From positions 18,287 through 82,286 of the forward strand of contig CAZIDK010000002.1 in the NCBI GenBank assembly GCA_964537895.1: a stretch of DNA of 64,000 nt, read 5' to 3'. Positions within the stretch are counted from its first letter, which is position 1. Every line of letters begins with the position of its first letter. The stretch is from an uncultured Gammaproteobacteria bacterium. GTDB lineage: Bacteria; Patescibacteriota; Microgenomatia; Levybacterales; UBA12049. Made by a program: the position numbers and the translations under genes. Below are positions 1 to 64,000 of the stretch, piece after piece. The notes under the pieces were generated by a model that was given only the letters and a program-made list of their open reading frames with translations, searched no databases and was not told the origin of the DNA.

Positions 1-20
1 CTAGCAACTAGTGGCTAGTT

Positions 21-95
21 TGGTGGACCCGAGAGGTATCGAACCTCTGACCTCTTCAATGTCAATGAAGCGCTCTACCACTGAGCTACGAGTCC
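21..95 (-). tRNA. tRNA-Val (anticodon GAC), encoded CCA
   Basis: Hand-folded cloverleaf on minus strand: acceptor GGACTCG/CGGGTCC, anticodon loop TTGACAT, T-loop TTCGATA, CCA at 21-23. Confidence 0.75.
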
Positions 96-340
96 ATGGT
101 CTGAATAATTGCGTATTTAACTTTTTTTCCTATTCCTGTTTTATAGAATTTCTCTTTCGACATTGCGTCTTCTTTACAAATAAAATTTTCATAATAAACT
201 AATTTTAAAGGTTTATTATTTTTACTCCATGTGCTATATCCGCTATTGTGCTCGTCTATCCTAATTTTCGGATCACGACTTGTAAAACCAACGTAAATTT
301 TATTGTTTCTTAAACTTCTAGCGAAATATACGTAATACAT
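86..340 (-). CDS. GIY-YIG domain mini-nuclease (YhbQ/UPF0213-like)
   Basis: N-terminus MYYVYFARS...KIYVGFTS...RIDEHN matches GIY-YIG motif; stop overlaps 5' end of tRNA-Val by ~10 nt. Confidence 0.7.
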   Translation of the reverse strand: MYYVYFARSLRNNKIYVGFTSRDPKIRIDEHNSGYSTWSKNNKPLKLVYYENFICKEDAMSKEKFYKTGIGKKVKYAIIQTMDS

Positions 341-449
341 TCTACCACTTCGTCCAGAGGACGATCAGCCTCTGGCTGAGAGCTACGAGTCCCTAAAACG
401 AGTCTTCCCTCAAAGGCTCGTTTTATTCTAACAAAATAAATTCAATCTA

Positions 450-791
450 TCAAACTCTTCCCGAAGGCCTTGGGAAAATCTGCGTCATAACTTTGCTGTC
501 TGCTGGTACAAATAGAGTATCTCTGCCGCTGTTTATAACAACAGTTCCTCTAACAGGTGTCTCTACTTGTTCTCCTGTAGGGGTTGTTACTATTATGATT
601 TTCGTATCTGAATATGTTGTACCTTCTCTAACCAATCCTGCTACTCTGAGAGCTTCCCAGCTATCCAAGATATGTCCGTTGGGACCTCGCCGGAGTGGTC
701 TTCCCTGCCTTAGAGTTTTCAGTATTTCCCGTGCCTCTCTAACATCGGCTGGTGGACGTCCTCCTAAACCCGGACCAGTTTCTAATGTCAT
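450..791 (-). CDS. hypothetical protein (possibly 3' part of a split gene with 798..1316)
   Basis: ORF of 113 aa directly downstream (7 nt) of the 798..1316 ORF on the same strand. Confidence 0.35.
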   Translation of the reverse strand: MTLETGPGLGGRPPADVREAREILKTLRQGRPLRRGPNGHILDSWEALRVAGLVREGTTYSDTKIIIVTTPTGEQVETPVRGTVVINSGRDTLFVPADSKVMTQIFPRPSGRV

Positions 792-797
792 AAATAT

Positions 798-1316
798 TCA
801 CCTCCTTACACCATGATTTCCGTTTTTTATTCTTTTCTTGTTTTCATAGCCTATTCCGGCAAGCGTTCGTTGTATCCTATCAGAGTCTTTCAAATTTGCG
901 CCCGCGAACAAAAATACGGCCGGATTTCCCATCCATGCACCTCTTGTGTAGTAGGCTAGCAATCTTTTAGGATCATTGGGGTGTCCTACCGGTAAAACGT
1001 GGACGTCGGTTTTGCCGTTTGCAGATAATACGCCGATATTTCGGGCATTCCCGCTGGAAGAAATTTTCCCCGCCTCTCTTCTAATTTGCTCTTTAATTTT
1101 TTCCTGCTGGTAGTTAGACAGGTTATGGAAAACCTCTTCAAAAACAGGATGCGTATGAGTAGCCCAACCTACAACCACCGAACTTCCGTGATTCATTCTT
1201 TCGATTGGTACGGCCACCGCTTCGCTTTTCCATGGAAAACCATATTTTCCAAGCCTTACAACACTGCCTGTTTGTTCGGTTCCCAAACTAACTCCGGTTT
1301 CTATATATCTTGCCAT
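798..1316 (-). CDS. hypothetical protein
   Basis: 172-aa ORF; no motif recognised. Confidence 0.4.
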   Translation of the reverse strand: MARYIETGVSLGTEQTGSVVRLGKYGFPWKSEAVAVPIERMNHGSSVVVGWATHTHPVFEEVFHNLSNYQQEKIKEQIRREAGKISSSGNARNIGVLSANGKTDVHVLPVGHPNDPKRLLAYYTRGAWMGNPAVFLFAGANLKDSDRIQRTLAGIGYENKKRIKNGNHGVRR

Positions 1317-1476
1317 AGTTTTTCCATAAAAAAACCGCCTCTTGAAGGCGGATAGTTTGCCTGCGCAAAAACTTCTCCACCCGTTAGGCGATAAGAAGAA
1401 TCATGCAAACTACTGAAAATTTCATATTATTATTATTATTAATAATATTCTATAATAAAGCTTTTTTGTTTGTCAA

Positions 1477-2118
1477 CTATCCGGTTTGGGTAGCTACCAC
1501 GCGTTCGCCGGACAAACCAAAGGTTGTACCGTGTTTTTTAAATAGACTCCAATATTCTCTTTTTGTTTTCTTTGAAGCAAAAAGGCTCGCCCAATTCTTA
1601 GAATCTTCAACTCTCATCCTGGCGCTCCTAATCGTTATAAGCATCCATGTGAAAAAATTCAAATGATATTTGCCCGGGCTTACGGGTTTTTGCTCAACAG
1701 CTATTTCCCTAAAAGTAATCTCGAGTTCTTGAGAGGATTTTGCCAATTTTTTAAGCTCTATTATTATTTCCGAAACTTTTGTATTTAATTCCCTGTTTTC
1801 CGCTTGGGCAAACCGTCTTTCGGAATGTATAATCTCACTCGTATAGTCCCATCCGGCTTCAATCTGTGGTTTTTTAGCTTCACTTTTAGGCTGTTTTTTA
1901 AGCGTTATCTCCTGGCCCTCTTGGAGATCTCCCGAGGCCTGCCCTGTTGCGTTTCCTCCCCCTATTTCTGTACCAAGCATTTGATCCCAAAGGTCGGTCA
2001 TTAATCCTTTTGCCAAGTCATCCTTAGCGGATTCCATGACCGAAGCGCCAATGTCCCTTACGGCTTCGATTGGATTCTGGTCAATATTTATTTGCGGTTT
2101 AAATTTTCTTTGTGCCAT
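1477..2118 (-). CDS. hypothetical protein with coiled-coil region
   Basis: 213-aa ORF, charged and coiled-coil-like C-terminus. Confidence 0.45.
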   Translation of the reverse strand: MAQRKFKPQINIDQNPIEAVRDIGASVMESAKDDLAKGLMTDLWDQMLGTEIGGGNATGQASGDLQEGQEITLKKQPKSEAKKPQIEAGWDYTSEIIHSERRFAQAENRELNTKVSEIIIELKKLAKSSQELEITFREIAVEQKPVSPGKYHLNFFTWMLITIRSARMRVEDSKNWASLFASKKTKREYWSLFKKHGTTFGLSGERVVATQTG

Positions 2119-2134
2119 AATCGCTCCTTTTATA

Positions 2135-2962
2135 TCACAGGTTCTTTAAGAAATCAAGCGTTTTTTGCTGTTTTAGAATACTTGCAAGAAGATATCTATT
2201 AGCTTGGAGATTTTGCCTTTCGGCTTCGTTTTTTGCTTGCCGTATTGCTTCCTCCACTTCTTTATCCTCAACGGTTATCTTTTCTTCTTGCGCTATTTTT
2301 TGCAAAGCAAATTCAAGCTTGATATCGTTTTCCGCTTTTTGCTCATATTCTTTTCTTAAATCTTCGGCTTTTCTGCCTGTTGAGCTCAAGTACTGATCAA
2401 GGGTTAGCCCAAGTTTTTTCACTTCGTCAAGAGTTTGGGACAGAAGTCGTTCTACCTCCTGCTCAATTATTATTCTTGGTATTTTAATCTCAACTGAGGC
2501 CAAAATCTCTTTTACAATATCATCAAAACTAACTTGAGGCAGTTCTTTGCCGGGGATAACAATTTTGCTTTTGGCTGTAATTTTTTTGATATTATCTCTA
2601 TAATCACCTAGTTTAATTTCGGGTGCTTCGCACGTAACAGCTATAAATTGCCAGTCTTTTCCTTCTTCCAGTTTTTCAACATGAACCCTTGGGGCGATAA
2701 CGGGGTTTACTTTGTGTTCGTTAATGGCCTGAAGGTAAAATTGAGGTAAAAGCTTTTTTAACACTTCTTCTTTTACTTTTTCTTCGTCAATTTTATCCTC
2801 AACGAGTTTTTTAGGAGCCTTCCCTTTCCTAAAGCCGGGTACTTGCGTATTTTGTGCGTAGCCGCTTACAACAGTTTCCCTGGTTTTTTTAACATCTGCC
2901 CAGGGTATGGTAACCGTAAGGGTAATTGTTTGGTCTTCTTGTTTTTGAATTGCTGCTATCAT
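2135..2962 (-). CDS. tig: trigger factor-like chaperone lacking the PPIase domain
   Basis: N-terminal VPGFRKGKAP ribosome-binding signature and trigger-factor-like C-terminal domain; only 275 aa, so no room for the FKBP PPIase domain. Confidence 0.6.
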   Translation of the reverse strand: MIAAIQKQEDQTITLTVTIPWADVKKTRETVVSGYAQNTQVPGFRKGKAPKKLVEDKIDEEKVKEEVLKKLLPQFYLQAINEHKVNPVIAPRVHVEKLEEGKDWQFIAVTCEAPEIKLGDYRDNIKKITAKSKIVIPGKELPQVSFDDIVKEILASVEIKIPRIIIEQEVERLLSQTLDEVKKLGLTLDQYLSSTGRKAEDLRKEYEQKAENDIKLEFALQKIAQEEKITVEDKEVEEAIRQAKNEAERQNLQANRYLLASILKQQKTLDFLKNL

Positions 2963-2995
2963 ATATATCCTATTTTCAATTTCCGATTTTATTGT

Positions 2996-3034
2996 GCGGA
3001 CGAAGGGAGTTGAACCCCCACACCCTTGCGGGTA
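2996..3034 (-). pseudogene. tRNA 3'-half fragment (variable arm, T-arm, acceptor 3' strand) of a Leu/Ser-type tRNA
   Basis: Minus strand reads CCCGCAAGGG variable arm (same as in the adjacent tRNA-Leu), T-arm-like GGGGGTTCAACTCCC and acceptor CTTCGTCCGC; no matching 5' half nearby. Confidence 0.45.
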
Positions 3035-3055
3035 TCCCGCTCAGCGGGACGTGTC
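3033..3055. repeat. hairpin motif TATCCCGCTNAGCGGGAC..GTCG, copy 1
   Basis: Near-identical to 3758..3781; stem CCCGC/GCGGG with 3-nt loop. Confidence 0.5.
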
Positions 3056-3058
3056 GTG

Positions 3059-3142
3059 TGCCCAAGGGGAGACTCGAACTCCCAAACCCTTGCGGGCAAT
3101 AGGTCCTAAACCTATCGCGTCTGCCAATTTCGCCACCTGGGC
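3059..3142 (-). tRNA. tRNA-Leu (anticodon TAG)
   Basis: Acceptor GCCCAGG/CTTGGGC, anticodon stem ATAGG/CCTAT with loop TTTAGGA, long variable arm, T-loop TTCGAGT. Confidence 0.75.
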
Positions 3143-3174
3143 TTGTCTAAACAGATAACGAGATTATACGGGAT

Positions 3175-3732
3175 TTACAGAGAAAGTGAAAGAGTATCCT
3201 GGGGATTTCTCAATGCAAAATCCTGAATATTATTCATAAAATAGCTGACTCTTTGTGCCCATGTTGGAGAAGAAGCATAAAGAGTTCCTATTTGATATAC
3301 GTCTTGCGCTCCCCATTTATCCATATATTTTTCCCTTAATCCTTGTGATATTGTCTGAATGCCTTCCTCCCAGGATTTAAACCTGATCACATTATCGCCG
3401 TATATCCCCCATCCCCATGCATTGTAAGAGTTATGTGGAATTTGCTGCCCAAACGTAGATTCAAGGCCCGAAATAGCAGCTACAAATTTCCAGTCCAAAT
3501 TGTACTTATCGGCGTATTTTACAAAACTGCCTGCATCTTGAGCCAAGGGAGAGTTATATTTTTCAAGGTACGTTTTAAGAACTCTGACACGGTAATCGTC
3601 CTTTGTTTCTTCTTCCGCAAGCGTAATTTGCGCAGAAGAACCAGACGCTTTCTGTTGTGCAGACGCGCTCTGAACGTTAAAAGTGAAAATCAATGTAAGG
3701 ATAAATAAAACGAAAATCTTTTTTGCTTTCAT
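3175..3732 (-). CDS. secreted peptidoglycan hydrolase-like protein (GH73 glucosaminidase-like), paralog 1
   Basis: Signal peptide; AISGLESTFG...NSYNAWGWGIYG resembles GH73 catalytic region (ALESGWG...NNLFGIK); paralogous to 3979..4560. Confidence 0.5.
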   Translation of the reverse strand: MKAKKIFVLFILTLIFTFNVQSASAQQKASGSSAQITLAEEETKDDYRVRVLKTYLEKYNSPLAQDAGSFVKYADKYNLDWKFVAAISGLESTFGQQIPHNSYNAWGWGIYGDNVIRFKSWEEGIQTISQGLREKYMDKWGAQDVYQIGTLYASSPTWAQRVSYFMNNIQDFALRNPQDTLSLSL

Positions 3733-3757
3733 GTTTATATTAAGGAATGCCCCGTTT

Positions 3758-3781
3758 TATCCCGCTAAGCGGGACAAGTCG
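3758..3781. repeat. hairpin motif TATCCCGCTNAGCGGGAC..GTCG, copy 2
   Basis: Matches 3033..3055. Confidence 0.5.
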
Positions 3782-3978
3782 GAGTAAACCATAAAAAAAT
3801 CCTAACGTATACATTTGGAAGGCATACCTTAGGATCTGCGAGAATTATAGCATACAACTATAGGTTTGTCAAGTACTTTACCTTGCATACTCTGTTTTCG
3901 CATTTTAAGCACACTTATCTATCTGCAACAGCGTGTTTAGATTACGGATGTATGGCGAAAATTAGTATGCAGGGCAGG

Positions 3979-4560
3979 CTATAGGTTGATTTGAAGTTGA
4001 TCCATGAAGAGGTTAACCGAGTCTGCCCAGGCCCCGTTGTTTGAAGGTGTATATTTGGCCATTATTTGTTGTGGAGTTTCAAGACCTTTTTCCTTGTATT
4101 GCGTGGCCAATGTTTTAGTGACAGCATCTATTGCTTCCGGATAGTTTGAAAACTTTGTAACCTTTTTACCGTATATGCCAAATCCCCAGCAATTATAAGA
4201 GTTTTTAGGGGCTTTTTTACATAGATTTGATTCCTGCATGGCTATGGCCGGAATTAGCCTGTAATCAAGGTTGTATTTGTCTGCGGAAGAAACTACGTTT
4301 TGGGCGTAAGGAAGAAGATCCGAATTGTGCTTTTTAAAGAAATCGGCTACAACGGCCACTCTTGCGTCTTGCAGACTTATACTATCGCCCAGCACGTTTT
4401 GATCTCCTGGCAAAGCGGCATAGGAAACGTTATTATTTGGAGCTGGGAAGGAAAGAAGGCGTTTTTTCTCAGAACCTAAAAAAGAGAAATAAAGAATGCA
4501 AAAAGTTAGTAAAATAGGTGTCAGCGTAAAGAAGATTGTGGACAGAAAAACCTTTTTCAT
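3979..4560 (-). CDS. secreted peptidoglycan hydrolase-like protein (GH73-like), paralog 2
   Basis: N-terminal TM/signal; AIAMQESNLC...NSYNCWGFGIYG aligned with the paralog. Confidence 0.5.
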   Translation of the reverse strand: MKKVFLSTIFFTLTPILLTFCILYFSFLGSEKKRLLSFPAPNNNVSYAALPGDQNVLGDSISLQDARVAVVADFFKKHNSDLLPYAQNVVSSADKYNLDYRLIPAIAMQESNLCKKAPKNSYNCWGFGIYGKKVTKFSNYPEAIDAVTKTLATQYKEKGLETPQQIMAKYTPSNNGAWADSVNLFMDQLQINL

Positions 4561-4702
4561 TAATATACTAGCTTTACATATTTAGGGGCTTTTTGTCAAG
4601 TTCACCCTGTTAAATTGCTTTGCCACGTCTGACGTGGCTTTGCACCGGCTTCGCCGGACTTAACGGGGTAAATTCGAGGTTAACTTAAGTCTTAAACAAC
4701 GG

Positions 4703-4966
4703 CTAGGAGGTTTTAGTTTTTCTGTGGTGATATTCTATGGCATGGAAAATAAAATAAGCAGCAACAACAATGACTACGATTATTCCTGCCTGCCATATTG
4801 GTATGTCGTAAAAAGTAGCGCATGCTAAGCTTTTAAAGCCCAGGTTATAAAAGAAATCACACAAATTTTTATAAAGAAAACGGTCGGCGTTAAGAAGGTC
4901 TATGGCTGCAACAAAAAACAGCGTTATTCCTAAAACGAGAGCATATTTATTTTTGAAACCCTTCAT
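4703..4966 (-). CDS. small membrane protein
   Basis: 87 aa with two hydrophobic helices. Confidence 0.4.
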   Translation of the reverse strand: MKGFKNKYALVLGITLFFVAAIDLLNADRFLYKNLCDFFYNLGFKSLACATFYDIPIWQAGIIVVIVVAAYFIFHAIEYHHRKTKTS

Positions 4967-5024
4967 AAAAACCCTCCTACTTTTTTGTATACCTTTTAGT
5001 GTAAATAGTCAAGGGGATATTTTG

Positions 5025-5095
5025 AGCGGGTAAGGGGAATCGGACCCCTGTACCCTGATTGGCAACCAGGTGTACTGCCATTGTACTATACCCGC
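5025..5095 (-). tRNA. tRNA-Gly (anticodon GCC)
   Basis: Acceptor GCGGGTA/TACCCGC, anticodon stem CCTGG/TCAGG with loop TTGCCAA, U discriminator. Confidence 0.75.
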
Positions 5096-5376
5096 TTCTT
5101 CGCTGCCCTTCGTTGCCTCAGGGCAGGCGCATTATCTTTATTGATCAGTGCAAGCTTCTTATTTCTCGACCAGCTCTTTATTTCATTCTCTCTTCGTAAA
5201 GCCTCGCCCATCGAACTGTAACCTTCAGAGTAAACTAATTTTACAGGTAATTTCCCTTTAATCGATTTTGCACCCCTGATAGATGTATTGTGTTCTTTTA
5301 CTCTTTTTTCAATATTTGATGTAAATCCAGTATATAAAGAATTATCGCTACATCTTACTATATAAACGTAATACAT
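5086..5376 (-). CDS. GIY-YIG domain mini-nuclease (YhbQ-like)
   Basis: MYYVYIVRCSDNSLYTGFTSNIEKRVKEHN; stop overlaps 5' end of tRNA-Gly by 10 nt. Confidence 0.75.
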   Translation of the reverse strand: MYYVYIVRCSDNSLYTGFTSNIEKRVKEHNTSIRGAKSIKGKLPVKLVYSEGYSSMGEALRRENEIKSWSRNKKLALINKDNAPALRQRRAAKKRV

Positions 5377-5445
5377 GTCATTTTTTATTCAGTGCAAGGT
5401 TTTTGTGCCCTTCGTCGTTTCACTCTTCAGGGTAAACCCCCTTGC

Positions 5446-5503
5446 CTGCACTGATTTGTCAATGCAAGAAGTGCCTGCACTGATTTGTCAATGCAAGAAG
5501 TGC
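5446..5503. repeat. 29-bp tandem direct repeat x2 (CCTGCACTGATTTGTCAATGCAAGAAGTG)
   Basis: Two exact adjacent copies, with a partial third (CCTGCACTGAG). Confidence 0.8.
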
Positions 5504-5530
5504 CTGCACTGAGGTCGTCCGTTGACGACC

Positions 5531-5553
5531 GAAGTGCTGAGGATGTGAGTTCC
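5531..5553 (-). repeat. degenerate copy of tRNA-Val(TAC) 3' end (att-like remnant)
   Basis: GAAGTGCTGAGGATGTGAGTTCC vs tRNA-Val 3' end TGGGTGCTGAGGGACTTGAACC. Confidence 0.45.
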
Positions 5554-5625
5554 TTCGATTTCTCTCAGGATAAACTTCTCCTCACATCCCTCTCTTCATC
5601 AGTCTCAGTTTACACTGAGCCTGCC

Positions 5626-5654
5626 GAAGTGTGCTGAGGATGTGAGTCGAACAC
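5626..5654 (-). repeat. degenerate copy of tRNA-Val(TAC) 3' end (att-like remnant)
   Basis: GAAGTGTGCTGAGGATGTGAGTCGAACAC shares GTGCTGAGG...GAAC with the tRNA-Val 3' end. Confidence 0.45.
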
Positions 5655-5874
5655 ATATAGCCTGTTCTTCAGACAGGTGCCTTGACCACCTTGGCTACCT
5701 CAGCTCGTAATTAAGGTTGTTTTGATGTTTGACGTAGTCAAACACGCATAGTCCCGCCCCGGCGGGATGCCTTTGGTCAACCTTGGCTACCTCAGCTCGT
5801 AAAACATTTTATCAAATCTAGGAACTATACGCTATTCCCTAATATCCAATAACTAGTATCTAGTAACTAAGCTG

Positions 5875-5946
5875 TGGGTGCTGAGGGACTTGAACCCCCG
5901 ACATCTTCGATGTAAACGAAGCGCTCTACCGCTGAGCTAAGCACCC
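5875..5946 (-). tRNA. tRNA-Val (anticodon TAC)
   Basis: Acceptor GGGTGCT/AGCACCC, anticodon stem CTTCG/CGAAG with loop TTTACAT, T-loop TTCAAGT. Confidence 0.75.
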
Positions 5947-5992
5947 TTCGCCGTTCACTCCTCAGGTAAACCCTGTCTGCGCTGAGCGAAGC

Positions 5993-6022
5993 GAAGTGCG
6001 GATGAGAGGAGTCGAACCCTCC
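5993..6022 (-). pseudogene. tRNA 3'-end-like fragment (T-arm plus acceptor 3' strand CATCCGC)
   Basis: Minus strand reads GGAGGGTTCGACTCCTCTCATCCGCA; no complementary 5' half nearby. Same family as the 5531 and 5626 remnants. Confidence 0.4.
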
Positions 6023-6223
6023 TAATTTCAGCATTCGGCTTTTAATTCTATTCGAATACGCCTCTTGCTTCAATTTCAGGAGGGCAAGCCTCCACGCGCA
6101 TTTTTTAAAGTGCACCATCTGGGACGATGTTCGAGCCTATATTACCTCCTCTATTGATCCGAAAGAGAAAGCATTTTTACTAGCAGCTTTCGCCAGATTC
6201 AAAAAGAAAGAAGAGGTAAAACC

Positions 6224-6712
6224 ATGAATTGGTTCAAAACATTCAGATTGACTCCCCAACCTCTCCCAGAGACCGTCTCTATTTTATATGATGAGAGCAC
6301 GTTTTACAACAGATTTAGAGAGGATTTATTGGAGGCTAAACAAGAAGTTATTATCGAAAGCCCTTTTATTACTTCGCGGAGACTTGAGATGTTAAAACCG
6401 GTATTTGAAAAATTAATAGCCAGAGGCGTTGAAGTCTTTATTATGACCCGTGACCCTAACGAACATGACGAATCTTTGTCAAAGCAGGCAGAGGCCGGAA
6501 TACACTATTTTGAAGTTTTAGGAGTACAAGTTTTACTATGCGACGGTGGTCATCACCGAAAGTTAGCTATAATTGACCGGAAAGTTCTCTGGGAAGGAAG
6601 TTTAAACATTCTTTCGCAGTCTCATAGCCGAGAATTTATGAGAAGAATTGATAGCAAGAGTTTGACAGAAGAATTATTTAAATTCCTGAAGCTGAATAGA
6701 CATGTTTATTAA
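6224..6712 (+). CDS. PLD-family single-HKD nuclease (Nuc/NucT-like)
   Basis: HHRKLAIIDRKVLWEGSLNI fits the HxK(x4)D(x6)GSxN motif; 162 aa; paralog at 38216..38680. Confidence 0.65.
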   Translation: MNWFKTFRLTPQPLPETVSILYDESTFYNRFREDLLEAKQEVIIESPFITSRRLEMLKPVFEKLIARGVEVFIMTRDPNEHDESLSKQAEAGIHYFEVLGVQVLLCDGGHHRKLAIIDRKVLWEGSLNILSQSHSREFMRRIDSKSLTEELFKFLKLNRHVY

Positions 6713-6769
6713 ATGAGAATCTAAATTAGTTCTACGACTCAAGATATTCGTAATACGACTCAAAGTAGT

Positions 6770-8044
6770 CTATAAAACACAAATTTTTTCTACTTGCCTT
6801 TTTATCTCCGAATTAATTTTACCCATAAGCAACAATCTTAAATTATTCAATCTAAAATATTTTTTGGCAACTCTTCGTACGTCTTGCGAATTAATAGAAT
6901 TTATCTTATTTATTAATTCATCAGGAGTAATAATTTTTCCATCAGTAGACAACTGGGTAGAGTATAGATAAGCTACTGAATCCGTTGTTTCTAAGTCGTA
7001 TTGCAGTCTTGCTCGTATTTTTTCCTTATTAAATTTTAGCTCTTCATTTGAGACTAATTTTGTTTTAATTTTGCTAATCTGGTCTAATATAATTTCTACT
7101 GCTTTAAGAGTATTATGAGGAGAAACTCCAGTAAAAGCGGAGAATAACCCTGTGTCATTATAATTATAATTATATGCTCCTGCCGTATAGGCAATTCCGA
7201 ATCTATATACTAATTCATAAAACAACGTAGAAGTAACACTTCCCCCAAGCATTTCAGCTATTAACATTAGGGTATACTTGTCTTCATTAAAATAATCTAC
7301 CTCAGTAATAAATCCACAATAAATTTGTACTTGTTCTGAGTTAGATTTTATTAAATTCATGTTACTTTTCTTTGGATATGAATTAACAGCTAAAAACTTT
7401 GTACTGCTATTTTTATTTCTCACATTAAAATAGTTTTCAATATAGCTGCTAACCTCTTGCTCTATAAAATTTCCTACAATAACCATATTCATTTTCGAGG
7501 GAACATAAAATTTGCTTAGATATTTTTGAATTTTTGTCTTATTTAAGCTACTTATATTTTTTAGATCTCCAAGAGTAGATCTTCCAATTGATTGATTTTT
7601 ACCCCAAACCCATTCCATCCATTCATCAAATATTTTAACTTCAGGATTATCATTTCTTCTATTTAATTCTTCTATTACTATTCTTTTTTCCTTTTCTATT
7701 GCGGCTTTATCAATAAGTGAATTAAAAAGAATGTCTGAAAGATAAGCGATTGCTTTTTCTACATATTCAGGTAAAATTTTCACATTGTAGGTAACGTATT
7801 CTTTTTCTGTCCACGCTCCGCTCCTACCACCGACGCTTTCAATGTAATTTGCTAATTTCTTTGCATCATTAAATTTATATGTTCCCTCAAATAACATGTG
7901 CTCTAGAAAGTGCGCTAAGCCAGAATCTTTTTTCTCTTCATATCTAGGACCGGCTTTTACAGTTAGAAACACCGATACTGATTTTGATTCGGAGATGGGA
8001 TTAAGTAAGATTTTTAATCCATTCTTTAGTGAATAATTTTTCAT
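6770..8044 (-). CDS. M16 family zinc peptidase (pitrilysin/PqqL-like); candidate RiPP leader peptidase
   Basis: Inverted zinc motif HFLEHMLFEGT (HxxEH); 424 aa; last gene of the YcaO operon. Confidence 0.7.
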   Translation of the reverse strand: MKNYSLKNGLKILLNPISESKSVSVFLTVKAGPRYEEKKDSGLAHFLEHMLFEGTYKFNDAKKLANYIESVGGRSGAWTEKEYVTYNVKILPEYVEKAIAYLSDILFNSLIDKAAIEKEKRIVIEELNRRNDNPEVKIFDEWMEWVWGKNQSIGRSTLGDLKNISSLNKTKIQKYLSKFYVPSKMNMVIVGNFIEQEVSSYIENYFNVRNKNSSTKFLAVNSYPKKSNMNLIKSNSEQVQIYCGFITEVDYFNEDKYTLMLIAEMLGGSVTSTLFYELVYRFGIAYTAGAYNYNYNDTGLFSAFTGVSPHNTLKAVEIILDQISKIKTKLVSNEELKFNKEKIRARLQYDLETTDSVAYLYSTQLSTDGKIITPDELINKINSINSQDVRRVAKKYFRLNNLRLLLMGKINSEIKRQVEKICVL

Positions 8045-8802
8045 ATTTTGCCTACCGTAATTAAGTATAGCGTAAATTCTTTTTGAAAACTTATATCAAG
8101 TAAGCTATCAAATTTACTATCTATAAATCCCCCTATTACGCAACTCCCTAATTTTAATTCTGTTGATAACAAGCAAATATTTTGGGCTAAATGTCCTGCC
8201 TCAAGAAGAGAATATCTGTATCCTCTGTCCCCGTACTTTATTTTAGTTCTATCCAACACGGTTGTTATTATAAATATTACTGAGGATTTTATAGTCCACA
8301 TTTCTTCTCCTAATGCTTTTATCAGCCACTTACGTAAATCCTTTTCTAATAATATCTCTAAAACATTATTTTTAACATTATAATGATATAATCCTTGCTT
8401 TATCCCTTTGCAATTTAATATTAAAGGGTAAATTTCTAAGGGGTATCTCGCTCCTGCGGATGGATAGTTTCTTTTGCTCGAATCGTAATTCTCGTTTTTA
8501 GTAAAGAAACTTATTCCTCCTGCTGTAAATAGTATTTGCGATAAATCTTTTAAATTAATTGGTTCGCCTGTATAATTTCTAATCGAGCGTCTTTTCTGAA
8601 GAATATTTGCAATGTTAGTTTTTTTGGGATTTTTCAATTTTATTTTGTTTAAGCGTGGGTATGTTTTAAAATGGATTTTTACCCATGACTCAGGATAATC
8701 AGAAAGGTTAAAATGTCCCAACGTTTTATTTTCGGTTTTTCTGTGAAATTTTTCAGAGACAGATTTTTTTTCTTGAATTAGTAATTTATTTACGTTACCC
8801 AT
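8041..8802 (-). CDS. SagB-type (McbC-like) FMN-dependent dehydrogenase, nitroreductase fold
   Basis: PSAGARYPLE...RYSLLEAGHLAQNICL...GSCVIGGF typical of TOMM dehydrogenases; 4-nt overlap with neighbours. Confidence 0.7.
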   Translation of the reverse strand: MGNVNKLLIQEKKSVSEKFHRKTENKTLGHFNLSDYPESWVKIHFKTYPRLNKIKLKNPKKTNIANILQKRRSIRNYTGEPINLKDLSQILFTAGGISFFTKNENYDSSKRNYPSAGARYPLEIYPLILNCKGIKQGLYHYNVKNNVLEILLEKDLRKWLIKALGEEMWTIKSSVIFIITTVLDRTKIKYGDRGYRYSLLEAGHLAQNICLLSTELKLGSCVIGGFIDSKFDSLLDISFQKEFTLYLITVGKI

Positions 8803-8804
8803 AA

Positions 8805-10115
8805 TTATAAAAATGGGTGTGGAACTTTATTTAAACCTGCTTCGTTTTTCTTAGTAAATCCTAGTTTAGGAGGAACATCGTATAATCTTTTACTTCCCAA
8901 AAACTTATATTTTTCATTCAGGTACAAAGGCTGCAACTCTGGAATTAAAGTTCTTATTACAAAAAATCCGGCATTTTTTATTACTTTTGGCGTTATGTCT
9001 TTGTAGATTATGTTCATACCATTGTCAATCAACGATTTTAAAGTTTTCTCCAGTTTATTATCAGATTTCTTTTTCGTGTCTATTCTTATAATATTTTTAT
9101 TCTTCAGCCAAAAATTTAAATGCTCTATCATTTGTGTTGGAAACCACAATAATGCTCTTTGTTCAATGTTCTCTATTTTTATGACTTTTTTAGATTTAGG
9201 ATTTATATAGAAAGATTTATCTCTTATCCAAGATCTTGTCATTAAAGATTCCTCGATTGCTCCTATTATACAATTCTTTGTTTCCCATCCGGCTTTAAGT
9301 CCTAATGAAATAGCTGGGCCTAATCCAGTTTTATCAATAACGAGTGCTCCAAACACCGGAATTCCAATATCCATTGTTAAATCCAAAACAAAAACCTCTA
9401 ACTTATATCGTCCTAAAATATCTAATATTTTATCAATCTTAGTATCGTTTAATGATTTTAGATCTATTCTTGGAGAAGGAAGCTTATTAAGATAACTTAT
9501 CACAAAAGCATCTCTTTCAATCGCTTCACATAGGGCTCTATAGAGAGCTTCATCAAAAGTAAGACCAAACGCTGTGCCAGTTGAATTAATAGGCATTATT
9601 TCAGGTTCCCCATCGATTAAAGAGTGATTAAATGATATTAGCTGAGAAGGAATAAGTATCTTCTTGTTTTTATTTAGAAATACAGCTTCACTCCACGAGA
9701 ATTTGGAGCTATTTCTGATTACAAATTTACTATTTTCTCTCTGTTTCAACTGTCTTACGGAAAATGGGGATATTCTTAGTGGCTTTAAATATTGTCCTAG
9801 TTTACTTATTTCTGTAATTGAACCTTTTGCTACGATTTTAGGTTTATAAATATCTAGAGAATATCTTTCGAGCGCTTCTCCCAAGACTTTTACTAAAGCT
9901 AATTTTTTATCAAAAGAGAATCCACTTGCAATATTAAGATTATCTTTACGCTTACTCTTATATTTTATTCCGTAGTTAAATATCTTGGGCTCATCATTAT
10001 ATTGGGGATCTCTATAAATTCCATTTACTATTATGTTTTCTTTTAAAACAAAATCTGCAATTTTGTCTAAAACAGAACACAATCCATTATTGACTAGTAT
10101 ATTTTTACTACTCAT
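8805..10115 (-). CDS. YcaO-domain cyclodehydratase (SagD-like)
   Basis: GEALERYS N-motif, STGTAFGLTFDEALYRALCEAIERDAF ATP-binding/YcaO signature, Pro-rich C-terminus VPHPFL. Confidence 0.8.
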   Translation of the reverse strand: MSSKNILVNNGLCSVLDKIADFVLKENIIVNGIYRDPQYNDEPKIFNYGIKYKSKRKDNLNIASGFSFDKKLALVKVLGEALERYSLDIYKPKIVAKGSITEISKLGQYLKPLRISPFSVRQLKQRENSKFVIRNSSKFSWSEAVFLNKNKKILIPSQLISFNHSLIDGEPEIMPINSTGTAFGLTFDEALYRALCEAIERDAFVISYLNKLPSPRIDLKSLNDTKIDKILDILGRYKLEVFVLDLTMDIGIPVFGALVIDKTGLGPAISLGLKAGWETKNCIIGAIEESLMTRSWIRDKSFYINPKSKKVIKIENIEQRALLWFPTQMIEHLNFWLKNKNIIRIDTKKKSDNKLEKTLKSLIDNGMNIIYKDITPKVIKNAGFFVIRTLIPELQPLYLNEKYKFLGSKRLYDVPPKLGFTKKNEAGLNKVPHPFL

Positions 10116-10145
10116 TTTGATTTTAATATATTTTCCTCTCCCAGT

Positions 10146-10346
10146 TTATTTTCCTTCAGCAACCCCACAACGTGGTTGAGGAGGTTGAGGAGCACACTTT
10201 GGTGCTGGTCCTCTGCATGGCGCATTTATACATGGGCCTCCTCCGCTGTCTATCTGATCTTGGCCTAGGATAGAAAATTCTTTAGCATCGTTAATCGCAG
10301 CCTCTGTTACTGCTTGAGGCAAAGATATTTCTTGTCTTGCTGGCAT
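10146..10346 (-). CDS. RiPP precursor peptide (leader plus Cys/Pro-rich core), TOMM/LAP-type
   Basis: 66 aa from the ATG with SD GGAGGTG 6 nt upstream (ORF track starts 9 nt earlier at GTG). Leader ...FSILGQDQIDSGGG then core PCINAPCRGPAPKCAPQPPQPRCGVAEGK (4 Cys), immediately upstream of YcaO. Confidence 0.7.
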   Translation of the reverse strand: MPARQEISLPQAVTEAAINDAKEFSILGQDQIDSGGGPCINAPCRGPAPKCAPQPPQPRCGVAEGK

Positions 10347-10389
10347 TTCTATCACCTCCCTTCTTTAAAACTGTTTATTTAATAACACC

Positions 10390-10418
10390 TTGTATCATGA
10401 ATGTCAAACATCTCGTGC
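10390..10418 (-). promoter_or_regulatory. sigma70-like promoter for the precursor/YcaO operon
   Basis: Minus strand TTGACA-N17-TATTAA about 45 nt upstream of the precursor start. Confidence 0.4.
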
Positions 10419-10614
10419 CGGATCAACGATAATACCTTAAAGAAATTTTTTTGAACATACCAGACGCGCTGGATATAAACAGGTTCGAGTCCTGCAATGG
10501 TAGATAAAATTAGCCTCAAGATTTTAGAAGATTATTTTTTAGCTCGAACCTAAGTTTGCTTAATTTAGATTGCTATACCAATCTAAATGTTGATTATTAA
10601 AAAATGTCTTCTAC

Positions 10615-10704
10615 TGGTGCCGAGGACAGGACTTGAACCTGCACGCCTTTTTAAAGGGCACAAGAACCTCAATCTTGCGTGTATACCAGTTTCACCACCT
10701 CGGC
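10615..10704 (-). tRNA. tRNA-Leu (anticodon GAG), encoded CCA
   Basis: Acceptor GCCGAGG/CCTCGGC, anticodon stem CAAGA/TCTTG with loop TTGAGGT, long variable arm, T-loop TTCAAGT, CCA at 10615-10617. Confidence 0.75.
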
Positions 10705-10711
10705 ATAATTT

Positions 10712-10774
10712 CTGCGTGCTTGCCCCGTAGGAGCCGCAGGCTTCCTTCGGGGTATACCATTTCACCACATCCGC
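10712..10774 (-). pseudogene. decayed copy of tRNA-Leu 5' half (acceptor plus D-arm) followed by a 12-bp hairpin
   Basis: GCGGATGTGGTGAAATGGTATACC about 85% identical to the 5' part of the adjacent tRNA-Leu(GAG); then CCCCGAAGGAAGCCTGCGGCTCCTACGGGG hairpin. No anticodon or T arm. Confidence 0.45.
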
Positions 10775-10871
10775 ATATTAGCTTATAGCTAATTGCTTAT
10801 AGCTAATAGTCTGGAAATTATATCAAAATTAGCTTCCATATGCTATCTGCCATTTGCTATTAGCCAGCCTG

Positions 10872-10955
10872 TGCCCGGGGGGAGATTCGAACTCCCAATC
10901 CCTTGCGGGAACAGCGTTCTGAACGCTGCGCGTCTGCCGGTTTCGCCACCCAGGC
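10872..10955 (-). tRNA. tRNA-Leu (anticodon CAG)
   Basis: Acceptor GCCTGGG/CCCGGGC, anticodon stem CAGCG/CGCTG with loop TTCAGAA, variable arm CCCGCAAGGG, T-loop TTCGAAT. Confidence 0.75.
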
Positions 10956-10973
10956 GTACGATAATTATACCAT

Positions 10974-12095
10974 TTACGCGTCTATTCCTATAGCTTCGCT
11001 TATATGTTTAAAACCGTCTTTTTTCAAACTTTCATTTAATTCACGATTTATTTGGGCAGCCAACTGCGGCCCTTCAAAAACAAGCCCTGTTATAAATTGC
11101 ACTAGGCTTGCCCCGAGTCTTATTTTTCTGTACGCGTCTTTACCGGAAAATACTCCGCCGCAGCCTATTATTATAAGTTTTTTTCCGTATTTTTGAAAAG
11201 CTAATTTTATTAATTCGTTTGATCTTTTTTCCGTCGGTTTACCGCTAAAATTACCCATTTTGTATTTTTCAATCTCTTCTTGATCAAGACTTGGATCTTT
11301 TCGGTTTTTTTGCAAATTGCCAAAAATAACTCCTTGCACAGGAAACGAGGCTATAATTTTAAGCATATCAAGCGCTTCCCTATCAGTTTTTTCAATGGGC
11401 ATCTTAATAAAAAGCGGTTTGCCAAGTTTTAAATCGGTTACTGCCCTTAGAAGTTCTTTTAAGTTTTCCGGCGGATAAAAAGTTATATTTCCATAAAGAT
11501 TCGGACAGCTGATATTTAGTTCGTAATAAGAAAAAGGAAGTCTTGTTTTTTCTGCTTTTTTAAAAGATTCTGTAACGTCTGCTACCGCTTCTTCCCGCGT
11601 CATTTTTTTTGTTGTATTGGTTTTGCCAAGACTTAAGCCGATTGGTATATCAAACTTTTGTTTTTTTAGTTTTTTGATTATTTTATCTATGCCTTGATTT
11701 TTAAAACCCTTATTTACAAGCAGGGATTGTGATTTTACGAGTCTTGCAAGTCTTGGCTTTGGATTGCCCTGGTAAGGTTTATTGGTAATTGTTCCTATTG
11801 TTTCAAATCCAAAGCCAATAGACGGAAGTATTTGAGTTAACTTTGCCTGATAATCAAATCCGGCAGCTAAACCAATTGGGTTTTTAAAATATATGCCGTT
11901 TATTTCTTGCGATAAGCTTTTATTTTCATAGCCAAAAAATATTTTAGTTAAACTTCTTAAGAGTTTAAATTTCCCTAAGAACTCACCAAAAACCGTAAAG
12001 GAATCGTGCATGGCCTCGGAATTAAAAAGAAAAATAATTCTGCGTAGTAGATTTTTATAAAAAAAATGAGTGAATCTTATAAATATATTTTTCAT
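10974..12095 (-). CDS. pyrD: dihydroorotate dehydrogenase (quinone), class 2
   Basis: NPIGLAAGFD, ISCPN, IIGCGGV motifs; true start may be an internal Met. Confidence 0.8.
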   Translation of the reverse strand: MKNIFIRFTHFFYKNLLRRIIFLFNSEAMHDSFTVFGEFLGKFKLLRSLTKIFFGYENKSLSQEINGIYFKNPIGLAAGFDYQAKLTQILPSIGFGFETIGTITNKPYQGNPKPRLARLVKSQSLLVNKGFKNQGIDKIIKKLKKQKFDIPIGLSLGKTNTTKKMTREEAVADVTESFKKAEKTRLPFSYYELNISCPNLYGNITFYPPENLKELLRAVTDLKLGKPLFIKMPIEKTDREALDMLKIIASFPVQGVIFGNLQKNRKDPSLDQEEIEKYKMGNFSGKPTEKRSNELIKLAFQKYGKKLIIIGCGGVFSGKDAYRKIRLGASLVQFITGLVFEGPQLAAQINRELNESLKKDGFKHISEAIGIDA

Positions 12096-12192
12096 TATTT
12101 TCTTTGCAATTTTACCACCATTTAGATACTTATAACAGATGCTTAATAAAAATTTTAGTAAAGAGGTTAAAATATATCAATTTAAATTAAAT

Positions 12193-12528
12193 TCAATAAC
12201 CCAGATTTTGATACTGGTTGAGTGGCGGGTTTATCCCGGAAGTTATACTTGTTATTTTATTCATAAAAAGCCAAAGCGTAACAATAGTTGAAATAATGGT
12301 TAATATTATTGCAATAATGCCCACAGTTTTTGTTTTTTCGTCTTTTTGAAAAATATATTTTATTCCGGGCCAAAGACCTAAAGGCGGCAGAAGAATGCTT
12401 AGTGCGTAAATGCTAACTTGCTTTGCAATAGTAATAGGGGGTTCATGTATTTTTTTGCCGCAGGTTGGACAAAAGAAAAAGCTATCCGAAACAGGAGAAT
12501 TACAAAAGCGGCAAAGTTGGTTATCCAT
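12193..12528 (-). CDS. zinc-ribbon membrane protein
   Basis: CRFCNSP...CPTCGKK followed by two TM helices. Confidence 0.45.
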   Translation of the reverse strand: MDNQLCRFCNSPVSDSFFFCPTCGKKIHEPPITIAKQVSIYALSILLPPLGLWPGIKYIFQKDEKTKTVGIIAIILTIISTIVTLWLFMNKITSITSGINPPLNQYQNLGY

Positions 12529-12638
12529 TAGTTAAAGCATCTCACAGCAGAGGAATTTCGTCAAATGATTCTTGCTTAGTCAAGAATCTGGTATCTTTTA
12601 TCCTAAACAACATAAAGTCAATAAGGCCATAGGGTTTA

Positions 12639-13769
12639 TTATAGCTTTTCCGGGTTTACCCTAAGTATCTTATCATCATCGCTTTTTGGTACTCCCCTGC
12701 CGTCTCTATTGCTTGTTAAAATATAAAACATGTTATTAGGATCTATTACAACAGTCCTTAGTCTTCCGAATTCTCCTTTAAAATACTCTGTTAAATTATC
12801 ATTTCCTTTAAGCCTAAACAAAGCGTTACCCTTAAGCCCTGTAAAAAATAAGGAGTCATTGTAGAAGACTGCTCCTCCCGGAGCCCAAGTGACATTTCCG
12901 CTTTGAATTACAGGAGAAACCATATTAAGTCTTGATTTATTTCCAATAATCTCAGGCCATCCGTAGTTTTTTCCAATCTCAATTAGATTTACTTCATCAG
13001 TTGCATTATCGCCATGTTCTGTTTCCCAAAGCTTATTTTGACTATCCCAAGCAAGTCCCTGAGGGTTTCTGTGGCCATAGGAATAAACAAGGTTCTTAAA
13101 AGGATTTCCGGGCGCAGCATTTCCTTCGCTGGTAACACGCAGTATTTTACCAGCTAGTGAATTTTTGTCTTGTGCTAAAGACGGTTTTTGCGCATCCCCT
13201 GTAGTTATGTATAAAAACGAATCAGGACCAAACTTAAGTCTGCCGCCATTGTGGAAAGTTGAGCCGGGGATATTATCTACGATTATTTTTCTATCGATTA
13301 ATTTTTCGTTGGTATATTTATATCTCACCACTCTATTTAAAGTATTATTCTCTGAATTTGCGTAAGTATAATAAAGGTAAACGTAATTATTATTTGTAAA
13401 ACTAGGATGAAGAGTAATTCCTAATAGTCCGCCTTCCCCAATAGTTTTAACATCTGATATTTGCAAAATCGGAGTTTCTCTTAAATTGCCGCTTGCATCA
13501 ATTAACCTTACTCTGCCTAAGCGTTCTGTGAATAAAGCGCTTTTGTCGGGTAAGAATACTAAATCCCAGGGAATTTCCAGGTTTTGAGCAAAAATTGCAA
13601 CTCGTGGTATTTCCTTTGCAGTTTCACTTTTATTTTCAAACTGTGTTACCCTTGGAATATTAGTATGTTCAGATTTTTTAGAAAAAGGTGAAGATAAATA
13701 ATAGGCGCTTACCAAAACAACGAGCAAAGCTAGTACGAAAAGCAACCTGTAATTAGTCTTGTCTTTCAT
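12639..13769 (-). CDS. soluble PQQ-dependent glucose/sorbosone dehydrogenase family (beta-propeller), secreted
   Basis: Signal/TM anchor; PQGLAWDSQNKLW...GWPE motifs typical of the GSDH family. Confidence 0.6.
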   Translation of the reverse strand: MKDKTNYRLLFVLALLVVLVSAYYLSSPFSKKSEHTNIPRVTQFENKSETAKEIPRVAIFAQNLEIPWDLVFLPDKSALFTERLGRVRLIDASGNLRETPILQISDVKTIGEGGLLGITLHPSFTNNNYVYLYYTYANSENNTLNRVVRYKYTNEKLIDRKIIVDNIPGSTFHNGGRLKFGPDSFLYITTGDAQKPSLAQDKNSLAGKILRVTSEGNAAPGNPFKNLVYSYGHRNPQGLAWDSQNKLWETEHGDNATDEVNLIEIGKNYGWPEIIGNKSRLNMVSPVIQSGNVTWAPGGAVFYNDSLFFTGLKGNALFRLKGNDNLTEYFKGEFGRLRTVVIDPNNMFYILTSNRDGRGVPKSDDDKILRVNPEKL

Positions 13770-13852
13770 ATTCCTTATTGTACCAAAAATACTTTCATAC
13801 TAAGCTTTGTTTTTCTAGTATAATAAAAAAAATCACTGTTTTTACTTAAAAT

Positions 13853-14836
13853 ATGTACGAAATAAGATATTACTCTAAAACACGCAGGAATTCGGTTTTA
13901 CGAAGAAGAAGAAGGACCAAAGCGTTATTTATTACCCTTGCGTTTTTGCCAATTCTTCTTTTTTTAGTATACAAGTTTTTATCCCCAACCACAGAAAGCG
14001 TCGCAGGAATTATTAGTCCGCTAGCAAAGGACGTAATAGAGAAAGGACTTTCCATTATTAACCCGGATGTAAATAGCAAAGCGTTGGAAGAAATTGTTCA
14101 AAGTCAGTTAAAAGAAACAAAAGGAATATATGCGGTTTATATTAAAAACCTAAATACAAGGGAAAGATATTATTTTAACGAACAAAAAAAATTTGACACG
14201 GCAAGTATCTATAAACTTTATGTTTTAGCAACTGCGTTTAGTCAAATACAAAAAGGAAAATTTAGCGAAAGCGATGTTTTAAGTCAGGATATTGCAGTGC
14301 TAAACGAAAAATTTAATATCGCAACTGAATCTGCCGAACTAACAGAGGGAAGACTTACTCTTCCTGTCCGAGTAGTAATGGAAAGAATGATTGCAATTTC
14401 CGATAATTATTCTGCTCTTTTACTTTCTGAAAAAGTAAGAATCGCGAATATCAATTCCTTTTTACAAGAAAATTCCTTTTCTCAGACAAAAATGGGAGGA
14501 ATTAACACAAGTCCCGTAACTTCAGCTTACGATACCGGTTTATTTTTTGAAAAACTTTACAAAGGGAAACTTGCCAATCAAATTTATACCGACAGAATGC
14601 TAAATTTGCTTAAAAATCAAAAAAAGAATACCAAGTTTTCTAAATATCTTCCTCAAGATACGGTTATTGCCCACAAAACAGGAGAATTGGGCGATATTTC
14701 CCACGACGCGGGCATTGTATATACAGCTAAAGGAGATTATATTATTGTTATTTTATCGCAAACAGCATCGTCATTGTCTGCCGATGAGAAAATAGCTGAC
14801 ATATCAAAAGCGGTTTATAATTATTTTATAAATTAG
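13853..14836 (+). CDS. class A beta-lactamase-like / penicillin-binding fold protein
   Basis: SIYK (SxxK), ISDN (SDN) and HKTG (KTG) motifs at the expected spacing. Confidence 0.65.
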   Translation: MYEIRYYSKTRRNSVLRRRRRTKALFITLAFLPILLFLVYKFLSPTTESVAGIISPLAKDVIEKGLSIINPDVNSKALEEIVQSQLKETKGIYAVYIKNLNTRERYYFNEQKKFDTASIYKLYVLATAFSQIQKGKFSESDVLSQDIAVLNEKFNIATESAELTEGRLTLPVRVVMERMIAISDNYSALLLSEKVRIANINSFLQENSFSQTKMGGINTSPVTSAYDTGLFFEKLYKGKLANQIYTDRMLNLLKNQKKNTKFSKYLPQDTVIAHKTGELGDISHDAGIVYTAKGDYIIVILSQTASSLSADEKIADISKAVYNYFIN

Positions 14837-14891
14837 TTAATCTTACTTTGTGTCTATTTTAGAAGCAGGATATTTGGTAAAATAAATCTCT

Positions 14892-15830
14892 ATGGAAATT
14901 ATTTTCTTACTTCTTACAATTTTAGGTTTGTCCTTATTTGAAGTTATTACAAGTATTGACAATGCAATTATTAATGCTGAAGTATTGTCAAAAATGAGCG
15001 CAAAAGCCCGTAAATGGTTTCTTTTGTGGGGATTTTTGTTTGCGGTTGTTGTAGTCAGAGGCGTACTCCCTTTTCTTATAGTTTTTATTGCAAATCCAAG
15101 CATTGGACCAATAGGTGTTATTACTGCAACTTTTTCCAGCGACCCAAGCGTAATTGAAGCAATTGAAAAATCCTCTCCCATTCTTCTTTTAGGAGGAGGG
15201 GTTTTTCTTGTATTCTTGTTTTTTAACTGGCTATTTTTAGAGCCCAAGAATTTTGGACTGCGGGGAGAAAAGTTTTTTAATGCGCAGGGCGCGTGGTTTT
15301 TTGCAATAGTTTCAGTTCTTTTAACAACAATAGTTTGGTTTGCCCTAGAAAAAGATCCTTTGCTTGCTTTTGCCGCGGTTGTTGGTTCAACTGCTTTTTT
15401 TATAATTCATGGATTTAGACAATTTGCCGAGCAGCAAGAACAAAAAATCATGGGTAGCGGAAGGTCTGAGATAAGTATGATTGCCTATCTCGAAGTTTTA
15501 GATGCAACTTTTTCAATAGACGGTGTTATTGGCGCTTTTGCTTTTACTTTCTCGGTTCCTTTAATATTGCTCGGAAACGGACTTGGCGCATTTGTGCTTC
15601 GTAAATTAACAATAAGTAATATAGAAAGAATTAAAAAATATAAATACCTTAAAAATGGAGCAATGTATTCAATATTATTTTTAGGGACAATTATGATTTT
15701 AGATGGTTTTGGTTTTCATATTCCTCCATGGGTATCTCCTATTATTACATTTGCAACTGTTGGATATTTCTTCTATAAATCCAGGTTAGATTTAAAAACA
15801 ATCGAAGGAGCACTGGAACCTACGAAATAA
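14892..15830 (+). CDS. DUF475/TerC-like integral membrane protein
   Basis: Multi-pass membrane protein with the ITSIDNAIINAEVL motif characteristic of TerC/DUF475. Confidence 0.5.
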   Translation: MEIIFLLLTILGLSLFEVITSIDNAIINAEVLSKMSAKARKWFLLWGFLFAVVVVRGVLPFLIVFIANPSIGPIGVITATFSSDPSVIEAIEKSSPILLLGGGVFLVFLFFNWLFLEPKNFGLRGEKFFNAQGAWFFAIVSVLLTTIVWFALEKDPLLAFAAVVGSTAFFIIHGFRQFAEQQEQKIMGSGRSEISMIAYLEVLDATFSIDGVIGAFAFTFSVPLILLGNGLGAFVLRKLTISNIERIKKYKYLKNGAMYSILFLGTIMILDGFGFHIPPWVSPIITFATVGYFFYKSRLDLKTIEGALEPTK

Positions 15831-15890
15831 AACTCTTATGTCTTTAAAAAGGTCAGGGTATTAAAGTTAAAAATGTCCGGAAAACGCAAG

Positions 15891-16778
15891 TTATCTTGAT
15901 AACCTTTGCTTTATTAGCTCCGGAATGCTTTGCCTTCGGCAAAGATAATTAAGCGCCTTTATGTCGGCAGGAGAAAGATTTACTACCTGATTGGTTCTCC
16001 AGTACATAACAGCATTTTCATCCGGTAAGTGCGAAAGTCCCAATGAGTGTCCTAATTCGTGCATGATTGTGCGTACCAATTCCTCTTTGGAATTGTTAAA
16101 GTAAATATCAATTCTGTTTAGCGTTGGATCATAAAGCCCCTCCTCCGGTTTAACCGAAAGAACTGACTTAAAATTATCAATAGCTTGATTAAGATTGGTT
16201 ACCTCGGAATTGTATAAATCAGTCGATTGGTTTAAGTTTTTGGCAATAGTATTTAGCTTTTCCGCTTCTTTTTCTAAATCCTGTTGTTCCTTTGTGAACT
16301 TTTCGTATTCCTCAAAAGTAACACCCCCTCGTGCGTTTAGCTCGACAATTCGTTCATTCAGGTTCTTTACCCCTTGCTGAAATTTTATAACTCTTGCTTT
16401 GTAATCGGCGATCTTAGCCTTAAGAGTCTGATCTTCTCCTTTTATATTTACTTCAAGTTCATTCACCTGGTCTCTAACTTTTTGACGATTATCATAGATA
16501 AGGTTTACGCTCAATGCCTTCGGAGAATTACTGTAGGAAAGCAGCTTCTTTCCCCACACTAGATTCCAAGCTGCGGCCGAGTTTTGGACGTCATTTAAAA
16601 AATCCTGCTCCGGAACGTTGAAGCGGGGATCAACCGTACCAATGCGATAGTAAACAGGCTTATCGCAATCAGAATAAGTAAAGTATTTATCAGCAAAACC
16701 GGAAAGAAGCGGGCTTACAACGTAAAGGGCAATTATTCCGATTAGAAAAACCGAAAAAACTTGAAAAAATTTCTTCAT
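15891..16778 (-). CDS. secreted zinc metalloprotease (matrixin/M10-like) with coiled-coil segment
   Basis: HELGHSLGLSH (HExxHxxGxxH) near C-terminus; N-terminal TM anchor. Confidence 0.65.
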   Translation of the reverse strand: MKKFFQVFSVFLIGIIALYVVSPLLSGFADKYFTYSDCDKPVYYRIGTVDPRFNVPEQDFLNDVQNSAAAWNLVWGKKLLSYSNSPKALSVNLIYDNRQKVRDQVNELEVNIKGEDQTLKAKIADYKARVIKFQQGVKNLNERIVELNARGGVTFEEYEKFTKEQQDLEKEAEKLNTIAKNLNQSTDLYNSEVTNLNQAIDNFKSVLSVKPEEGLYDPTLNRIDIYFNNSKEELVRTIMHELGHSLGLSHLPDENAVMYWRTNQVVNLSPADIKALNYLCRRQSIPELIKQRLSR

Positions 16779-17045
16779 TAAGGTTTATTGTAAAAAAACT
16801 TTACACTTAACGCAAGACAGGAGAATAGAACTGCCTATCGCATGAGGCGACTACCCTCGTAATTACGGCTGGCAATAGTGCAGGATTTCCGAACAGCGAA
16901 CTGGCCGGAAATAGTACCCTATCCAGAGCTAGTATATCAAAAATCAATGCAGTATTTACAATTATCCTAACTAGAAATAGATAATTCTTTTCGTTTTTTA
17001 TGAAACGTTATTGACAACCTTTCTTATAAGTGTCATATTTTTGTT

Positions 17046-17537
17046 ATGGATAATACGCCAAAAGAATTGACTCCGGTTCCTCCTGGAGAAACTGTTTCTA
17101 CCGAAACTCCTCAAGCAAGAATTAGAACTATCAAAACTCAATTGGAAAAAACAAGAGAGTTGAGGGATTATCCAAAGGGTGTTCAGTATAATGTTGAAGG
17201 GCCTATGATTCCCGTTAATCCTAACGCAAAGGAAGGGCAATGGTTGGGCGTTCTTAATGTAGAAGGAATAGGAACAGATACGGTTACACTGGACTATCAC
17301 TCAACAAGTAATGGAAAAGCGTTTGTAGTAAAAATCGGAGAAGATGTAACCATAGAAGGAGACGTGGATATAAATGAAGTAGCAGAACTTCTTCCACCAC
17401 TCTTTGCAAAATTTAATCAATTTGGACATTTTATAAGAGACGAGAACGCAATTCATCTTGGAGCGATTAAAAATTTAGATTACTTTGACAGGGTGACAGG
17501 AATTATGAAATCAGCTTCTCCCCGAATAAAACCATAG
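17046..17537 (+). CDS. hypothetical protein
   Basis: 163-aa ORF; possible TTGACA-N17-CATATT promoter 30 nt upstream. Confidence 0.45.
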   Translation: MDNTPKELTPVPPGETVSTETPQARIRTIKTQLEKTRELRDYPKGVQYNVEGPMIPVNPNAKEGQWLGVLNVEGIGTDTVTLDYHSTSNGKAFVVKIGEDVTIEGDVDINEVAELLPPLFAKFNQFGHFIRDENAIHLGAIKNLDYFDRVTGIMKSASPRIKP

Positions 17538-17698
17538 TCGTAGCATATATAAAATTCTTCCAAAAGAGGTTAAAAGTTCAAATCCATTCTGGGGTTGCAC
17601 AGTTTGAATGGTTTTTTGAGGCTTGGAAAAAAGCTGAGCATACCGCTCTCGAACCGTTTAGTCGTTATAACTGAAAATAAAAGAAATCTGTTAAGATT

Positions 17699-18376
17699 TT
17701 AATCTAAAATTTTCACTATCGATGAAAGGAATTCTTCTATATTAACATCAAGACCACTGTCAGTTGGCGCTGGAACATCGGTTGGCTTAGTAGGCCTTAA
17801 CACGGGTCCATGTGTAGAAATTCCAAAAGAGAAAATATAAGCTCCACTTGTCTTAGGATTATCTGTATGTTCTATAAGATGATTTCTTACATCTCTTATT
17901 CCTTTTGGCTTAAAGTTCTTAAATTTAGGTAATTGATTTAATCGTAGAATTACAGACCATAAGTTATGATAAATTGATTCTGTTTTTGAATGCAAAAGCT
18001 TAACTTCGGGGATTCTTAAGTCAGGTTGTAAATCTAGTTTACCCATATCATATGCTGCAACTTCAGAAGACTGTACTTTCTTTACTTTTCCTCCAACTGA
18101 ACTTAGGTATTTTGCGAGTTGAGGATCTGTCTTTGCTGCCTTAGTAAGAATTTTATTAATATTTTCATCTGTCATCATTTTCCTTATATTTTCAAGGCCT
18201 GGATCTTCATTAAGCAATGCAGAATTCAAATCAAAAGTGGATCTGTATTCATCTGAGATATTTTTTATTCTGGCAATAATTTCGTTGAGGATTGTGATTT
18301 GATAAGGTTCCAACAAAGCATCTTGTTGATACTTGGTAAGAAGCTCAATTACAGTTGTAAATGGTTCTGATTTCAT
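17699..18376 (-). CDS. hypothetical protein
   Basis: 225-aa ORF; no recognised motif. Confidence 0.45.
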   Translation of the reverse strand: MKSEPFTTVIELLTKYQQDALLEPYQITILNEIIARIKNISDEYRSTFDLNSALLNEDPGLENIRKMMTDENINKILTKAAKTDPQLAKYLSSVGGKVKKVQSSEVAAYDMGKLDLQPDLRIPEVKLLHSKTESIYHNLWSVILRLNQLPKFKNFKPKGIRDVRNHLIEHTDNPKTSGAYIFSFGISTHGPVLRPTKPTDVPAPTDSGLDVNIEEFLSSIVKILD

Positions 18377-18617
18377 TTTTTAATTTAGGAGATCACTACT
18401 GCACGTCCTTGCTGGGAAACATGGATCCCCGCTTTCTTCGGGACAAGTCGAACCATGATGGTAAGATCCAAAGCCAACGCTTTTAAGCGTGGTCGCGCAA
18501 CATGCGCCGATCTTACGTCTCATCGCCGTTGGTCATCGCTTCCAGCGAGATCCCGTCATCGGCGTTGGCGAGACCGCGCCGCAGGCGCTGGCTACCATTT
18601 AGAATTACTAGGCTAGG

Positions 18618-18688
18618 CTGCCGGGCTTGGATTCGAACCAAAATAGGTAGCTCCAAAGACTACCGTCCTACCATTAGACGACCCGGCA
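18618..18688 (-). tRNA. tRNA-Gln (anticodon TTG)
   Basis: U1:A72 acceptor TGCCGGG/CCCGGCA, G discriminator, anticodon loop CTTTGGA, T-loop TTCGAAT. Confidence 0.65.
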
Positions 18689-19426
18689 TTGAATACAAAT
18701 TCCCTCTATCCACCCTGTTATTCTTCTGTTTAAAGCACTACTTTTTCTAATCCTAATTCTTAACAAACCATGATAATTTTCCTCGATATTTTTTCTGTAA
18801 ACTTTTACTTTGTGTTTCTTGTAGTATATTTTATCAAATCTTCCTATTGAAAATCCAGTCGCATCAGACCAAAATGTTTTTACTTTTTCAATATCATGCT
18901 TATGGTTTTCGTGAATATATATTGAAAACTGTATATCTTCAACTGGGATTTGCAAGCAAATATCAAGCCATTTTAGAAATACCTTAATCATTTGTGAGTC
19001 TGAATTACTAAAAATTATACTTTGACCTGGTTTATATTCTTTGTCTTTTGCTCCTTCAGCCCAATAAAGCATAATGCCCATTAACCATAAATCTCTTGTA
19101 TCTATTATTTTAATCTTTTTTTTAATTTCCAGATAAGCTTGTTTTTTAATTGATTTTGTTGTAGTGAGTCTCCAGTTTTTTCTACTTTGACCGCCTCTTT
19201 GAATAGCTAATAATTTTTTTTCAGTGAGTCTTTGTATCTGCTTTTTGGAAAGTTCTACAGATCGAAGCCACAATGATAGTGTTGATCTAGCAACAGGTAT
19301 TTTTTGGAGTATTTCCGAATAAGATAACCCTTCGCGTCTTAAATTAATTGCCCTCTCCCTTAGTCGTTCCTTCATATGAACAAAGGTTATATTATCTAGT
19401 ATATACAACTTATGTTCGAATATCAA
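18674..19426 (-). CDS. HTH plus LAGLIDADG-like homing-endonuclease-like protein
   Basis: N-terminal HTH (SYSEILQKIPVARSTLSLWLR); LMGIMLYWAEGAKD resembles a LAGLIDADG motif; stop overlaps 5' end of tRNA-Gln by 15 nt. Confidence 0.35.
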   Translation of the reverse strand: MIFEHKLYILDNITFVHMKERLRERAINLRREGLSYSEILQKIPVARSTLSLWLRSVELSKKQIQRLTEKKLLAIQRGGQSRKNWRLTTTKSIKKQAYLEIKKKIKIIDTRDLWLMGIMLYWAEGAKDKEYKPGQSIIFSNSDSQMIKVFLKWLDICLQIPVEDIQFSIYIHENHKHDIEKVKTFWSDATGFSIGRFDKIYYKKHKVKVYRKNIEENYHGLLRIRIRKSSALNRRITGWIEGICIQCRVV

Positions 19427-19485
19427 AGTCGATTCCTATAATTGGATGATTTTTTCTCCCAATGATTATTTAGTTATATTGAAAT

Positions 19486-19746
19486 TTATGCTAAATATAC
19501 CAGGGTTCCGGATTTTACCTCTTTGTCAACTTTTACCGCAACTTCGTGTCCTTTCTTACCTTCCTTAACCTGAACATGTTCAAGCTGCATTGACTCAATT
19601 GTCTGTTCAAACTCATCTTCTCCGTGAACAAAGTTAACGTTATCTCCAACTTTTAAAGATTTTTCAAGCTTTATAACGGCAACTCCAATTTTGTCGTAGT
19701 AATGGATTACCTTACCAACTAAATCTTTATTCGCCACAAATCTCAC
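19486..19746 (-). CDS. small beta-barrel protein, hypothetical
   Basis: 86-aa ORF. Confidence 0.4.
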   Translation of the reverse strand: MRFVANKDLVGKVIHYYDKIGVAVIKLEKSLKVGDNVNFVHGEDEFEQTIESMQLEHVQVKEGKKGHEVAVKVDKEVKSGTLVYLA

Positions 19747-19826
19747 CCCCTTTACAAGCTCTATCGTTTAATGATACCAAATTAACCTCTTTCCTTCAAC
19801 AAAATAAATCGGTAGAATATAAATCT

Positions 19827-20801
19827 ATGCGCAAAATGACCAAGATTCTCTTCGTTTTACTCTTTTTAGGGTTCTTGGGCACTAGTCTTCTAATTGCTTT
19901 GAGGCCGTATTTTATAGCTTCCGGGCAAAAACAAACCATTCTCTCTCCCATTCCAATTTTTTTAACTCTTTATGCAAACGGCCAAGTTTCAACGCTTAAT
20001 TTATGGCTTCCGCTTCTTGATAATATAGCGTTTTCAAATATTAAAAAACCGGAAATTGAAGGTAAATCTGCTCTTTTATATGATTTAACAGCGAAAAAAG
20101 TTTTATATGCAAAAAATCCAAAAGAAAAACTGCCTATGGCGTCTTTAACAAAAATAATGACCGCAATTGTAGCCTTGGAAAATAAAAAATCAGATGATAG
20201 GTACATTGTTAGCAAGCAGGATTTGGTAGGAGAAAACTCAATGGGGCTATCGGAAGGAGAAGTCCTACCCTTAAAAGAGTTGCTGTACGGACTTATATTG
20301 GTGTCCGGTAACGATGCTGCCGAAACACTTGCCGCTAATTATAAAGACGGAAGAACGGCCTTTATAAAAGCTATGAATGATAAAACCAAAGCTCTCGGGC
20401 TTTCAGATACAAATTTTACCAATCCGACGGGTCTTGAGGGGGATGGGAAACAATATACAACTGCCTATGATTTAATCGTAATAACAGAATATGCTTTAAC
20501 AAAATTTCCTTTATTTAGAGAAGTAGTTTCAACATTTAACTATACAATAGAACAAACAGATACGCATAAGGCGTTTTATTTGGAAAATGAAACAAACCTT
20601 TTAACAAGTTACCCGGGGGTTAAAGGAGTCAAAACTGGATATACGCCCGAAGCCGGTTTTTGTCTTGTCACATATTTGGACTATGAAGGTCATCAGATAA
20701 TTGGAGTGATTTTAGGAAGCCAAAATAGGCGTGAAGAGATGAAAGAGCTACTAGATTTTGGACTTAAAGAACAAGGTGTAAGCCCGCCTCCCCACAATTG
20801 A
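19827..20801 (+). CDS. D-alanyl-D-alanine carboxypeptidase (S11, DacB/PBP5-like)
   Basis: SLTK (SxxK), SGND (SxN) and KTG motifs; signal peptide. Confidence 0.75.
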   Translation: MRKMTKILFVLLFLGFLGTSLLIALRPYFIASGQKQTILSPIPIFLTLYANGQVSTLNLWLPLLDNIAFSNIKKPEIEGKSALLYDLTAKKVLYAKNPKEKLPMASLTKIMTAIVALENKKSDDRYIVSKQDLVGENSMGLSEGEVLPLKELLYGLILVSGNDAAETLAANYKDGRTAFIKAMNDKTKALGLSDTNFTNPTGLEGDGKQYTTAYDLIVITEYALTKFPLFREVVSTFNYTIEQTDTHKAFYLENETNLLTSYPGVKGVKTGYTPEAGFCLVTYLDYEGHQIIGVILGSQNRREEMKELLDFGLKEQGVSPPPHN

Positions 20802-20834
20802 TTTAAAAGTACATATAAAGTAAAATTAGAGAGC

Positions 20835-20919
20835 GCCGCGGTGGTGGAATGGCAGACACGAGGGCCTTAAGAGCCTTTGTCCTTCATCGGACGTGAGAGT
20901 TCGACTCTCTCTCGCGGCA
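20835..20919 (+). tRNA. tRNA-Leu (anticodon TAA)
   Basis: Acceptor GCCGCGG/TCGCGGC, anticodon loop CTTAAGA, long variable arm, T-loop TTCGACT. Confidence 0.7.
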
Positions 20920-20925
20920 CATTCC

Positions 20926-20997
20926 CGGAGTGTAGTTCATCGGTAGAACGCTCGGTTTGGGACCGAGAAGTAGGAGGTCCAATTCCTCTCACTCCGA
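20926..20997 (+). tRNA. tRNA-Pro (anticodon TGG)
   Basis: C1:G72 acceptor CGGAGTG/CACTCCG, anticodon stem CTCGG/CCGAG with loop TTTGGGA. Confidence 0.7.
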
Positions 20998-21027
20998 CAT
21001 ATTTGTTATAATCAATTTCATGTTCAT

Positions 21028-21098
21028 GCGGGTGTAGTTCAATGGCAGAACGCAACTTTTCCAAAGTTGTCACGAGAGTTCGATTCTCTTCACCCGCT
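21028..21098 (+). tRNA. tRNA-Gly (anticodon TCC)
   Basis: Acceptor GCGGGTG/CACCCGC, anticodon stem CAACT/AGTTG with loop TTTCCAA, T-loop TTCGATT. Confidence 0.75.
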
Positions 21099-21105
21099 CA
21101 CAAGT

Positions 21106-21942
21106 TTATTTGATAACAGAAAGAAGAATTTTAAAGCTTCCGAAAAATCCATAAAGCCCAATAGTTATAAAAGCTAATCCTCCCGAAATTAAAACAAAAG
21201 GATGTTTAACAACGGCAATAGTTGTTTTGTAAGATGCGAAAAGTCCGATGGTCAAAATCATATGCCCCAAGAGCACCCCAACTGAAAATCCAAAAACATT
21301 AATATAGGTAAAAAGCGGAATGTATCCTGAAAAATCGTTAAGTCCCAATATGAACGGAATTGTAAAAGAAAATACGATTAAGTTTGCAAATGAAAGTTTT
21401 TTGGTCCTTGTTAAATCCAAGTTGGGAACGAAAAACCTAAGGATTGGCCTGAATAACTTATTTACAAAGTTAAGTTGTTCCTGAAGAAGCGAAACTGGCA
21501 TTCTTATCTGTATAAAACTTTTTTTCTGCTTTAAAAATTCTTCCAAAGACTCTTCTGCCATTTTAAGCAGAACGACGGATGAAATAAAAATCAAAACCAT
21601 CATAAGAAGCGGGATTTCCTTAAAAAGTGTCCATATGATAAGTATTGCAAACGTTCCGGCGGCATTTCCCATTGCTGTTCCAAGTGAGATAGCGACTCTT
21701 TTTTTCCACCCGGGATTTGTTTCCATAAGATTTCCAATATATATTGCAAAATCAATTGCGGTTTTAAGATAAATTGCGATTCCAAATAATACTTCCCTTC
21801 TTCTAAAATCAAGAATAATAGGAAAACTTAAACGAAGAGAATCAAGAATGAGTAAAATTCCGTATAATACGGTTGCGAGCGCAAGGAAAGTAAGGATGGT
21901 TAAAAATACAGGAACGGCTTGTTGGATAAAAATTTTTTTCAT
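21106..21942 (-). CDS. polytopic membrane protein, hypothetical
   Basis: 278 aa with about 7 predicted TM helices. Confidence 0.5.
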   Translation of the reverse strand: MKKIFIQQAVPVFLTILTFLALATVLYGILLILDSLRLSFPIILDFRRREVLFGIAIYLKTAIDFAIYIGNLMETNPGWKKRVAISLGTAMGNAAGTFAILIIWTLFKEIPLLMMVLIFISSVVLLKMAEESLEEFLKQKKSFIQIRMPVSLLQEQLNFVNKLFRPILRFFVPNLDLTRTKKLSFANLIVFSFTIPFILGLNDFSGYIPLFTYINVFGFSVGVLLGHMILTIGLFASYKTTIAVVKHPFVLISGGLAFITIGLYGFFGSFKILLSVIK

Positions 21943-22039
21943 TGGATAAATTCCTTCAAATTATACAATAAAACAAAAACTTTTGTTTTGGGAGTGTTTT
22001 TGGTAAAATAGATATATGGCCCGCCCGACACGCAAGACG

Positions 22040-22075
22040 ACCTGCCCGCCAGTGCCAGGCTTTGGCAGGCGGGGC
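22040..22075. repeat. GC-rich conserved stem-loop motif, copy 1
   Basis: ACCTGCCCGCCAGTGCCAGGCTTTGGCAGGCGGGGC; 37/40 identical to 58391..58427. Confidence 0.6.
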
Positions 22076-22096
22076 TTGCGAAGTCGTTGCGGACAG

Positions 22097-22169
22097 GGCC
22101 CGGTAGCTCAACGGATAGAGCGAGTGCGTTCTAAGCACCAGGTTGGGGGTTCGATTCCCTCCCGGGTCA
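22097..22169 (+). tRNA. tRNA-Arg (anticodon TCT)
   Basis: Acceptor GGCCCGG/CCGGGTC, anticodon loop GTTCTAA, T-loop TTCGATT. Confidence 0.65.
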
Positions 22170-22288
22170 CCGAGCTAAGCTCGGTGATAGCCAGCTCAGC
22201 TGGCTCACCAACTTAACACAGGTGGATTAGCCAGCCAGAGCTAAGCTCAGCTTTGTCAGCTGGCTCACCAAGTCTCATGTAATCCTAC

Positions 22289-22564
22289 ATGTATTACGTT
22301 TATATACTTTTTTCAGCGGCTGACAGGCAACTCTATACAGGTTTTACAGATAATCTTCGTTCAAGAGTTAAGGCGCATTCGGGTGGTTATGTAAGAGCGA
22401 CAAAAAACAGAAGGCCCTTAAAGTTAATTTATTACGAAGCATATTTAAGAGAATCAGACGCGAGAAAAAGAGAAAAGTATCTAAAGGGTGGAAATGGTAG
22501 GGGTGAGATGAAAATTCAATTGAGAGAAATTTTGGAAGAGTTGAAGTATAGAAATTTACAATGA
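22289..22564 (+). CDS. GIY-YIG domain mini-nuclease (YhbQ-like)
   Basis: MYYVYILFSAADRQLYTGFTDNLRSRVKAH; 120 nt downstream of tRNA-Arg. Confidence 0.75.
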   Translation: MYYVYILFSAADRQLYTGFTDNLRSRVKAHSGGYVRATKNRRPLKLIYYEAYLRESDARKREKYLKGGNGRGEMKIQLREILEELKYRNLQ

Positions 22565-23127
22565 AAATAGCTATTTTAGGCGGAAGATTTGACCCGCCTC
22601 ACACAGGTCATTTCTTAATTGCCCAGCAAACTTTAGATTTCTATACTTATATAGATAAAGTTGTTTTTATCCCCGCATATAAACATGCTTGGAGTCCGAT
22701 TACAGCTAGCGCAAGAGATAGAATTTCAATGCTGCAATCCTGCCTGCAAAGCAGAATGGAAGTATCGGATATTGAAGTCCGCCGCAAAAAAATAAGTTAT
22801 ACGATAGATACGGTAAAAGCAATAAAAAAAGTAACCGGTGCAGATATTTACTGGGTTATAGGAGCAGATATCCTGCAGGAGTTTCATCAGTGGAAAAATC
22901 ATGAAGAGCTTGTAAAAATCGTAAAGTTCATCGTATTCCCAAGAGACCCTCATTTTCTGCCTAAAAAAATTCCGCAAGGCTTTGAAGTAATGAAGTCTTC
23001 AAAACTTTTAACAACTAACTTTTCCTCATCTATAATAAGAGAAAGGGTAAAGCAGAAAAAATCAATTAAATATCTTGTTCCGGAGGCTGTCGAGCAATAT
23101 ATAAGAAATCATAATTTATATGAATAA
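22561..23127 (+). CDS. nadD: nicotinate-nucleotide adenylyltransferase
   Basis: GGRFDPPHTGH nucleotidyltransferase motif; overlaps nadE start. Confidence 0.85.
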   Translation: MKIAILGGRFDPPHTGHFLIAQQTLDFYTYIDKVVFIPAYKHAWSPITASARDRISMLQSCLQSRMEVSDIEVRRKKISYTIDTVKAIKKVTGADIYWVIGADILQEFHQWKNHEELVKIVKFIVFPRDPHFLPKKIPQGFEVMKSSKLLTTNFSSSIIRERVKQKKSIKYLVPEAVEQYIRNHNLYE

Positions 23128-23887
23128 TTTACCAACAATAAATTCTAAAGAAGAAACTCTAAGGATTCAGTCATTCATAAAAGACGTTATGTCAACGCAC
23201 CGCAAAGAGAATGTTGTCATTGGTGTTTCGGGCGGAATTGACTCTGCTACAAGTTTATACCTGCTTAAAAATTCCATTCCCCTGGGAAATATTAAGGTAA
23301 TCAGTATGCCTTATTTTGATAATAGCCTATCTGACGTTAGCGAAATTGTAGAAAGTATTCACTTGCCAAATAAGCAGATTACTGCTATTTCTATTAAGCC
23401 AATTGTAGACGTTCTTTCCAAAACTCTTGGTGTTTTGGATACGGATATTATTAGGAAGGGTAATATTATGGCAAGGGTAAGAATGATTATCATTTACGAT
23501 TTGGCAAAAAAGTTGAATGCGCTAGTTTGCGGAACGGAAAATAGATCCGAATATCGTTTAGGATATTTCACCAGATTCGGAGACGAGGCTTCGGACGTTG
23601 AGCCTCTGCGGCAATTATACAAAACACAGGTTTATGAGCTCGCAAGGTACTTAAAAGTTCCACAAAGCGTTATTGAGAAACAGCCATCCGCAAACTTGTG
23701 GGAAAATCAAACAGATGAGGATGAGCTTGGATTTTCCTACGTAGAGGCGGATCCTGTTCTTTACTTATATTTTGATAAAAAGGTGTCGGTTGAAGATATC
23801 CAAAAACAAGGGTTCAAAAATGCAAAGAAAATCATTGATTTTGCAGAAAAGAATTCTTACAAACACCACGTTCCCTACGTAATCTAA
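23120..23887 (+). CDS. nadE: NH3-dependent NAD+ synthetase
   Basis: GVSGGIDSAT PP-loop (SGGxDS). Confidence 0.85.
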   Translation: MNNLPTINSKEETLRIQSFIKDVMSTHRKENVVIGVSGGIDSATSLYLLKNSIPLGNIKVISMPYFDNSLSDVSEIVESIHLPNKQITAISIKPIVDVLSKTLGVLDTDIIRKGNIMARVRMIIIYDLAKKLNALVCGTENRSEYRLGYFTRFGDEASDVEPLRQLYKTQVYELARYLKVPQSVIEKQPSANLWENQTDEDELGFSYVEADPVLYLYFDKKVSVEDIQKQGFKNAKKIIDFAEKNSYKHHVPYVI

Positions 23888-23896
23888 ATTGCTTTA

Positions 23897-23972
23897 TGGG
23901 GTGGATGACGGGGATCGAACCCGCGGCCACCTGGACCACAACCAGGAGCTCTACCACTGAGCTACATCCACC
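23897..23972 (-). tRNA. tRNA-His (anticodon GTG) with G-1 and encoded CCA
   Basis: G-1:C73 extra pair, acceptor GTGGATG/CATCCAC, anticodon stem CCTGG/CCAGG with loop TTGTGGT. Confidence 0.8.
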
Positions 23973-24153
23973 AAGTCGAACTTGGTAGTCGAGTCTGACT
24001 CGACACCATAATCAAATTATATCATTTTCTAAGCTTAATGAAAAATACCCCTAAGCTCAAGGATTACGTTTGCAAGATTAAAAAGTGGCTACGGTAGAAA
24101 GCAATTTAAAGAAATTCTAAAAAATACACTTAAACCTCTGGTATAATCAAATA

Positions 24154-24756
24154 ATGTTAAATTTTTATCTCGTCAGACATGGAGCAAAAGAAGCAATTCC
24201 ATTTGATCCACGATTGACAGAAGTTGGTCTAAAGCAAGCTGAAGTTACCGCAGAATACCTAAAAGATATTTCATTCAATGAAATTCTTACCAGTCCTAAA
24301 TTGAGGGCAAAACAAACCGCTGAAACAATTGCAAAACCACATTCGCTTATGGTTCGTACAGATGCTAGATTAGTAGAGCGTTTAGAATGGGAAAATGATG
24401 AGTCCTTCAACGATTTTATTACTGAATGGAATAAAACAGACATTAATAGAAATTATTTGCCTAAGAAAGGTAGTTCATCAAAAGAAAAAGGTGAGTTAAT
24501 GAAAGACATACTCGATGAATTGTCAAATAATTATAAAGATGGTAATGTTCTTATTGTTACCCATGGAGGGTCAATTGGAGACTTATTAAGGCATTTATTT
24601 ACAGAGGAAGCTCTTAGTCACAAAACAGAACCACTTTCGGGAACAAAATATATTGATATTTTAGAATGTTCTGTAACAACAATCCAAAAGAATGAAGATA
24701 GTTACAAATTATTAAATCTAAATGATATCTCTCATCTCTCAATTCCTTTAATTTAA
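24154..24756 (+). CDS. histidine phosphatase family protein (phosphoglycerate mutase-like)
   Basis: N-terminal LVRHG (RHG catalytic motif), THGG later. Confidence 0.65.
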   Translation: MLNFYLVRHGAKEAIPFDPRLTEVGLKQAEVTAEYLKDISFNEILTSPKLRAKQTAETIAKPHSLMVRTDARLVERLEWENDESFNDFITEWNKTDINRNYLPKKGSSSKEKGELMKDILDELSNNYKDGNVLIVTHGGSIGDLLRHLFTEEALSHKTEPLSGTKYIDILECSVTTIQKNEDSYKLLNLNDISHLSIPLI

Positions 24757-24954
24757 CTTAAGCTTGCGAATGAAGTTTTATAAAATATTACTTCCATTTG
24801 ATTTAAAAACTAAAATGAGCTCTAACGCCGTTCGCTAGCTGACCCAAAGCAAATTTAGATTCGCTTGATAAGTTGGATAAATGTTGGCGTTGGCGGACTT
24901 TGTGGGAACTTTTTACCCCTTGAAAAGTTATATTTCCTAACGTAATATGGAACT

Positions 24955-25338
24955 ATGAATGACAAAAAACTTCTGGAACAAATCGAAGGGCTGATTACTA
25001 AAAATCTTGATCCAATCAAGCAAGATTTAAATGGTGTTAAGCAGGGTATCAGTGGTGTTAAGCAGGATATCAGTGGAGTTAAGCAGGATATCAGTGGAGT
25101 TAAGCAGGATATCAGTGGAGTTAAGCAAGATTTAAATGTTGTTAAACAAAATATCAGGGGACTAAAGCAACAATTAGATTCAGTTGAAATGAAGGTTGAA
25201 GTGGTAAATAAAAGAGTAGAGCAATCACAGCATGAAACGATTGAGGCGCTTTCCGAACTTGTTAATACTGGATACAAGTTGCATGAAGAAAGACTTAAAC
25301 GCGTTGAGGAACATTTAAATATACCTGTAAAGAACTAG
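24955..25338 (+). CDS. coiled-coil protein with five GVKQDIS heptad repeats
   Basis: Tandem heptads encoded by 21-bp DNA repeats; C-terminus LSELVNTGYKLHEERLKRVEEHL shared with the 27321..27599 paralog. Confidence 0.6.
   Translation: MNDKKLLEQIEGLITKNLDPIKQDLNGVKQGISGVKQDISGVKQDISGVKQDISGVKQDLNVVKQNIRGLKQQLDSVEMKVEVVNKRVEQSQHETIEALSELVNTGYKLHEERLKRVEEHLNIPVKN
25033..25137 (+). repeat. 21-bp tandem repeat x5 inside the CDS (GGWGTTAAGCAGGRTATCAGT)
   Basis: Five near-identical consecutive 21-mers. Confidence 0.8.
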
Positions 25339-25466
25339 TTTCAGTAAGTCATCATTATTTCTCCATCATTTTTCGTAGAATTTACAGTGTGTAAGTTACG
25401 TCCAAAGTAACGACAACGCAGGTAAAAGAGATTAAAACAAAAAGAGTTTGTTTTAAACAGTCCATT

Positions 25467-25493
25467 CGGGGAAACCCGGTGGGTTGTTTTTTT
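25467..25493 (+). terminator. putative rho-independent terminator
   Basis: CGGGGAAACCCG hairpin followed by a T-run (GTTGTTTTTTT). Confidence 0.35.
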
Positions 25494-25510
25494 ATTTAAC
25501 TTCTTAGCTA

Positions 25511-25545
25511 CTAGGGGTCTTCCCCCCCTCTTTTGACAAGGGTTT
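25511..25545 (-). repeat. 32-nt element AACCCTTGNNAAAAGAGGGGGAAGRSCCCTAG, copy 1 (3' of HD gene)
   Basis: Four copies in the window; see findings. Confidence 0.6.
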
Positions 25546-25562
25546 GGATGAAATTACTGGGT

Positions 25563-26282
25563 TCAGGGATTTAATAAGTCATCAAATGTAATCAAAAAAT
25601 CAGGTCTTTCTTTTATTCCCTCTAAAGCTTTTTCTACAAACTCTTTTCTTTCATCAAACCCGTTTTGCAACATTTCCTTTCCTTTTTTAGTTCTTAATCC
25701 CATTGCTTTTAATTGCTCAACAATAAATAGTCTGGATTGCAAAAAATTGTCTAATCTATACCCTTCGTCATTTCCGTCAGGAAACTGTTTATATTCATAA
25801 AGCGAAACAAAGAAAGGATACATACTTGCGTAACCTGCTTGGTTTAGAATATCTGCGTCAAATAAAATATCCGACTCAACGCTTATCCCTGGAGTAGCAT
25901 ATTCTACAAACGCTTTAACAGTACTCTCAGTTTCTTCATCATTAAAACCAGAATCCTTGAGAATTTGTCTTGAGATTCCTGCTCCTGCTTCTTCGTGGCC
26001 TTCTTTCGTCCTAGTTATTGAATATCCTATATCGTGAAGAACGCAAGCAGCTATAAGAATAGAGGGATTAAATTCTAACTTGTCGCTTTCAGCTATTACC
26101 AAAGCTCTATAAGTAACTTGAGCTATATGGGTATTGAAATTATGATTAGGAAGATTGGCTTTATCATAAACCTCTCTTGATAATGTAATTACTTGTTTAA
26201 GTCTGGGATCTGCTTCAAGATATTTGTTTAAAATATCTTTTCCTAGTTCTGGATTTCCTTTTTGCTCTGTTTTCATAGGCAT
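25563..26282 (-). CDS. HD-domain phosphohydrolase
   Basis: VLHDIGY HD motif. Confidence 0.65.
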   Translation of the reverse strand: MPMKTEQKGNPELGKDILNKYLEADPRLKQVITLSREVYDKANLPNHNFNTHIAQVTYRALVIAESDKLEFNPSILIAACVLHDIGYSITRTKEGHEEAGAGISRQILKDSGFNDEETESTVKAFVEYATPGISVESDILFDADILNQAGYASMYPFFVSLYEYKQFPDGNDEGYRLDNFLQSRLFIVEQLKAMGLRTKKGKEMLQNGFDERKEFVEKALEGIKERPDFLITFDDLLNP

Positions 26283-26311
26283 ATTATACGCTTTTAATTA
26301 CAAACTTTCTT

Positions 26312-26343
26312 CTAGGGCTCTTCCCCCTCTTTTGGCAAGGGTT
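26312..26343 (-). repeat. 32-nt element, copy 2 (5' of HD gene)
   Basis: CTAGGGCTCTTCCCCCTCTTTTGGCAAGGGTT on plus strand. Confidence 0.6.
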
Positions 26344-26384
26344 TCCGGCTACCGCATCCAATAAGCCTAGATTTTTGTAATTTG

Positions 26385-27044
26385 CTAAAGTAAGGACTTA
26401 ATTAAAGTCAGGACTTCACTTAAATCATCAACTACATTTTTCGCCCCTGCACTTACAAGCTCTTCTTTTGAATGATTTGTCGTAATTCCGATTGATTGCA
26501 CAATATCAAGTGCTTTTACCACTTTCATATCCGTTGGCCCATCTGCTACAAATATAATTAAATTCGGATTTTTGTCATTTATTATTTTTTGAAAATGTTC
26601 ATTTTTTGTCTTGAATATTTTATTAGTTCCTAAAATTAAATTAAAATAGTCAGATAACCGATTAAGGGAAACTAAATACTTAAGCTCATCCATAGGAATA
26701 CCACTTGAAATAAAGGTAAAATCAAAATTATTTTTTGCATATTTAAGCAATTCCAATGCTCCAGGGAGAAGTTCTATCTTAGGGTAATATTCATTTTTAA
26801 GAAGATTGCTAAATTTTTTTTCTATAATTTTGTATTCATCATCAGTTAAATTTTTGTTAAATTGTTTTCTGTAATAATAATCAAATTTATATCTCCTGGA
26901 TGTACCTCCCGTAGCAATCCAAAGACTTGCAGCATCGTTTTTGTTAACACTCCATTCTTTATTAAGTAAATCTCCGAATGCAACTGCTTTTTGATGTTCT
27001 ATGTTAATTATTACTCCATCATAATCTGTTCCAAATATTTTCAT
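26385..27044 (-). CDS. HAD-superfamily hydrolase
   Basis: N-terminal DYDGVI (DxDGx motif I). Confidence 0.55.
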   Translation of the reverse strand: MKIFGTDYDGVIINIEHQKAVAFGDLLNKEWSVNKNDAASLWIATGGTSRRYKFDYYYRKQFNKNLTDDEYKIIEKKFSNLLKNEYYPKIELLPGALELLKYAKNNFDFTFISSGIPMDELKYLVSLNRLSDYFNLILGTNKIFKTKNEHFQKIINDKNPNLIIFVADGPTDMKVVKALDIVQSIGITTNHSKEELVSAGAKNVVDDLSEVLTLIKSLL

Positions 27045-27089
27045 AACACATTATATTTTATAGTAGATTACTAGGGATTGCACCCCTCA

Positions 27090-27137
27090 GATTACAAGGG
27101 TCAAGATAAACGAGGTTATTACCTCGCCCTTGTAATC
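27090..27137. repeat. nested inverted repeat GATTACAAGGG...CCCTTGTAATC
   Basis: Perfect 11-bp arms plus inner CGAGGT/ACCTCG arms. Confidence 0.7.
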
Positions 27138-27223
27138 CTCACCCCGCTTTTTTAATTCATTTATTAGGAAGCAGGCAGGCTGCTTCCTAAATATAAATTA
27201 TTAAAAAGAGAGGGGGTGAATAT

Positions 27224-27364
27224 ATGAAACTGTTAACTGACGAATTAAGAAAAGAACTTCCGCCTTTGTATTCTAAAGAAAACGAAAAAGATCCGTTGGT
27301 AATTTGTAAGTTCTTTTTACCTATTGGATGTGAGGAAGTTGTAGATTGTCTTCTACTCTTTTAA
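27224..27364 (+). CDS. small ORF (46 aa), possibly a truncated gene remnant
   Basis: SD AGAGGGGGTG 7 nt upstream of the ATG; MKLLTDELRKELPPLYSKENEKDPLVICKFFLPIGCEEVVDCLLLF; not in the ORF track (<60 aa). Confidence 0.3.
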   Translation: MKLLTDELRKELPPLYSKENEKDPLVICKFFLPIGCEEVVDCLLLF

Positions 27365-27599
27365 TTCTTTTTTCATGCATATTATGTCCTGATGTAACTA
27401 ATTCAGAAAGTACTTCAATTCTTTCTTCCTGCGCTTTGTCAATTTTTTTAATTACAATTTCAATCTTTCTATCCAATGATTCAATTCTTTCATTTGCGTG
27501 CCCTAACTTATTTTCGACAACGCCAAGTTGTGTTTTAATAGGTTGAAGTTTTGTATCAATTAATTCACCGATTTTACCTAATAATTTTGTATCGTCCAT
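27321..27599 (-). CDS. coiled-coil protein, paralog of 24955..25338 lacking the heptad array
   Basis: Shared N-terminus (KLLxxIxxLI) and C-terminus (IEVLSELVTSGHNMHEKRIKRVEDNL). Confidence 0.55.
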   Translation of the reverse strand: MDDTKLLGKIGELIDTKLQPIKTQLGVVENKLGHANERIESLDRKIEIVIKKIDKAQEERIEVLSELVTSGHNMHEKRIKRVEDNLQLPHIQ

Positions 27600-27639
27600 T
27601 TTTATATAATACCCTACTCATTTTTGGTTTTCAAGATAG

Positions 27640-28842
27640 CTACTTTTCATAGAATTTTCTTCCTACAAGTTTTTTGGGAAGAAAGGGTAAATTACCTTTT
27701 GGTCCGACATATTTCTCACTCCATTTATAATCCTTTGCGTAACCTAAGTTTTTCATTAGTTTTGTCGGAGCATTTCGCAAATGCAAGGGAACGGGTTCAT
27801 TTGGAAATTCGTAAACTGCTTCTTTGGCTTTGCCAAGAGCGTTTGGAACTGCCCGTGATTTTGGCGCTTGCGAGAGGTAAATGACAACGTAGGCTAAAAT
27901 TAGTTGCGCTTCGGGCATTCCGATTTTATGAACCGCTTCAAACGCTTCGTCAGCTTGAATTAATGCTCCCCTATCCGCCATGCCGATATCTTCCGTAGCA
28001 AAAATAATCATTCTTCTGGCAATAAATTTTGGGTCTTCTCCGTTTTCAAGCATTCTGGCCATATAATAAAGCGCCGCGTCCGTATCGCTTCCCCGCATTG
28101 ATTTTATAAATGCGGAAATTATATTGTAATGTTCGTCGGCCTTTTTATCGTAAAGTCCGGCTGATTTTGTCTGGAAAATTTCCTGAATTATTTTTTCATC
28201 AATTTCATTTTGATTATACGAAGTAACTGCAATTTCTAAAGCGTTTAACATTATTCTTGCGTCTCCGCCGGAAAATCTTATCAATAGCTCTTTCGCGTTT
28301 TTGTCAATCTTCTTTTTAAAATTTCCCAAACCTCTTTTTTTATCTTTTAAAGCTCTGTCAAGAATTATCTGCAGTTCTTCGGGCTCCAAACTTTTTAGAA
28401 CTAAGACTTTAGAACGGGACAAAAGCGCGGAAATTACCTCAAAAGAAGGATTTTCTGTTGTGGCTCCAATAAGATTTAACGTTCCGTTTTCAACATAAGG
28501 AAGTAAAGCATCCTGTTGAGCTTTGTTCCATCTATGGATTTCATCAATAAATAAAATTGTCTTAATATTTTTATCTAAGTTTTGTTTTGCAGAATCAATT
28601 ATCTTATTTAAGTCGGCTTTTCCCGCTTGTACTGCAGAAATTGAATAAAATTCGGCGTTAATTTGATTTGCAATAATATTGGCTAACGTCGTTTTACCGG
28701 ATCCCGGAGGTCCCCAGAAAATTAAAGAAAATGGAGCTTCGGATTTAATTATTCTTCTTACAATTGCATTTTCGCCGGCCAAATCTTTCTGTCCGACAAA
28801 TTCATTGAAGCTTTGCGGTCTTAGTCTGAAAGCGAGGTTCAT
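27640..28842 (-). CDS. rarA: replication-associated recombination protein A (AAA+ ATPase)
   Basis: GPPGSGKTT Walker A, DEIHR Walker B region, RarA/MgsA C-terminal domain. Confidence 0.85.
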   Translation of the reverse strand: MNLAFRLRPQSFNEFVGQKDLAGENAIVRRIIKSEAPFSLIFWGPPGSGKTTLANIIANQINAEFYSISAVQAGKADLNKIIDSAKQNLDKNIKTILFIDEIHRWNKAQQDALLPYVENGTLNLIGATTENPSFEVISALLSRSKVLVLKSLEPEELQIILDRALKDKKRGLGNFKKKIDKNAKELLIRFSGGDARIMLNALEIAVTSYNQNEIDEKIIQEIFQTKSAGLYDKKADEHYNIISAFIKSMRGSDTDAALYYMARMLENGEDPKFIARRMIIFATEDIGMADRGALIQADEAFEAVHKIGMPEAQLILAYVVIYLSQAPKSRAVPNALGKAKEAVYEFPNEPVPLHLRNAPTKLMKNLGYAKDYKWSEKYVGPKGNLPFLPKKLVGRKFYEK

Positions 28843-28869
28843 ACAGCGTTATTCTACCACTTTTACAAA

Positions 28870-29793
28870 TTAAATTTCGTATTTGGTGTAAGGTGTTAAA
28901 GAGGCTCTGCCTGTTTTAAATACCGTTGCTAAAGTTCCCATAAGCTCTCCTTCTGTATACTCTTTAACTGCGGCTGTTGGCGTAGGAATAGGAAATGCCT
29001 GCAGTATTGTTCCACTTGGAATACTATCAGGGTATTTTCCTAAAATGTGCATGATCCGCATTAAATGAGCAGGATGTGAAACTATGGTAACTCTTCTTGG
29101 AGAAGATCCATCAGGATTATTCGGAAATTGCAATCCTTCGATTTGGTCTTGAGTATGTATGATTGGTTTTACTTCTTCACCTCTTGAGGTGAAGTTTTCG
29201 TACATAATTAATTTGCTAGCAGGGATTTTAAAGTTTCCTGCTTTTCTTGCTATCTCAAGAGCGTGTTTTATATGTAACGCTTGCCAATCAACAGACGTAT
29301 ACATTAAATACGGTCCATATTTTTCATAATCTTCAGCGGTTAATTCATTAGCTTTTTTAGAAGCTCCGGTTTGTTCTTCAATTCTTTTTGCAGTAACCAT
29401 TGAAGCCAATGTGTAAGCTGCTCTTATTCTTGCTCTATCCATTTTCCTAGACCATTTCCATTTGTGATAGTTTACATCGTCCAAATCAGTTTTGCCCGGC
29501 TCAAGCATATTGAAGCTATAAGGACCAGGACCTGAATCTATATAAATAACATCTGTATCGTTATGAATTTCAGGATGTTTTTGATGAGTCGCTTCTTCAA
29601 ATCTTTGAATCATGTCTATACCATTTCCAATAAATGATTTAACTCCTAAAAGATTGGCATAAGCAGCATCTTTCCATTTTTCATCATCGATTTGTCCGGA
29701 TATATTTTTGAAAAATTGATCTTTCTGTTCTTGTGACAAAATTCTTTGGGTTTCAGGAGAATGCGTTTCGGTCATGCGTGAATTATAGCTCAT
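28870..29793 (-). CDS. DUF218 (YdcF/SanA-like) family protein
   Basis: VTIVSHPAHLMR resembles the DUF218 VTsxxHmxRA signature. Confidence 0.45.
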   Translation of the reverse strand: MSYNSRMTETHSPETQRILSQEQKDQFFKNISGQIDDEKWKDAAYANLLGVKSFIGNGIDMIQRFEEATHQKHPEIHNDTDVIYIDSGPGPYSFNMLEPGKTDLDDVNYHKWKWSRKMDRARIRAAYTLASMVTAKRIEEQTGASKKANELTAEDYEKYGPYLMYTSVDWQALHIKHALEIARKAGNFKIPASKLIMYENFTSRGEEVKPIIHTQDQIEGLQFPNNPDGSSPRRVTIVSHPAHLMRIMHILGKYPDSIPSGTILQAFPIPTPTAAVKEYTEGELMGTLATVFKTGRASLTPYTKYEI

Positions 29794-29834
29794 TCGTTCT
29801 TATTATTTCAAATAGAAATGTTATACTAGTTTCG

Positions 29835-30515
29835 ATGATTAAATACGTTGGCTTTGATAAAGACGGGACTCTTATAGATAGCGCTAGGGCAATAACTAAA
29901 GAATGGGGAAAAATAATAAATCATGATTATGGTGTGGACCCAAAAGAGGCGGAGAAAATTTTCAGCGTAACGGCTGCAGGGCAGCCTACAGATTTGCAAT
30001 TAGAATTGACTCTTGAAGGACATGGGTTTTTCTTTTCTAAAGACGAGCTTTTTAAAAGAGCAAGTGAAATAGCAATTCGCTTGGGTAAAAACGTTAAAGC
30101 AGGGTTTTTCCCCGAAGTTATTGGAATTCTAAAAGAACTCAAGGAAAAAAGATATAATACTTTTCTGTCTTCAAGTCATCAGGAAACCGTAGTTAAAGAG
30201 GACTTGGAAAGAACCGGATTATTGGAATATATTGATTATTTTGTTGGAGCAAGGCCGAGCAAGCCGAGTTTTAAAAAAGGAGAACCTCATTTTAGAAATG
30301 TTTCTAAGCATTTCAATGTTCCTTTTGATGAATTTATTAAAAGAACAGTTTTTGTAGGAGATACTCCTCCCGATATTAAAGCAGCCAATGATTGCAATAT
30401 TATTAGCGTTGCAAGGCTAGGTTCTGTTCCGAAAGAAAAATTATTGGAAGCAGGAGCGAGATTTATAATAAACGATCTTACTGAATTACCTAAGATACTG
30501 TCTTCATTGGGTTAA
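29835..30515 (+). CDS. HAD-superfamily phosphatase (beta-phosphoglucomutase-like)
   Basis: MIKYVGFDKDGTLIDS (DxDGT motif I); start moved to the internal ATG at 29835 to avoid overlap. Confidence 0.65.
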   Translation: MIKYVGFDKDGTLIDSARAITKEWGKIINHDYGVDPKEAEKIFSVTAAGQPTDLQLELTLEGHGFFFSKDELFKRASEIAIRLGKNVKAGFFPEVIGILKELKEKRYNTFLSSSHQETVVKEDLERTGLLEYIDYFVGARPSKPSFKKGEPHFRNVSKHFNVPFDEFIKRTVFVGDTPPDIKAANDCNIISVARLGSVPKEKLLEAGARFIINDLTELPKILSSLG

Positions 30516-30517
30516 TT

Positions 30518-32347
30518 TTAATTTGCCCTTCCTTGCCTAACCCGTTCAAGTCTTGTAAGGTATTTTTTTCTAAGTCTTAAACTAAGAGGAGTAACTTCTA
30601 AAAGTTCGTCTTCTTCTAAAAAGTCCAAACATTGTTCAAGGCTCATTTTAACAGCCGGAGTTAGTGTACCCATATTTACATCAGAGGTTGACGCCCTCAT
30701 ATTAGTTTGTTTCTTTTCCTTTGTTACATTTATTTCTATGTCTTCCCGTCTTGAATTCTCGCCGATTATCATGCCTTCGTAAACCTTAGTCCCTGCGTCT
30801 ATAAAAGTAATTCCTCTTTGTTGGGCGTTGTTTAATCCGTAATGTAATGCATTTCCTGCTTCGGATGCAATTAAAACTCCGTTTCTTTTTTGATCAATTG
30901 CAGGGGTTAGGGGTTCATATTTATCAAACATGACATTAATAATTGCCGTTCCCTTAGTGCTTGTTAAAAGAGCCGTTCTAATTCCCAAAGTATTTTTGCT
31001 TGGAATACTATATTCTAGCTTTGTGTTTCCCTTTCCGTCGGCAAACATGTTGGTCATTATGCCCTTTCTTCCTCCGGCTTCCGCAGTAACGGCGCCTAAA
31101 AATTCATCCGGGATATCTATCATTAAATCTTCAATGGGTTCCATTTGCTTGCCATCTATTGTCTTTATAATAACTTCTGGTTTTCCGACCTGGAATTCAT
31201 ATCCTTCACGTCTGATTGTTTCTATAAGAATTGAAAGATGCAATTCTCCCCTTCCTGATAAGATAAACTTATCGTCCTTTTGTTCAAGTCTTAAACTGAT
31301 ATTAGTTTCTAATTCCTTAACGAGTCTTTCGTGAATTTGGCGGGAGTTGGAGTATTTTCCTTCTTTGCCTGCCATTGGAGATGAGTTTGCGGAAAGAGTA
31401 ATCTTTATCGTAGGTTCTTCAACGCTAATTCTAGGCAGTGGATCCGGAGATTTGGCATCGGCAATAGTGTCTCCAATGGTTACTTTGGAAAATCCTGTTA
31501 AATCAACGATATCTCCGGCAAAAGCTTCTTCAACCTCCATTTTTTTCAAGCCGTGAGAAAGTCTTATGCTCTCTGCTTTTCCCGGAATTTTATTTCCGTT
31601 TGCGTCTATTAAAATCAATGACTGTTCCTTGACTAAATTTCCCCTTTTGATTCTGCCGATAACGTGCTTTCCTTTATGCGTGTCGTAATCTAGACTTGTG
31701 ACAACCATCTGGAAATCACCGTCGTCAACTTTGGGTGCTGGAATATATTCTATTATTTCATTTAAGATTGATTCAAGGTTATCTGCAGTTTGCACTTCTT
31801 CTAAAATTTTAGAAGCTTTTCCTTCCCTTCCTATCGCGTAAAATACGGGAAAGTCCAAATGGTGAGTGTGGGTTGCAAGCTCCAGAAATAAGTCGTTGGT
31901 TTTCTCAACAGTTTTATTTATATCCGCCAATTTCTTATCTACCTTATTAACGACAACTATAATTTTAAGCCCTAATTCCAAAGCTTTTTTTAGGACAAAT
32001 TTAGTTTGCGGCATCGGTCCCTCCTGCGCATCGATAATTAAAAGCGCACCGTCTGCCATGTTAAGGGTTCTTTCTACTTCACCTGAAAAATCAGCATGGC
32101 CCGGAGTGTCAATAATATTTATTTTGAAATCGTGATAATAAATTGCAGTGTTTTTTGCCAAAATTGTAATTCCCCTTTCCCTTTCCAAAGGGTTTGAATC
32201 GAGGATGGTAGTTTGAGTCATTTCCGCTTCATTGTCTCTGAAGGTATGCGATTGTTTAAGCATAAAATCCACAAGCGTTGTTTTGCCGTGATCGACGTGA
32301 GCAATAACCGCAACATTTCTTATTTTGTCTGAAGTAAACTTATCCAT
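30518..32347 (-). CDS. typA: translational GTPase TypA/BipA
   Basis: AIIAHVDHGKTTL G1 motif, DTPGHADF, NKVD; about 609 aa. Confidence 0.9.
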   Translation of the reverse strand: MDKFTSDKIRNVAVIAHVDHGKTTLVDFMLKQSHTFRDNEAEMTQTTILDSNPLERERGITILAKNTAIYYHDFKINIIDTPGHADFSGEVERTLNMADGALLIIDAQEGPMPQTKFVLKKALELGLKIIVVVNKVDKKLADINKTVEKTNDLFLELATHTHHLDFPVFYAIGREGKASKILEEVQTADNLESILNEIIEYIPAPKVDDGDFQMVVTSLDYDTHKGKHVIGRIKRGNLVKEQSLILIDANGNKIPGKAESIRLSHGLKKMEVEEAFAGDIVDLTGFSKVTIGDTIADAKSPDPLPRISVEEPTIKITLSANSSPMAGKEGKYSNSRQIHERLVKELETNISLRLEQKDDKFILSGRGELHLSILIETIRREGYEFQVGKPEVIIKTIDGKQMEPIEDLMIDIPDEFLGAVTAEAGGRKGIMTNMFADGKGNTKLEYSIPSKNTLGIRTALLTSTKGTAIINVMFDKYEPLTPAIDQKRNGVLIASEAGNALHYGLNNAQQRGITFIDAGTKVYEGMIIGENSRREDIEINVTKEKKQTNMRASTSDVNMGTLTPAVKMSLEQCLDFLEEDELLEVTPLSLRLRKKYLTRLERVRQGRAN

Positions 32348-32530
32348 AATTCCGCCTAGCTTACTTTTCGCCTTTTCAATTCTATACGAATACGGCTCAA
32401 AGAGCGCTCTTCGTCGGATTGAGTATTATTAGAGAAGGCTTAGGGTACTCAAAAAAGCAGCTTTTGAAAGCTGCCTAATCATTATAGCATAATTAGCTTC
32501 GTTAAATTTATATTATTTGACATACCTCTT

Positions 32531-33289
32531 TTGATTAACTACATTTATAATATGGAAGACGAAAGGTTTTTACCGGAAGAGATAGAATCGAGCAAAAGCC
32601 GTTTTGATTTTAGAAATGCTTTTACCGTAAAAAGAATGGCTATAGCTTTCTTTATATTTCTATTTATAAACGTAATTTATATAGATTTACTTTTGATTCA
32701 GGGTTCAGGTAGGCAAACAATTGTGCAGAGATTTACCAATATAATAAGTCAAACTCCTTCTGCGGAAAATAAAGCTATTGTTTCTCCAGATATTTGTCCG
32801 CAAAGCTGTATCAATCAAATAGATCAAGCACTCGTTTCAAATAAACCTGCCGTGCTAACTCCAACCCCAACACCTGCTGTTTCCAATAACTTACCTTCTT
32901 TGCAAAACACAAATTCTTCTCAAACTAAGGAATATTATGTTCCTTTTGGTTCGGGATCGGGTTCTTCAAGCGATTGGACAGATGTGCCGGGGCTTCAGGC
33001 GTCGATAGACAGCAATTCTTACGGAACTATAAAAAATGTTGTTTTCGAAGCATCTTTGCATATCCCAACCGGTAATCAAACCGCAAGCGTAAGGCTTTAC
33101 AATGCAACCGATAATCATCCCGTTTGGAATTCGGAAGTTGATTTTAATGGAAATACTGTTTCTACTCTTAAAACATCACAGCTTGTGAATTTGGATATTG
33201 GAAACAAGCTTTATAAAGTGCAGATGAAAACTCAGCTTCAATTTCAGGCAATTCTTGACCAATCCAGGCTCCACATAACCACAAAATAA
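32531..33289 (+). CDS. secreted/membrane-anchored hypothetical protein
   Basis: One N-terminal TM helix, Thr/Pro-rich linker. Confidence 0.45.
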   Translation: MINYIYNMEDERFLPEEIESSKSRFDFRNAFTVKRMAIAFFIFLFINVIYIDLLLIQGSGRQTIVQRFTNIISQTPSAENKAIVSPDICPQSCINQIDQALVSNKPAVLTPTPTPAVSNNLPSLQNTNSSQTKEYYVPFGSGSGSSSDWTDVPGLQASIDSNSYGTIKNVVFEASLHIPTGNQTASVRLYNATDNHPVWNSEVDFNGNTVSTLKTSQLVNLDIGNKLYKVQMKTQLQFQAILDQSRLHITTK

Positions 33290-33487
33290 TAAATCTTAAA
33301 TTCACAAACCTATATCTTAAATTGACCCTGAAGTCAACCTCGCAGGTTACGTGCGTACAACCTGCGAGGTGGGAGTAGGTAAGAGTAGCGGAGGTGGAGA
33401 GAAAACTTTTCTCTCTGTAAAATTGTGACCCAGATCGTCGTATTTTGTTCGATTGATTTTCGTATAAAGTTCTTATATTGTAGATGT

Positions 33488-34759
33488 ATGCCCAAGATAA
33501 CCCGTCTGCCGGCGAGGCAGGTTCTTCACATCGACTTTGACTCATATTTTGCTTCCTGCGAGCAGCAATTTAATCCTAAGTTACGTGGAAAACCCATAGG
33601 CGTTACTGCTCAAAATGGCAGAACCTGCGTCATTGCAGCTTCAAGGCAGGCAAAAGCATTGGGAGTTAAATCCCCGAGCCGGACTTTCGAAGCTTTAGAA
33701 AAAATTCCCAATATGATATTTGTGCCTGCTCATTTTGAGAAATATTGGGAAATAACCCAGAAATTTTTAAACATCTGTAAAGATTATTCTCCATTCGTTG
33801 AGTTGTTTTCCCTTGATGAAGCGTTTATTGACATTACCGCAACGCAAAATCTGTATGGGGACAGATATAAGCTAATTAATAAAATAAAAGAGCGTATTAA
33901 AAACGAAATCGGAGAATACATAACGGTTTCTGTTGGAATTTCCCATAATAAGCTCTTGGCAAAACTCGCCTCCGGGCTTAATAAGCCCAACGGTATATTT
34001 GAAATAACTCCTCAAAATTTAAACGAAGTTTACGCAAAAGTAAAGCTTACCGATATCTGCGGGATCGGAGAGAGAATGGCCTTAAGGCTGAATAAGCTTG
34101 GGGTTTACAGTCTTTTGCAATTAAGAAACTTTAATAATGATATTCTTAAAGCAGAATTTGGCAATGTCTATTCTCAAGTTCTCATAAACATTGGAATAGG
34201 TAAAGATGAATCTGGCGTAGTCCCCTATTATCAAACACCGGAAGTAAAGTCCGTAGGCAGAAATTATTGTTTGCCCCATAATGAATATGATAAAAGAGTG
34301 GTTTTTCAAAATGTTTATGAGCTTTGCGAGGAGGTGGCGATAAAATTAAGAAGGCTCTCTAAAAAAGCAAGAACGGTATGGTTTTATTTAGGTGGTTCGT
34401 CAAGTACTCATGCAAGAAAAACAGTAAATGAATATTTTGATAGCGGACAGGACATTTTTAATATTTGCATGAACATTTTAAAACAAAATAATTTTGATTT
34501 TGGAAAAAGGGACTATGTAAGAAGAATTAGCGTTGGCGCCTCCTCCCTTGAAGATGTCTCGAATATCAGTCTTTTTCTATTTCCTCACGAAGTTAAAAAA
34601 CATAAGCTTTTGGAAACAGTTGATAAAATAAACGAAAAGTATGGAGATCATGCAATCAGAAACGGATTCTTGCTTTATGCAGACAAACTTAAAACGGTAC
34701 CTAATGGCTGGATGGCGGATAAATACGAACGGACAAAATTATCTTTATTGGAATTTTGA
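33488..34759 (+). CDS. dinB: DNA polymerase IV (Y-family)
   Basis: HIDFDSYFASCEQ and SLDEAFID catalytic motifs; start set at the internal ATG. Confidence 0.85.
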   Translation: MPKITRLPARQVLHIDFDSYFASCEQQFNPKLRGKPIGVTAQNGRTCVIAASRQAKALGVKSPSRTFEALEKIPNMIFVPAHFEKYWEITQKFLNICKDYSPFVELFSLDEAFIDITATQNLYGDRYKLINKIKERIKNEIGEYITVSVGISHNKLLAKLASGLNKPNGIFEITPQNLNEVYAKVKLTDICGIGERMALRLNKLGVYSLLQLRNFNNDILKAEFGNVYSQVLINIGIGKDESGVVPYYQTPEVKSVGRNYCLPHNEYDKRVVFQNVYELCEEVAIKLRRLSKKARTVWFYLGGSSSTHARKTVNEYFDSGQDIFNICMNILKQNNFDFGKRDYVRRISVGASSLEDVSNISLFLFPHEVKKHKLLETVDKINEKYGDHAIRNGFLLYADKLKTVPNGWMADKYERTKLSLLEF

Positions 34760-35560
34760 GCGGCACACCGCTTTTGCTTCTTCCAAAACTTCTTTTTTCT
34801 TATCTTCGGGTATGCCTATTAAATCCAAAACCGACGGTTGTTCTATTATTTCCTTGCATAAAACAATGTGGTTTTCCAAAAGCTGCTGTTTTTGATTCTC
34901 GGAAAGGGTTGTAAGAACAGTCATTGGGTGAAGATGAAATTTTTCAATTAAATCTCTTAAGCCTTCTTTTTCCGGGTAACTCCAGCTGATAATTTTAACA
35001 TTCTCACATAAAGCATAAGCCAGAGCATCGGATGTTACCTTTGTATTGGTTACAATCCAAGCTTGGGAAAGATTATATTTTTCCTTTATATCATCGAATC
35101 TTGCCTTGGTGTATAAAGCGACATGAACGTCGGTTCTTGTGCCAGAAGCATTATGGAATTTTGCTTCTATCATCACTCTTTCGTTTTGCTTTTGGGCAAT
35201 GACATCAATTTCGTGAACTACGCACATGCCTGATAACAGGGATCTGGTTTTTGTTGTATAGCCGTCTACTTTAAGAATTTCGGCAACAAAATCTTCAAAG
35301 GGATAACCCGTAGGTCCCAAAGCCATGATTGCCTGCTTAAGACTATATTTGGCCCTTTCGTACGAAGGGGTTTTTTCCAGGAATTCCATTATGTGGCGAT
35401 AAACTTCAGAGGTTGGAATATTTTCATAGAGCTTGCTTTTAACGTGTTCAACAACCTGCGGCTGCAGAGCCTTAGGTATACCTGCCCTTTGGATAGAAAT
35501 TTTTACCTTGTCTTCGCTAAAAGGCTCTTTTTCTCCTGTTGCTTTTATAACATTAACCAT
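34745..35560 (-). CDS. ATP-cone domain fused to a PD-(D/E)xK restriction-endonuclease-like domain
   Basis: N-terminal VIKATGEKEPFSEDKV (ATP-cone-like); C-terminal VHEIDVIA...IEAKF (D...ExK). Confidence 0.5.
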   Translation of the reverse strand: MVNVIKATGEKEPFSEDKVKISIQRAGIPKALQPQVVEHVKSKLYENIPTSEVYRHIMEFLEKTPSYERAKYSLKQAIMALGPTGYPFEDFVAEILKVDGYTTKTRSLLSGMCVVHEIDVIAQKQNERVMIEAKFHNASGTRTDVHVALYTKARFDDIKEKYNLSQAWIVTNTKVTSDALAYALCENVKIISWSYPEKEGLRDLIEKFHLHPMTVLTTLSENQKQQLLENHIVLCKEIIEQPSVLDLIGIPEDKKKEVLEEAKAVCRSKFQ

Positions 35561-35603
35561 AATTTAATGTTAAGGCCTAAGAATTATTTTTGCAATGCTT
35601 TAG

Positions 35604-37076
35604 TTACAGATTTTTTTCAAAAACAATAAAATCTCCGTCTTTAAATATTTGGATGTAACTTTTATCCTGTTGCATATTTTCGACAATTTTTTTCTGTTCC
35701 CCCAAGGAGGGTTGAGCAGACAGGTCGTTTAGAAGAAATAAAATTACGTCTGCTTTGTCTATGCCGACAGGAATGGTAAAGATTTTTTGCCTTTGTGATA
35801 AATGGGCGCCTAAATTATTAGTGGCGGCAACGCTGTAATCTTGCGGAATTCCGGATATGAATTTTTCAATAACTGCCGTATTTGTTAACTGTTTTGTAAA
35901 CATGTCTATGTTTGGCTCTTTAGAGCCGGGTAAAGGTCCCAGGAAATAAGCAGATGTGACTGCGGTAATAATTAAATATATTGAGATTATATTGATACTA
36001 ATTTTAGGAAAATATTTTTTTAGAAAATAAACGGAATAAATAGCAGATATGAATAAAAACGGCGTAACAGAAGCGGTGTACTGATAGTAAATTTGATGAA
36101 GCTGCGGATTATTACTAAGTAAGTTTATGCCTAAATCAGAGACTGCAAAAAGTAAAATGAAGGGGGAAATAAGCGGCAAAAATCCAAGCGGAGACAAAAG
36201 TTGCAGTAAGTAATTAAGCTGATCTTTTTGAAATACAGTAAAAAGTGTTTTTAAGGGATTTAGAATAATATTTTTTGCTATATCAGACGCTGAGCTTCCA
36301 AACTCTGAATAATATTCTAAAGCAAAATGGTTTCCTCCTCTTTCCATTGGAATTGCAATCCAGATAAGATAATAAAATACAGAAATTGAGCTAACAAAAA
36401 CTATTGCTCCAAGTAAGATATTTTTTAATTGAGTCTTATTTAAAGAATTAAATCTTAATTTGCTTTTTATAATTTCTCTTAAGCTTATTGTTATTCCTAA
36501 AAGCGCAATAGTTGACCAAACTTGTTCTTTTGTAAGTCCTGCTAGAATGGCAAATAAAATAAAAAATAAATATTTCTTTTTAAGTAAAAAGTAAAAACCG
36601 CCAAGGAGAAAAGTGGTCCCAAGTGCTACAGGGTGAAAGTCGTAAAGATTTGTATATCCAACTGCCGGATTTATAAGAAATATAAATGCAAAAATTAAAG
36701 AAATGTTTTTATTCTTTAATATTTTTTTTGAAATTAAAAAAACAAATACTGCTCCAAGTCCCAAAACAACGCTTTGCAGTAAAAGAAGCATTTTGGGATT
36801 TTCCCATATTAAGTAAAGAGGAGATATTAAAACTAAAATAAAATCAGCATGGAACGAAAGTCTTGAAATTATATCAGTACCATTTGGGTCAGTAATTTGG
36901 AAAAATCTTCCCTGAAATGAGTTCCAAACAGCCTGATCCATGTTGCCCAAATCAAAACGCCCCGTATAAAAGTTGTCGTATCTTAGAAAACTTGCCAGAG
37001 TGAAGTAGGATATATAAATAATAACCAAAAGTAAAAGTGTTATTTCGAACTTATATTTATTTATGAATATTTTCAT
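35604..37076 (-). CDS. DUF2079-family polytopic membrane protein (putative GT-C-type glycosyltransferase)
   Basis: FDLGNMDQAVWN motif; more than 10 TM helices. Confidence 0.5.
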   Translation of the reverse strand: MKIFINKYKFEITLLLLVIIYISYFTLASFLRYDNFYTGRFDLGNMDQAVWNSFQGRFFQITDPNGTDIISRLSFHADFILVLISPLYLIWENPKMLLLLQSVVLGLGAVFVFLISKKILKNKNISLIFAFIFLINPAVGYTNLYDFHPVALGTTFLLGGFYFLLKKKYLFFILFAILAGLTKEQVWSTIALLGITISLREIIKSKLRFNSLNKTQLKNILLGAIVFVSSISVFYYLIWIAIPMERGGNHFALEYYSEFGSSASDIAKNIILNPLKTLFTVFQKDQLNYLLQLLSPLGFLPLISPFILLFAVSDLGINLLSNNPQLHQIYYQYTASVTPFLFISAIYSVYFLKKYFPKISINIISIYLIITAVTSAYFLGPLPGSKEPNIDMFTKQLTNTAVIEKFISGIPQDYSVAATNNLGAHLSQRQKIFTIPVGIDKADVILFLLNDLSAQPSLGEQKKIVENMQQDKSYIQIFKDGDFIVFEKNL

Positions 37077-38014
37077 TTTGTGTTAGTTTTTAACCTAAGT
37101 TTATAAACTAAGAAAATTAACAATAGATAAGAAAGCTCGGAGATAATTAGTACGACGCGAGAAAATATAGCGAAAAATCCGGAATTTGTTATTGTCATAA
37201 TTTTGAGAAGTCCTACGGTAACCACTCCCTCCCTAACGCCCAGACCCATCGGAGTTATAAAAGATAAATAACCGATAAGTAACGCAAGCGTAAAGAAAGA
37301 TGATAGCGCGATTACTTGGCTTAGATTTTCCGGGAAAAGAGATAACAGAATAAAGAAGTTGGCAAGTCCGAATATTGCAAATACAAGAAAGGACAATATG
37401 GTTAAGTTAATTTTAGAACTTATTGACAAACCCTGTAGGTAAAGGGAAGAGATAAACGAATTTTTTTTATCGTACTTTTTTTTAAATATATAGGCGAGAA
37501 CAAAGAAATATATAAATGTAGCAATAAATGTTATGGGTAAAATAGCACTTAGTTTGTCTTTTAGTGCACCAGGGGCGTCTAGAATCCATGCAAAGGAAAA
37601 AGATGATACTAGCACACAACCGGCGATTATAAGTTGAACCTCTAATAATAGTCCCTTTACAACACTTTCCTTATCTATACCCATCTGTGTAAAAAGAGAA
37701 CCCCGGCTAAGCAGAGACCATACATTACCCGGAACAAAACGTTTTAGCTCCGATGCGGCAAATTTATAGGCATTTTCTATGTAGAAAACTTCATAACCCA
37801 TGTTTTTCAGAAGCTCTTTCCATAAAACACTGCGTGATACGTAGTAAAGGAAAAAGAGCAGTATGCCTATAGCAAAATAAAATAGACTGATACTTTTTAT
37901 GTATGGGATAATTTCCGGAAGCTTTCCTGATATTAAGCGAAGAACAAACAAAAGCGCAATAATAGAAAGCGGCCAGCCGATAAGAAATTTTAAAATAGGT
38001 AAGATTTTATTCAT
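37073..38014 (-). CDS. flippase-like membrane protein (UPF0104/LPG-synthase TM-region family)
   Basis: About 8 TM helices; overlaps the upstream gene by 4 nt. Confidence 0.45.
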   Translation of the reverse strand: MNKILPILKFLIGWPLSIIALLFVLRLISGKLPEIIPYIKSISLFYFAIGILLFFLYYVSRSVLWKELLKNMGYEVFYIENAYKFAASELKRFVPGNVWSLLSRGSLFTQMGIDKESVVKGLLLEVQLIIAGCVLVSSFSFAWILDAPGALKDKLSAILPITFIATFIYFFVLAYIFKKKYDKKNSFISSLYLQGLSISSKINLTILSFLVFAIFGLANFFILLSLFPENLSQVIALSSFFTLALLIGYLSFITPMGLGVREGVVTVGLLKIMTITNSGFFAIFSRVVLIISELSYLLLIFLVYKLRLKTNTK

Positions 38015-38215
38015 TTAAAACTTTATGCTAGGACAATTATACAATAAGAGGATGGGTTTATTTGGGTATTTAAGGTGTTTGCCATAAGGCTTCAAAATCC
38101 GAAATTGTGAGCCGTAGCGGGGTCAGGTGGAACCAGATATTCGATTCCCTGATCCTAACTTCCCACAAACTCATTAAACTAGGCTTTACATATTATAACG
38201 GAAAAGTAGCCATAA

Positions 38216-38680
38216 TTGAAAGTAGCGAGGAGGATTCCAGTGTTTAACTCCTCTCTTTACGATGAAACAACTTTTTATAGTGCTTTTTTGAGAGATTTAG
38301 AGACATGCAAAGAGGAAGTTTTTATTGAGAGTCCGTTTATTACTCAAAGAAGGGCTCAACAGTTAATTCCTGTATTTAATAGGCTTTTGTCTAAGGGAAT
38401 AAAAATTTATGTTATGACCAGAGATCCAAAGGAGCACGAAGAAGGTATGGAATATCAGTCAGAAGATACGATAAGAACATTTGAGATTATGGGAGTTCAA
38501 GTCTTGCTATGTGTTGGTAATCATCACAGAAAACTAGCAATCCTTGATAGAAAAATACTTTGGGAAGGAAGTCTTAACATCCTTTCCCAAACACAAAGCC
38601 GGGAAATAATGAGAAGGATTGAAAACAAGGAGCTGACAGAAGAAATGTTTAGTTTTTTGAATTTGAGCAGATTTTTATAA
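38216..38680 (+). CDS. PLD-family single-HKD nuclease, paralog 2
   Basis: NHHRKLAILDRKILWEGSLNILSQ; aligns end-to-end with 6224..6712. Confidence 0.65.
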   Translation: MKVARRIPVFNSSLYDETTFYSAFLRDLETCKEEVFIESPFITQRRAQQLIPVFNRLLSKGIKIYVMTRDPKEHEEGMEYQSEDTIRTFEIMGVQVLLCVGNHHRKLAILDRKILWEGSLNILSQTQSREIMRRIENKELTEEMFSFLNLSRFL

Positions 38681-38683
38681 ATT

Positions 38684-38884
38684 TTGGTATACTGCAGGGA
38701 ACAAACTATGTATAGCGAAGAACAAATACAAAAAATGATCGAAAAGATTAAAAAAATTAAACCGGAAGAAGCTACTAGAGAAAGAGCAATCAAAGTATTA
38801 AATATGTTACCAAAAGTTGCTAACGACATTGCAAAGGCTTTGAAGCAATTAGTTAAAGAGTCGGAAAAGAAACTTTCAAATTAA
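38684..38884 (+). CDS. small charged helical protein
   Basis: 66 aa, 4 nt after the PLD gene. Confidence 0.35.
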   Translation: MVYCREQTMYSEEQIQKMIEKIKKIKPEEATRERAIKVLNMLPKVANDIAKALKQLVKESEKKLSN

Positions 38885-39105
38885 ACAGGTACCACATCCG
38901 AAGATTTTAGTTTTAATACTTTAGCAATTTTAGCCATAACTTTAGATCCCGGACTGTCTATTTCTCCCCGCTCAATCATAGAATAATAATTCGAAGTTAT
39001 ACCTACTTTTTCGGCAACATCAGATTGTTTTAATCCTAAACTTTTCCTTGCATTTTTTAAAGTTTTACCTATTCTTTCTTGAGAATTCACAACGTAATTA
39101 TACAT
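38881..39105 (-). CDS. XRE-family HTH transcriptional regulator
   Basis: LGLKQSDVAEKVGITSNYYSMIERGE Cro/C1-type HTH. Confidence 0.7.
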   Translation of the reverse strand: MYNYVVNSQERIGKTLKNARKSLGLKQSDVAEKVGITSNYYSMIERGEIDSPGSKVMAKIAKVLKLKSSDVVPV

Positions 39106-39311
39106 CCTTTACTTAAAATTTGCTCTATTTTCAGTTTTACAGAATATGCAAAAGGTTTGATACAATACTAATAATGATTGGTTTCTTTAAACAAAAAGAC
39201 CAAAAACCTTTTAGCTACTCCTCAATTGAAATGAGAAAAAATTCCCGAGGTTATTATAAATGGATTGCAGTTATTATTATTTTTATAGCTATCTTATTTA
39301 TTCTCTTCTTT

Positions 39312-40445
39312 TTAAAGTGAGTTAAGAAACTCCTTGATAGTCGTTCCTCGTAAAGCTACCCAAGCAGCAATAAACGTCGTTATGGGAACAGCTAAGATTA
39401 ACGCACTGCTCCCAACAATGCTCTTTATAATCTCCTCCATTGTGGATTCATTATTTAGAATTACCCAGATAGGTAAATGCATTGGATTTATTTCAAAAAA
39501 TATTAGAACAGCCAAAGAAGATCCTGTAAAAGCAAGTATAAGAGTGTTTATTAAAGAAGCAATATGTTCTTTGCCGATATCCATTCCCTTGCTAAACAAC
39601 TCCGATAGTTTTTGCTTTGGATTTTCCTTAACTAAAGTAAATATGGTTATTGACTGGGTAGTAGTTATGTCGTTTAATGCCCCCAAAGTTGCTATAAGTA
39701 TACCTCCCAAGAGTAAGCCTTTAGGATTTATTGAAGTTCCCATTTGTAAATTGTAAATATCTTCACTCCCAAGTCCTGTTGTTTTCATTAAATCTACAAT
39801 TGTTGTTGCAAGCCATCCCGCTATTAAAAATGCTAGAGAAGTACCCAATATCGCAACCGTTGTTTTAAGAGAGATTCCATGGGCAATATACGTAGTAGTA
39901 ACAAGAATAATAAATCCTCCAATAATGCAGGTTTGCAAAGGATCCTGCCCGTGTAATATCTGAGGAATGATCCATAAAATGATAATTGCAAGGCTTACCG
40001 CAAGCCCTATGATCGCCCCAATGCCCTTTTTCCCTCCAATAAAACCGATTAGCAACATAAAAGCAATTAATACTAAGAGTAGAGAATTTAATCTATAAGG
40101 TTCATATATCGCATATTGTGTACCTCCTTTTAAATATTGCTTACTGTTTACAACTACAGTATCTCCAGGATTTATAGTTAGAGAAGTTTTAGGATCGCCG
40201 GACATTTCAATAACCACAGTCTTTCCTTTTTCTTTGCCGTCAAGTAGCTGAACTTTAAATTTTTGGTTTAAATTCTTTTGACCATAAGTTGTTTGTAATT
40301 TTTGACTAAGAATTGAAATTATCTTTCCTTGAATAAAAGATTCTTTAAAGTTTAGATTGCCGGGCACTTGAGCAAAAGTTGAAGAGGCAAACATAAAGGC
40401 AAAAACCAAGAAGGATATTAATATAAAAAGAGTTTTCTTTAACAT
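39312..40445 (-). CDS. YibE/F-family membrane protein
   Basis: Secreted N-terminal domain then about 7 TM helices; GQDPLQTCIIGGF region. Confidence 0.5.
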   Translation of the reverse strand: MLKKTLFILISFLVFAFMFASSTFAQVPGNLNFKESFIQGKIISILSQKLQTTYGQKNLNQKFKVQLLDGKEKGKTVVIEMSGDPKTSLTINPGDTVVVNSKQYLKGGTQYAIYEPYRLNSLLLVLIAFMLLIGFIGGKKGIGAIIGLAVSLAIIILWIIPQILHGQDPLQTCIIGGFIILVTTTYIAHGISLKTTVAILGTSLAFLIAGWLATTIVDLMKTTGLGSEDIYNLQMGTSINPKGLLLGGILIATLGALNDITTTQSITIFTLVKENPKQKLSELFSKGMDIGKEHIASLINTLILAFTGSSLAVLIFFEINPMHLPIWVILNNESTMEEIIKSIVGSSALILAVPITTFIAAWVALRGTTIKEFLNSL

Positions 40446-40555
40446 ATTGAGAATTATATCAAAATTATCAATTACCTAACTAATTACAAAGGAGAAAATA
40501 TTACTACTTGACAGATGCAAATGAGTTGCATATACTATGTGCAAGTGAATTGCAT

Positions 40556-41440
40556 ATGAAAATAGCATTAGCCGGAAAAGGCGGAACAGGAAAAACTACA
40601 GTAACCACTCTTATAACATCTTATTTAGCAAAAGATGCTAAGGTTTTGGCATTTGATATTGATTCTAACGAAAATCTTGCTCACTCTCTTGGTTTTTCAT
40701 CGGAAAGCATTTCAAAATTAGAACGAATAAGAAACTTCTATAACGATATTTTTAACTACACAAAAACGGATTTTGATTGGAAGATTAGAAAATATACTCC
40801 TCAACCCGATGCAAATTATTATTTTTTCAAAAACGGGACTATGGACTCTTTCTTAAAGAAGATAACCATAACTAAAGGCAACGTCTCAGTTGGTCATCTT
40901 GGAACTGTAAGCGAAGAAAATAGGGGCATAGAAAATATGTGCGAATCATATACGCTTATGCGAATTTTCCTTAATCATTTAAAAGAAGACAAAAAAGATT
41001 TTGTAATTGCTGACCTAGCAGCTGGAAATGATTTATTAACACGAGCAACGGTAATGAACATGGATGAAATAATACTTGTTGTTGAACCGGCAAGTAAAAA
41101 CCTTACCGTAGCAAAGGATATTCTAATTTCTCTTGAAAAGCTTTTGTTTACAAGAATTTATATCGTTGTCAACAAGAGTTTTGACGAAAAGGATATTAAG
41201 TTGGTTCAAAAGGAGCTTAAAGTAGATAAGAAATTTATAACAAGAATTCCTTTTTCCAAAGAACTACTAATGCTTGATAATAAAAACGATTTGACTTTTG
41301 ATTCTGCGCCAAAAGAAGTAAGAAAGGAGATTGAAGAGTTGTTAGAAAATATAAAAAGAAATGCTATAGACGAAAAAAAGCTTATAAAAAGAGCCTCTCA
41401 TATCGATGCAAGACTTTTTTCTGACGCTCCCTCTTTATAA
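40556..41440 (+). CDS. ParA/MinD/CooC-family P-loop ATPase
   Basis: Deviant Walker A KGGTGKTT at N-terminus (start set at the internal ATG). Confidence 0.6.
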   Translation: MKIALAGKGGTGKTTVTTLITSYLAKDAKVLAFDIDSNENLAHSLGFSSESISKLERIRNFYNDIFNYTKTDFDWKIRKYTPQPDANYYFFKNGTMDSFLKKITITKGNVSVGHLGTVSEENRGIENMCESYTLMRIFLNHLKEDKKDFVIADLAAGNDLLTRATVMNMDEIILVVEPASKNLTVAKDILISLEKLLFTRIYIVVNKSFDEKDIKLVQKELKVDKKFITRIPFSKELLMLDNKNDLTFDSAPKEVRKEIEELLENIKRNAIDEKKLIKRASHIDARLFSDAPSL

Positions 41441-41442
41441 AT

Positions 41443-42309
41443 ATGAAAGGAATAGTAATTGTAACAGGGGCAAACTTCAGAGAATCCAAAAGGTTATTTA
41501 ATAATACCGATAAGTCACTACTTGTTGAACACGAAGGAAAAAAACTTAAATTCAACGCTGGAGCAGCAACAGCTATCGTTTTAAATCAAGCAGATTACCT
41601 TGTGTATATGACGGGTGCTTCTTTTGAAAACCTGGAAATAATAGCAAAACAACTTAAAGGAGAATTTTACTTTGAAGAAATAGATTTACTAGATAAAAGT
41701 GCTGTTAAAAAACTTGCAGATAACATAAAAAACCTTAAAGAAAAAACTGGACTTGACGTTCATATTGTACATTATGGCGGGGCATCTGAAACTAAAGTTC
41801 CGCTTCCCAGAAATACCATCTATTTGGATCCATACGAAACACCAAGTGAAGCAATTTCACCGATGATCGATTATAACTGCGTTACTTGGCTTAACTTAAT
41901 TCAGGCGCTTAAGGAAGTAACTCAGAGTCAAAAGATAACAAAAAATATTGTTATATCAGCAGTAGCAGCTATAAGAACTGGACGCTTCTTTCTTCTGGAC
42001 GCAATACAAAAAGGAGCAGTGCATTCAATGGCAAGAACCCTTGCAGTAGATTTAACTAAAGAAAATATGTTTATTACAGAAATCATGCCGGGGATTACCG
42101 ATACGGGATTTTATGATACAGATGAAACGTTAGACGCTACAATCCAAATCTCGAAAGAGTACGGATACGAATATCCTAGTAAAGATGACTTGCCAGTACT
42201 TCCTGCACAAAGAATTGCTGATTCAATAAAATTTGTGTTAGATACACCAGCTCATATTAGAGAAATATCCTTAATTCCATTTGGGCAATATCCCCAACTT
42301 GGAGCATAA
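41443..42309 (+). CDS. Rossmann-fold SDR-like protein, catalytic Tyr apparently replaced
   Basis: IVTGAN N-terminus; DAIQK where SDRs have YxxxK. Confidence 0.35.
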   Translation: MKGIVIVTGANFRESKRLFNNTDKSLLVEHEGKKLKFNAGAATAIVLNQADYLVYMTGASFENLEIIAKQLKGEFYFEEIDLLDKSAVKKLADNIKNLKEKTGLDVHIVHYGGASETKVPLPRNTIYLDPYETPSEAISPMIDYNCVTWLNLIQALKEVTQSQKITKNIVISAVAAIRTGRFFLLDAIQKGAVHSMARTLAVDLTKENMFITEIMPGITDTGFYDTDETLDATIQISKEYGYEYPSKDDLPVLPAQRIADSIKFVLDTPAHIREISLIPFGQYPQLGA

Positions 42310-42323
42310 AGGAGGTGAAATAA

Positions 42324-42488
42324 ATGAAATTTTATAACGTTAAGACAAGACAACCAGTAGAAATAGATGACAGTAAAGTAACAGTTGTAACAATGAAAAA
42401 CGGTAAAAAAGCAGCAAAAGCAGAAGACAATGGAGTTGGACTTTTTAAGATATTAAGTAACGAAGATGCAGCGAGACTATCAAAATAG
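42324..42488 (+). CDS. small protein (54 aa)
   Basis: Strong SD AGGAGGTG 6 nt upstream; MKFYNVKTRQPVEIDDSKVTVVTMKNGKKAAKAEDNGVGLFKILSNEDAARLSK; followed by two hairpins. Confidence 0.45.
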   Translation: MKFYNVKTRQPVEIDDSKVTVVTMKNGKKAAKAEDNGVGLFKILSNEDAARLSK

Positions 42489-42577
42489 GACATTTGGCCA
42501 AATGCCTTTGCTCGGCATTTTACACAATAATACTAAAAGCCTTTGAAAAAAGGGCTTTTAGTATGTAAAATACATAT

Positions 42578-43006
42578 ATGAAAACTCACGATTGTAGAAA
42601 TGAACTTAACGACTTCAATTTAAGAGCCACCCCTGCCAGAGTGGCAACCATGAAGTGTTTGGAAACCATTGATAAACCGGTTGATGTAAACTCTATAATT
42701 GATTACCTCAAAACAGAAAATGTAGATGTCGACCCAGCAACAATTTTCAGAATGATGAATTTATTCATGGAAAGGGGTTTAATAAAACAGATTAGATTCC
42801 AAGACGCTATCACCAGGTATGAACTATCTAATAAAGGAGACCACCATCATTTAATTTGCGAGAGCTGCGGCAAAATTGAAGCGATATCCGATACCGTTTT
42901 TCCCATAATGGAAAAATATATTAAGGAAAAAAGTAAGTTTAAAGTTAAAAGCCACTCCCTTGAAGTATTCGGAATTTGTGAGGACTGTCAAAAGCACACA
43001 TCTTGA
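42578..43006 (+). CDS. Fur-family metal-responsive transcriptional regulator
   Basis: HHHLICESCGKIEA...CEDCQ metal-binding motifs. Confidence 0.8.
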   Translation: MKTHDCRNELNDFNLRATPARVATMKCLETIDKPVDVNSIIDYLKTENVDVDPATIFRMMNLFMERGLIKQIRFQDAITRYELSNKGDHHHLICESCGKIEAISDTVFPIMEKYIKEKSKFKVKSHSLEVFGICEDCQKHTS

Positions 43007-43049
43007 GTTGTGGGAAATTATAGATTTCCTACAAAATTTGAAACTAATT

Positions 43050-43667
43050 TTAATTCCCACTTCCCAAAAATACTCTCGGATTTACAGGTAATCCAAATAC
43101 ATTTATTTGAAAATGTAAATGTGGTCCCGTTGACCAACCTGAACTTCCCTCTAAAGCAATAATATCCCCGGGTTTTACTTCTTGTCCCGGATATACAAAT
43201 ATTTTGTTTAAGTGACCGTAGAGTGAAGTTATATTATCTCCATGATCAATAATAATATGTTTTCCGTATCCCCAGAATATTTCTCCTGCATATATTACTT
43301 TACCCTTCATAAAAGGAGTAATCGGATCTCCCTGCAAACCATATGGATTAGCAATATCAATTCCTGTATGAAAGATCTGATAAGGCCAGTCTGATTCTCC
43401 GAATTCAAGAGTAATTACACCTTTAACAGGCCATGTAATCACAGGCTTAATTTCTTTTATCACCTCTCCCGTTAACGGGTCATAAATCTGAATTGTATTT
43501 GTTTTGGAATCAAAAGAGGTTAATGAATCTGAAACTATATTTACTCCAACATTCATTAAAATAATAACGGCAATAATGGGAAGTGAAATTGCTATTAAGA
43601 ATGAAAGGATTACAAGTTTGAGTTCTCTTCTAAAATTCCAGAGATTTATAAATTTAAATATAATCAT
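43050..43667 (-). CDS. M23 family metallopeptidase
   Basis: HTGIDIA (HxxxD) and GPHLHFQI (HxH) motifs. Confidence 0.75.
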   Translation of the reverse strand: MIIFKFINLWNFRRELKLVILSFLIAISLPIIAVIILMNVGVNIVSDSLTSFDSKTNTIQIYDPLTGEVIKEIKPVITWPVKGVITLEFGESDWPYQIFHTGIDIANPYGLQGDPITPFMKGKVIYAGEIFWGYGKHIIIDHGDNITSLYGHLNKIFVYPGQEVKPGDIIALEGSSGWSTGPHLHFQINVFGLPVNPRVFLGSGN

Positions 43668-44926
43668 GCAGAATATATTTCTCTAGGATCTGTTGTAAGT
43701 AGTGGATGTTCTTTGTCGGATGCAACTACTTTTAAAGCAACATGATTCTGATCCGCAATTATTAAAGCCTCTCCTTTGTCGCAGGTTAAAAGAAAATGCT
43801 GTTCATATTCACTTAAATTAAATTCACTGGCAACTTTTTTAATGGTGGTTGTATCCTGTTTCATTAAGATCCTTAAAGAAGACTGCGAAGCAATCGCTCT
43901 TCCGTAGTCTTGAGAAAGAAAATCATTTGCCTGTTGGGAAATAATAGTTACTCCTAAATAGTATTTTCTTGCCCGTCTTGTAAGGCCTGCGATAAATCTT
44001 GCGCTTTCTTCGTGAGCAAGTAATATCCATCCCTCGTCAATTACAAGTATTCTTTTTTGCGGATTTAGTTTTACTTGTGAATTGACAAAGTTTGCAACTA
44101 CCATCATCATAACTTGTCTTAATGATTCGTCTAAATCTTTAATGTCAAAAACAACAAGCCTGTTTGATAGCTCGATATTTGTATGTTCATTAAATACGCT
44201 AGACAGGGAACCCTTAATATATTTCTCAAGTTTTTGGCTTAATTTCTTCTGTTTAAGCTGTTTAAGTGTTTTATAAAAATCTTTAAGTAGCGGATATGTT
44301 TTTTGTTTTGGTTTTCTGCCCCTAGTGTCTTTTTTCTTTTTCGGTTTATAACCGGGGTTTAATAGCCAGCCGAAATTTTTATATGTTTGAATGATTGCCT
44401 TATCAACAATTCCTTTTTCTTCTGCACTTAATCCTCCAATCATAAGAGAGATAATTTCAGTTAAGTCTTGAACATGTTCTGAAAGTTCACTCTCTCCGTT
44501 TTTAAGATTAATAGATAAATCAAAAGGATTAATTTTTTCTTTTGATTTGGTTGATAATTTTATATACGTTCCGTTTACGGAATTAGTTAATTGTTTGTAT
44601 TCCCGTTCCGGGTCAATGACAATTACTTTTGTTTGCTGCATAAGTTGTCTTAATATTTCTACTTTTGCGGTGTAGCTTTTTCCACTTCCGCTTTGTGCAA
44701 AGATTATGCTGTTTGCGTTATTTAAGGAAAACCTGTCAACAATAACAAGCGAGTTATTTGACTTATTAATGCCATACAAAATTCCTGATTCCTGTACCAG
44801 CTCTGATGAAACAAAAGGAAAAGTAAGAGCAGCCGAAGAACTGTCTAAATTTCTTTTTTGGGAAAGTTGGTTTTCTCCTCTTGGTAAAACGGATTGTAAT
44901 CCTTCAAGCTGTTGAAAGCTTTTCAT
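43664..44926 (-). CDS. VirB4/TraC-like ATPase, C-terminal domain only
   Basis: AQSGSGKSY Walker A, VIDEGW Walker B; only 420 aa vs about 800 for a full VirB4. Confidence 0.5.
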   Translation of the reverse strand: MKSFQQLEGLQSVLPRGENQLSQKRNLDSSSAALTFPFVSSELVQESGILYGINKSNNSLVIVDRFSLNNANSIIFAQSGSGKSYTAKVEILRQLMQQTKVIVIDPEREYKQLTNSVNGTYIKLSTKSKEKINPFDLSINLKNGESELSEHVQDLTEIISLMIGGLSAEEKGIVDKAIIQTYKNFGWLLNPGYKPKKKKDTRGRKPKQKTYPLLKDFYKTLKQLKQKKLSQKLEKYIKGSLSSVFNEHTNIELSNRLVVFDIKDLDESLRQVMMMVVANFVNSQVKLNPQKRILVIDEGWILLAHEESARFIAGLTRRARKYYLGVTIISQQANDFLSQDYGRAIASQSSLRILMKQDTTTIKKVASEFNLSEYEQHFLLTCDKGEALIIADQNHVALKVVASDKEHPLLTTDPREIYSA

Positions 44927-45040
44927 ACTCTCTTAGGCAGGTGGACAGAAGCTATAAAATTATTGAGCGAAGTATATCACAAACGTGTTACCGATGTATC
45001 TCATCTTCTGCATGCATTTCAAACCAAATTTTTTGGAGGT

Positions 45041-45430
45041 TTATCTTTCCCAAACTTTATCTTCTGGAGCGAAATCAACTTGATGTTCAGGAATTCCAAT
45101 AGAAATACCATATTCCTTAGCATCTTTGTAAAGCACAGGATTGTTTAAATCAACTTTAAAAATTTTAGCTCTGTAAATTATGTAATGGTATTTATCATTT
45201 TTATAATCGGCGTACCATTTATGTTCTTTGTCCAATGAGTTACTTATTTCATTTGCGATGTCGCCTGCACTTTCTTCGAGAACTTCAACTGTGTCCAATG
45301 TCCATTGTAAAAGCCAAGGAGTCTTATGTTCCGAGGTAACCTTTTCAGTCTTTGTGCTTAATACGTTAACTTTATTTAGAACCGATTTATCATCCAAACT
45401 TTCTTCAATAATTACGCCTTTAAAATTCAT
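45041..45430 (-). CDS. hypothetical protein
   Basis: 129-aa ORF. Confidence 0.4.
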   Translation of the reverse strand: MNFKGVIIEESLDDKSVLNKVNVLSTKTEKVTSEHKTPWLLQWTLDTVEVLEESAGDIANEISNSLDKEHKWYADYKNDKYHYIIYRAKIFKVDLNNPVLYKDAKEYGISIGIPEHQVDFAPEDKVWER

Positions 45431-45590
45431 AACCTAATTATATCATCCGAGTCTGCAAAACCAAATTTTCCGGTGTATTTATCACCATTAATTGTTGTTA
45501 AAACCTAGAGTATTTAGCCCCTTGACAGCTATTCCTATAAGGGATATATTATAAATATAGTTATAATATGAAGCTAAATTCTGCACCATC

Positions 45591-45791
45591 ATGAATCAAA
45601 TAGAATTGATAAATCAGGCTCAAGATAAAGTTAAAAAAGTAGGCAGAAAGGTTAAGCTTGCAATATCAACTTTATCCCCGGAAGAACGATTAGATTCCTT
45701 AGCAAATATCGTTATTGAGCGAATTCTTGAAGAAAACCAAAACCCCAAATTACCAGCAATACCAACTAATAAAGGAGATTTAACCATATGA
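45591..45791 (+). CDS. small protein overlapping the recombinase start (candidate directionality/accessory factor)
   Basis: 66 aa, 4-nt overlap with the recombinase gene. Confidence 0.35.
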   Translation: MNQIELINQAQDKVKKVGRKVKLAISTLSPEERLDSLANIVIERILEENQNPKLPAIPTNKGDLTI

Positions 45792-47512
45792 GTGAACCAT
45801 TATTATTAAATAACGCAGTAGCAGCGATTCGTATATCTTCAACCAAGCAAGGCTTGCAAGGCGATTCCCCACAAGCGCAAAAAGAGCAAATAGAACAATT
45901 TGCTATTGCTCACAATATAAACGTCAAAAAGTTCTTTATTTTTATGGAATCTGCGTCAAAAGAAGTGCAACCTGTGCAAGAGGCTATAGACTATTGTAAG
46001 AGCCCAAAAAACGATATACAGCTATTTATAATCAAATCCATAGATAGATTCACTAGGGGCGGTTCATACCTCTACGATCATCTTAAAATGCAGCTTACCC
46101 GTCATAATGTAAAGCTTATTGATATTTATGGCATTATCAGCAATCAGGAGGTTAATACGCTTGAGCATTTGGGACTTCAATATGATTGGAGCGTCTATTC
46201 TCCTACCAAAAAGTCTGAAATTTTAGAAGCAGAACGAGCTAAAGACGAGATTCGAGATATCTTAAGCAGAATGATAGGTGCTGAAATTAGATACGTTAGA
46301 ATGGGCTACAGAGTCAGACCGGCCCCTTTTGGTTATATGAATGAAAAAATAGATACTCCTCACGGAAGAAGAGTAATTCTAAAGCCAGACACTACGGAAG
46401 CGCCATTAATTATTAAAATGTTTGAACTAAGGACTAAGAAAACCTTAACGGATGAGGAAATTGTCAAAGAGGTTAATAAAATAGGATATAAATCCAGAGT
46501 TCATTTATTAAGAGACGGTAAGGATAAGACAATAGTAATAGGACAAAGGGGCGGTATAAAACTTGATGTAAAACGATACGTAGAATACATTCGAAAACCA
46601 ATTTACGCAGGAATAAACGATGAAAAGTGGACCAATAACGAACCAGTTAAAACAAAATTTCCGGGATTAGTTTCTGTAGAAACGTTTAATCAGGCAAACA
46701 GAGGAAAAGTTGTCCTGTCGGAAGAAAACGGAGGGATAACTATTTATAAAAACATGCCTGAAGAATGGAGACTGAGAAAATCCGTCAAAAATCCTGATTA
46801 TCCTTTTAAGCGATATGTTCTTTGTCCAACTTGCAGATATCCGTTATATGGCAGTGCTTCAAGAGGCAGTAACGGAACACGCTACCCTGCATATCACTGT
46901 AATAAAAGAAATCATTATTTCAGAGTAACCGTAGAAACATTTGAGCAAACTATTAAAAACTTCGTAAGTAAAGTCAGAGTTACGAAGGATGGCGTAGATA
47001 AACTAAAAGAAAGAGTATTAAAAAAATGGCAAGATAATCTAATTAAAGGTCAGCTAGATGTTGAAACTATCGATGAGAAAATTAAAAAATTAGATGGTGA
47101 GAAAACACTAATCGGAAACCAAATACCAAGACTTACATCTGATGAAGGCATTAAGCTAATGGAAGAAAAATTAAGCGAAGTTACAAACGAGATTAAACAA
47201 TTAACTGAAACTAAAACAAAACAAGAAGATTTAAATGTAAATATGGAGATAGTTTTGGCAATAGTTGGGGAATTTCTGGAAAACTTATCGTTTTTATTGC
47301 TAGGAAGCCCTAATCCTCTTAAGAGAGCAGCCTATTTTGGACTTATATTTGAACAGACTCCAACCTATCAAGATCTAATTTCTGGAACTGCTCAATTAGC
47401 TCCCTATTTCGAGCTAATCGATGATGCAGGGTATCCAAACCCCGCTACTGTGAGCCGCCTGAGAGTCGAACTCAGAACCTATTCCTTAAGAGGGAATTGC
47501 TCTGCCAGTTGA
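45788..47512 (+). CDS. large serine recombinase (resolvase/invertase N-domain, recombinase domain, zinc ribbon)
   Basis: AIRISSTKQ catalytic Ser region, SIDRFTRG, CPTCRYP...YHCNKRNH zinc ribbon; last ~20 codons are read through the tRNA-Lys complement. Confidence 0.75.
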   Translation: MSEPLLLNNAVAAIRISSTKQGLQGDSPQAQKEQIEQFAIAHNINVKKFFIFMESASKEVQPVQEAIDYCKSPKNDIQLFIIKSIDRFTRGGSYLYDHLKMQLTRHNVKLIDIYGIISNQEVNTLEHLGLQYDWSVYSPTKKSEILEAERAKDEIRDILSRMIGAEIRYVRMGYRVRPAPFGYMNEKIDTPHGRRVILKPDTTEAPLIIKMFELRTKKTLTDEEIVKEVNKIGYKSRVHLLRDGKDKTIVIGQRGGIKLDVKRYVEYIRKPIYAGINDEKWTNNEPVKTKFPGLVSVETFNQANRGKVVLSEENGGITIYKNMPEEWRLRKSVKNPDYPFKRYVLCPTCRYPLYGSASRGSNGTRYPAYHCNKRNHYFRVTVETFEQTIKNFVSKVRVTKDGVDKLKERVLKKWQDNLIKGQLDVETIDEKIKKLDGEKTLIGNQIPRLTSDEGIKLMEEKLSEVTNEIKQLTETKTKQEDLNVNMEIVLAIVGEFLENLSFLLLGSPNPLKRAAYFGLIFEQTPTYQDLISGTAQLAPYFELIDDAGYPNPATVSRLRVELRTYSLRGNCSAS

Positions 47513-47523
47513 GCTAGCGGCCC
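47451..47523 (-). tRNA. tRNA-Lys (anticodon CTT)
   Basis: Acceptor GGGCCGC/GCGGCTC, anticodon stem ATTCC/GGAAT with loop CTCTTAA, T-loop TTCGACT. Confidence 0.7.
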
Positions 47524-47614
47524 TTTATTAAATTTTCATGTTTTAGTATACTATACGTGGTCGATTTAGACAATAACTTGCGACACGTCAAACGTGTCAG
47601 CAAAGTTTGACTTT

Positions 47615-47687
47615 GCGCCTGTAGCTCAACGGATAGAGCACTTCGCTTCGGACGAAGGGGTTGGGGGTTCGATTCCCTTCAGGCGCG
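47615..47687 (+). tRNA. tRNA-Arg (anticodon TCG)
   Basis: Acceptor GCGCCTG/CAGGCGC, anticodon stem CTTCG/CGAAG with loop CTTCGGA, T-loop TTCGATT. Confidence 0.7.
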
Positions 47688-48311
47688 CTATAAATATTTC
47701 TTTAAATTAAATGAGGTTCGGTGAATTTTGGAGAGCCCGTATTTTTTAAGCGCTTCTCTATGGTACTTTGTTCCGTAACCTTTGTTTTTTGAAAAATTAT
47801 AACCTTTATACTCTTTTCCCAATCTTTTCATTAGCTCGTCTCTGTAAACCTTTGCGATAATTGAGGAAGCTGCAATAGAAATGCTTTTTTGGTCGCCCTT
47901 GATGATGAATTTAATATTTTTATCATTAATTTTCTTTCTTCTCCCATCTATTAGGAAAAATATACTCTTCTTTTTATATTTCTTATTAATTTTCTTCACT
48001 AAATTTTCAAAAATAAGCCTATTCGCCTCCCCTACTCCAAATTCATTAATTACATCAACATCAATGATTTCTATAAAACAGAGTCCGTGTCTTAATATCA
48101 ATTTTGAAAGATATTTCCGTTTTTTCTCCGTAAGGAGTTTTGAATCGTTTATTTCTTTAAACCACTTAAATTCTTTTTCAAAACAAACTGCAGATGCAAC
48201 AAGCGGGCCGGCAAATGAACCTCTTCCAACCTCGTCCATGCCAAAAACCAGCTCAACTGTTCCATTTAGTAGTTTGTTCTCGCGGTTAAAGGAGGGCTTC
48301 TTGTTCATCAT
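47688..48311 (-). CDS. rnhB: ribonuclease HII
   Basis: GMDEVGRGSFAGPLVASAV catalytic DE motif. Confidence 0.85.
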   Translation of the reverse strand: MMNKKPSFNRENKLLNGTVELVFGMDEVGRGSFAGPLVASAVCFEKEFKWFKEINDSKLLTEKKRKYLSKLILRHGLCFIEIIDVDVINEFGVGEANRLIFENLVKKINKKYKKKSIFFLIDGRRKKINDKNIKFIIKGDQKSISIAASSIIAKVYRDELMKRLGKEYKGYNFSKNKGYGTKYHREALKKYGLSKIHRTSFNLKKYL

Positions 48312-49392
48312 TATCTTCCCCGCTATCTAAGGCAGGCGAATCTACACCTTTTATTTCCGGCAAATCAGACACAATTGCTTTTAACTCGCCGTAAAAGTTT
48401 ATGGTATTAGTATCAAGTTTTTCGATTTGAGTTTCCTGTCTTTTCCATCTTAATAAAGTTGCCCGTTTCTCCGCATCAAAGCCAGTCCTTAAGGCTTGTA
48501 TGCCGTCAAAATGGGCTTGCATCCTGTGTTTGAATGAATCGCTTAGCATGTAATCCCTGATTCTTCCCCACTCCTCTTCGGTTTGAGAAGCCGAAGATTT
48601 TAGAGAAGACATAGAAGTTATTAAAAATCTGATGTATCTGCAAATTCCAATAGCATGTTCATAAGTCGTAATCCAAATTCCGTCTTTCCTGTCAAAGTTT
48701 GTCATCCCATCAGGCATTACAACAGATACAATAATAGCCTCGCTGGCGCTTATTTTCGCAGAATCATCTTTAAGTTTTGTAATCCAACTGTTACTCCAAG
48801 CCTTAGTTCTTTTTGTTTCCCAGAGAATAGATCCGACGGTTCTATCTTTATATTTAATTTTTTGCCAAATATCTCCGCCTTCCACTCCCTTAGGAACAGG
48901 AAGAAATTCATCGTTTGGAAAGGTTGTTCTAAGTCTTTGTTCTAAATCAAGTTCCAAAACTTCCCCCTGAAGCTGTTGTGAGCCTTGTTTACCTTTTCTT
49001 TGTGCTTCTTCCAAGGCTTTTTGCATGTCGTTAATCTTTTTTTCAAATTCCAATTTTTCCATCCGGGATTTTTCCGAAACTTCTTTTATGGCTGATTCCT
49101 TTACTTTTTCTTCATTTTCTTTTGCATCTTTTGCGGCTGCAATAAGTTTTTCTTCCAGTTCCTTTTGTTTTTTCTTAGCGTCCTCAATTTCAAGTAACGA
49201 AGATTTATTTTTATTTTCAAATTCTATTCTTAATTTCTTTCCAAGCTCTTGTTGGGTTTCTAGCTTTGCCTTTTCAATCTCATCTTTTGCCTTAAGTCTT
49301 TCTTCTAATCTGATTTTTTCTTCAAATTCATGCCTTAGTGCTTGTGTAATTTTTATTTTCTTACCGCAATTGGGGCAAGTGATGTCATTCAT
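48286..49392 (-). CDS. DUF2130-like protein (N-terminal C4 zinc ribbon, long coiled coil)
   Basis: CPNCGKK zinc ribbon then a Glu/Lys-rich coiled coil. Confidence 0.5.
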   Translation of the reverse strand: MNDITCPNCGKKIKITQALRHEFEEKIRLEERLKAKDEIEKAKLETQQELGKKLRIEFENKNKSSLLEIEDAKKKQKELEEKLIAAAKDAKENEEKVKESAIKEVSEKSRMEKLEFEKKINDMQKALEEAQRKGKQGSQQLQGEVLELDLEQRLRTTFPNDEFLPVPKGVEGGDIWQKIKYKDRTVGSILWETKRTKAWSNSWITKLKDDSAKISASEAIIVSVVMPDGMTNFDRKDGIWITTYEHAIGICRYIRFLITSMSSLKSSASQTEEEWGRIRDYMLSDSFKHRMQAHFDGIQALRTGFDAEKRATLLRWKRQETQIEKLDTNTINFYGELKAIVSDLPEIKGVDSPALDSGEDNDEQEALL

Positions 49393-49450
49393 AGTTTACA
49401 TATAATAACCTTAGGGATTATTTATTGCAAGATTATTTTGGCGTTTACAA

Positions 49451-49900
49451 TTGACAGGGGTATACTCATCTGATAGCATTTATTACTACAAACATATGAA
49501 ATCCCTGTTAAGAAATACCCTTATTAATTCCCTGTCGCTTTTTATTTTGGCCCAAATAGTGCCCGGATTAACAATTCACGGTGGTTTTTTAACATTCGTT
49601 GCAGGCGGACTTGCCTTATCTTTGCTTTTTTTAATCGTAAAGCCTATTTTAAACTTAGTTTCCTTACCGTTTAATTTAGTTACTTTAGGTTTATTTTCAT
49701 TTTTAATAAACGCAATTATTTTTTATTTGCTTACGGTTTTTGTTACCAGCATTACGATTACATCGTTTACTTTTCCCGGGTTTTCTTTCTCAGGATTTAT
49801 GGCTCCAAAAATATTTTTCAACACCTTTTTTGCATTTATCATAGTGGCTTTGCTACAATCCCTTATCGTTAATTTTCTATCATGGCTAATAAAAAAATAG
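49451..49900 (+). CDS. phage-holin-4/DUF360-like small membrane protein
   Basis: 149 aa, 4 TM helices. Confidence 0.45.
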   Translation: MTGVYSSDSIYYYKHMKSLLRNTLINSLSLFILAQIVPGLTIHGGFLTFVAGGLALSLLFLIVKPILNLVSLPFNLVTLGLFSFLINAIIFYLLTVFVTSITITSFTFPGFSFSGFMAPKIFFNTFFAFIIVALLQSLIVNFLSWLIKK

Positions 49901-50832
49901 TTTGCTTGGGCGGAGGAGTTGGTACAGCAAACCTTTTGTCCGGAATAAAAGATCACTTTTCCGATATAAACGCCGTTGTTTCAATGGCAGATGACGGCGG
50001 TTCAGCAGGCAGACTTCGAAGATACTACAAAATTCCCCCAACAGGAGATATTGTAAACTGCATGATTGCTCTTTCAAACGCGGATAAGGTCATGCTTGAT
50101 CTTTTAAAATTCAGATTCCCCGGAGAAAGATACGGGGCCGACAATATTTTACCCGGACAAAAAATAGCAAATCTTATGTTCGCCGCCTTAATTCTAAATA
50201 ATAAAAACCTGAATGAGGCAATATTAAAGATGAAAGAGATTTTTCAAGTCAGCGCTAATATATATCCGTCTACCCTATCAAGTATCTCACTAAGAGCAAA
50301 AACCTCAACGGGACACATAGTAAAAAGAGAAGAAAACATAGACCTTGGAAACTTTAAGGGGAAGATAAAACAGCTTTACATACATCCAAAAAATCCAAAA
50401 GTAGACGGACGAGCAATAGAGGCCATAAAAGAGGCTGACGTAATTGTAGCAGGACCGGGAGATCTTTATACCACCATACTTCCTGTTATTATTGTTCCCG
50501 GAATTACGCAAGAAATAAAAAAATCAAAGGCAAAGAAAATATTCGTGGTAAACGTTGCCAATAAGTTTTTTGAAACACCAAATTATTCGGTTTCCGATTT
50601 TATATCGGCAATAAGAAGGCATTGTGGCTTTCAGCCCTTTGACACTTTTCTTATAAACAATAACACCTCTTTTTCAATACCGGAAGAATTCAAAAATCAA
50701 TATTCTATAGCGCCACTAAGACACGATAAGGTAAATAATGTCAATTGCGTTTATGATGATTTGATTAATGAGGATTTTCCCATATATCATAGCCCCAAAA
50801 AGCTTGCAAATGCCCTGATAGAAAATATATAA
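49882..50832 (+). CDS. yvcK: gluconeogenesis factor YvcK / CofD-like (UPF0052)
   Basis: VCLGGGVGTANLLSG...ADDGGSAGRLRR signature. Confidence 0.8.
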   Translation: MANKKIVCLGGGVGTANLLSGIKDHFSDINAVVSMADDGGSAGRLRRYYKIPPTGDIVNCMIALSNADKVMLDLLKFRFPGERYGADNILPGQKIANLMFAALILNNKNLNEAILKMKEIFQVSANIYPSTLSSISLRAKTSTGHIVKREENIDLGNFKGKIKQLYIHPKNPKVDGRAIEAIKEADVIVAGPGDLYTTILPVIIVPGITQEIKKSKAKKIFVVNVANKFFETPNYSVSDFISAIRRHCGFQPFDTFLINNNTSFSIPEEFKNQYSIAPLRHDKVNNVNCVYDDLINEDFPIYHSPKKLANALIENI

Positions 50833-50839
50833 TTGAATT

Positions 50840-51052
50840 ATGATTTTCAGTGTTTTAGAAATTATAGTAGCTGTCTTATTGATAATTGTAATTCTTTTGC
50901 AAATGCAGGGAAGCGGTTTATCGGGAGCTTTTGGCGGAAGCGGTGAATTTTATAGAAGCAAGAGAAGTATCGAAAAATTATTAATGTGGGCTACGGTTGT
51001 TCTGGCAGTCTTGTTTGGGCTTCTGTCTATAGTTCTTCTTATAACCCGCTAA
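50840..51052 (+). CDS. secG: preprotein translocase subunit SecG
   Basis: 70 aa, two TM helices with LLQMQGSGLSGAFGG motif. Confidence 0.7.
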   Translation: MIFSVLEIIVAVLLIIVILLQMQGSGLSGAFGGSGEFYRSKRSIEKLLMWATVVLAVLFGLLSIVLLITR

Positions 51053-51057
51053 GCCAT

Positions 51058-52422
51058 ATGATTTTACTGGGAAGACGAAGGTTGATATTTTGGCTTTTCA
51101 GGGCGTACCTGAAAAAATGGAGAAAAACTATTTTTGCATCTTTTGTTTTTGGACTGGTAATTTTTTCCGCTATATACCTCGGATGGGGAGTAATAGTTCC
51201 AGGGCTTCCTTTTAATCAGCGTATGGTTGTTGGCATGGCCGGTTCCTACAGTACGGATAATCTTCCATTGGAAGTTTTGCATAAAGCGTCCCGGGGCTTA
51301 ACCCATGTGGCTGAAGACGGAACCCCAAAACCCGATATCGCTTCCGGTTGGAGCATAAAAGATAATGGTAAAACTTATGTTTTTTATCTTAAACAAAATA
51401 TCTACTTCTCAAACGGGGAAAATCTTACATCGTCTTTGGTTAATTACAATTTTTTGGATGTTAAAATAGAAAAACCTGAAAAATATACGATAGTTTTTAA
51501 ATTAAAGGAAAATTATTCCCCATTTTTAATAACTGTTTCACAGCCAATATTCGAAAAAAAATTGGTAGGTGTTGGCGAGTATAGAATTTCGTCCGTAGAT
51601 CTAAACGGTAATTTTGTCAATTCCATAACCCTTATTTCAAATAAAGTTAAAAATAAAACTCTTATCTATCAGTTCTATCCAACCCAAAACGCGTTAAAGA
51701 ATGCCTTCGTAATAGGAGATGTAGATAAAATTGTCGGTTTGGAAGATGTAAATTTTAAGAACACAAATTTTTACTCATTTGAAAATGCAAAAGTTTATAA
51801 GTCTATTAACTACAGGCATCTTGTAACTTTGTTTTACAACACTGAAGATGGGGTCTTGTCGGATAAGAGATTAAGAAGGGCTCTTTCCTATGCCATTCCG
51901 GATTCGTTTAGCATGGGCAAAAGAAATTACGAGCCGTTTGCTCCCAATTTGTGGTTACATCAAGAGTCCAATTACCAAAAAGATTATGCTCATGCAAAAC
52001 TGTTGCTGTCTCAGTCTCAAAGCGCATCGGAAACCGCGAATATGAAAATTACTTTACAAACATTTCCTCAATATGAAAAGGTAGCCAAAGAAATAGCCAA
52101 ATCGTGGTTAAACATAGGAATAAAGACAATGATTAAAGTTGTTGACACACTCCCGATTAACTTTCAGGCATACCTTGGTGATTTCACAGTGCCAAGGGAT
52201 CCGGATCAATACGCTCTTTGGCATTCCGGTCAAATAAATAACATAACCAATTACAAAAGTTTAAGAATAGATAAGCTCCTAGAGGACGGCCGGCAAACCG
52301 TTGATATTCAAAGCAGAATTAAAATATATTTAGATTTCCAGAAATATCTTTTGGACGATGTTCCGGCGGCATTTTTGTACTTCCCCAATTCATATACTGT
52401 TGTAAGAAATTCTGCACTTTAA
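51058..52422 (+). CDS. extracellular solute-binding protein, family 5-like (peptide/nickel ABC SBP fold)
   Basis: N-terminal TM anchor then SBP_bac_5-like body; start set at the internal ATG. Confidence 0.5.
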   Translation: MILLGRRRLIFWLFRAYLKKWRKTIFASFVFGLVIFSAIYLGWGVIVPGLPFNQRMVVGMAGSYSTDNLPLEVLHKASRGLTHVAEDGTPKPDIASGWSIKDNGKTYVFYLKQNIYFSNGENLTSSLVNYNFLDVKIEKPEKYTIVFKLKENYSPFLITVSQPIFEKKLVGVGEYRISSVDLNGNFVNSITLISNKVKNKTLIYQFYPTQNALKNAFVIGDVDKIVGLEDVNFKNTNFYSFENAKVYKSINYRHLVTLFYNTEDGVLSDKRLRRALSYAIPDSFSMGKRNYEPFAPNLWLHQESNYQKDYAHAKLLLSQSQSASETANMKITLQTFPQYEKVAKEIAKSWLNIGIKTMIKVVDTLPINFQAYLGDFTVPRDPDQYALWHSGQINNITNYKSLRIDKLLEDGRQTVDIQSRIKIYLDFQKYLLDDVPAAFLYFPNSYTVVRNSAL

Positions 52423-53687
52423 ATATAGGTAGATTTAGCTCTAAGTTTTTTGTGGTAGCTTATTGCAAATCTATGAGCCTCATCTCTTATTCGCATTACA
52501 AGATGCAGTTGCTTTGAGTCTTTCGGAAGCTTCACCTCTTTAAAATTTGCCGTAATTATTATTTCTTCCTGCTTTGTCAATCCTATAACGGGAATTTTAA
52601 TATTTTCTCTGGCTAATGCTTTGATGGCCGAAGAAATCTGGCCCTTACCCCCGTCCACAATAATAAGATCGGGAATAGCCCATTCATTATGCTTAAGCCT
52701 TCTCTCTATTACTTCCTCCATCATTGCAAAATCATTAGGTAAATCATTGTAGGTTCTGCGAATTCTGAATTTTCGATATAAAGACGGTTCCTTTTCTCCT
52801 TTAATGAATACAGCCATTGCGCCTGTTGCATTTTTTCCCGATGTATTTGAAATGTCATAGCACTCTATTCGATTAAGCTTTGTAATTGTCGTTTCTTCTT
52901 TATTTATACTTTCCAATAATAAGTTTAACTCTTCGTTTCTGATGTCTTCTCTTAAATTTGGGTTTTTTTCATATTCAAAAGGTTTATAAAATTTACCGGT
53001 AACAAGTCTTATTGCATCAATTTTATTTTGTAATAATAAAGCATCTTCAAACTGCTGAGCTTTGCTAAATTCGTTTCTCTCTTTTTCCAAATCCTTTATC
53101 ACGCTTTTTGTCTGCCCGTTTAAAAATTTAATAATGTGTTTAATTGTTCGTTTGTATTTTTTATCTTTTAAAATGCTGGGGCATGGACAAAGGCCGAGAT
53201 GGTAATAAAAACAAATTTTGTTTGGATGATTTACACTAGATTGAAAAGGAAAAATTCTCCTTACTGTTTTTAAAACCAGACGCATAGCGCTTGCATTTGG
53301 AAATGGACCAAAATATAACGAGCTTAGGTCATTCGGTTTTCTTGCCGTTAAAACCTTTGGATACTCGTCTTTTATGGTAATTCTGATTAAGGGATAAGCT
53401 TTTCCGTCTGTTAATTTTATATTGTATTTTGGCTGGTATTTTTTTATTAAATTAGCCTCCAAAAGCAAAGATTCAATTTCAGACTCAACCCTAATTGTTT
53501 TGATTTTGCCTATTTGAGAAACGAGGATGCTGGTTTTTTCTCCTAAATCCTTTCTGTTTGCAAAGTAAGAACGGACTCTTTTTTTGAGGTTGACTGCTTT
53601 TCCAACATAAATTACTTTCCCGCTGCTGTTAAAAAACAGATAAACGCCCGGATCTTGTGATAATGATTGATAAGCTTTAGATTGCAA
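52419..53687 (-). CDS. uvrC: excinuclease ABC subunit C, short form lacking the C-terminal HhH region
   Basis: N-terminal GIY-YIG (GVYLFFNSSGKVIYVGKA), UvrBC-interaction region, RDEAHRFAI endonuclease motif near the C-terminus; 422 aa. Confidence 0.7.
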   Translation of the reverse strand: MQSKAYQSLSQDPGVYLFFNSSGKVIYVGKAVNLKKRVRSYFANRKDLGEKTSILVSQIGKIKTIRVESEIESLLLEANLIKKYQPKYNIKLTDGKAYPLIRITIKDEYPKVLTARKPNDLSSLYFGPFPNASAMRLVLKTVRRIFPFQSSVNHPNKICFYYHLGLCPCPSILKDKKYKRTIKHIIKFLNGQTKSVIKDLEKERNEFSKAQQFEDALLLQNKIDAIRLVTGKFYKPFEYEKNPNLREDIRNEELNLLLESINKEETTITKLNRIECYDISNTSGKNATGAMAVFIKGEKEPSLYRKFRIRRTYNDLPNDFAMMEEVIERRLKHNEWAIPDLIIVDGGKGQISSAIKALARENIKIPVIGLTKQEEIIITANFKEVKLPKDSKQLHLVMRIRDEAHRFAISYHKKLRAKSTYI

Positions 53688-53829
53688 ATTAACTCCTTCT
53701 AAAATTAAATATTTATATCAGGTTTAAGCACAGCGTTTGGGTTATAATCATGGCCTAGTTCCACGTTTTATTATTATTTGAGTATACTATATCGTTTAGG
53801 AGAAAGTAAGGAATTGATATATTGACAAA

Positions 53830-54126
53830 GTGCTCACTTTAATGTACACTCACGGTATGATACAGACAATACCGGTAACAGAAGCTAGAAAGAAACTTCT
53901 TAGTCTTGTAGATGAGATAAATGACGCATATACAAGAGTAGATTTAACTAAAAACGGGAGGATTAAAGCTACTTTAGTTTCTCCAGACTATCTTGATTCC
54001 TTAGAAGAAACAATTTACAGTCTTAATAACTCTTTATCGGATATTAATCTTGCTCAAAAAGAATTAAAACAAGGCAAACTTTTAACTCTGGAAGAAGTTA
54101 AAAAGAAATATAATAAAAAACAATAA
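53830..54126 (+). CDS. Phd/YefM-family antitoxin
   Basis: IPVTEARKKLLSLVDEI... typical Phd/YefM N-terminus. Confidence 0.65.
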   Translation: MLTLMYTHGMIQTIPVTEARKKLLSLVDEINDAYTRVDLTKNGRIKATLVSPDYLDSLEETIYSLNNSLSDINLAQKELKQGKLLTLEEVKKKYNKKQ

Positions 54127-54132
54127 CTTCAA

Positions 54133-54390
54133 ATGTCAGCAAAAAAACTACAATTAGCTCAAAGCGTTGATAAAAATCTATCAAAACTGCCAAAACATAT
54201 TCAGACAAAAATAATTTCTTCCTTTGATAAAATAATGCAAAATCCAGTTTCTGGTATTAAGTTGCATGGAGAGCTTAAGGATTATTATAAGTTTAGAGTC
54301 GGGGATTATCGTATAATATACAGCTTTAACTCGAAAGAAAGCTTAATACAAATAGTTAAAATAGAACATAGGCAAGGTGTATATAGATAG
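54133..54390 (+). CDS. RelE/ParE-family toxin
   Basis: 85 aa; DYYKFRVGDYRIIY core typical of RelE/ParE; 6 nt after the antitoxin. Confidence 0.65.
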   Translation: MSAKKLQLAQSVDKNLSKLPKHIQTKIISSFDKIMQNPVSGIKLHGELKDYYKFRVGDYRIIYSFNSKESLIQIVKIEHRQGVYR

Positions 54391-54504
54391 TTCTGAAATT
54401 ACCATAAGATAAACAAACAAGACTTATTTACTGAAAATTAAATCGATATGTAGGGGAAGATACATTTTTCAAAGCCTTACCGATGTGGTCAGCCAGAACA
54501 TCCT

Positions 54505-54536
54505 AACCCTTGTTAAGAGAGGGGGAAGAGCCCTAA
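54505..54536 (+). repeat. 32-nt element, copy 3 (5' of M23 gene)
   Basis: AACCCTTGTTAAGAGAGGGGGAAGAGCCCTAA. Confidence 0.6.
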
Positions 54537-54577
54537 AAACCTGGTTGACCATTAAGGTAGAGTGATATAATCTTTTA

Positions 54578-55408
54578 ATGGCAATTGAATTAGAAACTTT
54601 TTCATTTAAAAGACATGGAAAATTCCATCATCCTGAAATAAATGGGGTTTCAACAGTTACTGAAAGATATCTAACCCTTCCCTTTTTTAGCGATGTTGGG
54701 TCATATCAAATCACGGAAGGATGGATGTATTCAAGAGCGGAAAAAGCTATCCATGGATATAGAATTCACGGAGCAGTCGACTTTCAAGTTCCTTACGGAA
54801 CGCCTGTAACTGCTCCCTGCGACGGTATTGCCATTTCTTCATATCATTCTTTTCCGTTAAAAGATTCTGACAGAAATATAAAAAAGCTCGAGGGTAAGGA
54901 GTTATATTTTGGTTTAGGATATTTCGTGCAAATTTATGTTGAGCATCTAAATAGATACGTTCAATTGGGACACTTGTCGAAAATAGATGAAACAATTCCT
55001 TTTAGTATGCCAAAACTTGAAGAAGGCACTTGGAATCCTACTAATCACGACTTTAATCCTTCTAATTTAATAGATAGTGGAAAAGCAGTTTTGGTTAAAA
55101 GAGGAGATTTATTGGGTAAAGTCGGATTTTCTGGTTTAAGATTGGGTTACGATGAATATAATGGCGAAGAAAGACCTTTACTGTTAGATACATTGAAATT
55201 TAAAAGTTACGATGAACCTCATTTGCATTTTGAAGAAACAGGAAGAGATGAAAAAGGAAAAAAAGGCTGGCAAAGAGATCCTTATGATATCTATTTGACG
55301 GCAAGAAATTATCCGACTCCTTCAAGACAAAGGATAATGGGAGAAGAGCCCCTTTTTATACTTGGCGAGAATGGTCTTCTTATTTTTGCAAATCAAGTAT
55401 TGAATTAA
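54578..55408 (+). CDS. M23-family metallopeptidase-like protein
   Basis: HGAVDF (HxxxD) and PHLHFEE (HxH). Confidence 0.6.
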   Translation: MAIELETFSFKRHGKFHHPEINGVSTVTERYLTLPFFSDVGSYQITEGWMYSRAEKAIHGYRIHGAVDFQVPYGTPVTAPCDGIAISSYHSFPLKDSDRNIKKLEGKELYFGLGYFVQIYVEHLNRYVQLGHLSKIDETIPFSMPKLEEGTWNPTNHDFNPSNLIDSGKAVLVKRGDLLGKVGFSGLRLGYDEYNGEERPLLLDTLKFKSYDEPHLHFEETGRDEKGKKGWQRDPYDIYLTARNYPTPSRQRIMGEEPLFILGENGLLIFANQVLN

Positions 55409-55435
55409 CAGTAGTCAACTGATCTGCGAAGCGTA

Positions 55436-55467
55436 AACCCTTACCAAAAGAGGGGGAAGGCCTTCTA
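55436..55467 (+). repeat. 32-nt element, copy 4 (3' of M23 gene)
   Basis: AACCCTTACCAAAAGAGGGGGAAGGCCTTCTA. Confidence 0.6.
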
Positions 55468-55476
55468 TATTGCATG

Positions 55477-58359
55477 TTACTTGTTTAAAACTTTTTTTAA
55501 GAACTGGCCGGTGTATGAGTTTTTATTTTCAGTGACTTGAAGAGGCGTACCAACCGCAACAACTTGTCCGCCTTTCTCTCCTCCGTCAGGACCTAAATCA
55601 ATAATGTGGTCTGCGTTTTTTACTACGTCCAGATTATGTTCAATAACTATAACGGTATTCCCCAAGTCAACTAATTTTCTTAATACGCCCAGTAACTTCT
55701 CAAGATCTGCAAAATGAAGCCCGGTTGTCGGCTCGTCCAAAAGATATAACGAATTTGATCCTCTTTTTGATAATTCCGCAGATAGCTTTACTCTTTGCGC
55801 TTCTCCCCCCGAAAGTGTCGGAGCAGGCTGGCCAAGCTTAATGTAAGAAAGCCCAACGTCATTTAAGGTTTGCAGTTTATGGGAGAGTCCCGGAACAAAC
55901 GAAAAAAACGACAAAGCTTCGGATACGCTCATTGCCAAAACCTGCGCTATATTTTTTCCGTTAAATAAAATTTCCAATGCTTCGGAGTTATACTGAAGGC
56001 CGTTGCACACCTCGCAGGTTATATAAACATCAGGCAGAAATTGCATTTCAATTTTTATTCTTCCTTCCCCCTGGCATGCCTCGCACCGTCCGCCTTTTAC
56101 ATTGAAGGAAAATCTGCCGGGTCCGTATCCTTTTAATTTCGCGTCTTTAGTTTTGGCAAAAATGTCTCTTATGTAGCCAAAAGCCGCCGTATAAGTTGCG
56201 GGGTTACTTCTGGGAGTTCTGCCGATTGGCGACTGGTCGATTAAAAATATATTTTTAATGTTCTCAAATCCGCTTATAGCGGTATGTTTGCCCGGTTTTT
56301 GTCTATGAAACGGATTATTCTTCTGCATTAACCCGTGGTACAAGATATCGTTTATCAGCGTTGACTTACCGCTTCCCGAGACTCCGGTTATTACCACAAA
56401 ATTATTTAGAGGAAAAGAAACAGTGATGTTTTTTAGATTATGTTCACTGGCGCCCGAGATGGTTATCGACTTCGTAGATATATTTTTGTTTACATTTGGA
56501 AGCATTTTTATTTTTCTTTTGCCTGACAAATACTCTCCTGTTAACGACTTGGGGTCGTTTTTAATATGCGTAACTGTGCCTTGGGAAATTATATGTCCTC
56601 CGTTTTGTCCTGCTCCCGGCCCAAAGTCTATAATCTGATCAGACTCTTTCATGGTTTCTTCATCGTGTTCTACCACCAGCACAGTATTGCCCAAGTCCCG
56701 TAATTTTTTTAAAGTATCTATTAGTTTTTTATTGTCTTTTTGGTGAAGCCCAATTGAAGGCTCATCTAATACGTATAAAACTCCCGTGAGTCCGCTACCT
56801 ATTTGCGAAGCAAGTCTTATTCTTTGAGCCTCTCCTCCTGCTAAGGTTTGCGCACCCCTTGACAAAGTAAGATAATCAAGTCCCACGTCAATCAAAAAAG
56901 TCAGTCTTTGTTTTATTTCTTTAATAATCAATTTTCCGATTTCTTTTTCTCTGCCGCTTGACTTCTCTTCAATATTTTTTATAAAGTCATAAATATTGGA
57001 TATTGACATATCTGATGTTTGGACAATAGACTTATCATTAATCGTTATTGATAATGCTTCTTTTTTAAGCCTTGCTCCCAAACACTCGGGGCAAACTTCA
57101 TAACGCATAAACTTTTCTATCTGGGCTCTTAAAAAAATTGATTCTGTTGATTGGTATTTCTGCCTTAAGTCGTGCAGAATTCCTTTGAAGGGCTCATTGA
57201 TTGCGGTTTCTCTTCCCCACCTATTTTCCCCTTCAACATAATATTCTTTTTCTCCGGTGCCATTCAAAAGCAATTTTTTTTGTTCGCTGTTTATTTCGGA
57301 TAACCTCTTTGTTAGGGAAATATTGTTTTCTTCTGCGAATGTTTTAAAAGTTCTGGTAAACCAGCTGTCGTGAGAAAGTGTGGTTGTGTATGGCAGAATT
57401 CCGCCTTCGTTTATTGTAAGGTTATTATTAAAAATTAAATCTTTATCAACGGTTAAAATTGTTCCGAGGCCGTTACAAATAGGACATGCTCCGTGCGGAG
57501 TGTTAAAGGAAAAAATTCTTGGTTCTATTTCCGGCAAAGATATTCCGTCTGTCGGGCACGCAAATTTTTCGGAAAATAGTATGTCTTCCATTTTTTTGGG
57601 TTTCTCGGGAATATTAAAGCCTGCGTCTTTGATAACGGAAACTATTAATTCTCCGCTGCCAAACTTTAGTGCTTGTTCAACATCGGTTGTAATTCTTCCT
57701 TTGTCAATATTTTTGTCAAGAACAATCTGGTCGATAACAGCTTCAACCGTATGCCGGTTTGTTTTTATAAGCGTAAATTCTTCGTCTAACGAAAAGACTT
57801 CATTGTCAATTCTTGCCTTTTTATAGCCTCTTTTTTTTAGATCCGAAAAAAGCTCCGTATATTCCCCTTTTCTGTCTCTTACAACAGGAGATAAAATTAA
57901 AATTTTTAATTTTTGGGCTGCATGTTTTTTGGGGAGCTCCAGTATTGAATTTACTATTTGTTCTTTTGAAAGATGCGATATTTCCCTGCCGCATTTTGGG
58001 CAATGGGGATGGCCGATTCGGGCAAAAAGAAGTCTCATATAGTCATATATCTCAGTAACTGTTCCAACAGTAGACCTTGGGTTATGTGAAGTAGATTTTT
58101 GGTCAATTGAAATTGCAGGAGAAAGTCCTTCGATTAAATCAATATCGGGTTTTTTCATAACACCCAAAAACTGTCTTGCGTAAGAAGAAAGACTTTCTAC
58201 GTAGCGCCTTTGCCCTTCGGCATAAATTGTGTCAAAAGCAAGGGAAGATTTACCGCTTCCGGAAAGTCCGGTAAAAACAACGAGCTTATTTTTGGGAATC
58301 TGGACATCCAAATTCTTTAAATTATGTTCTCTGGCGCCTTTAATTATTATTTTATCCAT
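55477..58359 (-). CDS. uvrA: excinuclease ABC subunit A
   Basis: Two ABC ATPase modules ([18 protein letters not shown]), zinc fingers; start set at MDKIIIKG rather than the 46-codon upstream extension of the ORF track. Confidence 0.9.
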
Positions 58360-58390
58360 ATCTTGCTTGCCCCGTATATTCGCCCTTTCG

Positions 58391-58427
58391 ACCTGCCCGC
58401 CAGTGCCAGGCCTTGGCAGGTGGGGGC
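58391..58427. repeat. GC-rich conserved stem-loop motif, copy 2 (about 35 nt upstream of uvrA start)
   Basis: ACCTGCCCGCCAGTGCCAGGCCTTGGCAGGTGGGGGC. Confidence 0.6.
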
Positions 58428-58761
58428 GAGAATGTAAGCCTCGCGAGAAAATAAGAATGTATGGGGTCCATAAAATTGAACTTAAATTATAGTCCAAAAT
58501 TTGGCAAATGACAATCGGCAGTTACCGTTTTGCTATTGACACCCCTTCGCGTCACGCCCCAATACTTGGCACTAGAGAAGGATAGCGAGGTGTTTTAAAG
58601 AAGTGTAGGGTAAAGCTGTAAAAGCTACGGAGGTGTCAACCCCACCGTAGCCTTGGCGAAGGGGACATACAATAACAAGCCCCGATGCTTGCCATCGGGG
58701 TTACCTTTGAGGGTTGACAACGTCAATTGCGTTAAGATATTATTTTGTCTGGACTTATTTA

Positions 58762-59829
58762 ATGTCAGAAATTTATCCTTCTTTCCCAATTGCCTTAAGC
58801 TTTGACGATGTACTGCTTGTCCCGCAGAAATCTACTGTAGTATCGAGAATGGAAATCGATCTCTCGACTATAATTGCGCCAAATATCAAACTTTCCATGC
58901 CTTTAATAAGTATGAGTATGGATACCGTAACCGGCGTTGATATGGCAATAGCAATGTCTAAGTTAGGCGGAATAGGTTTTTTACCGCGTTTCGATACGCC
59001 GCAAATCGAAGCGGATAAAGTAAAAAAAGTAAAAAACGCTGGACAAAAAGTCGTTGCAGCCATAGGTTTAAGAGACGACTATCTTGAGCGAGCGGAAATG
59101 CAAGTTAAAGCAGGGGTCGACGGGATAACATTAGATATTGCTCATGCTCACACCACAACGGCTCTATCTGCGGTATCAAAATTTAAAAATAAATTTCCAA
59201 AAATTCCCATGATTGCGGGGACAATAGCAACATATGAGGGAGCCATAGATCTTTTTAAAGCAGGCGCAGATACCGTAAGGGTTGGTGTAGGGGCAGGGAC
59301 AATTTGTACAACCAGAATTATTGCGGGGAGCGGCGTTCCGCAGATAAGCGCTATTTTAGAAGCCAACAGAGCGAGGAAGAGATTCAAGAATAAATATGTT
59401 CTAGGAGATGGGGGCGCTGCTAAATCAGGAGATATTATTAAAGGACTGGCCTGCGGAGCGGACGCTTACATGTGCGGTTCGCTTTTTGCAGGTACAGACG
59501 AAGCGCCGGGTAAAATTATTACGAAAAATGGCGTATTCTATAAAAAATATGATGCTTCAACGTCAAGCGCCGCAAAAAAAGTACAACTTAAAAAAGATAA
59601 TAATGGCAGAAAGCCGCATTTTAACTTACACGTTGAAGGCGTTGAATCGTTAGTAAAATACAAAGGTCCTGTTGAAGATGTTCTTGAACAGCTTTGCGCA
59701 GGTATTCGTTCGGGACTTTCTTATTCAGGCGCGCATAATATTAAAGAGTTTCAGCGAAAAGCAAAGTTTATACGTATTACTCCTGCGGGTTTACGTGAAA
59801 GCTATCCTCATGATGTGGAAGTTGTCTAA
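58762..59829 (+). CDS. IMP dehydrogenase/GMP reductase family enzyme without CBS pair
   Basis: [11 protein letters not shown]-terminus, GAGTICTTR catalytic Cys loop, [14 protein letters not shown]; about 355 aa so no CBS insert. Confidence 0.75.
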
Positions 59830-59842
59830 AAATTATTTTTGT

Positions 59843-59854
59843 GAGTCGGACAGC
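59843..59854 (-). repeat. partial copy of the tRNA 3' end found at the window end (att-like remnant)
   Basis: TGAGTCGGACAG vs TGAGCCGGACAG at 63975+. Confidence 0.4.
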
Positions 59855-59946
59855 ACTCACCGAGTATTTCGTTCTGACGAACTCAAGATTCAAGATAAAC
59901 CCTCCTTGCCATTAAAAAATCCCCTTGGCAAAAACCATGGAGATTT

Positions 59947-59961
59947 TTCAGTGAGCCGGAC
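59947..59961 (-). repeat. 15-nt direct repeat of the window-end tRNA 3' end (candidate attL of integrated element)
   Basis: TTCAGTGAGCCGGAC is identical to 63971..63985. Confidence 0.6.
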
Positions 59962-60226
59962 GATAACGACTTCAAACTAATTATTCAACAATATTCCCAA
60001 CTTCAGCACGCTTTTTTAGGGATATATGCCCCCTATAACTAGGTTATGAATATGGAGTAAATTAAGCAACTTTAATACACAATACCTAGCGGACTAATTT
60101 AGCTTGCATGTGAGGCTATTAAATGCTCTAGGAATGGTTTTTATTCAAATTATGGTTATTTCCTAGTCTCATTTTGACTTCAAACTAAAAAAGGAGTATA
60201 AGAAAGTTAGGAAATAAAGAATAAAT

Positions 60227-60895
60227 ATGAAAATTAAGAAAAAACTTAGTAATTTTACCAACCTAAAAGACAAGTTTCTTGTAGGACTATTAGTTATTAC
60301 TGTCTTGTTAATTACAGGCTTATTGGTAAAGAACCAAAGCTTCATCTTAGGAGCTAAAACCGAACAATTACCAATCCCCACGATTGAAGTTTTTACAAAC
60401 ACACCGACGCCGACGCCTGAAACAATCTACAAAAACCAACAGAATACAAATAATTATGTACCCCAATACAATCAACCTACAGCAACGCCTATATCGCAAC
60501 CTACCATTGTTCAAAAAGTACCCGTTATTCTACCTCACAATGGACTTACTTATTACTGCGATCCTAGTAGTGCTAAGGCAGTAGTTGACGCCTCTAATGC
60601 TGTTAAAACTTCGACTGAAGAATATATAAAATGTCAGAGCAGTCAACAAAATTATTCTCAGACTTGTTCCAGTAGTTGTCCAACTGTAAATATCTGCAGC
60701 GACGAAATGGTAAGAACTTCTTACGGTTATTCTAGTTATGATGACTGTTTAACAAAAAGACAAAAGGAAGGCCTGGATTGTATTGACAAATGTTATAACG
60801 ATGGTCTTGCAAAATTAGGACAGCAGGTATGTAATATTGGATCCTCAAATGCAACGAATAGCTTAAACGACCTATTAAATAGATACTGTAGATAA
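60227..60895 (+). CDS. secreted Cys-rich protein with Thr/Pro linker
   Basis: N-terminal TM/signal, TPTPTPE linker, 12 Cys in the C-terminal half. Confidence 0.5.
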   Translation: MKIKKKLSNFTNLKDKFLVGLLVITVLLITGLLVKNQSFILGAKTEQLPIPTIEVFTNTPTPTPETIYKNQQNTNNYVPQYNQPTATPISQPTIVQKVPVILPHNGLTYYCDPSSAKAVVDASNAVKTSTEEYIKCQSSQQNYSQTCSSSCPTVNICSDEMVRTSYGYSSYDDCLTKRQKEGLDCIDKCYNDGLAKLGQQVCNIGSSNATNSLNDLLNRYCR

Positions 60896-61131
60896 TATTG
60901 AATCTTAATCTTATGAAAAAGATTACTCTTAGTTTAATAACCTTGTTCTTGATATTCTCTTTTTCTAAATTGAGGTCAAAAAGTTAAAAAAAGTTAACAT
61001 TTACTAGTTTTCCGTCGCAGTAAAAAAAAGGGGTTTTCTGACACAATAAAAAAGGTCGTATATCTGATGACAATCTTGCGTGCTTGAATCCCCTTGACTT
61101 TTGGTAATAATGTGGTAAAATATTACTTAGT

Positions 61132-61440
61132 ATGACAAATTTAGACGGTTTTCAACCAGAGAAGAAAACAAGGACAACGATTTTTATTGACCCACTAACT
61201 CTAAGACGAGCCAAGGCAAAAGGTGCTCTTGAGGCATTAACCATATCGGAAGTAATTGAAGCTTTATTAAGAGAGTACGGACAAGATCTTTCTCAAACAG
61301 TTACTGCTTCCGAAGTAATACAAAATCGAGTTAATGGCGGAGGGCATGATATTTCAGAGGTTTTTGAAAAAGGTTCAAAACTACCCGTTACAGACCGCTC
61401 TCACGGAGAATTTATAGATTTAAGCAAAAAACAAGGCTAA
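61132..61440 (+). CDS. hypothetical protein (possible ribbon-helix-helix-like N-terminus)
   Basis: 102-aa ORF inside the putative element. Confidence 0.35.
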   Translation: MTNLDGFQPEKKTRTTIFIDPLTLRRAKAKGALEALTISEVIEALLREYGQDLSQTVTASEVIQNRVNGGGHDISEVFEKGSKLPVTDRSHGEFIDLSKKQG

Positions 61441-61541
61441 TTAGGTTAATTTAGGATCACGGTTTGGTGATTGAAATTTATATCACTTCCCGTCAACAGC
61501 ACAGGTAAAAGGCTGTTGGACGGGTTTTTTTTGGCAAAAAT

Positions 61542-61790
61542 ATGAACAACGAAGAAGCTAAACAGGGGGGAGTAAGAGGGAGGCAAGGGTTATACGCCTA
61601 CGCTTCAAAATACTCAAAAGAGGCTATAGACACCTTATATCTACTAATGACTACCTCAAAAAACGAAGGCATCCAACTAGGTGCGGCTAAAGCCCTATTA
61701 AATAAATGCCTACCCGATCTTAGAGCAGCGGAGAATAATATTCCGGAAAGATTACCTGTACCAATCATAGGAGGTTTATCGGCTTTATAA
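61542..61790 (+). CDS. hypothetical protein
   Basis: 82-aa ORF. Confidence 0.35.
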   Translation: MNNEEAKQGGVRGRQGLYAYASKYSKEAIDTLYLLMTTSKNEGIQLGAAKALLNKCLPDLRAAENNIPERLPVPIIGGLSAL

Positions 61791-61809
61791 AAAGGGGAAA
61801 CAAATAAAT

Positions 61810-62337
61810 ATGTTTGAGATTTTAGAAAACCATAATAATTTGAGTAAAGAAGAAGCTATTCGCCAAATCGAGCAAGTCTATCATGCAAGCTATAACCCAA
61901 ACATGGCGGATTTTGATGCTTACGAACAACTCCTAGTTTGTGAGTCTCTTGCGGAAACCGAAGCAGAAGAACTAAAGAGAGATGGAAGAACGAATGAAGA
62001 TGTTTATGTTAAATGGAATGGTAATGATACCTATAAACGAACCGTTAACTTTGAGTTAACTGAAGATAAACTAGATGTTATCACAGAATTAAAAACACTT
62101 ACCTACAAAACCTCGCCTATCTTAGTAGCCGAACTTTTAGAAAAGCTGTTTGTTAACAGAGAAACAAAAGATGGGCATTGGCTTTATATCGCGCAAAATT
62201 GGAACCCAAGAGCAATTAACAGAGTAATCAAATATATGGTTAAGGCTCAAAGTTCTGGGACAAGAACGATAGATAAGCCAGCCGGATTTTTTACATTTTT
62301 AATTAAACGCCGAAAGAGGAGAAGGTTAGGATTGTGA
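61810..62337 (+). CDS. hypothetical protein
   Basis: 175-aa ORF; basic C-terminal tail KRRKRRR. Confidence 0.4.
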   Translation: MFEILENHNNLSKEEAIRQIEQVYHASYNPNMADFDAYEQLLVCESLAETEAEELKRDGRTNEDVYVKWNGNDTYKRTVNFELTEDKLDVITELKTLTYKTSPILVAELLEKLFVNRETKDGHWLYIAQNWNPRAINRVIKYMVKAQSSGTRTIDKPAGFFTFLIKRRKRRRLGL

Positions 62338-62470
62338 CTATACCAGAAGCACATAAGGTTTTAGGACAAGAATATAAAGATACACCGGAGAAAGAAATTG
62401 AAGAATGGATTAATTCAGCAAACGGATTAGCAGAAATATTTATGCAACAGACTTTAAAGAAAGGATTTGA

Positions 62471-64000
62471 CAATGAAGATAAAAAATAGCCATACTATAG
62501 CTGTGATTAGAAAAGCGATAGGATATGTTCGCATATCAACAGAAGACCAATCTCAATTCTCACTAGAAAATCAGGATGATTATATCCGCAAGGAAACAGA
62601 TAGGCAAGAATACGAACTTATAAGGATATTCTCCGATTCCGGTTATAGCGCAAAGACAACAAACAGACCCGGACTTATTGAACTCCTTGAATTTTGCAGA
62701 AAAAATAAAGACACCATCTCTGCCCTATTTATTTACAAATATGATAGGCTTTCCCGTGATACTTATGATTTCTTAGGCATTAAAAAGAAACTATCGGAAT
62801 ATGGGATAAGAGTAATATCCTGCACTGAACCGACTGATGATACTTTTTCAGGGGAGTTTCTACAAACAATACTATCCGCAGCAGCAAAACTTGATAATCA
62901 AATGAGAGGACAAAGAGCATTAGATGGAATGAAAAAAAGATTTGAATCAGGTTGGTATGCCGCAGGAAGACCGCCTCTTGGATATATAAACACTGTTGTT
63001 GAAGGAAGAAAGATTATTGAACGTAATCCAAAGACTTTTGATTTAGTTAAAAGAGCTTGGGAAGAAATGTCAAACGGAACTCAATCTTTATTTACTATTT
63101 CAAAGCTTATGAAAAAATGGGGACTTTCGGTTCACAAACAAACAGTTAATAGAATATTTAGGAACAATTTCTATATTGGGATAATTACGAGCAAAAGATG
63201 GAATTTAGAAAAAAGAGGATTACATAATCAAATGGTAACTGAAGAAGTTTTTTATCGTGTACAGTCAATCCTAGATGGCAGGAGCAATACTGCAAAACCA
63301 AGAGAGAGAAATAATCCTACTTTTCCACTTAGAGGATTCGTAAAATGTGGAGAATGCCTAGCTCCGCTAACCGGAGCATGGGCAAAAGGTTCAACTAAGA
63401 AGTATGCTTATTATTACTGCTCCAAAAGAACACATAAAATAATAAATATTTCTAAGGATACTTTAGAAGAAGAATTTGTAAAACTGTTAAAAAGACTATC
63501 TCCTGCTCCTGAAGTTATAAAACTATTTACTGAACAGGTTAAAGCAAAATGGCATCAAAGATATAAAGAGTTGTATAAACAACAAGATTGGTTAAAAATG
63601 GATATAGAGAAGTTAGAAGAACGGAAGTTAAGCATTGGCAAGAAAAACGCAGACGGTGTTATTCCCGATGATCTATGCAAAGAGCTGTTAGCAAAGGCAG
63701 ATGTTGAGTTAATAGCGAAGAAATCTATTGCGAATGAATCAACTCTAGCTCAAGTTGATATAGATACTTTAACAAACTTTATGAGTGTGTTCTTAAAAGA
63801 CTTATCCAAAGCATGGCTTGATGGCAATCTTGATCAGAGGCAAATCCTAGTTAGTTCGATAATGCCAAAAGGTGTGGTCTTTAAGGATTATGCTTATCAA
63901 ACTAATCAAATAAGTCATTCCTTCCTATTACAGCAAGCTAATCGCAATTCTTCTGCCATAGATGGAACGTTCAGTGAGCCGGACAGGATTCGAACCTGTG
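62471..64000 (+). CDS. large serine recombinase (runs off window; 3' end overlaps a tRNA on the opposite strand)
   Basis: YVRISTEDQ catalytic Ser, DRLSRD, recombinase domain, CGEC...YYYCSKR zinc ribbon; no stop before window end. Confidence 0.8.
63975..64000 (-). tRNA. partial tRNA (3' end: T-arm plus acceptor), identity undetermined
   Basis: Minus strand reads ACAGG-TTCGAAT-CCTGT-CCGGCTC-A; remainder lies beyond the window. Confidence 0.6.

What the first reader, a model, noticed from the sequence alone, without database searches (positions are those of the whole stretch)
10146..10418. Precursor peptide gene with strong promoter and ideal SD; start codon mis-set in ORF track
The ORF track starts the precursor at a GTG. 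An ATG 9 nt downstream is preceded by GGAGGTG at optimal spacing, and a TTGACA-N17-TATTAA promoter lies about 45 nt upstream. The region upstream of that (10.42-10.61 kb) is non-coding, so the cluster probably carries its own promoter. The core contains the motif C-x3-P-C-x-G-P-A-P-K-C-A-P-Q-P-P-Q-P-R-C, in which every Cys is flanked by small residues or Pro. This is a good substrate context for azoline formation.
Basis: partly seen in the sequence, partly recalled or inferred. Interest (0 to 1): 0.6.

Follow-up and report, generated by a model that had tools for sequence, protein, structure and literature searches.

The report
Azole-peptide precursor gene, own promoter
This is a real 66-residue precursor-peptide gene with its own conserved promoter and ribosome-binding site, heading a compact four-gene thiazole-peptide cassette in a Levybacteria-like ultrasmall (CPR) bacterium; the cluster type was already reported bioinformatically in 2020, but none has been tested experimentally.

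Summary
On the minus strand, an ATG at 10346 follows GGAGG by 8 nt. The GTG at 10355 lies inside that Shine-Dalgarno sequence. TTGACA-N17-TGT-TATTAA lies at 10407-10379. The gene encodes a 66-aa peptide whose core, PCINAPCRGPAPKCAPQPPQPRCG, carries four Cys.

Downstream, tightly packed on the same strand, are a SagD-type YcaO, a SagB-type dehydrogenase and an M16 peptidase with an intact HxxEH motif.

Related loci settle the reading. 22 non-redundant precursors lie directly upstream of homologous YcaO genes. They share a D-A-K-E-F leader motif, a Pro/Cys-rich core and GGAGGTGA-N5-6-ATG. dN/dS is 0.11-0.38. In four homologues the GTG cannot serve as start codon. A perfect TTGACA sits about 60 nt before the ATG in 11 of 21 loci, although the flanking genes differ.

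The best explanation is a self-promoted operon for a linear azole-containing peptide (LAP) with four thiazoles. This cluster type (YcaO + nitroreductase + peptidase + precursor) was already described bioinformatically in Microgenomates by Sharrar et al. 2020, so this is a new member of a known kind.

One point is unresolved. No E1-like or ThiF-like partner, or leader-binding RRE domain, was found in the cassette, in its enzymes or in the 64-kb window.

The parts
10402..10407 (-). -35 hexamer TTGACA
   Evidence: Read directly. Invariant in the window, L001, L003 and L004. A perfect TTGACA at the same distance in 11 of 21 related loci.
10379..10387 (-). Extended -10: TGT + TATTAA, 17-nt spacer after the -35
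   Evidence: The -10 matches TATAAT at 4 of 6 positions. Homologues carry TATTAA, TATTTA or TATAAT at this place, mostly preceded by TG.
10353..10359 (-). Shine-Dalgarno GGAGGTG. Its last three bases are the GTG that the ORF track used as start codon.
   Evidence: GGAGGT is conserved in 18 of 22 precursors.
10146..10346 (-). Precursor peptide gene, 66 aa plus stop: MPARQEISLPQAVTEAAINDAKEFSILGQDQIDSGGGPCINAPCRGPAPKCAPQPPQPRCGVAEGK
   Evidence: dN/dS 0.11-0.38. It is the only such ORF in the window.
10275..10289 (-). Leader motif D20-A-K-E-F24, the proposed recognition sequence
   Evidence: Invariant in close homologues and conserved in 22 precursors and in 13 further representatives.
10149..10235 (-). 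Core region P38-K66 with Cys39, Cys44, Cys51 and Cys60, the predicted thiazole sites
   Evidence: The Cys are invariant. The core is Pro/Cys-rich across the family. The leader/core boundary is inferred, not shown.
8805..10115 (-). YcaO cyclodehydratase, SagD/TOMM type, 436 aa, no fused RRE
   Evidence: AlphaFold2 model pLDDT 88. Best structural matches are the YcaO domains of LynD, MusD and TruD.
8041..8802 (-). SagB-type FMN dehydrogenase, 253 aa. It starts 2 nt after the YcaO stop.
6770..8044 (-). M16 metallopeptidase, 424 aa, with HFLEH at residue 45. It overlaps the SagB stop by 4 nt. Predicted leader peptidase.

Best explanation
The feature is the first gene of a self-contained four-gene operon (precursor, YcaO, SagB dehydrogenase, M16 peptidase). 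The operon makes a linear azole-containing peptide in a Levybacteria-like CPR bacterium.

**Expression.**
- Transcription starts a few bases downstream of a sigma-70-type promoter (TTGACA-N17-TGnTATTAA) that travels with the cassette.
- Translation of the precursor starts at the ATG at 10346, from a near-perfect Shine-Dalgarno sequence. This probably gives far more precursor than enzyme, because the YcaO gene has no comparable ribosome-binding site.

**Modification (inferred).**
- The N-terminal leader, with its conserved D-A-K-E-F motif, recruits the enzymes.
- The ATP-dependent YcaO cyclodehydrates the four conserved Cys of the Pro-rich core to thiazolines.
- The FMN-dependent SagB enzyme oxidises them to thiazoles, for a net -80 Da.
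- The M16 peptidase removes the leader, probably near the conserved Gly-Gly-Gly before Pro38.

**Shown here:** the gene is real and under purifying selection; the start codon; conservation of the promoter and Shine-Dalgarno sequence; the enzyme families; the linkage of the four genes.

**Inferred:** the chemistry, the cleavage site, the transcription start, and direct leader recognition without a partner protein.
For: - **Sequence anatomy:**
- **Enzyme families above curated cut-offs:**
- **Tight packing:** the gaps between genes are 30 nt, 2 nt and a 4-nt overlap. There is no hairpin between the precursor and YcaO.
- **Conserved cassette:** the same four-gene cassette with a homologous small ORF sits in unrelated contexts. 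These are ParE/VIT1/cupin in L001, downstream of fusA in L007 (a tuf-like gene lies about 3.4 kb beyond the cassette), after frr in L009, and others.
- **Conserved precursors:** 22 non-redundant precursors share the DAKEF leader, a Pro/Cys core and GGAGGTGA-N5-6-ATG. 13 more representatives turned up among 1.84 billion proteins.
- **Selection:** dN/dS is 0.11-0.38.
- **Promoter footprint:**. TTGACA-type promoters are enriched in this genome, with 17 found against 5.07 expected.
- **YcaO active-site motifs:** the ExxER motifs are invariant (E80/E83/R84 and E197/E200/R201).
- **Peptidase motif:** the M16 HxxEH is intact in all 8 homologues checked.
- **Literature:** the same architecture is reported as a LAP cluster in Microgenomates (PMC7298704).
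Against: - No experiment exists for any member of this clade.
- The -10 hexamer lacks the normally conserved final T, and CPR promoters are uncharacterised.
- The upstream tRNA-Leu genes are on the same strand, so read-through transcription cannot be excluded.
- LAP YcaOs in most cases need an E1-like or ThiF-like partner (PMC7136475). None was found here.
- The residues before the Cys are P, P, K and R, not the small residues preferred by some characterised cyclodehydratases (from my own knowledge).
- The YcaO ends in PHPFL, not the canonical PxPxP (PMC12338566).
- No exporter or immunity gene is linked to the cassette.
Confidence: 0.8

Rival explanations
1. The cassette is not self-sufficient. 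An E1-like or ThiF-like partner carrying an RRE is encoded elsewhere in the genome and is needed for leader binding, as in classical LAP systems.
For: Partner proteins are the rule for azoline-forming YcaOs (PMC7136475). Only 64 kb of this genome and about 10 kb around each homologue were inspected.
Against: The four genes move together through many unrelated contexts in about 1-Mb genomes without any fifth conserved neighbour. No ThiF, E1 or RRE hit appears in any of about 55 window proteins. Stand-alone YcaOs are known, for example in bottromycin biosynthesis (PMC7136475 and PMC4603692).
Confidence: 0.3
2. The YcaO performs different chemistry on the peptide (thioamide or amidine formation, or backbone cleavage as MusD does), or the Cys serve as metal or disulfide ligands rather than thiazole precursors.
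For: YcaOs catalyse several amide-activation reactions. The closest PDB sequence match is MusD, which has peptidase activity (PMC10885120). The C-terminal motif is PxPxL rather than PxPxP.
Against: There is no TfuA. The YcaO scores above the cut-off for the SagD TOMM model. A SagB-type azoline dehydrogenase is translationally coupled to it in almost every homologue, which makes sense only if azolines are made. The Cys are the conserved core residues.
Confidence: 0.08
3. The TTGACA/TATTAA match is not a functional promoter, and the operon is transcribed by read-through from the upstream tRNA-Leu genes on the same strand.
For: The tRNA-Leu(gag) gene ends 268 nt upstream of the ATG on the same strand. 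The -10 is imperfect and was missed by the consensus scan. Only a weak AU-rich hairpin lies between them (z = -1.85).
Against: The motif keeps its sequence and its distance to the ATG in loci whose upstream genes are entirely different, including loci with a divergent gene upstream (L001). Conservation stops exactly at the -35.
Confidence: 0.12
4. The GTG at 10355 is the true start codon (69-aa product), or the ORF is not a gene at all.
For: The GTG is the first start codon after the in-frame stop.
Against: The GTG lies inside the Shine-Dalgarno sequence and has no Shine-Dalgarno sequence of its own. It is out of frame, absent, or followed by a stop in L005, L021, L025 and L090, whereas the ATG is kept. 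dN/dS of 0.11-0.38 and conservation in 22 loci rule out a spurious ORF.
Confidence: 0.03

Closest known systems
CPR LAP clusters of Sharrar et al. 2020 (Microgenomates_ANG_785, plus 110 clusters in 93 CPR genomes; PMC7298704)
   Same: The gene set is the same: a precursor next to YcaO, a nitroreductase-type dehydrogenase and a peptidase. The host group (Microgenomates) is the same, and so is the predicted chemistry.
   Different: That report is bioinformatic only and shows an 84-aa precursor. According to the passages I searched, it does not describe the DAKEF leader motif, the Pro-Cys core, the conserved promoter and Shine-Dalgarno sequence, or the missing partner protein.
Cyanobactin heterocyclases LynD, TruD and MusD (PDB 4V1T, 4BS9, 7U58)
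   Same: These are the closest solved relatives of the YcaO. The HMM aligns query residues 10-434 to LynD residues 351-775. Foldseek gives E = 2.6e-26 and TM 0.77.
   Different: Those enzymes carry about 350 extra N-terminal residues, including the RRE that binds the leader. The protein here is the YcaO domain alone. The products are also different (macrocyclic cyanobactins).
Microcin B17 synthetase McbBCD and other classical LAPs (streptolysin S, plantazolicin, klebsazolicin, phazolicin)
   Same: They share the precursor + YcaO (D) + SagB/McbC-type dehydrogenase (B) logic, and McbD and McbC are detectable relatives.
   Different: They require an E1-like C protein (McbB, SagC) or a fused C domain. 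Their leader peptidases are TldD/E (M103) or others, not M16 (PMC10885120). Their cores are Gly/Ser/Cys-rich rather than Pro/Cys-rich.
Stand-alone YcaOs of bottromycin biosynthesis
   Same: The YcaO acts without an E1-like or ThiF-like partner.
   Different: Bottromycin uses a follower peptide rather than a leader, and has no SagB dehydrogenase. One of its YcaOs makes a macroamidine. The enzymes are a divergent YcaO type, whereas the YcaO here passes the SagD (TIGR03604) cut-off.

Membership tests
LAP / TOMM biosynthetic cluster | Small precursor gene with an N-terminal leader and a Cys/Ser/Thr-bearing core, adjacent to the modifying enzymes | tested here: met
   66-aa ORF 30 nt upstream of YcaO, with 4 conserved Cys in the C-terminal 28 residues.
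LAP / TOMM biosynthetic cluster | YcaO cyclodehydratase of the TOMM (SagD) type with conserved ATP/Mg-binding ExxER motifs | tested here: met
   TIGR03604 scores 242.9 bits against a cut-off of 219.25. E80/E83/R84 and E197/E200/R201 are invariant in 20 homologues. That these residues bind ATP/Mg is from my own knowledge.
LAP / TOMM biosynthetic cluster | C-terminal PxPxP motif of azoline-forming YcaOs | tested here: inconclusive
   The protein ends ...VPHPFL, that is PxPxL. H433, P434 and L436 are invariant in the clade. The motif is described in PMC12338566.
LAP / TOMM biosynthetic cluster | E1-like (C) or ThiF-like (F) partner, or a fused RRE domain, for leader recognition (present 'in most cases') | tested here: not met
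   There is no such gene in the cassette in the loci examined. No ThiF, E1 or RRE hit appears in about 55 proteins of the window. The YcaO is the YcaO domain only. The N-terminal 55-60 aa of SagB have no PDB match and are too short for an RRE. The rest of the genome was not available.
LAP / TOMM biosynthetic cluster | FMN-dependent SagB/McbC-type azoline dehydrogenase | tested here: met
   TIGR03605 scores 149.2 bits against a cut-off of 78.4. The profile matches CyaGox, a SagB-type dehydrogenase-domain protein (8PZ5), McbC and BmdC.
LAP / TOMM biosynthetic cluster | Azol(in)e rings in the mature product, and no macrocycle | not testable with these tools
   This needs mass spectrometry or NMR of the product.
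CPR LAP clusters (Sharrar et al. 2020) | YcaO + nitroreductase + peptidase + adjacent precursor in a CPR/Microgenomates genome | tested here: met
   TypA of the window is 90% identical to a Candidatus Levybacteria protein. The description is in PMC7298704.
Sigma-70-type bacterial promoter | -35 TTGACA, 16-18 nt spacer, -10 TATAAT (with A at position 2 and T at position 6) | tested here: inconclusive
   The -35 matches 6 of 6 and the spacer is 17 nt. The -10 TATTAA matches 4 of 6 and has no final T, but carries an extended -10 TG. The consensus scan did not list it. Its position and sequence are conserved in homologues.
Sigma-70-type bacterial promoter | A mapped transcription start site | not testable with these tools
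   No transcript data are available.
M16 (pitrilysin/insulinase) metallopeptidase acting as RiPP leader peptidase | HxxEH zinc-binding motif and both M16 domains | tested here: met
   PF00675 and PF05193 both hit. HFLEH is at residue 45 and is conserved in 8 of 8 homologues. Cleavage of this leader is not testable here. M16 enzymes are documented for class III lanthipeptides, not for LAPs.

The most novel reading that the evidence does not exclude
The CPR/DPANN YcaO-SagB clade may be a minimal azole synthetase that needs no partner protein. On this reading the YcaO (or the YcaO-SagB pair) binds the short D-A-K-E-F leader motif directly, with no E1-like, ThiF-like or RRE domain. It installs thiazoles at Pro-Cys sites and produces a proline-rich polythiazole peptide. 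By analogy with phazolicin, klebsazolicin and proline-rich antimicrobial peptides, that product might act on the ribosome of the host or of competitors of these episymbionts. The analogy is pure speculation.
Probability: 0.4. Interest if true: 0.6.

Novelty: new member of a known kind. Interest (0 to 1): 0.35.

Why it matters
CPR bacteria have about 1-Mb genomes and very few biosynthetic clusters. A 3.7-kb, self-promoted, four-gene azole-peptide cassette that hops between genomic contexts is a compact and easily synthesised target for heterologous expression.

The comparative data here give three practical things:
- the correct start codon and leader/core layout for 22 or more precursors;
- a candidate leader recognition motif (DAKEF);
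- a clear test case for whether a SagD-type YcaO can work without an RRE partner.

The existence of such clusters in Microgenomates is already published, so the finding mainly refines and extends known annotation.

Tried and rejected
- **Genome scan with the single YcaO.** The scan of genome contigs found no relative. The alignment-based scan worked.
- **tRNA fragment or att site.** I suspected one at about 10465-10500 because of a T-arm-like GGTTCGAGTCC on the plus strand. Rfam at E <= 1 found no tRNA there, and no direct repeats flank the cluster. The idea was dropped.
- **Weak Rfam hit.** A match to DUF2693 RNA at 10334-10412 scored 17.7 bits against a gathering score of 81.3, E = 0.69. It is a chance match driven by the TTGACA promoter-like start of that model.
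- **Attenuator or terminator.** I looked between the precursor and YcaO and after the M16 gene. No structure beats the shuffles.
- **Family hits for the precursor.** Pfam and NCBIfam give none.
- **Consensus promoter scan.** It did not report the site because it requires T at position 6 of the -10.
- **Hidden RRE.** The whole YcaO model aligns to YcaO domains only. The SagB N-terminus carries a conserved P-x-S-W-x-K-I-x-F-K-T-Y-P-R segment that has no PDB match and is too short for an RRE.
- **Burkhart 2017 Chem Rev.** This paper is not held in the library.
- **Source record.** The window's own NCBI record could not be retrieved. Lineage was inferred from TypA instead.

Full report
**1. The observation**

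Reading the minus strand, the ORF listed mechanically is 10146..10355, 69 aa, starting at GTG.

- **Start codon and Shine-Dalgarno.** The sequence is aaGGGAGGTGATAGAAATGcca. The GTG at 10355-10353 forms the last three bases of the GGAGGTG Shine-Dalgarno sequence. The ATG at 10346 follows GGAGG after an 8-nt spacer. GGAGGTGA-N5-ATG occurs twice in the window, against 0.00 expected.
- **Promoter.** Upstream lie TTGACA (10407-10402), 17 nt, then TGT-TATTAA (10387-10379). The exact pattern occurs once, against 0.02 expected. That pattern was chosen after seeing the site, so the number is only indicative.
- **Consensus scan.** The generic scan did not list the site, because it demands a T at the last -10 position.
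- **Promoter type in this genome.** TTGACA-N16-18-TAnnnW is enriched: 17 found against 5.07 expected, and no shuffle out of 100 reached 17. This genome therefore appears to use this promoter type.
- **Upstream region.** Between the promoter and pyrD there are only two tRNA-Leu genes. No gene is called there on the identical contig L002.

**2. Surroundings**

Three genes follow on the same strand:
- a 436-aa YcaO at 8805-10115 (PF02624; TIGR03604 SagD family, 242.9 bits against a cut-off of 219.25);
- a 253-aa SagB dehydrogenase at 8041-8802 (TIGR03605, 149.2 bits against 78.4);
- a 424-aa M16 peptidase at 6770-8044 (PF00675 + PF05193).

The gaps between genes are 30 nt, 2 nt and a 4-nt overlap. 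No hairpin separates the precursor from YcaO.

The window is 36% GC and carries 15 tRNA genes. Its TypA is 90% identical to a protein named Candidatus Levybacteria. The host is therefore a Microgenomates/CPR bacterium.

**3. Is the small ORF a gene, and where does it start?**

- **Homologues.** The peptide has 66-aa homologues in metagenomes. Alignment identity is 64-69%, and the four Cys plus DAKEFS are invariant.
- **Conserved linkage.** On the longer homologous contigs the ORF heads the same YcaO-SagB-M16 set, while the flanking genes differ:
  - ParE/VIT1/cupin in L001;
  - downstream of fusA in L007, with a tuf-like gene about 3.4 kb beyond the cassette;
  - after rpsB-tsf-frr in L009;
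  - toxin-antitoxin genes in L012.
- **Wider survey.** A YcaO alignment retrieved 80 loci from species-representative genomes. They come mostly from Patescibacteria, with some DPANN archaea and a few haloarchaea. Several records labelled 'uncultured Gammaproteobacteria' look like placeholder names; that is my inference.
- **Partner genes.** YcaO and SagB are adjacent in nearly all loci. The M16 follows in the closer clade.
- **Precursor set.** 22 non-redundant small ORFs lie directly upstream of YcaO. They share a D-A-K-E-F leader motif and GGAGGTGA-N5-6-ATG. Their cores hold 4-8 Cys and 5-22 Pro, and Pro-Cys recurs.
- **More distant loci.** These have DVIEF or DTIEF leaders and Cys/Gly/Asn/Ser-rich cores.
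- **Exhaustive profile search.** A search of 1.84 billion representatives found 15 members of the narrow subfamily.
- **Selection.** Pairwise dN/dS is 0.11-0.38.
- **The GTG.** It is out of frame in L005, followed by an in-frame TAA in L021, and absent in L025 and L090. The ATG is always present.

The ATG start and the coding status are therefore well supported.

**4. Promoter**

Aligning the window with L001, L003 and L004, TTGACA, AGTG[T/G]TATTAA and the Shine-Dalgarno-ATG block are conserved. Similarity vanishes immediately 5' of the -35.

Across 21 loci, 11 have a perfect TTGACA whose 5' end lies about 55-65 nt before the ATG. Their -10-like hexamers are TATTAA, TATTTA, TATAAT and others, and about half are preceded by TG. 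In 10 loci, at most 4% of shuffles score as well.

In L007 the promoter sits in the short spacer after fusA. The cassette therefore carries its own promoter. This is a phylogenetic footprint, not a mapped transcription start.

**5. Mechanism**

Shown here:
- The YcaO has invariant ExxER motifs.
- Its AlphaFold2 model (pLDDT 88) superposes over its full length on the YcaO domains of LynD, MusD and TruD (TM 0.77).
- The SagB profile matches azoline oxidases.
- The M16 has an intact HxxEH motif in 8 of 8 homologues.

Inferred from what is established for LAP pathways (PMC7136475; PMC7298704):
- ATP-dependent cyclodehydration of the four Cys;
- FMN-dependent oxidation to thiazoles;
- removal of the leader by the M16.

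**6. The open point**

Azoline-forming YcaOs normally work with an E1-like or ThiF-like partner that carries the leader-binding RRE. I found none:
- none in the cassette, in any of the loci examined;
- none fused to the YcaO, since query residues 10-434 align to LynD residues 351-775, i.e. the part after its RRE/E1-like domains;
- none recognisable in SagB, whose N-terminal 55-60 aa have no PDB match and are too short for an RRE;
- none among about 55 proteins of the window.

No transporter or immunity gene is linked either. Stand-alone YcaOs are known, as in bottromycin biosynthesis, but they belong to a different YcaO type. Whether this clade is truly partner-free cannot be decided without whole genomes or biochemistry.

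**7. Comparison and novelty**

Sharrar et al. 2020 (PMC7298704) described a Microgenomates cluster with YcaO, nitroreductase, peptidase and an adjacent precursor. They also found 110 LAP clusters in 93 further CPR genomes.

The present locus is a new member of that known, purely predicted kind. Four details were not found in the literature searched:
- the DAKEF leader;
- the Pro-Cys core;
- the portable promoter and Shine-Dalgarno sequence;
- an M16 as a LAP leader peptidase.

These are refinements rather than a new category.

**Verdict.** Interest is modest (0.35).

Noticed in passing
window 5688-5710 and 5780-5802: A perfect 23-nt direct repeat. Its first copy overlaps the 5' end of tRNA-Phe (5631-5704, minus strand). 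It could be a remnant of an insertion or duplication at the tRNA.
   Followed up: no
window 43050-47523: Three neighbouring genes: an M23 peptidase, a TraG-like P-loop ATPase (43664-44926) and a 574-aa serine-recombinase-like protein (45788-47512). The mechanical ORF of the recombinase overlaps tRNA-Lys (47450-47523, opposite strand). This may be an integrated mobile element next to tRNA genes.
   Followed up: no
window 5086-5376 (-) and 22289-22564 (+): Two small stand-alone GIY-YIG proteins (96 and 91 aa), each next to tRNA genes. A GIY-YIG gene also lies near the cassette in L010.
   Followed up: no
window 6224-6712 (+) and 38216-38680 (+): Two small PLD-like (PLDc_2) paralogues of 162 and 154 aa. 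The first is convergent with the end of the LAP operon.
   Followed up: no
window 42311-42488 (+): The only other perfect GGAGGTGA-N5-ATG in the window heads a 54-aa ORF (MKFYNVKTRQPVEIDDSKVTVVTMKNGKKAAKAEDNGVGLFKILSNEDAARLSK). The ORF lies between an SDR gene and a Fur-family gene.
   Followed up: partly
window 10563-10588 (-): A 10-bp AU-rich hairpin lies about 27 nt after the 3' end of tRNA-Leu(gag), between the tRNA genes and the LAP promoter. z = -1.85, and 12 of 200 shuffles fold as well. It may be a weak terminator or processing signal.
   Followed up: partly
window 6725-6766: An imperfect 21-nt tandem repeat (76% identity) in the 57-nt spacer between the convergent PLD-like gene and the M16 stop. 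It has no significant fold.
   Followed up: partly
L017 1460-1954: One related locus carries two tandem DA(R/K)EF-type precursor genes with different cores upstream of its YcaO.
   Followed up: no
L005 3765-4880 and L009 7598-8722: In two related loci an M50 (RseP-like, PDZ-containing) peptidase gene directly follows the M16 gene. This is either shared chromosomal context or an accessory gene.
   Followed up: no
window 2135-2962 (-): The trigger factor is only 275 aa. It has N- and C-terminal domains but no PPIase-domain hit.
   Followed up: no
L013-L092 record titles: Many contigs that encode this CPR-type YcaO are titled 'uncultured Gammaproteobacteria', 'Bathyarchaeota' or 'Chloroflexia' in TPA assemblies. 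The neighbouring hits are Patescibacteria, so these are likely placeholder or wrong taxonomic labels.
   Followed up: no

Follow-up and report, generated by a model that had tools for sequence, protein, structure and literature searches.

A strand-oriented intergenic repeat as a probable joint for gene cassettes beside a DNA-transfer module of CPR bacteria

A short, strand-oriented repeat of CPR bacteria is probably a joint where cassettes are gained or lost in a variable region attached to a DNA-transfer module, and we give this reading a probability of about 0.55. The repeat is present in five copies in the window (the whole 64-kb stretch of DNA analysed here, GC content ~36%, assigned to Candidatus Levybacteria by homologues of its RarA and UvrC), and it was compared in a sample of ~40 copies from ~23 loci, all found with one exact pattern. 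At one site of the window two copies enclose a peptidase gene, and the same place in strain L050, whose surrounding DNA is 96–99% identical, has one copy but lacks the peptidase gene. Arrays of the repeat were co-oriented throughout, one gene recurred between copies in different arrays, and the longest form of the repeat lies beside genes for a coupling protein and a relaxase.

Copies in the window and anatomy of the repeat

The preliminary description reported a 32-nt element at 25511, 26312, 54505 and 55436, and pattern matching found all four copies there. Copy c2 (26312–26343, minus strand) matched the 32-nt pattern exactly, and c3 (54505–54536, plus strand) had 2 mismatches to it. Copy c4 (55436–55467, plus strand) was identical in the core and deviated in the last 9 nt at the 3' end (GGCCTTCTA), while c1 (25511–25545, minus strand) read AAACCCTTGTCAAAAGAGGGGGGGAAGACCCCTAG, its G-run carrying two extra G. 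The 21-nt core AACCCTTNNNAARAGAGGGGG had 4 exact matches in the window against a mean of 0.15 in shuffled sequence, where the full 32-mer gave 0.00 matches. A fifth core match with 3 mismatches (27196–27216) is a ribosome-binding site only and was rejected as a copy. On the 5' side of every copy the similarity extended 20–35 nt further in the copy alignment, for example TTATTGGATGCGGTAGCCGG in c2. The copies bracketed the HD gene and the M23-like gene and were co-oriented with both, as had been described (Table 1); each of these four also sits downstream of a co-oriented gene. The wider statement that copies are always co-oriented with their gene held inside the window but not elsewhere, where the enclosed genes were ~12 co-oriented to 11 antisense in a tally from gene maps. 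It means that the gene co-orientation of the window copies is not a property of the family.

Table 1. Features of the two repeat loci in the window
Feature	Position	Strand	Remarks
Flank X	25460..25510	-	Follows c1; includes terminator of convergent gene 24955-25338
Copy c1, partial	25511..25579	-	Last copy in HD array; core and P4 hairpin at 25511-25545
HD-domain hydrolase gene	25563..26282	-	Cargo between c2 and c1
Copy c2, partial	26300..26373	-	TTATTGGATGCGGTAGCCGGAAACCCTTGCCAAAAGAGGGGGAAGAGCCCTAG
HAD-family hydrolase gene	26385..27044	-	Cargo between copy0 and c2
Copy0, diverged full-length element	27053..27214	-	nhmmer E = 9e-28
Truncated DUF2958 gene remnant	27224..27364	+	Divergent from copy0; first 31 aa 65% identical to DUF2958 of L042
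Phd/YefM antitoxin and ParE toxin genes	53830..54390	+	Unit before c3
Copy c3, partial	54465..54546	+	Orthologous to the single L050 copy in its left flank and 5' half
M23-like peptidase gene	54578..55408	+	Cargo missing in L050; weak Pfam match
Copy c4, partial	55426..55478	+	Orthologous to the single L050 copy in its 3' part and right flank

The 32-nt motif consists of an invariant core (GGAAACCCTTGyCAAAAGAG) and a small hairpin P4 (GGGG-loop-CCCC) of a ~60-nt strand-oriented repeat, and this repeat is the 3' half of a ~150-nt structured intergenic element. All copies are intergenic. Read in motif orientation, full copies (~150 nt) start with a covarying hairpin H1 (TAGGnAGC...GCTnCCTA), which is followed by the invariant motif AGCGGGGTGAA. 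Stem P1 of 10–11 bp (TTTTGCAAGGG ... CCCTTGyCAAAA) surrounds a variable hairpin P2, the motif GTTTATTGGAG and a mini-hairpin P3 of GCGAAGC type, whose support comes from full copies only. After P1, the trinucleotide AGA and hairpin P4 make up the 3' end. Partial copies are the 3' 35–65 nt of this element with ragged 5' ends, and they hold the unpaired 3' arm of P1, P4 and sometimes P3. Thus the 32-mer is the P1 3' arm plus P4. Two short hairpins had been proposed in it: the GGGG..CCCC hairpin is conserved as P4, whereas the supposed CCCTTG.. hairpin is one arm of the long stem P1, which is present in full-length copies only.

Single-strand folding of full elements into P1(P2) and P4 gave z-scores of -1.9 to -4.6, and the motif strand was more stable than its complement by 0.9–2.7 kcal/mol in four of four full elements. 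By reading of the sequences, P4 keeps its pairing with different loops (GAAGG, TAAGA, CAAG, AAG, GCA) and with shifted register (AGAGG/CCTCT in L038, the second copy of L035 and c4). G-T wobbles in P4, which would be A-C mismatches on the other strand, were seen in c4, L044c, L031, L040f and copy0, and by the same reading the pairing of the P4 variants is retained on the forward strand only. Formal covariation was weak, with 2 pairs showing compensatory changes, both in H1; P1 and P4 hardly varied among the aligned copies, in part because the core was fixed by the search pattern. Together this is modest evidence for a motif strand that works as single-stranded DNA, which would suit DNA processing or transfer.

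In exact-pattern scans of genome and metagenome collections chance matches were many, and ~20 matches were true homologues; these lie on CPR contigs, and a Shapirobacteria genome is among their sources. The 21-nt core had 29 matches in the genome collection, which does not contain the source genome; five of them are real homologues (L006, L020, L022, L023, L027), and the others were rejected as chance similarity to AAAAGAGGGGG-like strings. Among viral contigs the pattern gave one chance match and a MobC protein query found no relatives. The full element had no blastn match in 72,556 plasmid records.

Copy0 was identified as a diverged full-length element. It has hairpin H1 (TAGGAAGCAG..CTGCTTCCTA), the motif AGCGGGGTGA, P1 enclosing hairpin P2, and hairpin P4, and its 11-bp P1 stem (GATTACAAGGG/CCCTTGTAATC) shows compensatory changes relative to other elements. 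With copy0 as the fifth copy, the first locus is an array copy0-HAD-c2-HD-c1. The 5' part of c1 is degenerate and overlaps the stop codon of the HD gene.

Gain and loss of cassettes at the repeat

The second locus, located between uvrC and uvrA, reads (Phd-ParE)-c3-M23-c4, and c4 abuts the stop codon of the convergent uvrA. L050 has its genes in the order uvrA - parE - phd - uvrC and lacks M23; the 153-nt gap there contains one element copy. Empty sites in relatives had been suggested as a check on the cassette-like arrangement, and L050 provides one; the co-oriented arrays and the recurrence of one gene in different contexts bear out the same arrangement. When the window was compared with L050 by BLAST, positions 52001–54522 and 55437–56600 aligned with ~96% identity. 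In L050 the two aligned pieces share 17 nt that correspond exactly to the duplicated core, so the window carries ~931 extra bp corresponding to M23 plus one copy. This difference could be either an insertion in the window lineage or a deletion in L050. The P4 region of the single L050 copy is unlike that of c3 and also unlike that of c4, and the 25 nt to the right of it are only ~70% identical to the window by our own count, an anomaly between otherwise near-identical genomes.

The Phd-ParE unit is present in L050 together with the single element copy, and it is missing from more distant relatives, which have a transglutaminase gene at the uvrC–uvrA site, no toxin-antitoxin pair and no element. 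We looked for a copy upstream of phd that would complete a second array and found none. At the HD locus the island is variable: relatives with 95–96% identical RarA have unrelated genes after rarA and no copies, and no clean empty site was found among them. Exact look-ups of the HD and M23 proteins gave matches only in the same genome from sister samples, with no variation.

Larger arrays were found by profile search. L058 has 8 copies over 9 kb, between a relaxase gene and a pilin operon; L020 and L034 have 3 copies each, L040 has 2, and the window has 3 and 2 at its two loci. In multi-copy loci the strand agreed with that of the first copy in 16 of 16 cases (tally), for which the chance is ~2^-16 if orientation is random. 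The units of an array hold one to three genes on either strand, and the copies are oriented relative to the array, not to the genes. The cargo included hydrolases, toxin-antitoxin pairs, methyltransferases and reverse-transcriptase genes. Several other loci had a single full copy and no array.

Exchange was also visible between arrays. L020, L034 and L058 have in common a gene of 165–182 aa that is enclosed by copies and runs antisense to them, and its neighbouring genes are unrelated. The unit is ~90% DNA-identical between L034 and L058, with identity starting inside the upstream copy and stopping inside the downstream one, just past ...CCCTTGTCAAAA. The full copy of L040 runs directly into the ~50-nt flank X with no cassettes, while in the window flank X (~81% identical, own count) comes after HAD, c2, HD and c1. 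Halves of copies reassort within the window too: c3 combines the 5' half of c1, with its CATCC insertion, and the P4 of c2, and the 5' halves of c2 and c4 differ. Co-oriented sites with cassettes present or absent between strains, which are one mark of an integron, were found at this repeat.

The breakpoints lay in the core (window and L050), at the border of core and P4 (L034 and L058), and 3' of the P4 loop (window and L040). In the last comparison copy0 shares the P4 variant GGGGTGCAATCCC of the L040 full copy, and flank X goes with c1. All of these are inside the repeat and at no single position, so they fit homologous exchange as well as site-specific cutting.

The DNA-transfer module and possible mechanisms

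The full element lies beside a conserved module of VirD4 coupling protein, MobC (Replic_Relax) relaxase and DUF2958 in at least 15 related CPR loci. Next to every full copy is a DUF2958 gene that is transcribed divergently from it and is preceded by T4CP and Replic_Relax. The order T4CP-Replic_Relax-DUF2958-element was seen in L023, L027, L033, L040, L042, L060, L061 and L065, and the DUF2958 of L042 had a Pfam E-value of 2e-16. A large serine recombinase is encoded upstream in L044/L058, L060 and L065, and beyond the element the region runs into T4SS pilin, VirB6 and VirB4 genes in L020, L058 and L061. PF13814 is the MOBC relaxase family with a PD-(D/E)XK nuclease fold (PMC3424549, PMC12857230), and the combination of VirD4, MobC and serine integrase is the signature of class 8 streptococcal mobilisable elements (PMC5357655). 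DUF2958 (~100 aa) is a widespread small plasmid protein according to a plasmid database; its sequence search against PDB gave no match to any solved recombinase sequence, and nothing useful on it was found in the literature.

Cognate relaxase and coupling-protein genes, which are expected next to an oriT or border sequence, adjoin the full copies but not the partial copies of the window. No MobC or T4CP gene was found within the 64-kb window, and the window copies adjoin neither. With a truncated DUF2958 gene beside copy0 and no MobC or T4CP in 64 kb, the copy0 locus looks like a decayed remnant of a T4CP-MobC-DUF2958 module.

According to the preferred explanation, DNA would be broken and rejoined inside the repeat, and a piece of cargo with one repeat copy would be gained or lost. 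The outcome of such exchange would be element-gene-element where a relative has one element. As to the enzymes, we speculate, with some doubt, that the module has its origin of transfer in the full element and that partial copies are secondary nick or termination sites like T-DNA borders. A conserved, structured and strand-specific non-coding element beside a relaxase gene might be the oriT of the VirD4-MobC module. Hairpin H1 could be a distant binding site of the MOBC relaxase; relaxases of this family are reported to bind far from the nick (PMC12857230). Processing from one partial copy to the next would release a unit of cargo plus one copy, and the unit might re-insert by recombination between its own copy and any resident copy. 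MOBC relaxases are PD-(D/E)XK nucleases for which neither covalent intermediates nor strand joining is known (PMC3424549, PMC12857230). Ligation by MOBC not being known, the distance of the window copies from any relaxase gene and the scattered breakpoints were counted against this mechanism. Counted against the preferred explanation as a whole were also that no enzyme is assigned, that covariation is weak, that several loci have no array and that the sample is small and comes from one pattern. The complete version, a CPR relaxase-based cassette system in which oriT-derived border repeats beside VirD4-MobC-DUF2958 define single-gene segments that are moved by the T4SS and re-inserted at any resident copy, seems to us quite improbable.

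A dedicated site-specific recombinase in an integron-like system, with the full element as attI and partial copies as attC-like sites on circular cassettes, is rather unlikely. The layout agrees with it, since a divergent DUF2958 gene beside the full site is followed by co-oriented partial sites separating one to three genes. Empty and occupied sites both exist, one cassette occurs in three arrays, and the reassorting halves of copies are expected from crossover in the core. However, genes around the copies were assigned by Pfam to DUF2958, Replic_Relax, T4CP and serine recombinases, and neither an IntI-type integrase (Phage_integrase) nor any other tyrosine recombinase was among the annotated genes in the window and at least 15 loci. 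DUF2958 matches no solved recombinase, as mentioned above, and the large serine recombinase is found in some loci only; such enzymes leave no long direct repeats. Breakpoints at no single position and cassette genes in both orientations also speak against it. The repeat could instead be a passive patch of homology, conserved for some other reason (regulatory or oriT), at which cassettes are exchanged by RecA-dependent recombination, for example after DNA uptake. This is an unlikely explanation in our judgement, though three comparisons place the breakpoints at scattered points of the core-P4 region, the duplication at the M23 site covers no more than the shared core, and mosaic variants common to copies of one genome suggest gene conversion, as with the core variant AAGTCATTAGAG common to L020b and L020c. 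Against it, the identity stretches are very short (17–35 nt), and strict co-orientation with a near-invariant core across CPR lineages (Levybacteria and Shapirobacteria L020) implies a sequence- and strand-specific function. It also gives no account of how each cassette acquired its own copy.

The preliminary description offered a combined promoter/terminator module as an alternative, and such a module, or an operator, travelling with genes is very improbable. TATAAT boxes do lie 23–29 nt downstream of c2 and c3 with near-leaderless start codons, the core, which has a -35-like TTGyCA, is similar to an apparently genuine promoter (AAACCCTTGTCAAG-N15-TGATATAAT), and CTCTTTTG comes after P4 in reverse orientation. 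But promoter scans were negative at the copies, and within the element no -10 box is placed 16–18 bp from TTGyCA, as a sigma-70 promoter would need. A promoter formed by looping out P4 would set TTGTCA and the downstream TGGTATAAT ~17 nt apart, and it was dropped because it fits L030 only, not L065 or c2. For a Rho-independent terminator the forward strand has no T-run, P4 being followed by TAA, TAG or GTATTGG; the terminator scan was negative at all copies, and on the reverse strand there is only CTCTTTTG after a 4–5-bp stem. Moreover c1, c4 and the L050 copy each run towards the end of a convergent gene, the next downstream gene is co-oriented in only 22 of 37 cases (tally, gene maps), and copy orientation follows the array rather than the genes. 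A selfish dispersed repeat of MITE or REP kind which brackets genes by accident is hardly credible. It would be short, intergenic, hairpin-containing and present in multiple copies per genome as here, but the alignments show no terminal inverted repeats and no target-site duplications, and the copies, with ragged 5' ends and a fixed 3' part, derive from one larger element by 5' truncation. Only 5 of them occur in the 64-kb window, grouped in two clusters, and copies are strictly co-oriented and tied to transfer-module loci.

Significance and comparison with known systems

The T4SS is widespread in CPR bacteria and essential in the one cultivated model. Their relaxases are reportedly rare, with neither a DNA substrate nor an oriT defined so far (PMC12102498, PMC12857230). 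Patescibacterial T4SSs are thought to be mostly co-opted for functions other than conjugation (PMC12102498). Our search of the literature on Patescibacterial T4SS, MOBC relaxases and mobilisable elements, which was not systematic, found no mention of the repeat. CPR gene flow is poorly understood, and the repeat is a concrete sequence handle which tags the variable region beside the MobC/VirD4 module. It reveals gene-by-gene gain and loss between strains 96–99% identical, and it can be searched in metagenomes to catalogue mobile cargo.

If site-specific activity makes the joints, the system would move cassettes by a mechanism other than that of integrons; if homologous exchange makes them, the repeat would still be a useful marker of hotspots of CPR genome plasticity. 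If the relaxase-based cassette system were true, epibiotic bacteria would have an "integron without an integrase" or a device for T-DNA-like export, and a DNA substrate would be assigned to Patescibacterial T4SSs.

Several known families were tested and set aside. The analogies with integron attC and with MITEs in the preliminary description did not hold: the consensus TTATTGGAGGCGAAGCCGGAAACCCTTGTCAAAAGAGGGGGAAGGCCCCT has no R''(RYYYAAC)/R'(GTTRRRY) boxes at its ends and no long palindrome, partial copies keep only the P4 hairpin, and integrase, inverted repeats and target duplications are absent as described above. With Rfam 15, tRNAs were the only matches of the window at gathering thresholds, and no match lay at the element in five loci searched with a cutoff of E<=1. 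A tRNA-like att duplication was rejected after ARAGORN and Rfam found no RNA gene at the full element. A Xer/dif site was rejected too, since the core has no dyad in which two 11-bp arms enclose a 6-bp spacer and each unit is flanked by direct repeats.

Integrons with attC sites, including sedentary chromosomal integrons and CALINs, share with the CPR repeat that co-oriented hairpin-forming repeats separate small cargo units, that a fuller site lies beside a divergent gene, that occupied and empty sites occur among close strains, and that the same cassette is found in different arrays. The CPR system differs from them by its lack of IntI, of RYYYAAC/GTTRRRY boxes and of the long imperfect attC palindrome, and by its link to the T4CP-MobC module. 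Its cargo genes lie on either strand, several genes per unit are possible, and its breakpoints are at no single position.

With T-DNA borders and oriT nick sites the repeat has in common that short polar direct repeats delimit segments beside relaxase, coupling-protein and T4SS genes. The orientation is set by the transfer system in both and not by the genes enclosed, and the fuller initiation-type site at one end is comparable to the right border with overdrive. The relaxase here is of MOBC type (PD-(D/E)XK) and not of VirD2-type HUH, and the nick site is putative. The full element had no match in the plasmid records searched, and copies of the repeat are also found at chromosomal sites far from relaxase genes.

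Streptococcal class 8 IMEs (PMC5357655) share the backbone of VirD4, PF13814/MobC relaxase and serine integrase. No repeat or cassette array is described for them in PMC5357655, whereas the CPR loci add DUF2958 and are often beside T4SS pilin/VirB4 operons. Xer-exploiting elements at dif and the Acinetobacter pdif modules resemble the CPR loci in having one complete site and partial or hybrid sites between inserted modules, and modules that are exchangeable between replicons. The repeat does not have their 11-6-11 architecture, and pdif modules are flanked by inverted sites while the repeat copies are direct. Polar repeat arrays delimiting exchangeable cargo are thus a concept known from integrons, T-DNA borders and dif-linked modules; the CPR repeat shares their layout but has neither the sequences nor the enzymes by which those families are defined.

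Promoter-like sequences of the cassette genes and on other contigs

In each of the two cassette genes the ATG is preceded by a TATAAT box which ends 6 nt 5' of it, in TATAATATGCCTATG (window 26276-26282) for the HD gene and in TGATATAATCTTTTAATG (window 54560-54580) for the M23 gene. This spacing suggests that their mRNAs would be leaderless or near-leaderless. A promoter-like sequence, AAACCCTTGTCAAG-N15-TGATATAAT, was also found 5' of a mechanosensitive-channel gene on three related contigs (L050 4578-4621, L051 2572-2584 and L052 3055-3067). It is similar to the core of the element, which may be due to chance, or the promoter may have descended from an element copy.

tRNA genes, hairpin repeat and riboswitch

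The window is dense in tRNA genes (15, four of them tRNA-Leu), and small paralogous ORFs adjoin some of them (see table). A 37-nt GC-rich repeat, able to form a hairpin, occurs twice in the window with 95% identity, and among the loci compared here it is confined to contigs of the same genome. In addition, a CPR-like contig labelled Gammaproteobacteria (L006) carries a SAM-I/IV riboswitch match at 7185-7309 (-), whose 43.7 bits are slightly over the gathering score of 41.1.

Coordinates of further genes and repeats in the window
Feature	Position	Strand	Remark
Small paralogous ORFs (three)	86-340, 5086-5376, 22289-22564		each adjoins a tRNA gene
37-nt repeat CGACCTGCCCGCCAGTGCCAGGCTTTGGCAGGCGGGG	22038-22074		directly before tRNA-Arg
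37-nt repeat CGACCTGCCCGCCAGTGCCAGGCTTTGGCAGGCGGGG	58389-58425		30 nt upstream of true uvrA start
Coiled-coil gene	24955-25338	+	paralogue of 27321-27599
Coiled-coil gene	27321-27599	-	paralogue of 24955-25338
VirB4-like T4SS ATPase and two serine recombinase genes	43664-44926, 45788-47512, 62473-63915	-, +, +	

Genes of mobile and possibly mobile regions inside and outside the window

The HD/HAD island is flanked by two inverted coiled-coil paralogues (39% amino acid identity), each pointing inward, and they may be the ends of a decayed mobile region. The first of them contains seven 21-nt tandem repeats (24997-25185) coding for GVKQDIS heptads.

Reverse transcriptase genes were found near the element at related loci. 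At L065 and L067 a diversity-generating retroelement immediately follows the full element (L065 11555-18939). It comprises bAvd, a reverse transcriptase (RVT_1) and a target protein of 1540 aa carrying an FGE-sulfatase domain. One unit of the L058 array is also an RVT_1 gene (12571-13575).

The presence of a VirB4-like ATPase and two serine recombinase genes shows that the window contains further mobile or T4SS regions, and no element copy lies beside any of the three. The ATPase shares 72-75% DNA identity with its counterpart on a Shapirobacteria contig (L020), and the recombinase at 62473-63915 is 39% identical to that of the L044 mobilisable element.

Follow-up and report, generated by a model that had tools for sequence, protein, structure and literature searches.

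The window, as the whole 64,000-nucleotide stretch of DNA analysed here is called, contains an integrated mobile element spanning 38106-47456, which a large serine integrase inserted at the very 3' end of the host's tRNA-Lys(CTT) gene; the probability of this reading is put at roughly 0.85. The element, carried by an ultra-small CPR bacterium, is of the DNA-transfer (conjugative) kind and has decayed; it is a variation on known kinds, namely a large serine integrase which targets tRNA 3' ends, has its attP in its own ORF and is carried on conjugative-type elements. The features of the element and of its target are collected in Table 1.

Table 1. Features of the integrated element and its target, by position in the window
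Feature	Position	Strand	Remarks
attL core, left copy of TGTGAGCC	38106-38113	+	8-bp direct repeat
Orphan coding sequence, native recombinase C-terminal tail (…SRSGVRWNQIFDSLILTSHKLIKLGFTYYNGKVAIIESSEEDSSV, then stop)	38110-38247	+	homology to P0057, L006, L080
P' arm of attP	38114-38153	+	comparison of reconstructed attP arms
PLD-like (PLDc_2) nuclease-family gene, leftmost of element	38216-38680	+	directly after recombinase on L164
Small ORF, 66 aa, conserved beside PLD-like gene	38684-38884	+	49% identity to 60-aa ORF of L164
XRE-type HTH regulator	38881-39105	-	in 15 related loci
Cargo block, absent from related elements	39312-43006	.	XRE and M23 (nearly) adjacent in L164, L166, L169
YibE/F membrane protein, cargo	39312-40445	-	
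ParA/CbiA-like ATPase, cargo	40508-41440	+	
Short-chain dehydrogenase (SDR), cargo	41443-42309	+	
54-aa ORF, cargo	42324-42488	+	
Fur regulator, cargo	42578-43006	+	
M23 peptidase, 205 aa, cell-wall hydrolase gene of T4SS module	43050-43667	-	always beside VirB4 in relatives
5'-truncated VirB4-type ATPase gene, 420 aa	43664-44926	-	residues ~190-592 of 593-604-aa homologs
129-aa ORF at deletion scar	45041-45430	-	place of remaining secretion module, relaxase-like gene and coupling protein
Small conserved protein gene, 66 aa, candidate accessory or directionality factor	45591-45791	+	in 66/81 loci
Large serine recombinase (integrase), integrated form, 574 aa	45788-47512	+	Pfam, homologs, fold
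P arm of attP, within recombinase ORF	47409-47448	+	ACCCCGCTAC at 47439-47448
attR core, right copy of TGTGAGCC	47449-47456	+	antisense of tRNA-Lys nt 68-74 plus one base
Host tRNA-Lys(CTT), integration target, intact	47450-47523	-	ARAGORN; 74/74 nt identical to L088 tRNA

The N-terminus of the recombinase matches the Pfam Resolvase domain at residues 11-114 (32 bits, cut-off 23.3) and contains the motif AAIRISSTKQG (with R15, S17 and S18), which is invariant across 24-30 homologs; the protein thus has the nucleophilic-serine catalytic domain of a large serine recombinase. The zinc ribbon gives only a weak match (Zn_ribbon_recom, 18.3 bits, sub-threshold), PF07508 is annotated for many of the homologs, and every invariant residue of the family is kept in the window recombinase, the set including C346, C349, H370 and C371. 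Sequence and profile searches found no serine recombinase in the PDB, the relationship being too distant for such methods, and the fold was instead compared by running Foldseek with a structure model, whose quality is moderate (mean pLDDT 66) and which says nothing about the C-terminal tail. The best PDB matches of this model are the full-length serine integrase complexes 9y66, 9dxd and 9dxf (E = 4.5e-14), aligned over about 569 columns at 14-15% identity, and the model, with beta-hairpins in residues 354-397 followed by long helices in 399-479, has the C-terminal recombinase domain and the zinc ribbon into which a coiled coil is inserted. By its modelled fold the protein is a large serine integrase, which is the identity that the original prediction had given to the 574-aa ORF. 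The same prediction had pointed to an overlapping 66-aa ORF, and a 4-nt overlap with the recombinase start is indeed present. This ORF, which carries the motif EERLxIFANLIIDRIIEDQ, is a family-wide partner of the recombinase, being encoded just upstream of it in most related loci, and its product is a candidate accessory or directionality factor.

The recombinase gene had also been predicted to converge on and enter tRNA-Lys(CTT), and ORF prediction and ARAGORN agree on this arrangement. The additional statement that about 20 terminal codons complement the 3' half of the tRNA was right as to length, the overlap being 63 nt or 21 codons, but not as to extent, because the ORF covers nucleotides 12-74, which is nearly the whole tRNA. 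For its last 18 codons and its stop the integrated recombinase gene uses the antisense strand of the tRNA, and only 8 bp of the overlap belong to the shared att core. The overlap is not a product of chance, since the homologous ORF ends in a convergent tRNA at 55 of the 66 informative related loci, at a constant distance from a conserved C-terminal coding motif. The tRNAs concerned have eight different specificities (Lys, Glu, Gln, Arg, Val, Ile, Ser and Asp).

Recurrence in most relatives is also what would be seen if a resident chromosomal recombinase converged on a tRNA as part of the core synteny or by coincidence, or if the tRNA were carried by the element. This explanation is extremely improbable given that the amino-acid specificity of the partner tRNA varies, that the spacing is held within the range of nucleotides that a recombination site would require, that un-integrated forms exist without any tRNA, and that the same tRNA is unoccupied at the syntenic site in related loci L088 and L086. 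The original prediction had itself named core synteny without flanking repeats as the pattern that would count against it; what was found is a set of different tRNAs, an element flanked by repeats and a syntenic tRNA with nothing inserted.

The bounds of the element are marked by the 8-bp direct repeat TGTGAGCC, and its element-internal flanks form perfect 10-nt inverted arms, as the paired half-sites of a serine-integrase attP should. The sequence GTAGCGGGGT (38114-38123) in the P' arm is a perfect inverted copy of the P arm, and the distal TCGATT of the P' arm (38141-38146) mirrors the distal AATCGA of the P arm (47416-47421). Joining the ends gives a reconstructed attP of …CCCCGCTAC TGTGAGCC GTAGCGGGG… and a reconstructed attB of …CCGAAAT TGTGAGCC GCCTGAGAG…, both of them short, with half-sites in inverted orientation and very little core in common, as is typical of serine integrases. 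The arms CCCCGCTAC and GTAGCGGGG each occur once in the 64 kb, abutting the repeats, and the 18-mer formed by core and P' arm has no second copy in the window and was matched in 0 of 100 shuffles, even with 3 mismatches allowed. Flanking repeats of at least 12 nt were detected in none of 55 loci, those searches failing because the shared core is only 8 bp long, and when inverted arms and core were searched for together, only the window yielded an attL within 10 kb; other attL sites were identified by tail homology. Relatives L171 and L169 do not share the perfect 10-nt arm symmetry seen in the attP of the window element.

Since a left repeat does exist, 5 kb outside the interval originally proposed, where no left boundary repeat had been found and the element was taken to start at 43050, the element is 9.3 kb long (9,343 bp), twice the extent first proposed. 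The shorter element of only 4.4 kb (43050-47523), with the genes from PLD to Fur belonging to the host, draws some plausibility from the resemblance of the Fur, SDR, ParA-like and YibE/F genes to housekeeping or cargo genes, from the uniform base composition of the region and from a PLD-like paralogue elsewhere in the window. It is nevertheless very unlikely, because the att core with its P' arm lies at 38106-38123 and not near 43050, because the orphan tail and PLD directly follow the recombinase on the attP-form contig L164, and because L088 lacks the whole 38216-47449 block.

L088 is syntenic with the window on both flanks, at about 80% amino acid identity. It has an identical tRNA-Lys and none of the genes of 38216-47449, and nucleotide identity between the two ends right after …GGCTCACA. 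The presence of an identical copy in a syntenic, element-free relative indicates that tRNA-Lys is a host gene. L088 is not a clean empty site, for 3.6 kb of other genes (HlyD/ABC/FtsX) lie between its tRNA and the left-flank gene, which leaves the left junction unconfirmed by this comparison. For the window organism the integrated form is seen in all four contigs, from two samples, and no read or contig contains an empty attB or a circle.

The location of the att core within the integrase 3' end, as originally proposed, is confirmed by the reconstructed attP and by the joined ORF. When the ends are joined in silico, the orphan coding sequence falls in frame with 45788-47456 and the recombinase grows to 600 aa, with a tail that shares 56-65% identity with the natural C-terminus of P0057 and with the orphan tails in L006 and L080; in L080 and L169 the PLD-like gene adjoins the orphan tail. 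The reading frame of the orphan tail is unbroken by stops or frameshifts, and its translation matches those of relatives. Between the window and L164, 22 of 39 tail codons specify the same amino acid, 11 of them with synonymous differences, and 17 codons differ non-synonymously; the synonymous changes at conserved residues point to selection on the tail. Natural attP-form recombinase ORFs of 591-599 aa exist in relatives, and an ORF parted from its own 3' portion is seen both in the window, where the orphan tail lies at attL, and in L169/L008. These sequences show that attP lies within the integrase ORF and that in the free circular form the gene encodes a protein of about 600 aa with a conserved C-terminal tail. 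Strand exchange would occur inside the 8-bp core, probably in or adjoining GTG, which corresponds to tRNA positions 72-74; as the core is identical in attP and attB, the tRNA is restored exactly. On integration the last 44 codons are left as an orphan at the far left end, and the integrated ORF reads 18 antisense-tRNA codons in place of its native tail.

The recombinase family comprises over 1,600 homologs, all in Patescibacteria. The coupling protein (T4CP) is present in 62/81 loci and Replic_Relax in 53/81, and full-length relatives of about 24 kb carry a complete monoderm-type type IV secretion module; on this gene content the family consists of integrative conjugative or mobilizable elements of Patescibacteria. 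Mating-pair formation genes, coupling protein and relaxase-like gene are all present in L018. The un-integrated arrangement is represented by L164, in which the order recombinase (599 aa)-PLD-small ORF-XRE-M23-VirB4 end is the circular permutation predicted for the window element, and by L171, L172 and L173, from three samples, which share an identical P arm and core, AAACCCCGCTAC-TGTGAGCC, followed by non-tRNA sequence, the P arm and core of the natural attP of L171 being identical to those of the window; these attP-form contigs are not closed circles and could be tandem arrays. A second integrated case is found in CAWBPM010000002.1, where the same 8-bp core flanks about 23.7 kb running from an in-frame orphan tail and PLD (L169) to a recombinase at tRNA-Lys(ttt) (L008). 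This element encloses VirB2, VirB4, M23, a type III R-M system, DUF2958, Replic_Relax and T4CP fragments, and has all transfer genes except an intact T4CP.

The transfer functions of the window copy have decayed, and of the secretion genes it retains only the M23 peptidase and the 5'-truncated VirB4. The VirB4 fragment hits Pfam P-loop_TraG/AAA_10 and covers positions 348-734 of the 752 in NCBIfam conju_CD1110; about 190 residues are missing from its N-terminus. It shares 93-97% identity with full-length homologs, which indicates that the decay is recent. Related loci contain no homolog of the 129-aa ORF, which also matches no family. With VirB4 truncated and no T4CP, Replic_Relax, pilin or VirB6-like gene in the element, the window copy does not have the complete mating-pair formation genes, coupling protein and relaxase that make an ICE; it is not an ICE but a decayed derivative. 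Most of the secretion module is gone from it, as are the relaxase-like gene and the coupling protein, and the 3.7-kb cargo block (YibE/F, ParA-like, SDR, Fur) has been gained. The VirB4 fragment and M23 peptidase had been read as a DNA-transfer remnant, and the full T4SS/conjugation module of the relatives supports this. A defective prophage, with M23 as a lysin and the ATPase as a phage packaging or transfer protein, might be proposed because serine integrases and M23 lysins are found in phages. Such an origin is scarcely credible, since the ATPase matches VirB4 families and relatives have VirB2-like pilins, T4CP, Replic_Relax, DUF2958 and ArdC-like genes as neighbours. Neither the window element nor any related locus contains genes for capsid, tail or terminase, and a search of IMG/VR returned no members of the recombinase family.

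Self-transfer of the window copy would not be possible, but excision probably still is, because the att sites, the ORF and the orphan tail are all intact, so that the integrase and its att sites mark an excisable unit. The competing view is that the element integrated as described and is now a fixed, immobile relic which no longer excises, its recombinase having been kept by chance or for another role. This view accords with the decay of the transfer genes (VirB4 truncated, T4CP and relaxase-like gene absent), with the integrated state of every contig from both samples, and with the existence of related remnants which have no recombinase (L006) or truncated ones (L080, L003). It is possible but doubtful, because there is no mismatch in either att core or in the 10-nt arms, the recombinase retains the invariant family residues, the orphan tail is undamaged, and the sequence of the VirB4 fragment dates the decay as recent.

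In domain order (catalytic domain, long helix E, recombinase domain, zinc ribbon with inserted coiled coil) the window recombinase resembles phiC31, Bxb1, A118/LI, TP901-1, SPbeta SprA, Tn5397 TndX and Tn4451 TnpX, and it shares with large serine integrases the short att sites with inverted half-sites and few bp common to attP and attB, as well as a small, separately encoded partner protein. Members of this class make a 2-bp staggered cut, exchange strands by subunit rotation and need a directionality factor to excise, a part for which the partner protein is the candidate here. Conjugative elements such as Tn5397 also use large serine integrases. Characterised large serine integrases mostly target protein-coding genes, whereas the target here is the 3' end of a tRNA gene, and the set of papers searched yielded no report of tRNA targeting by a large serine integrase. 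Further differences are the position of attP in the integrase ORF, which causes the C-terminus to change on integration, and the Patescibacteria hosts. Islands and ICEs with tyrosine integrases likewise have the integrase at the element end beside a tRNA 3' end, regenerate the tRNA from element sequence and use different tRNAs for related integrases; the recombinase superfamily and its chemistry are nevertheless different, and where the classical tRNA-targeting island has a tyrosine integrase and repeats usually of at least 15 nt, with cores of tens of bp, the window element has a serine recombinase and a repeat and core of 8 bp.

The T4SS described from Patescibacteria is MPF-FATA-like, with VirB4 accompanied by pilins, PrgI/TrsD-like proteins and hydrolases; it is reported as chromosomal, mostly without relaxases and probably co-opted, and neither integrases nor tRNAs are mentioned (PMC12102498). 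The relatives of the window element have similar components, namely VirB2-like pilins, a 429-aa pilin-domain protein, a TraC/TrsD-like protein, VirB4, here of CD1110/MPF-FATA type, and a peptidase, but at least some of these modules differ from the published ones in being enclosed by serine-integrase att sites at a tRNA, with T4CP and Replic_Relax alongside. It is suggested, tentatively and from sequence comparison, that the tail swap may act as a sensor of the state of the element, and that the widespread orphan coupling proteins and at least some T4SS clusters of Patescibacteria may be parts of active conjugative or mobilizable elements. Replic_Relax would in that event be the missing relaxase which was said to remain to be found (PMC12102498). 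The 600-aa integrase of the free element would need its conserved amphipathic C-terminal tail for attP x attB integration, or be biased toward that reaction by it, while the integrated gene would make only a tail-less, tRNA-tailed enzyme with differing activity, stability or directionality. Control of direction would then reside partly in DNA topology and would not be left to a separate factor.

There are precedents in which integration alters a coding sequence: the int gene of SSV-type archaeal integrases is split on integration, and in the integration-dependent immunity of mycobacteriophages integration truncates the repressor. As in these systems, of which the SSV-type archaeal case has been reviewed (PMC8371274), the free and integrated forms of the window element encode different proteins. 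The known cases involve tyrosine recombinases, whereas here only the last 44 residues of a serine integrase are exchanged, for an arbitrary tRNA-antisense peptide.

The recombinase gene of element A shares 63 nt with the convergent tRNA-Lys gene, antisense to tRNA nucleotides 12-74, so that the antisense arrangement described in the original prediction stands while its restriction to the 3' half of the tRNA does not. Four more ORFs lie upstream: a 66-aa ORF which overlaps the start of the recombinase, one of 129 aa that matches no family, and the expected VirB4-type ATPase and M23 peptidase, both of which are present; the ATPase (420 aa) is indeed a fragment, as it aligns only to residues ~190-592 of homologs of 593-604 aa. 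Sequence and profile searches of the PDB with the recombinase gave no recombinase match, which a fold search alone provided, and the sequence is too remote from the PDB entries to be matched by sequence. The AlphaFold model (mean pLDDT 66, which leaves the tail without reliable structural information) has four parts: an α/β catalytic domain comes first, next a long helix and then a mixed domain, and the fourth consists of β-hairpins followed by two long helices. The fold search ranked complexes of full-length serine integrases with att sites highest (E = 4.5e-14, ~569 columns). The fold of this model thus identifies the enzyme as a large serine integrase.

Features of the integration site, its surroundings and related loci (positions refer to the window, or to the locus where one is named)
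Feature	Position	Strand	Remarks
Recombinase ORF, 574 aa	45788-47512	+	Resolvase catalytic domain above Pfam threshold; weak recombinase zinc ribbon
tRNA-Lys(ctt)	47450-47523	opposite to recombinase	ARAGORN
Left 8-mer	38106-38113	+	intergenic
Right 8-mer	47449-47456	+
Left inverted arm	38114-38123		GTAGCGGGGT
Right inverted arm	47439-47448		ACCCCGCTAC
VirB4-type ATPase	43664-44926
tRNA-Gly/Phe/Val cluster	5024-5946	-
Second PLD-like paralogue	6224-6712	+
Paralogue and the cluster after it	6224-10115		cluster in a low-GC stretch (~0.30)
Phd/YefM-ParE toxin-antitoxin pair	53830-54390		host flank
Second serine recombinase	~62509-63828	+	near right end
L006	6304-10376		recombinase-less remnant
L080	1-272, 4469-6030		recombinase fragment fused to native tail; second, truncated recombinase
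L165	536-4945		integrase with native (attP-form) tail
L166	324-3841		diversity-generating retroelement
L167	3743-7260		diversity-generating retroelement

A search of the window for a second copy of the tRNA 3' 21-mer, with up to three mismatches, did not locate the left boundary, and neither did a general search for repeats (seed 10 or more); the true repeat is only 8 bp long. The 8-mer TGTGAGCC occurs at the recombinase/tRNA junction and again to the left of the PLD-like gene. The element-internal flanks of the two copies are perfect inverted repeats, and ~30 nt away on either side a further mirrored motif follows (AATCGA/TCGATT). Both 9-mer arms are single-copy in the 64 kb, and the 18-mer made up of core and arm was matched in none of 100 shuffles, even with three mismatches. 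The repeats and inverted arms at 38106 and 47449-47456 give the element a length of 9,343 bp, twice the extent originally proposed, with the left end at 38106. The reconstructed junctions read …ATCCAAACCCCGCTACTGTGAGCCGTAGCGGGGTCAGGTGG… for attP, the site of the free element, and …CAAAATCCGAAATTGTGAGCCGCCTGAGAGTCGAAC… for attB, the tRNA target.

The placement of the attP core within the 3' end of the integrase gene, as originally predicted, was confirmed by the reading frame obtained when the ends are joined, by the homology of the resulting tail, and by natural contigs in the attP form. Joining 47456 to 38114 keeps the frame and yields a 600-aa protein ending in …SRSGVRWNQIFDSLILTSHKLIKLGFTYYNGKVAIIESSEEDSSV. 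The homolog P0057 (599 aa) naturally ends in a homologous tail (…SRGWNTIFTDILDLFEKLKALGFTYYNGRVAIIEILEEPAHV), and the tails of the homologs P0021 and P0009 are also related. Compared with the tail in L164, the contig which encodes P0057, the window tail has the same amino acid at 22 of 39 codons, 11 of these with synonymous differences, while 17 differ non-synonymously; the stretch LGFTYYNG(K/R)VAIIE is conserved with synonymous changes, and the frame of the tail is therefore under selection at the protein level. The genes of L164, each 49-73% identical to its window counterpart, are ordered recombinase, PLD-like (directly after it), small ORF, XRE (-), M23 (-) and VirB4 end (-), just as predicted if the window element is circularly permuted. 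The P0009 contig, recovered from three samples (L171-L173), contains AAACCCCGCTAC-TGTGAGCC, identical to the P arm and core of the window, followed by non-tRNA sequence encoding a native tail; it also encodes Replic_Relax and a 910-aa coupling protein. The five attP-form contigs have no terminal overlaps and are not closed circles.

The comparison with unoccupied relatives suggested by the original prediction succeeded in part: a metagenome scan found an unoccupied tRNA in L088 and L086, but the neighbouring genes differ and the site is therefore not clean. L088 shares the gene order of both flanks, whose proteins are ~80% identical, and carries tRNA-Arg and tRNA-Lys(ctt) without any gene of window 38216-47449; all 74 nt of its tRNA-Lys are as in the window, and nucleotide identity ends right after …GGCTCACA. 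An HlyD/ABC/FtsX operon, absent from the window, stands in the element's place, so that the left junction rests on the att architecture together with the native-tail and attP-form evidence. Exact-protein look-ups made in search of a clean empty site returned only occupied contigs and no direct sign of excision in the source organism. A search for inverted arm plus core within the 10-kb flanks of relatives found attL, the left element end, only in the window; most relatives exceed the flank or have imperfect arms (perfect arm symmetry is confined to the window copy), and attL was located in relatives instead by tblastn with the tail peptide. The sequence shared between the L164 attP and the attR (right end) of L174, an 80%-identical relative at tRNA-Arg, stops at …TTAGTG, and strand exchange therefore probably takes place in or adjoining GTG at tRNA positions 72-74.

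More than 1,600 proteins are homologous to the recombinase at E ≤ 1e-5. The best of them are ~575 aa long and 55-83% identical, those with a name come from Patescibacteria, and nearly all their C-terminal tails resemble a translated antisense tRNA T-arm, in all three frames. Among 80 genome loci and the window, 66 were informative for tRNA overlap, and in 55 of these the recombinase ORF ends inside a convergent tRNA, which may be Lys-CTT/TTT, Glu-CTC/TTC, Gln, Arg, Val, Ile, Ser or Asp; the tRNA 3' end lies at a constant ~62-66 nt from a motif conserved in the coding sequence (…SGTPKLAPY…). The overlap is thus a property of the family and not a product of chance. No tRNA direct repeat of 12 nt or more was found within 10 kb upstream in the 55 loci, as fits a serine integrase, which needs few shared bases. 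A small protein with the motif EERLxIFANLIIDRIIEDQ lies directly upstream of the recombinase in 66 of the 81 loci and, as a consistent partner, is a candidate directionality factor. The contig ends exactly at the recombinase 3' end in 16 of the 81 loci (L011, L014, L015, L019, L020, L027, L039, L041, L043, L065, L068, L071, L075, L076, L078, L079), a pattern that assemblers would be expected to produce when integrated and excised forms are mixed or when tRNA sequence is repeated. On the L165 contig a tyrosine integrase lies 1.7 kb downstream of the family integrase.

By sequence, attP is a region of ~70-80 bp at the integrase 3' end, and attB consists of the last 7 nt of the tRNA and flanking DNA. 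Recombination within the 8-bp identity regenerates the tRNA, sets the integrase beside it and strands the last 44 integrase codons at the far end of the element, and the integrated gene stops wherever the antisense tRNA supplies a stop codon. The small upstream protein presumably controls direction. Since the native tail is conserved, it would be expected to have a function, which would be lost on integration. The attP-in-gene arrangement is known for tyrosine systems of archaeal viruses and some mycobacteriophages. Element A resembles large-serine-integrase ICEs such as Tn5397 in its working, tyrosine-integrase tRNA islands in its target logic, and both the SSV-type archaeal integrases and the systems of integration-dependent mycobacteriophage immunity in having attP inside a gene. 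The archaeal systems have been reviewed (PMC8371274). The literature searched gave no description of the present integrase family or of tRNA-targeting serine integrases, of a serine integrase gene spanning its own attP, or of integrase/tRNA-bounded secretion modules in Patescibacteria.

The related elements commonly encode a coupling protein of ~866 aa (TrwB_AAD_bind, TraG-D_C; 62 of 81 loci), a Replic_Relax protein (53/81), DUF2958 (35/81) and, in 9/81, an ArdC-like protein. The full order, seen in L018 and in L008 plus L169, is PLD, XRE, M23, VirB4, TraC-like, a 172-aa protein, a 429-aa pilin-domain protein, VirB2-like pilin, cargo, DUF2958, Replic_Relax, T4CP, small protein, recombinase and tRNA. 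No virion genes were found in the window element or in related loci, and an IMG/VR scan returned no relatives. Full-length relatives may transfer by conjugation with Replic_Relax as the relaxase; a survey of Patescibacteria secretion systems reports few canonical relaxases (PMC12102498). The secretion modules L166 and L167 have neither a recombinase nor an orphan tail within reach (10-kb flank), so that not every secretion module need be mobile. In both of these loci the retroelement (reverse transcriptase and bAvd) adjoins VirB2-like pilin genes, which may be its diversification target.

The window copy retains the recombination module, the M23 gene and the PLD/XRE end. Of its VirB4 only the C-terminal two-thirds are left, although these still show 93-97% identity to intact genes; the rest of the genes between VirB4 and the recombinase are replaced by the 129-aa orphan ORF; and between XRE and M23, a place that is empty or almost so in relatives, the copy carries 3.7 kb of cargo (YibE/F, ParA-like, SDR, Fur). 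This gene content marks the copy as a decayed derivative that is not self-transmissible but has its integration/excision module intact. VirB4 identity (window 43664-44926 versus P0122-P0134) is far above that of the integrase (55-83%) and of the flanking host proteins, which suggests either recent horizontal spread or very strong constraint. Across the 119 non-self homologs listed it is 82-97%, and the named ones among them belong to Daviesbacteria or unclassified Patescibacteria.

A second integrated case is found on the 751-kb Levybacteria contig CAWBPM010000002.1, where L169 has an in-frame orphan tail and TGTGAGCC adjoining a PLD-like gene, and L008, ~23.7 kb away, has the other copy at the junction of recombinase and tRNA-Lys(ttt). 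The L006 remnant at tRNA-Lys(ctt) has kept an orphan tail and the GGCTCACA repeat at its far end and has lost its integrase together with the arm near the tRNA; a further family member, intact and separate from the remnant, stands at tRNA-Arg on the same contig. In L080 another orphan tail is found on the left side of the PLD gene, and both loci show decay. The L080 recombinase fragment has a large internal deletion and is joined to the tail upstream of the PLD gene, and a second, N-terminally truncated recombinase stands at tRNA-Lys(ctt); this is either a tandem or decayed arrangement or an assembly mixing circular and integrated forms.

By itself the window copy is an ordinary decayed island, and what makes it interesting is the integrase family and its implications for Patescibacteria mobile DNA, for which we know of no genetic tools and no mobile-element catalogue. 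If the present reading is correct, the family is a large undescribed serine integrase clade whose target, the last nucleotides of tRNA genes, is simple, conserved and predictable, and its reconstructable attP/attB pairs could provide integration tools as well as markers delimiting Patescibacteria mobile DNA. The free and integrated states would encode different enzymes, since attP falls within the integrase gene itself. Bounded tRNA-inserted elements would enclose coupling proteins, a candidate non-canonical relaxase and entire type IV secretion modules of Patescibacteria, a placement that bears directly on whether these ultra-small episymbionts conjugate or use the secretion system purely for host interaction.

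The PLD-like gene was rejected as a specific element marker because it has a paralogue elsewhere in the window. This paralogue, 55-68% identical to element-borne PLD genes, directly follows the tRNA-Gly/Phe/Val cluster and is itself followed by YcaO, nitroreductase-like and M16 peptidase genes, and the region may be a peptide-modification island. The second, distant serine recombinase of the window is ~22% identical to the element A integrase (tblastn). From another sample of this organism comes the 38-kb contig SRR13723396_6521 (L082), which breaks off 45 nt beyond RNase HII, within the tRNA-Arg beside the integration site.
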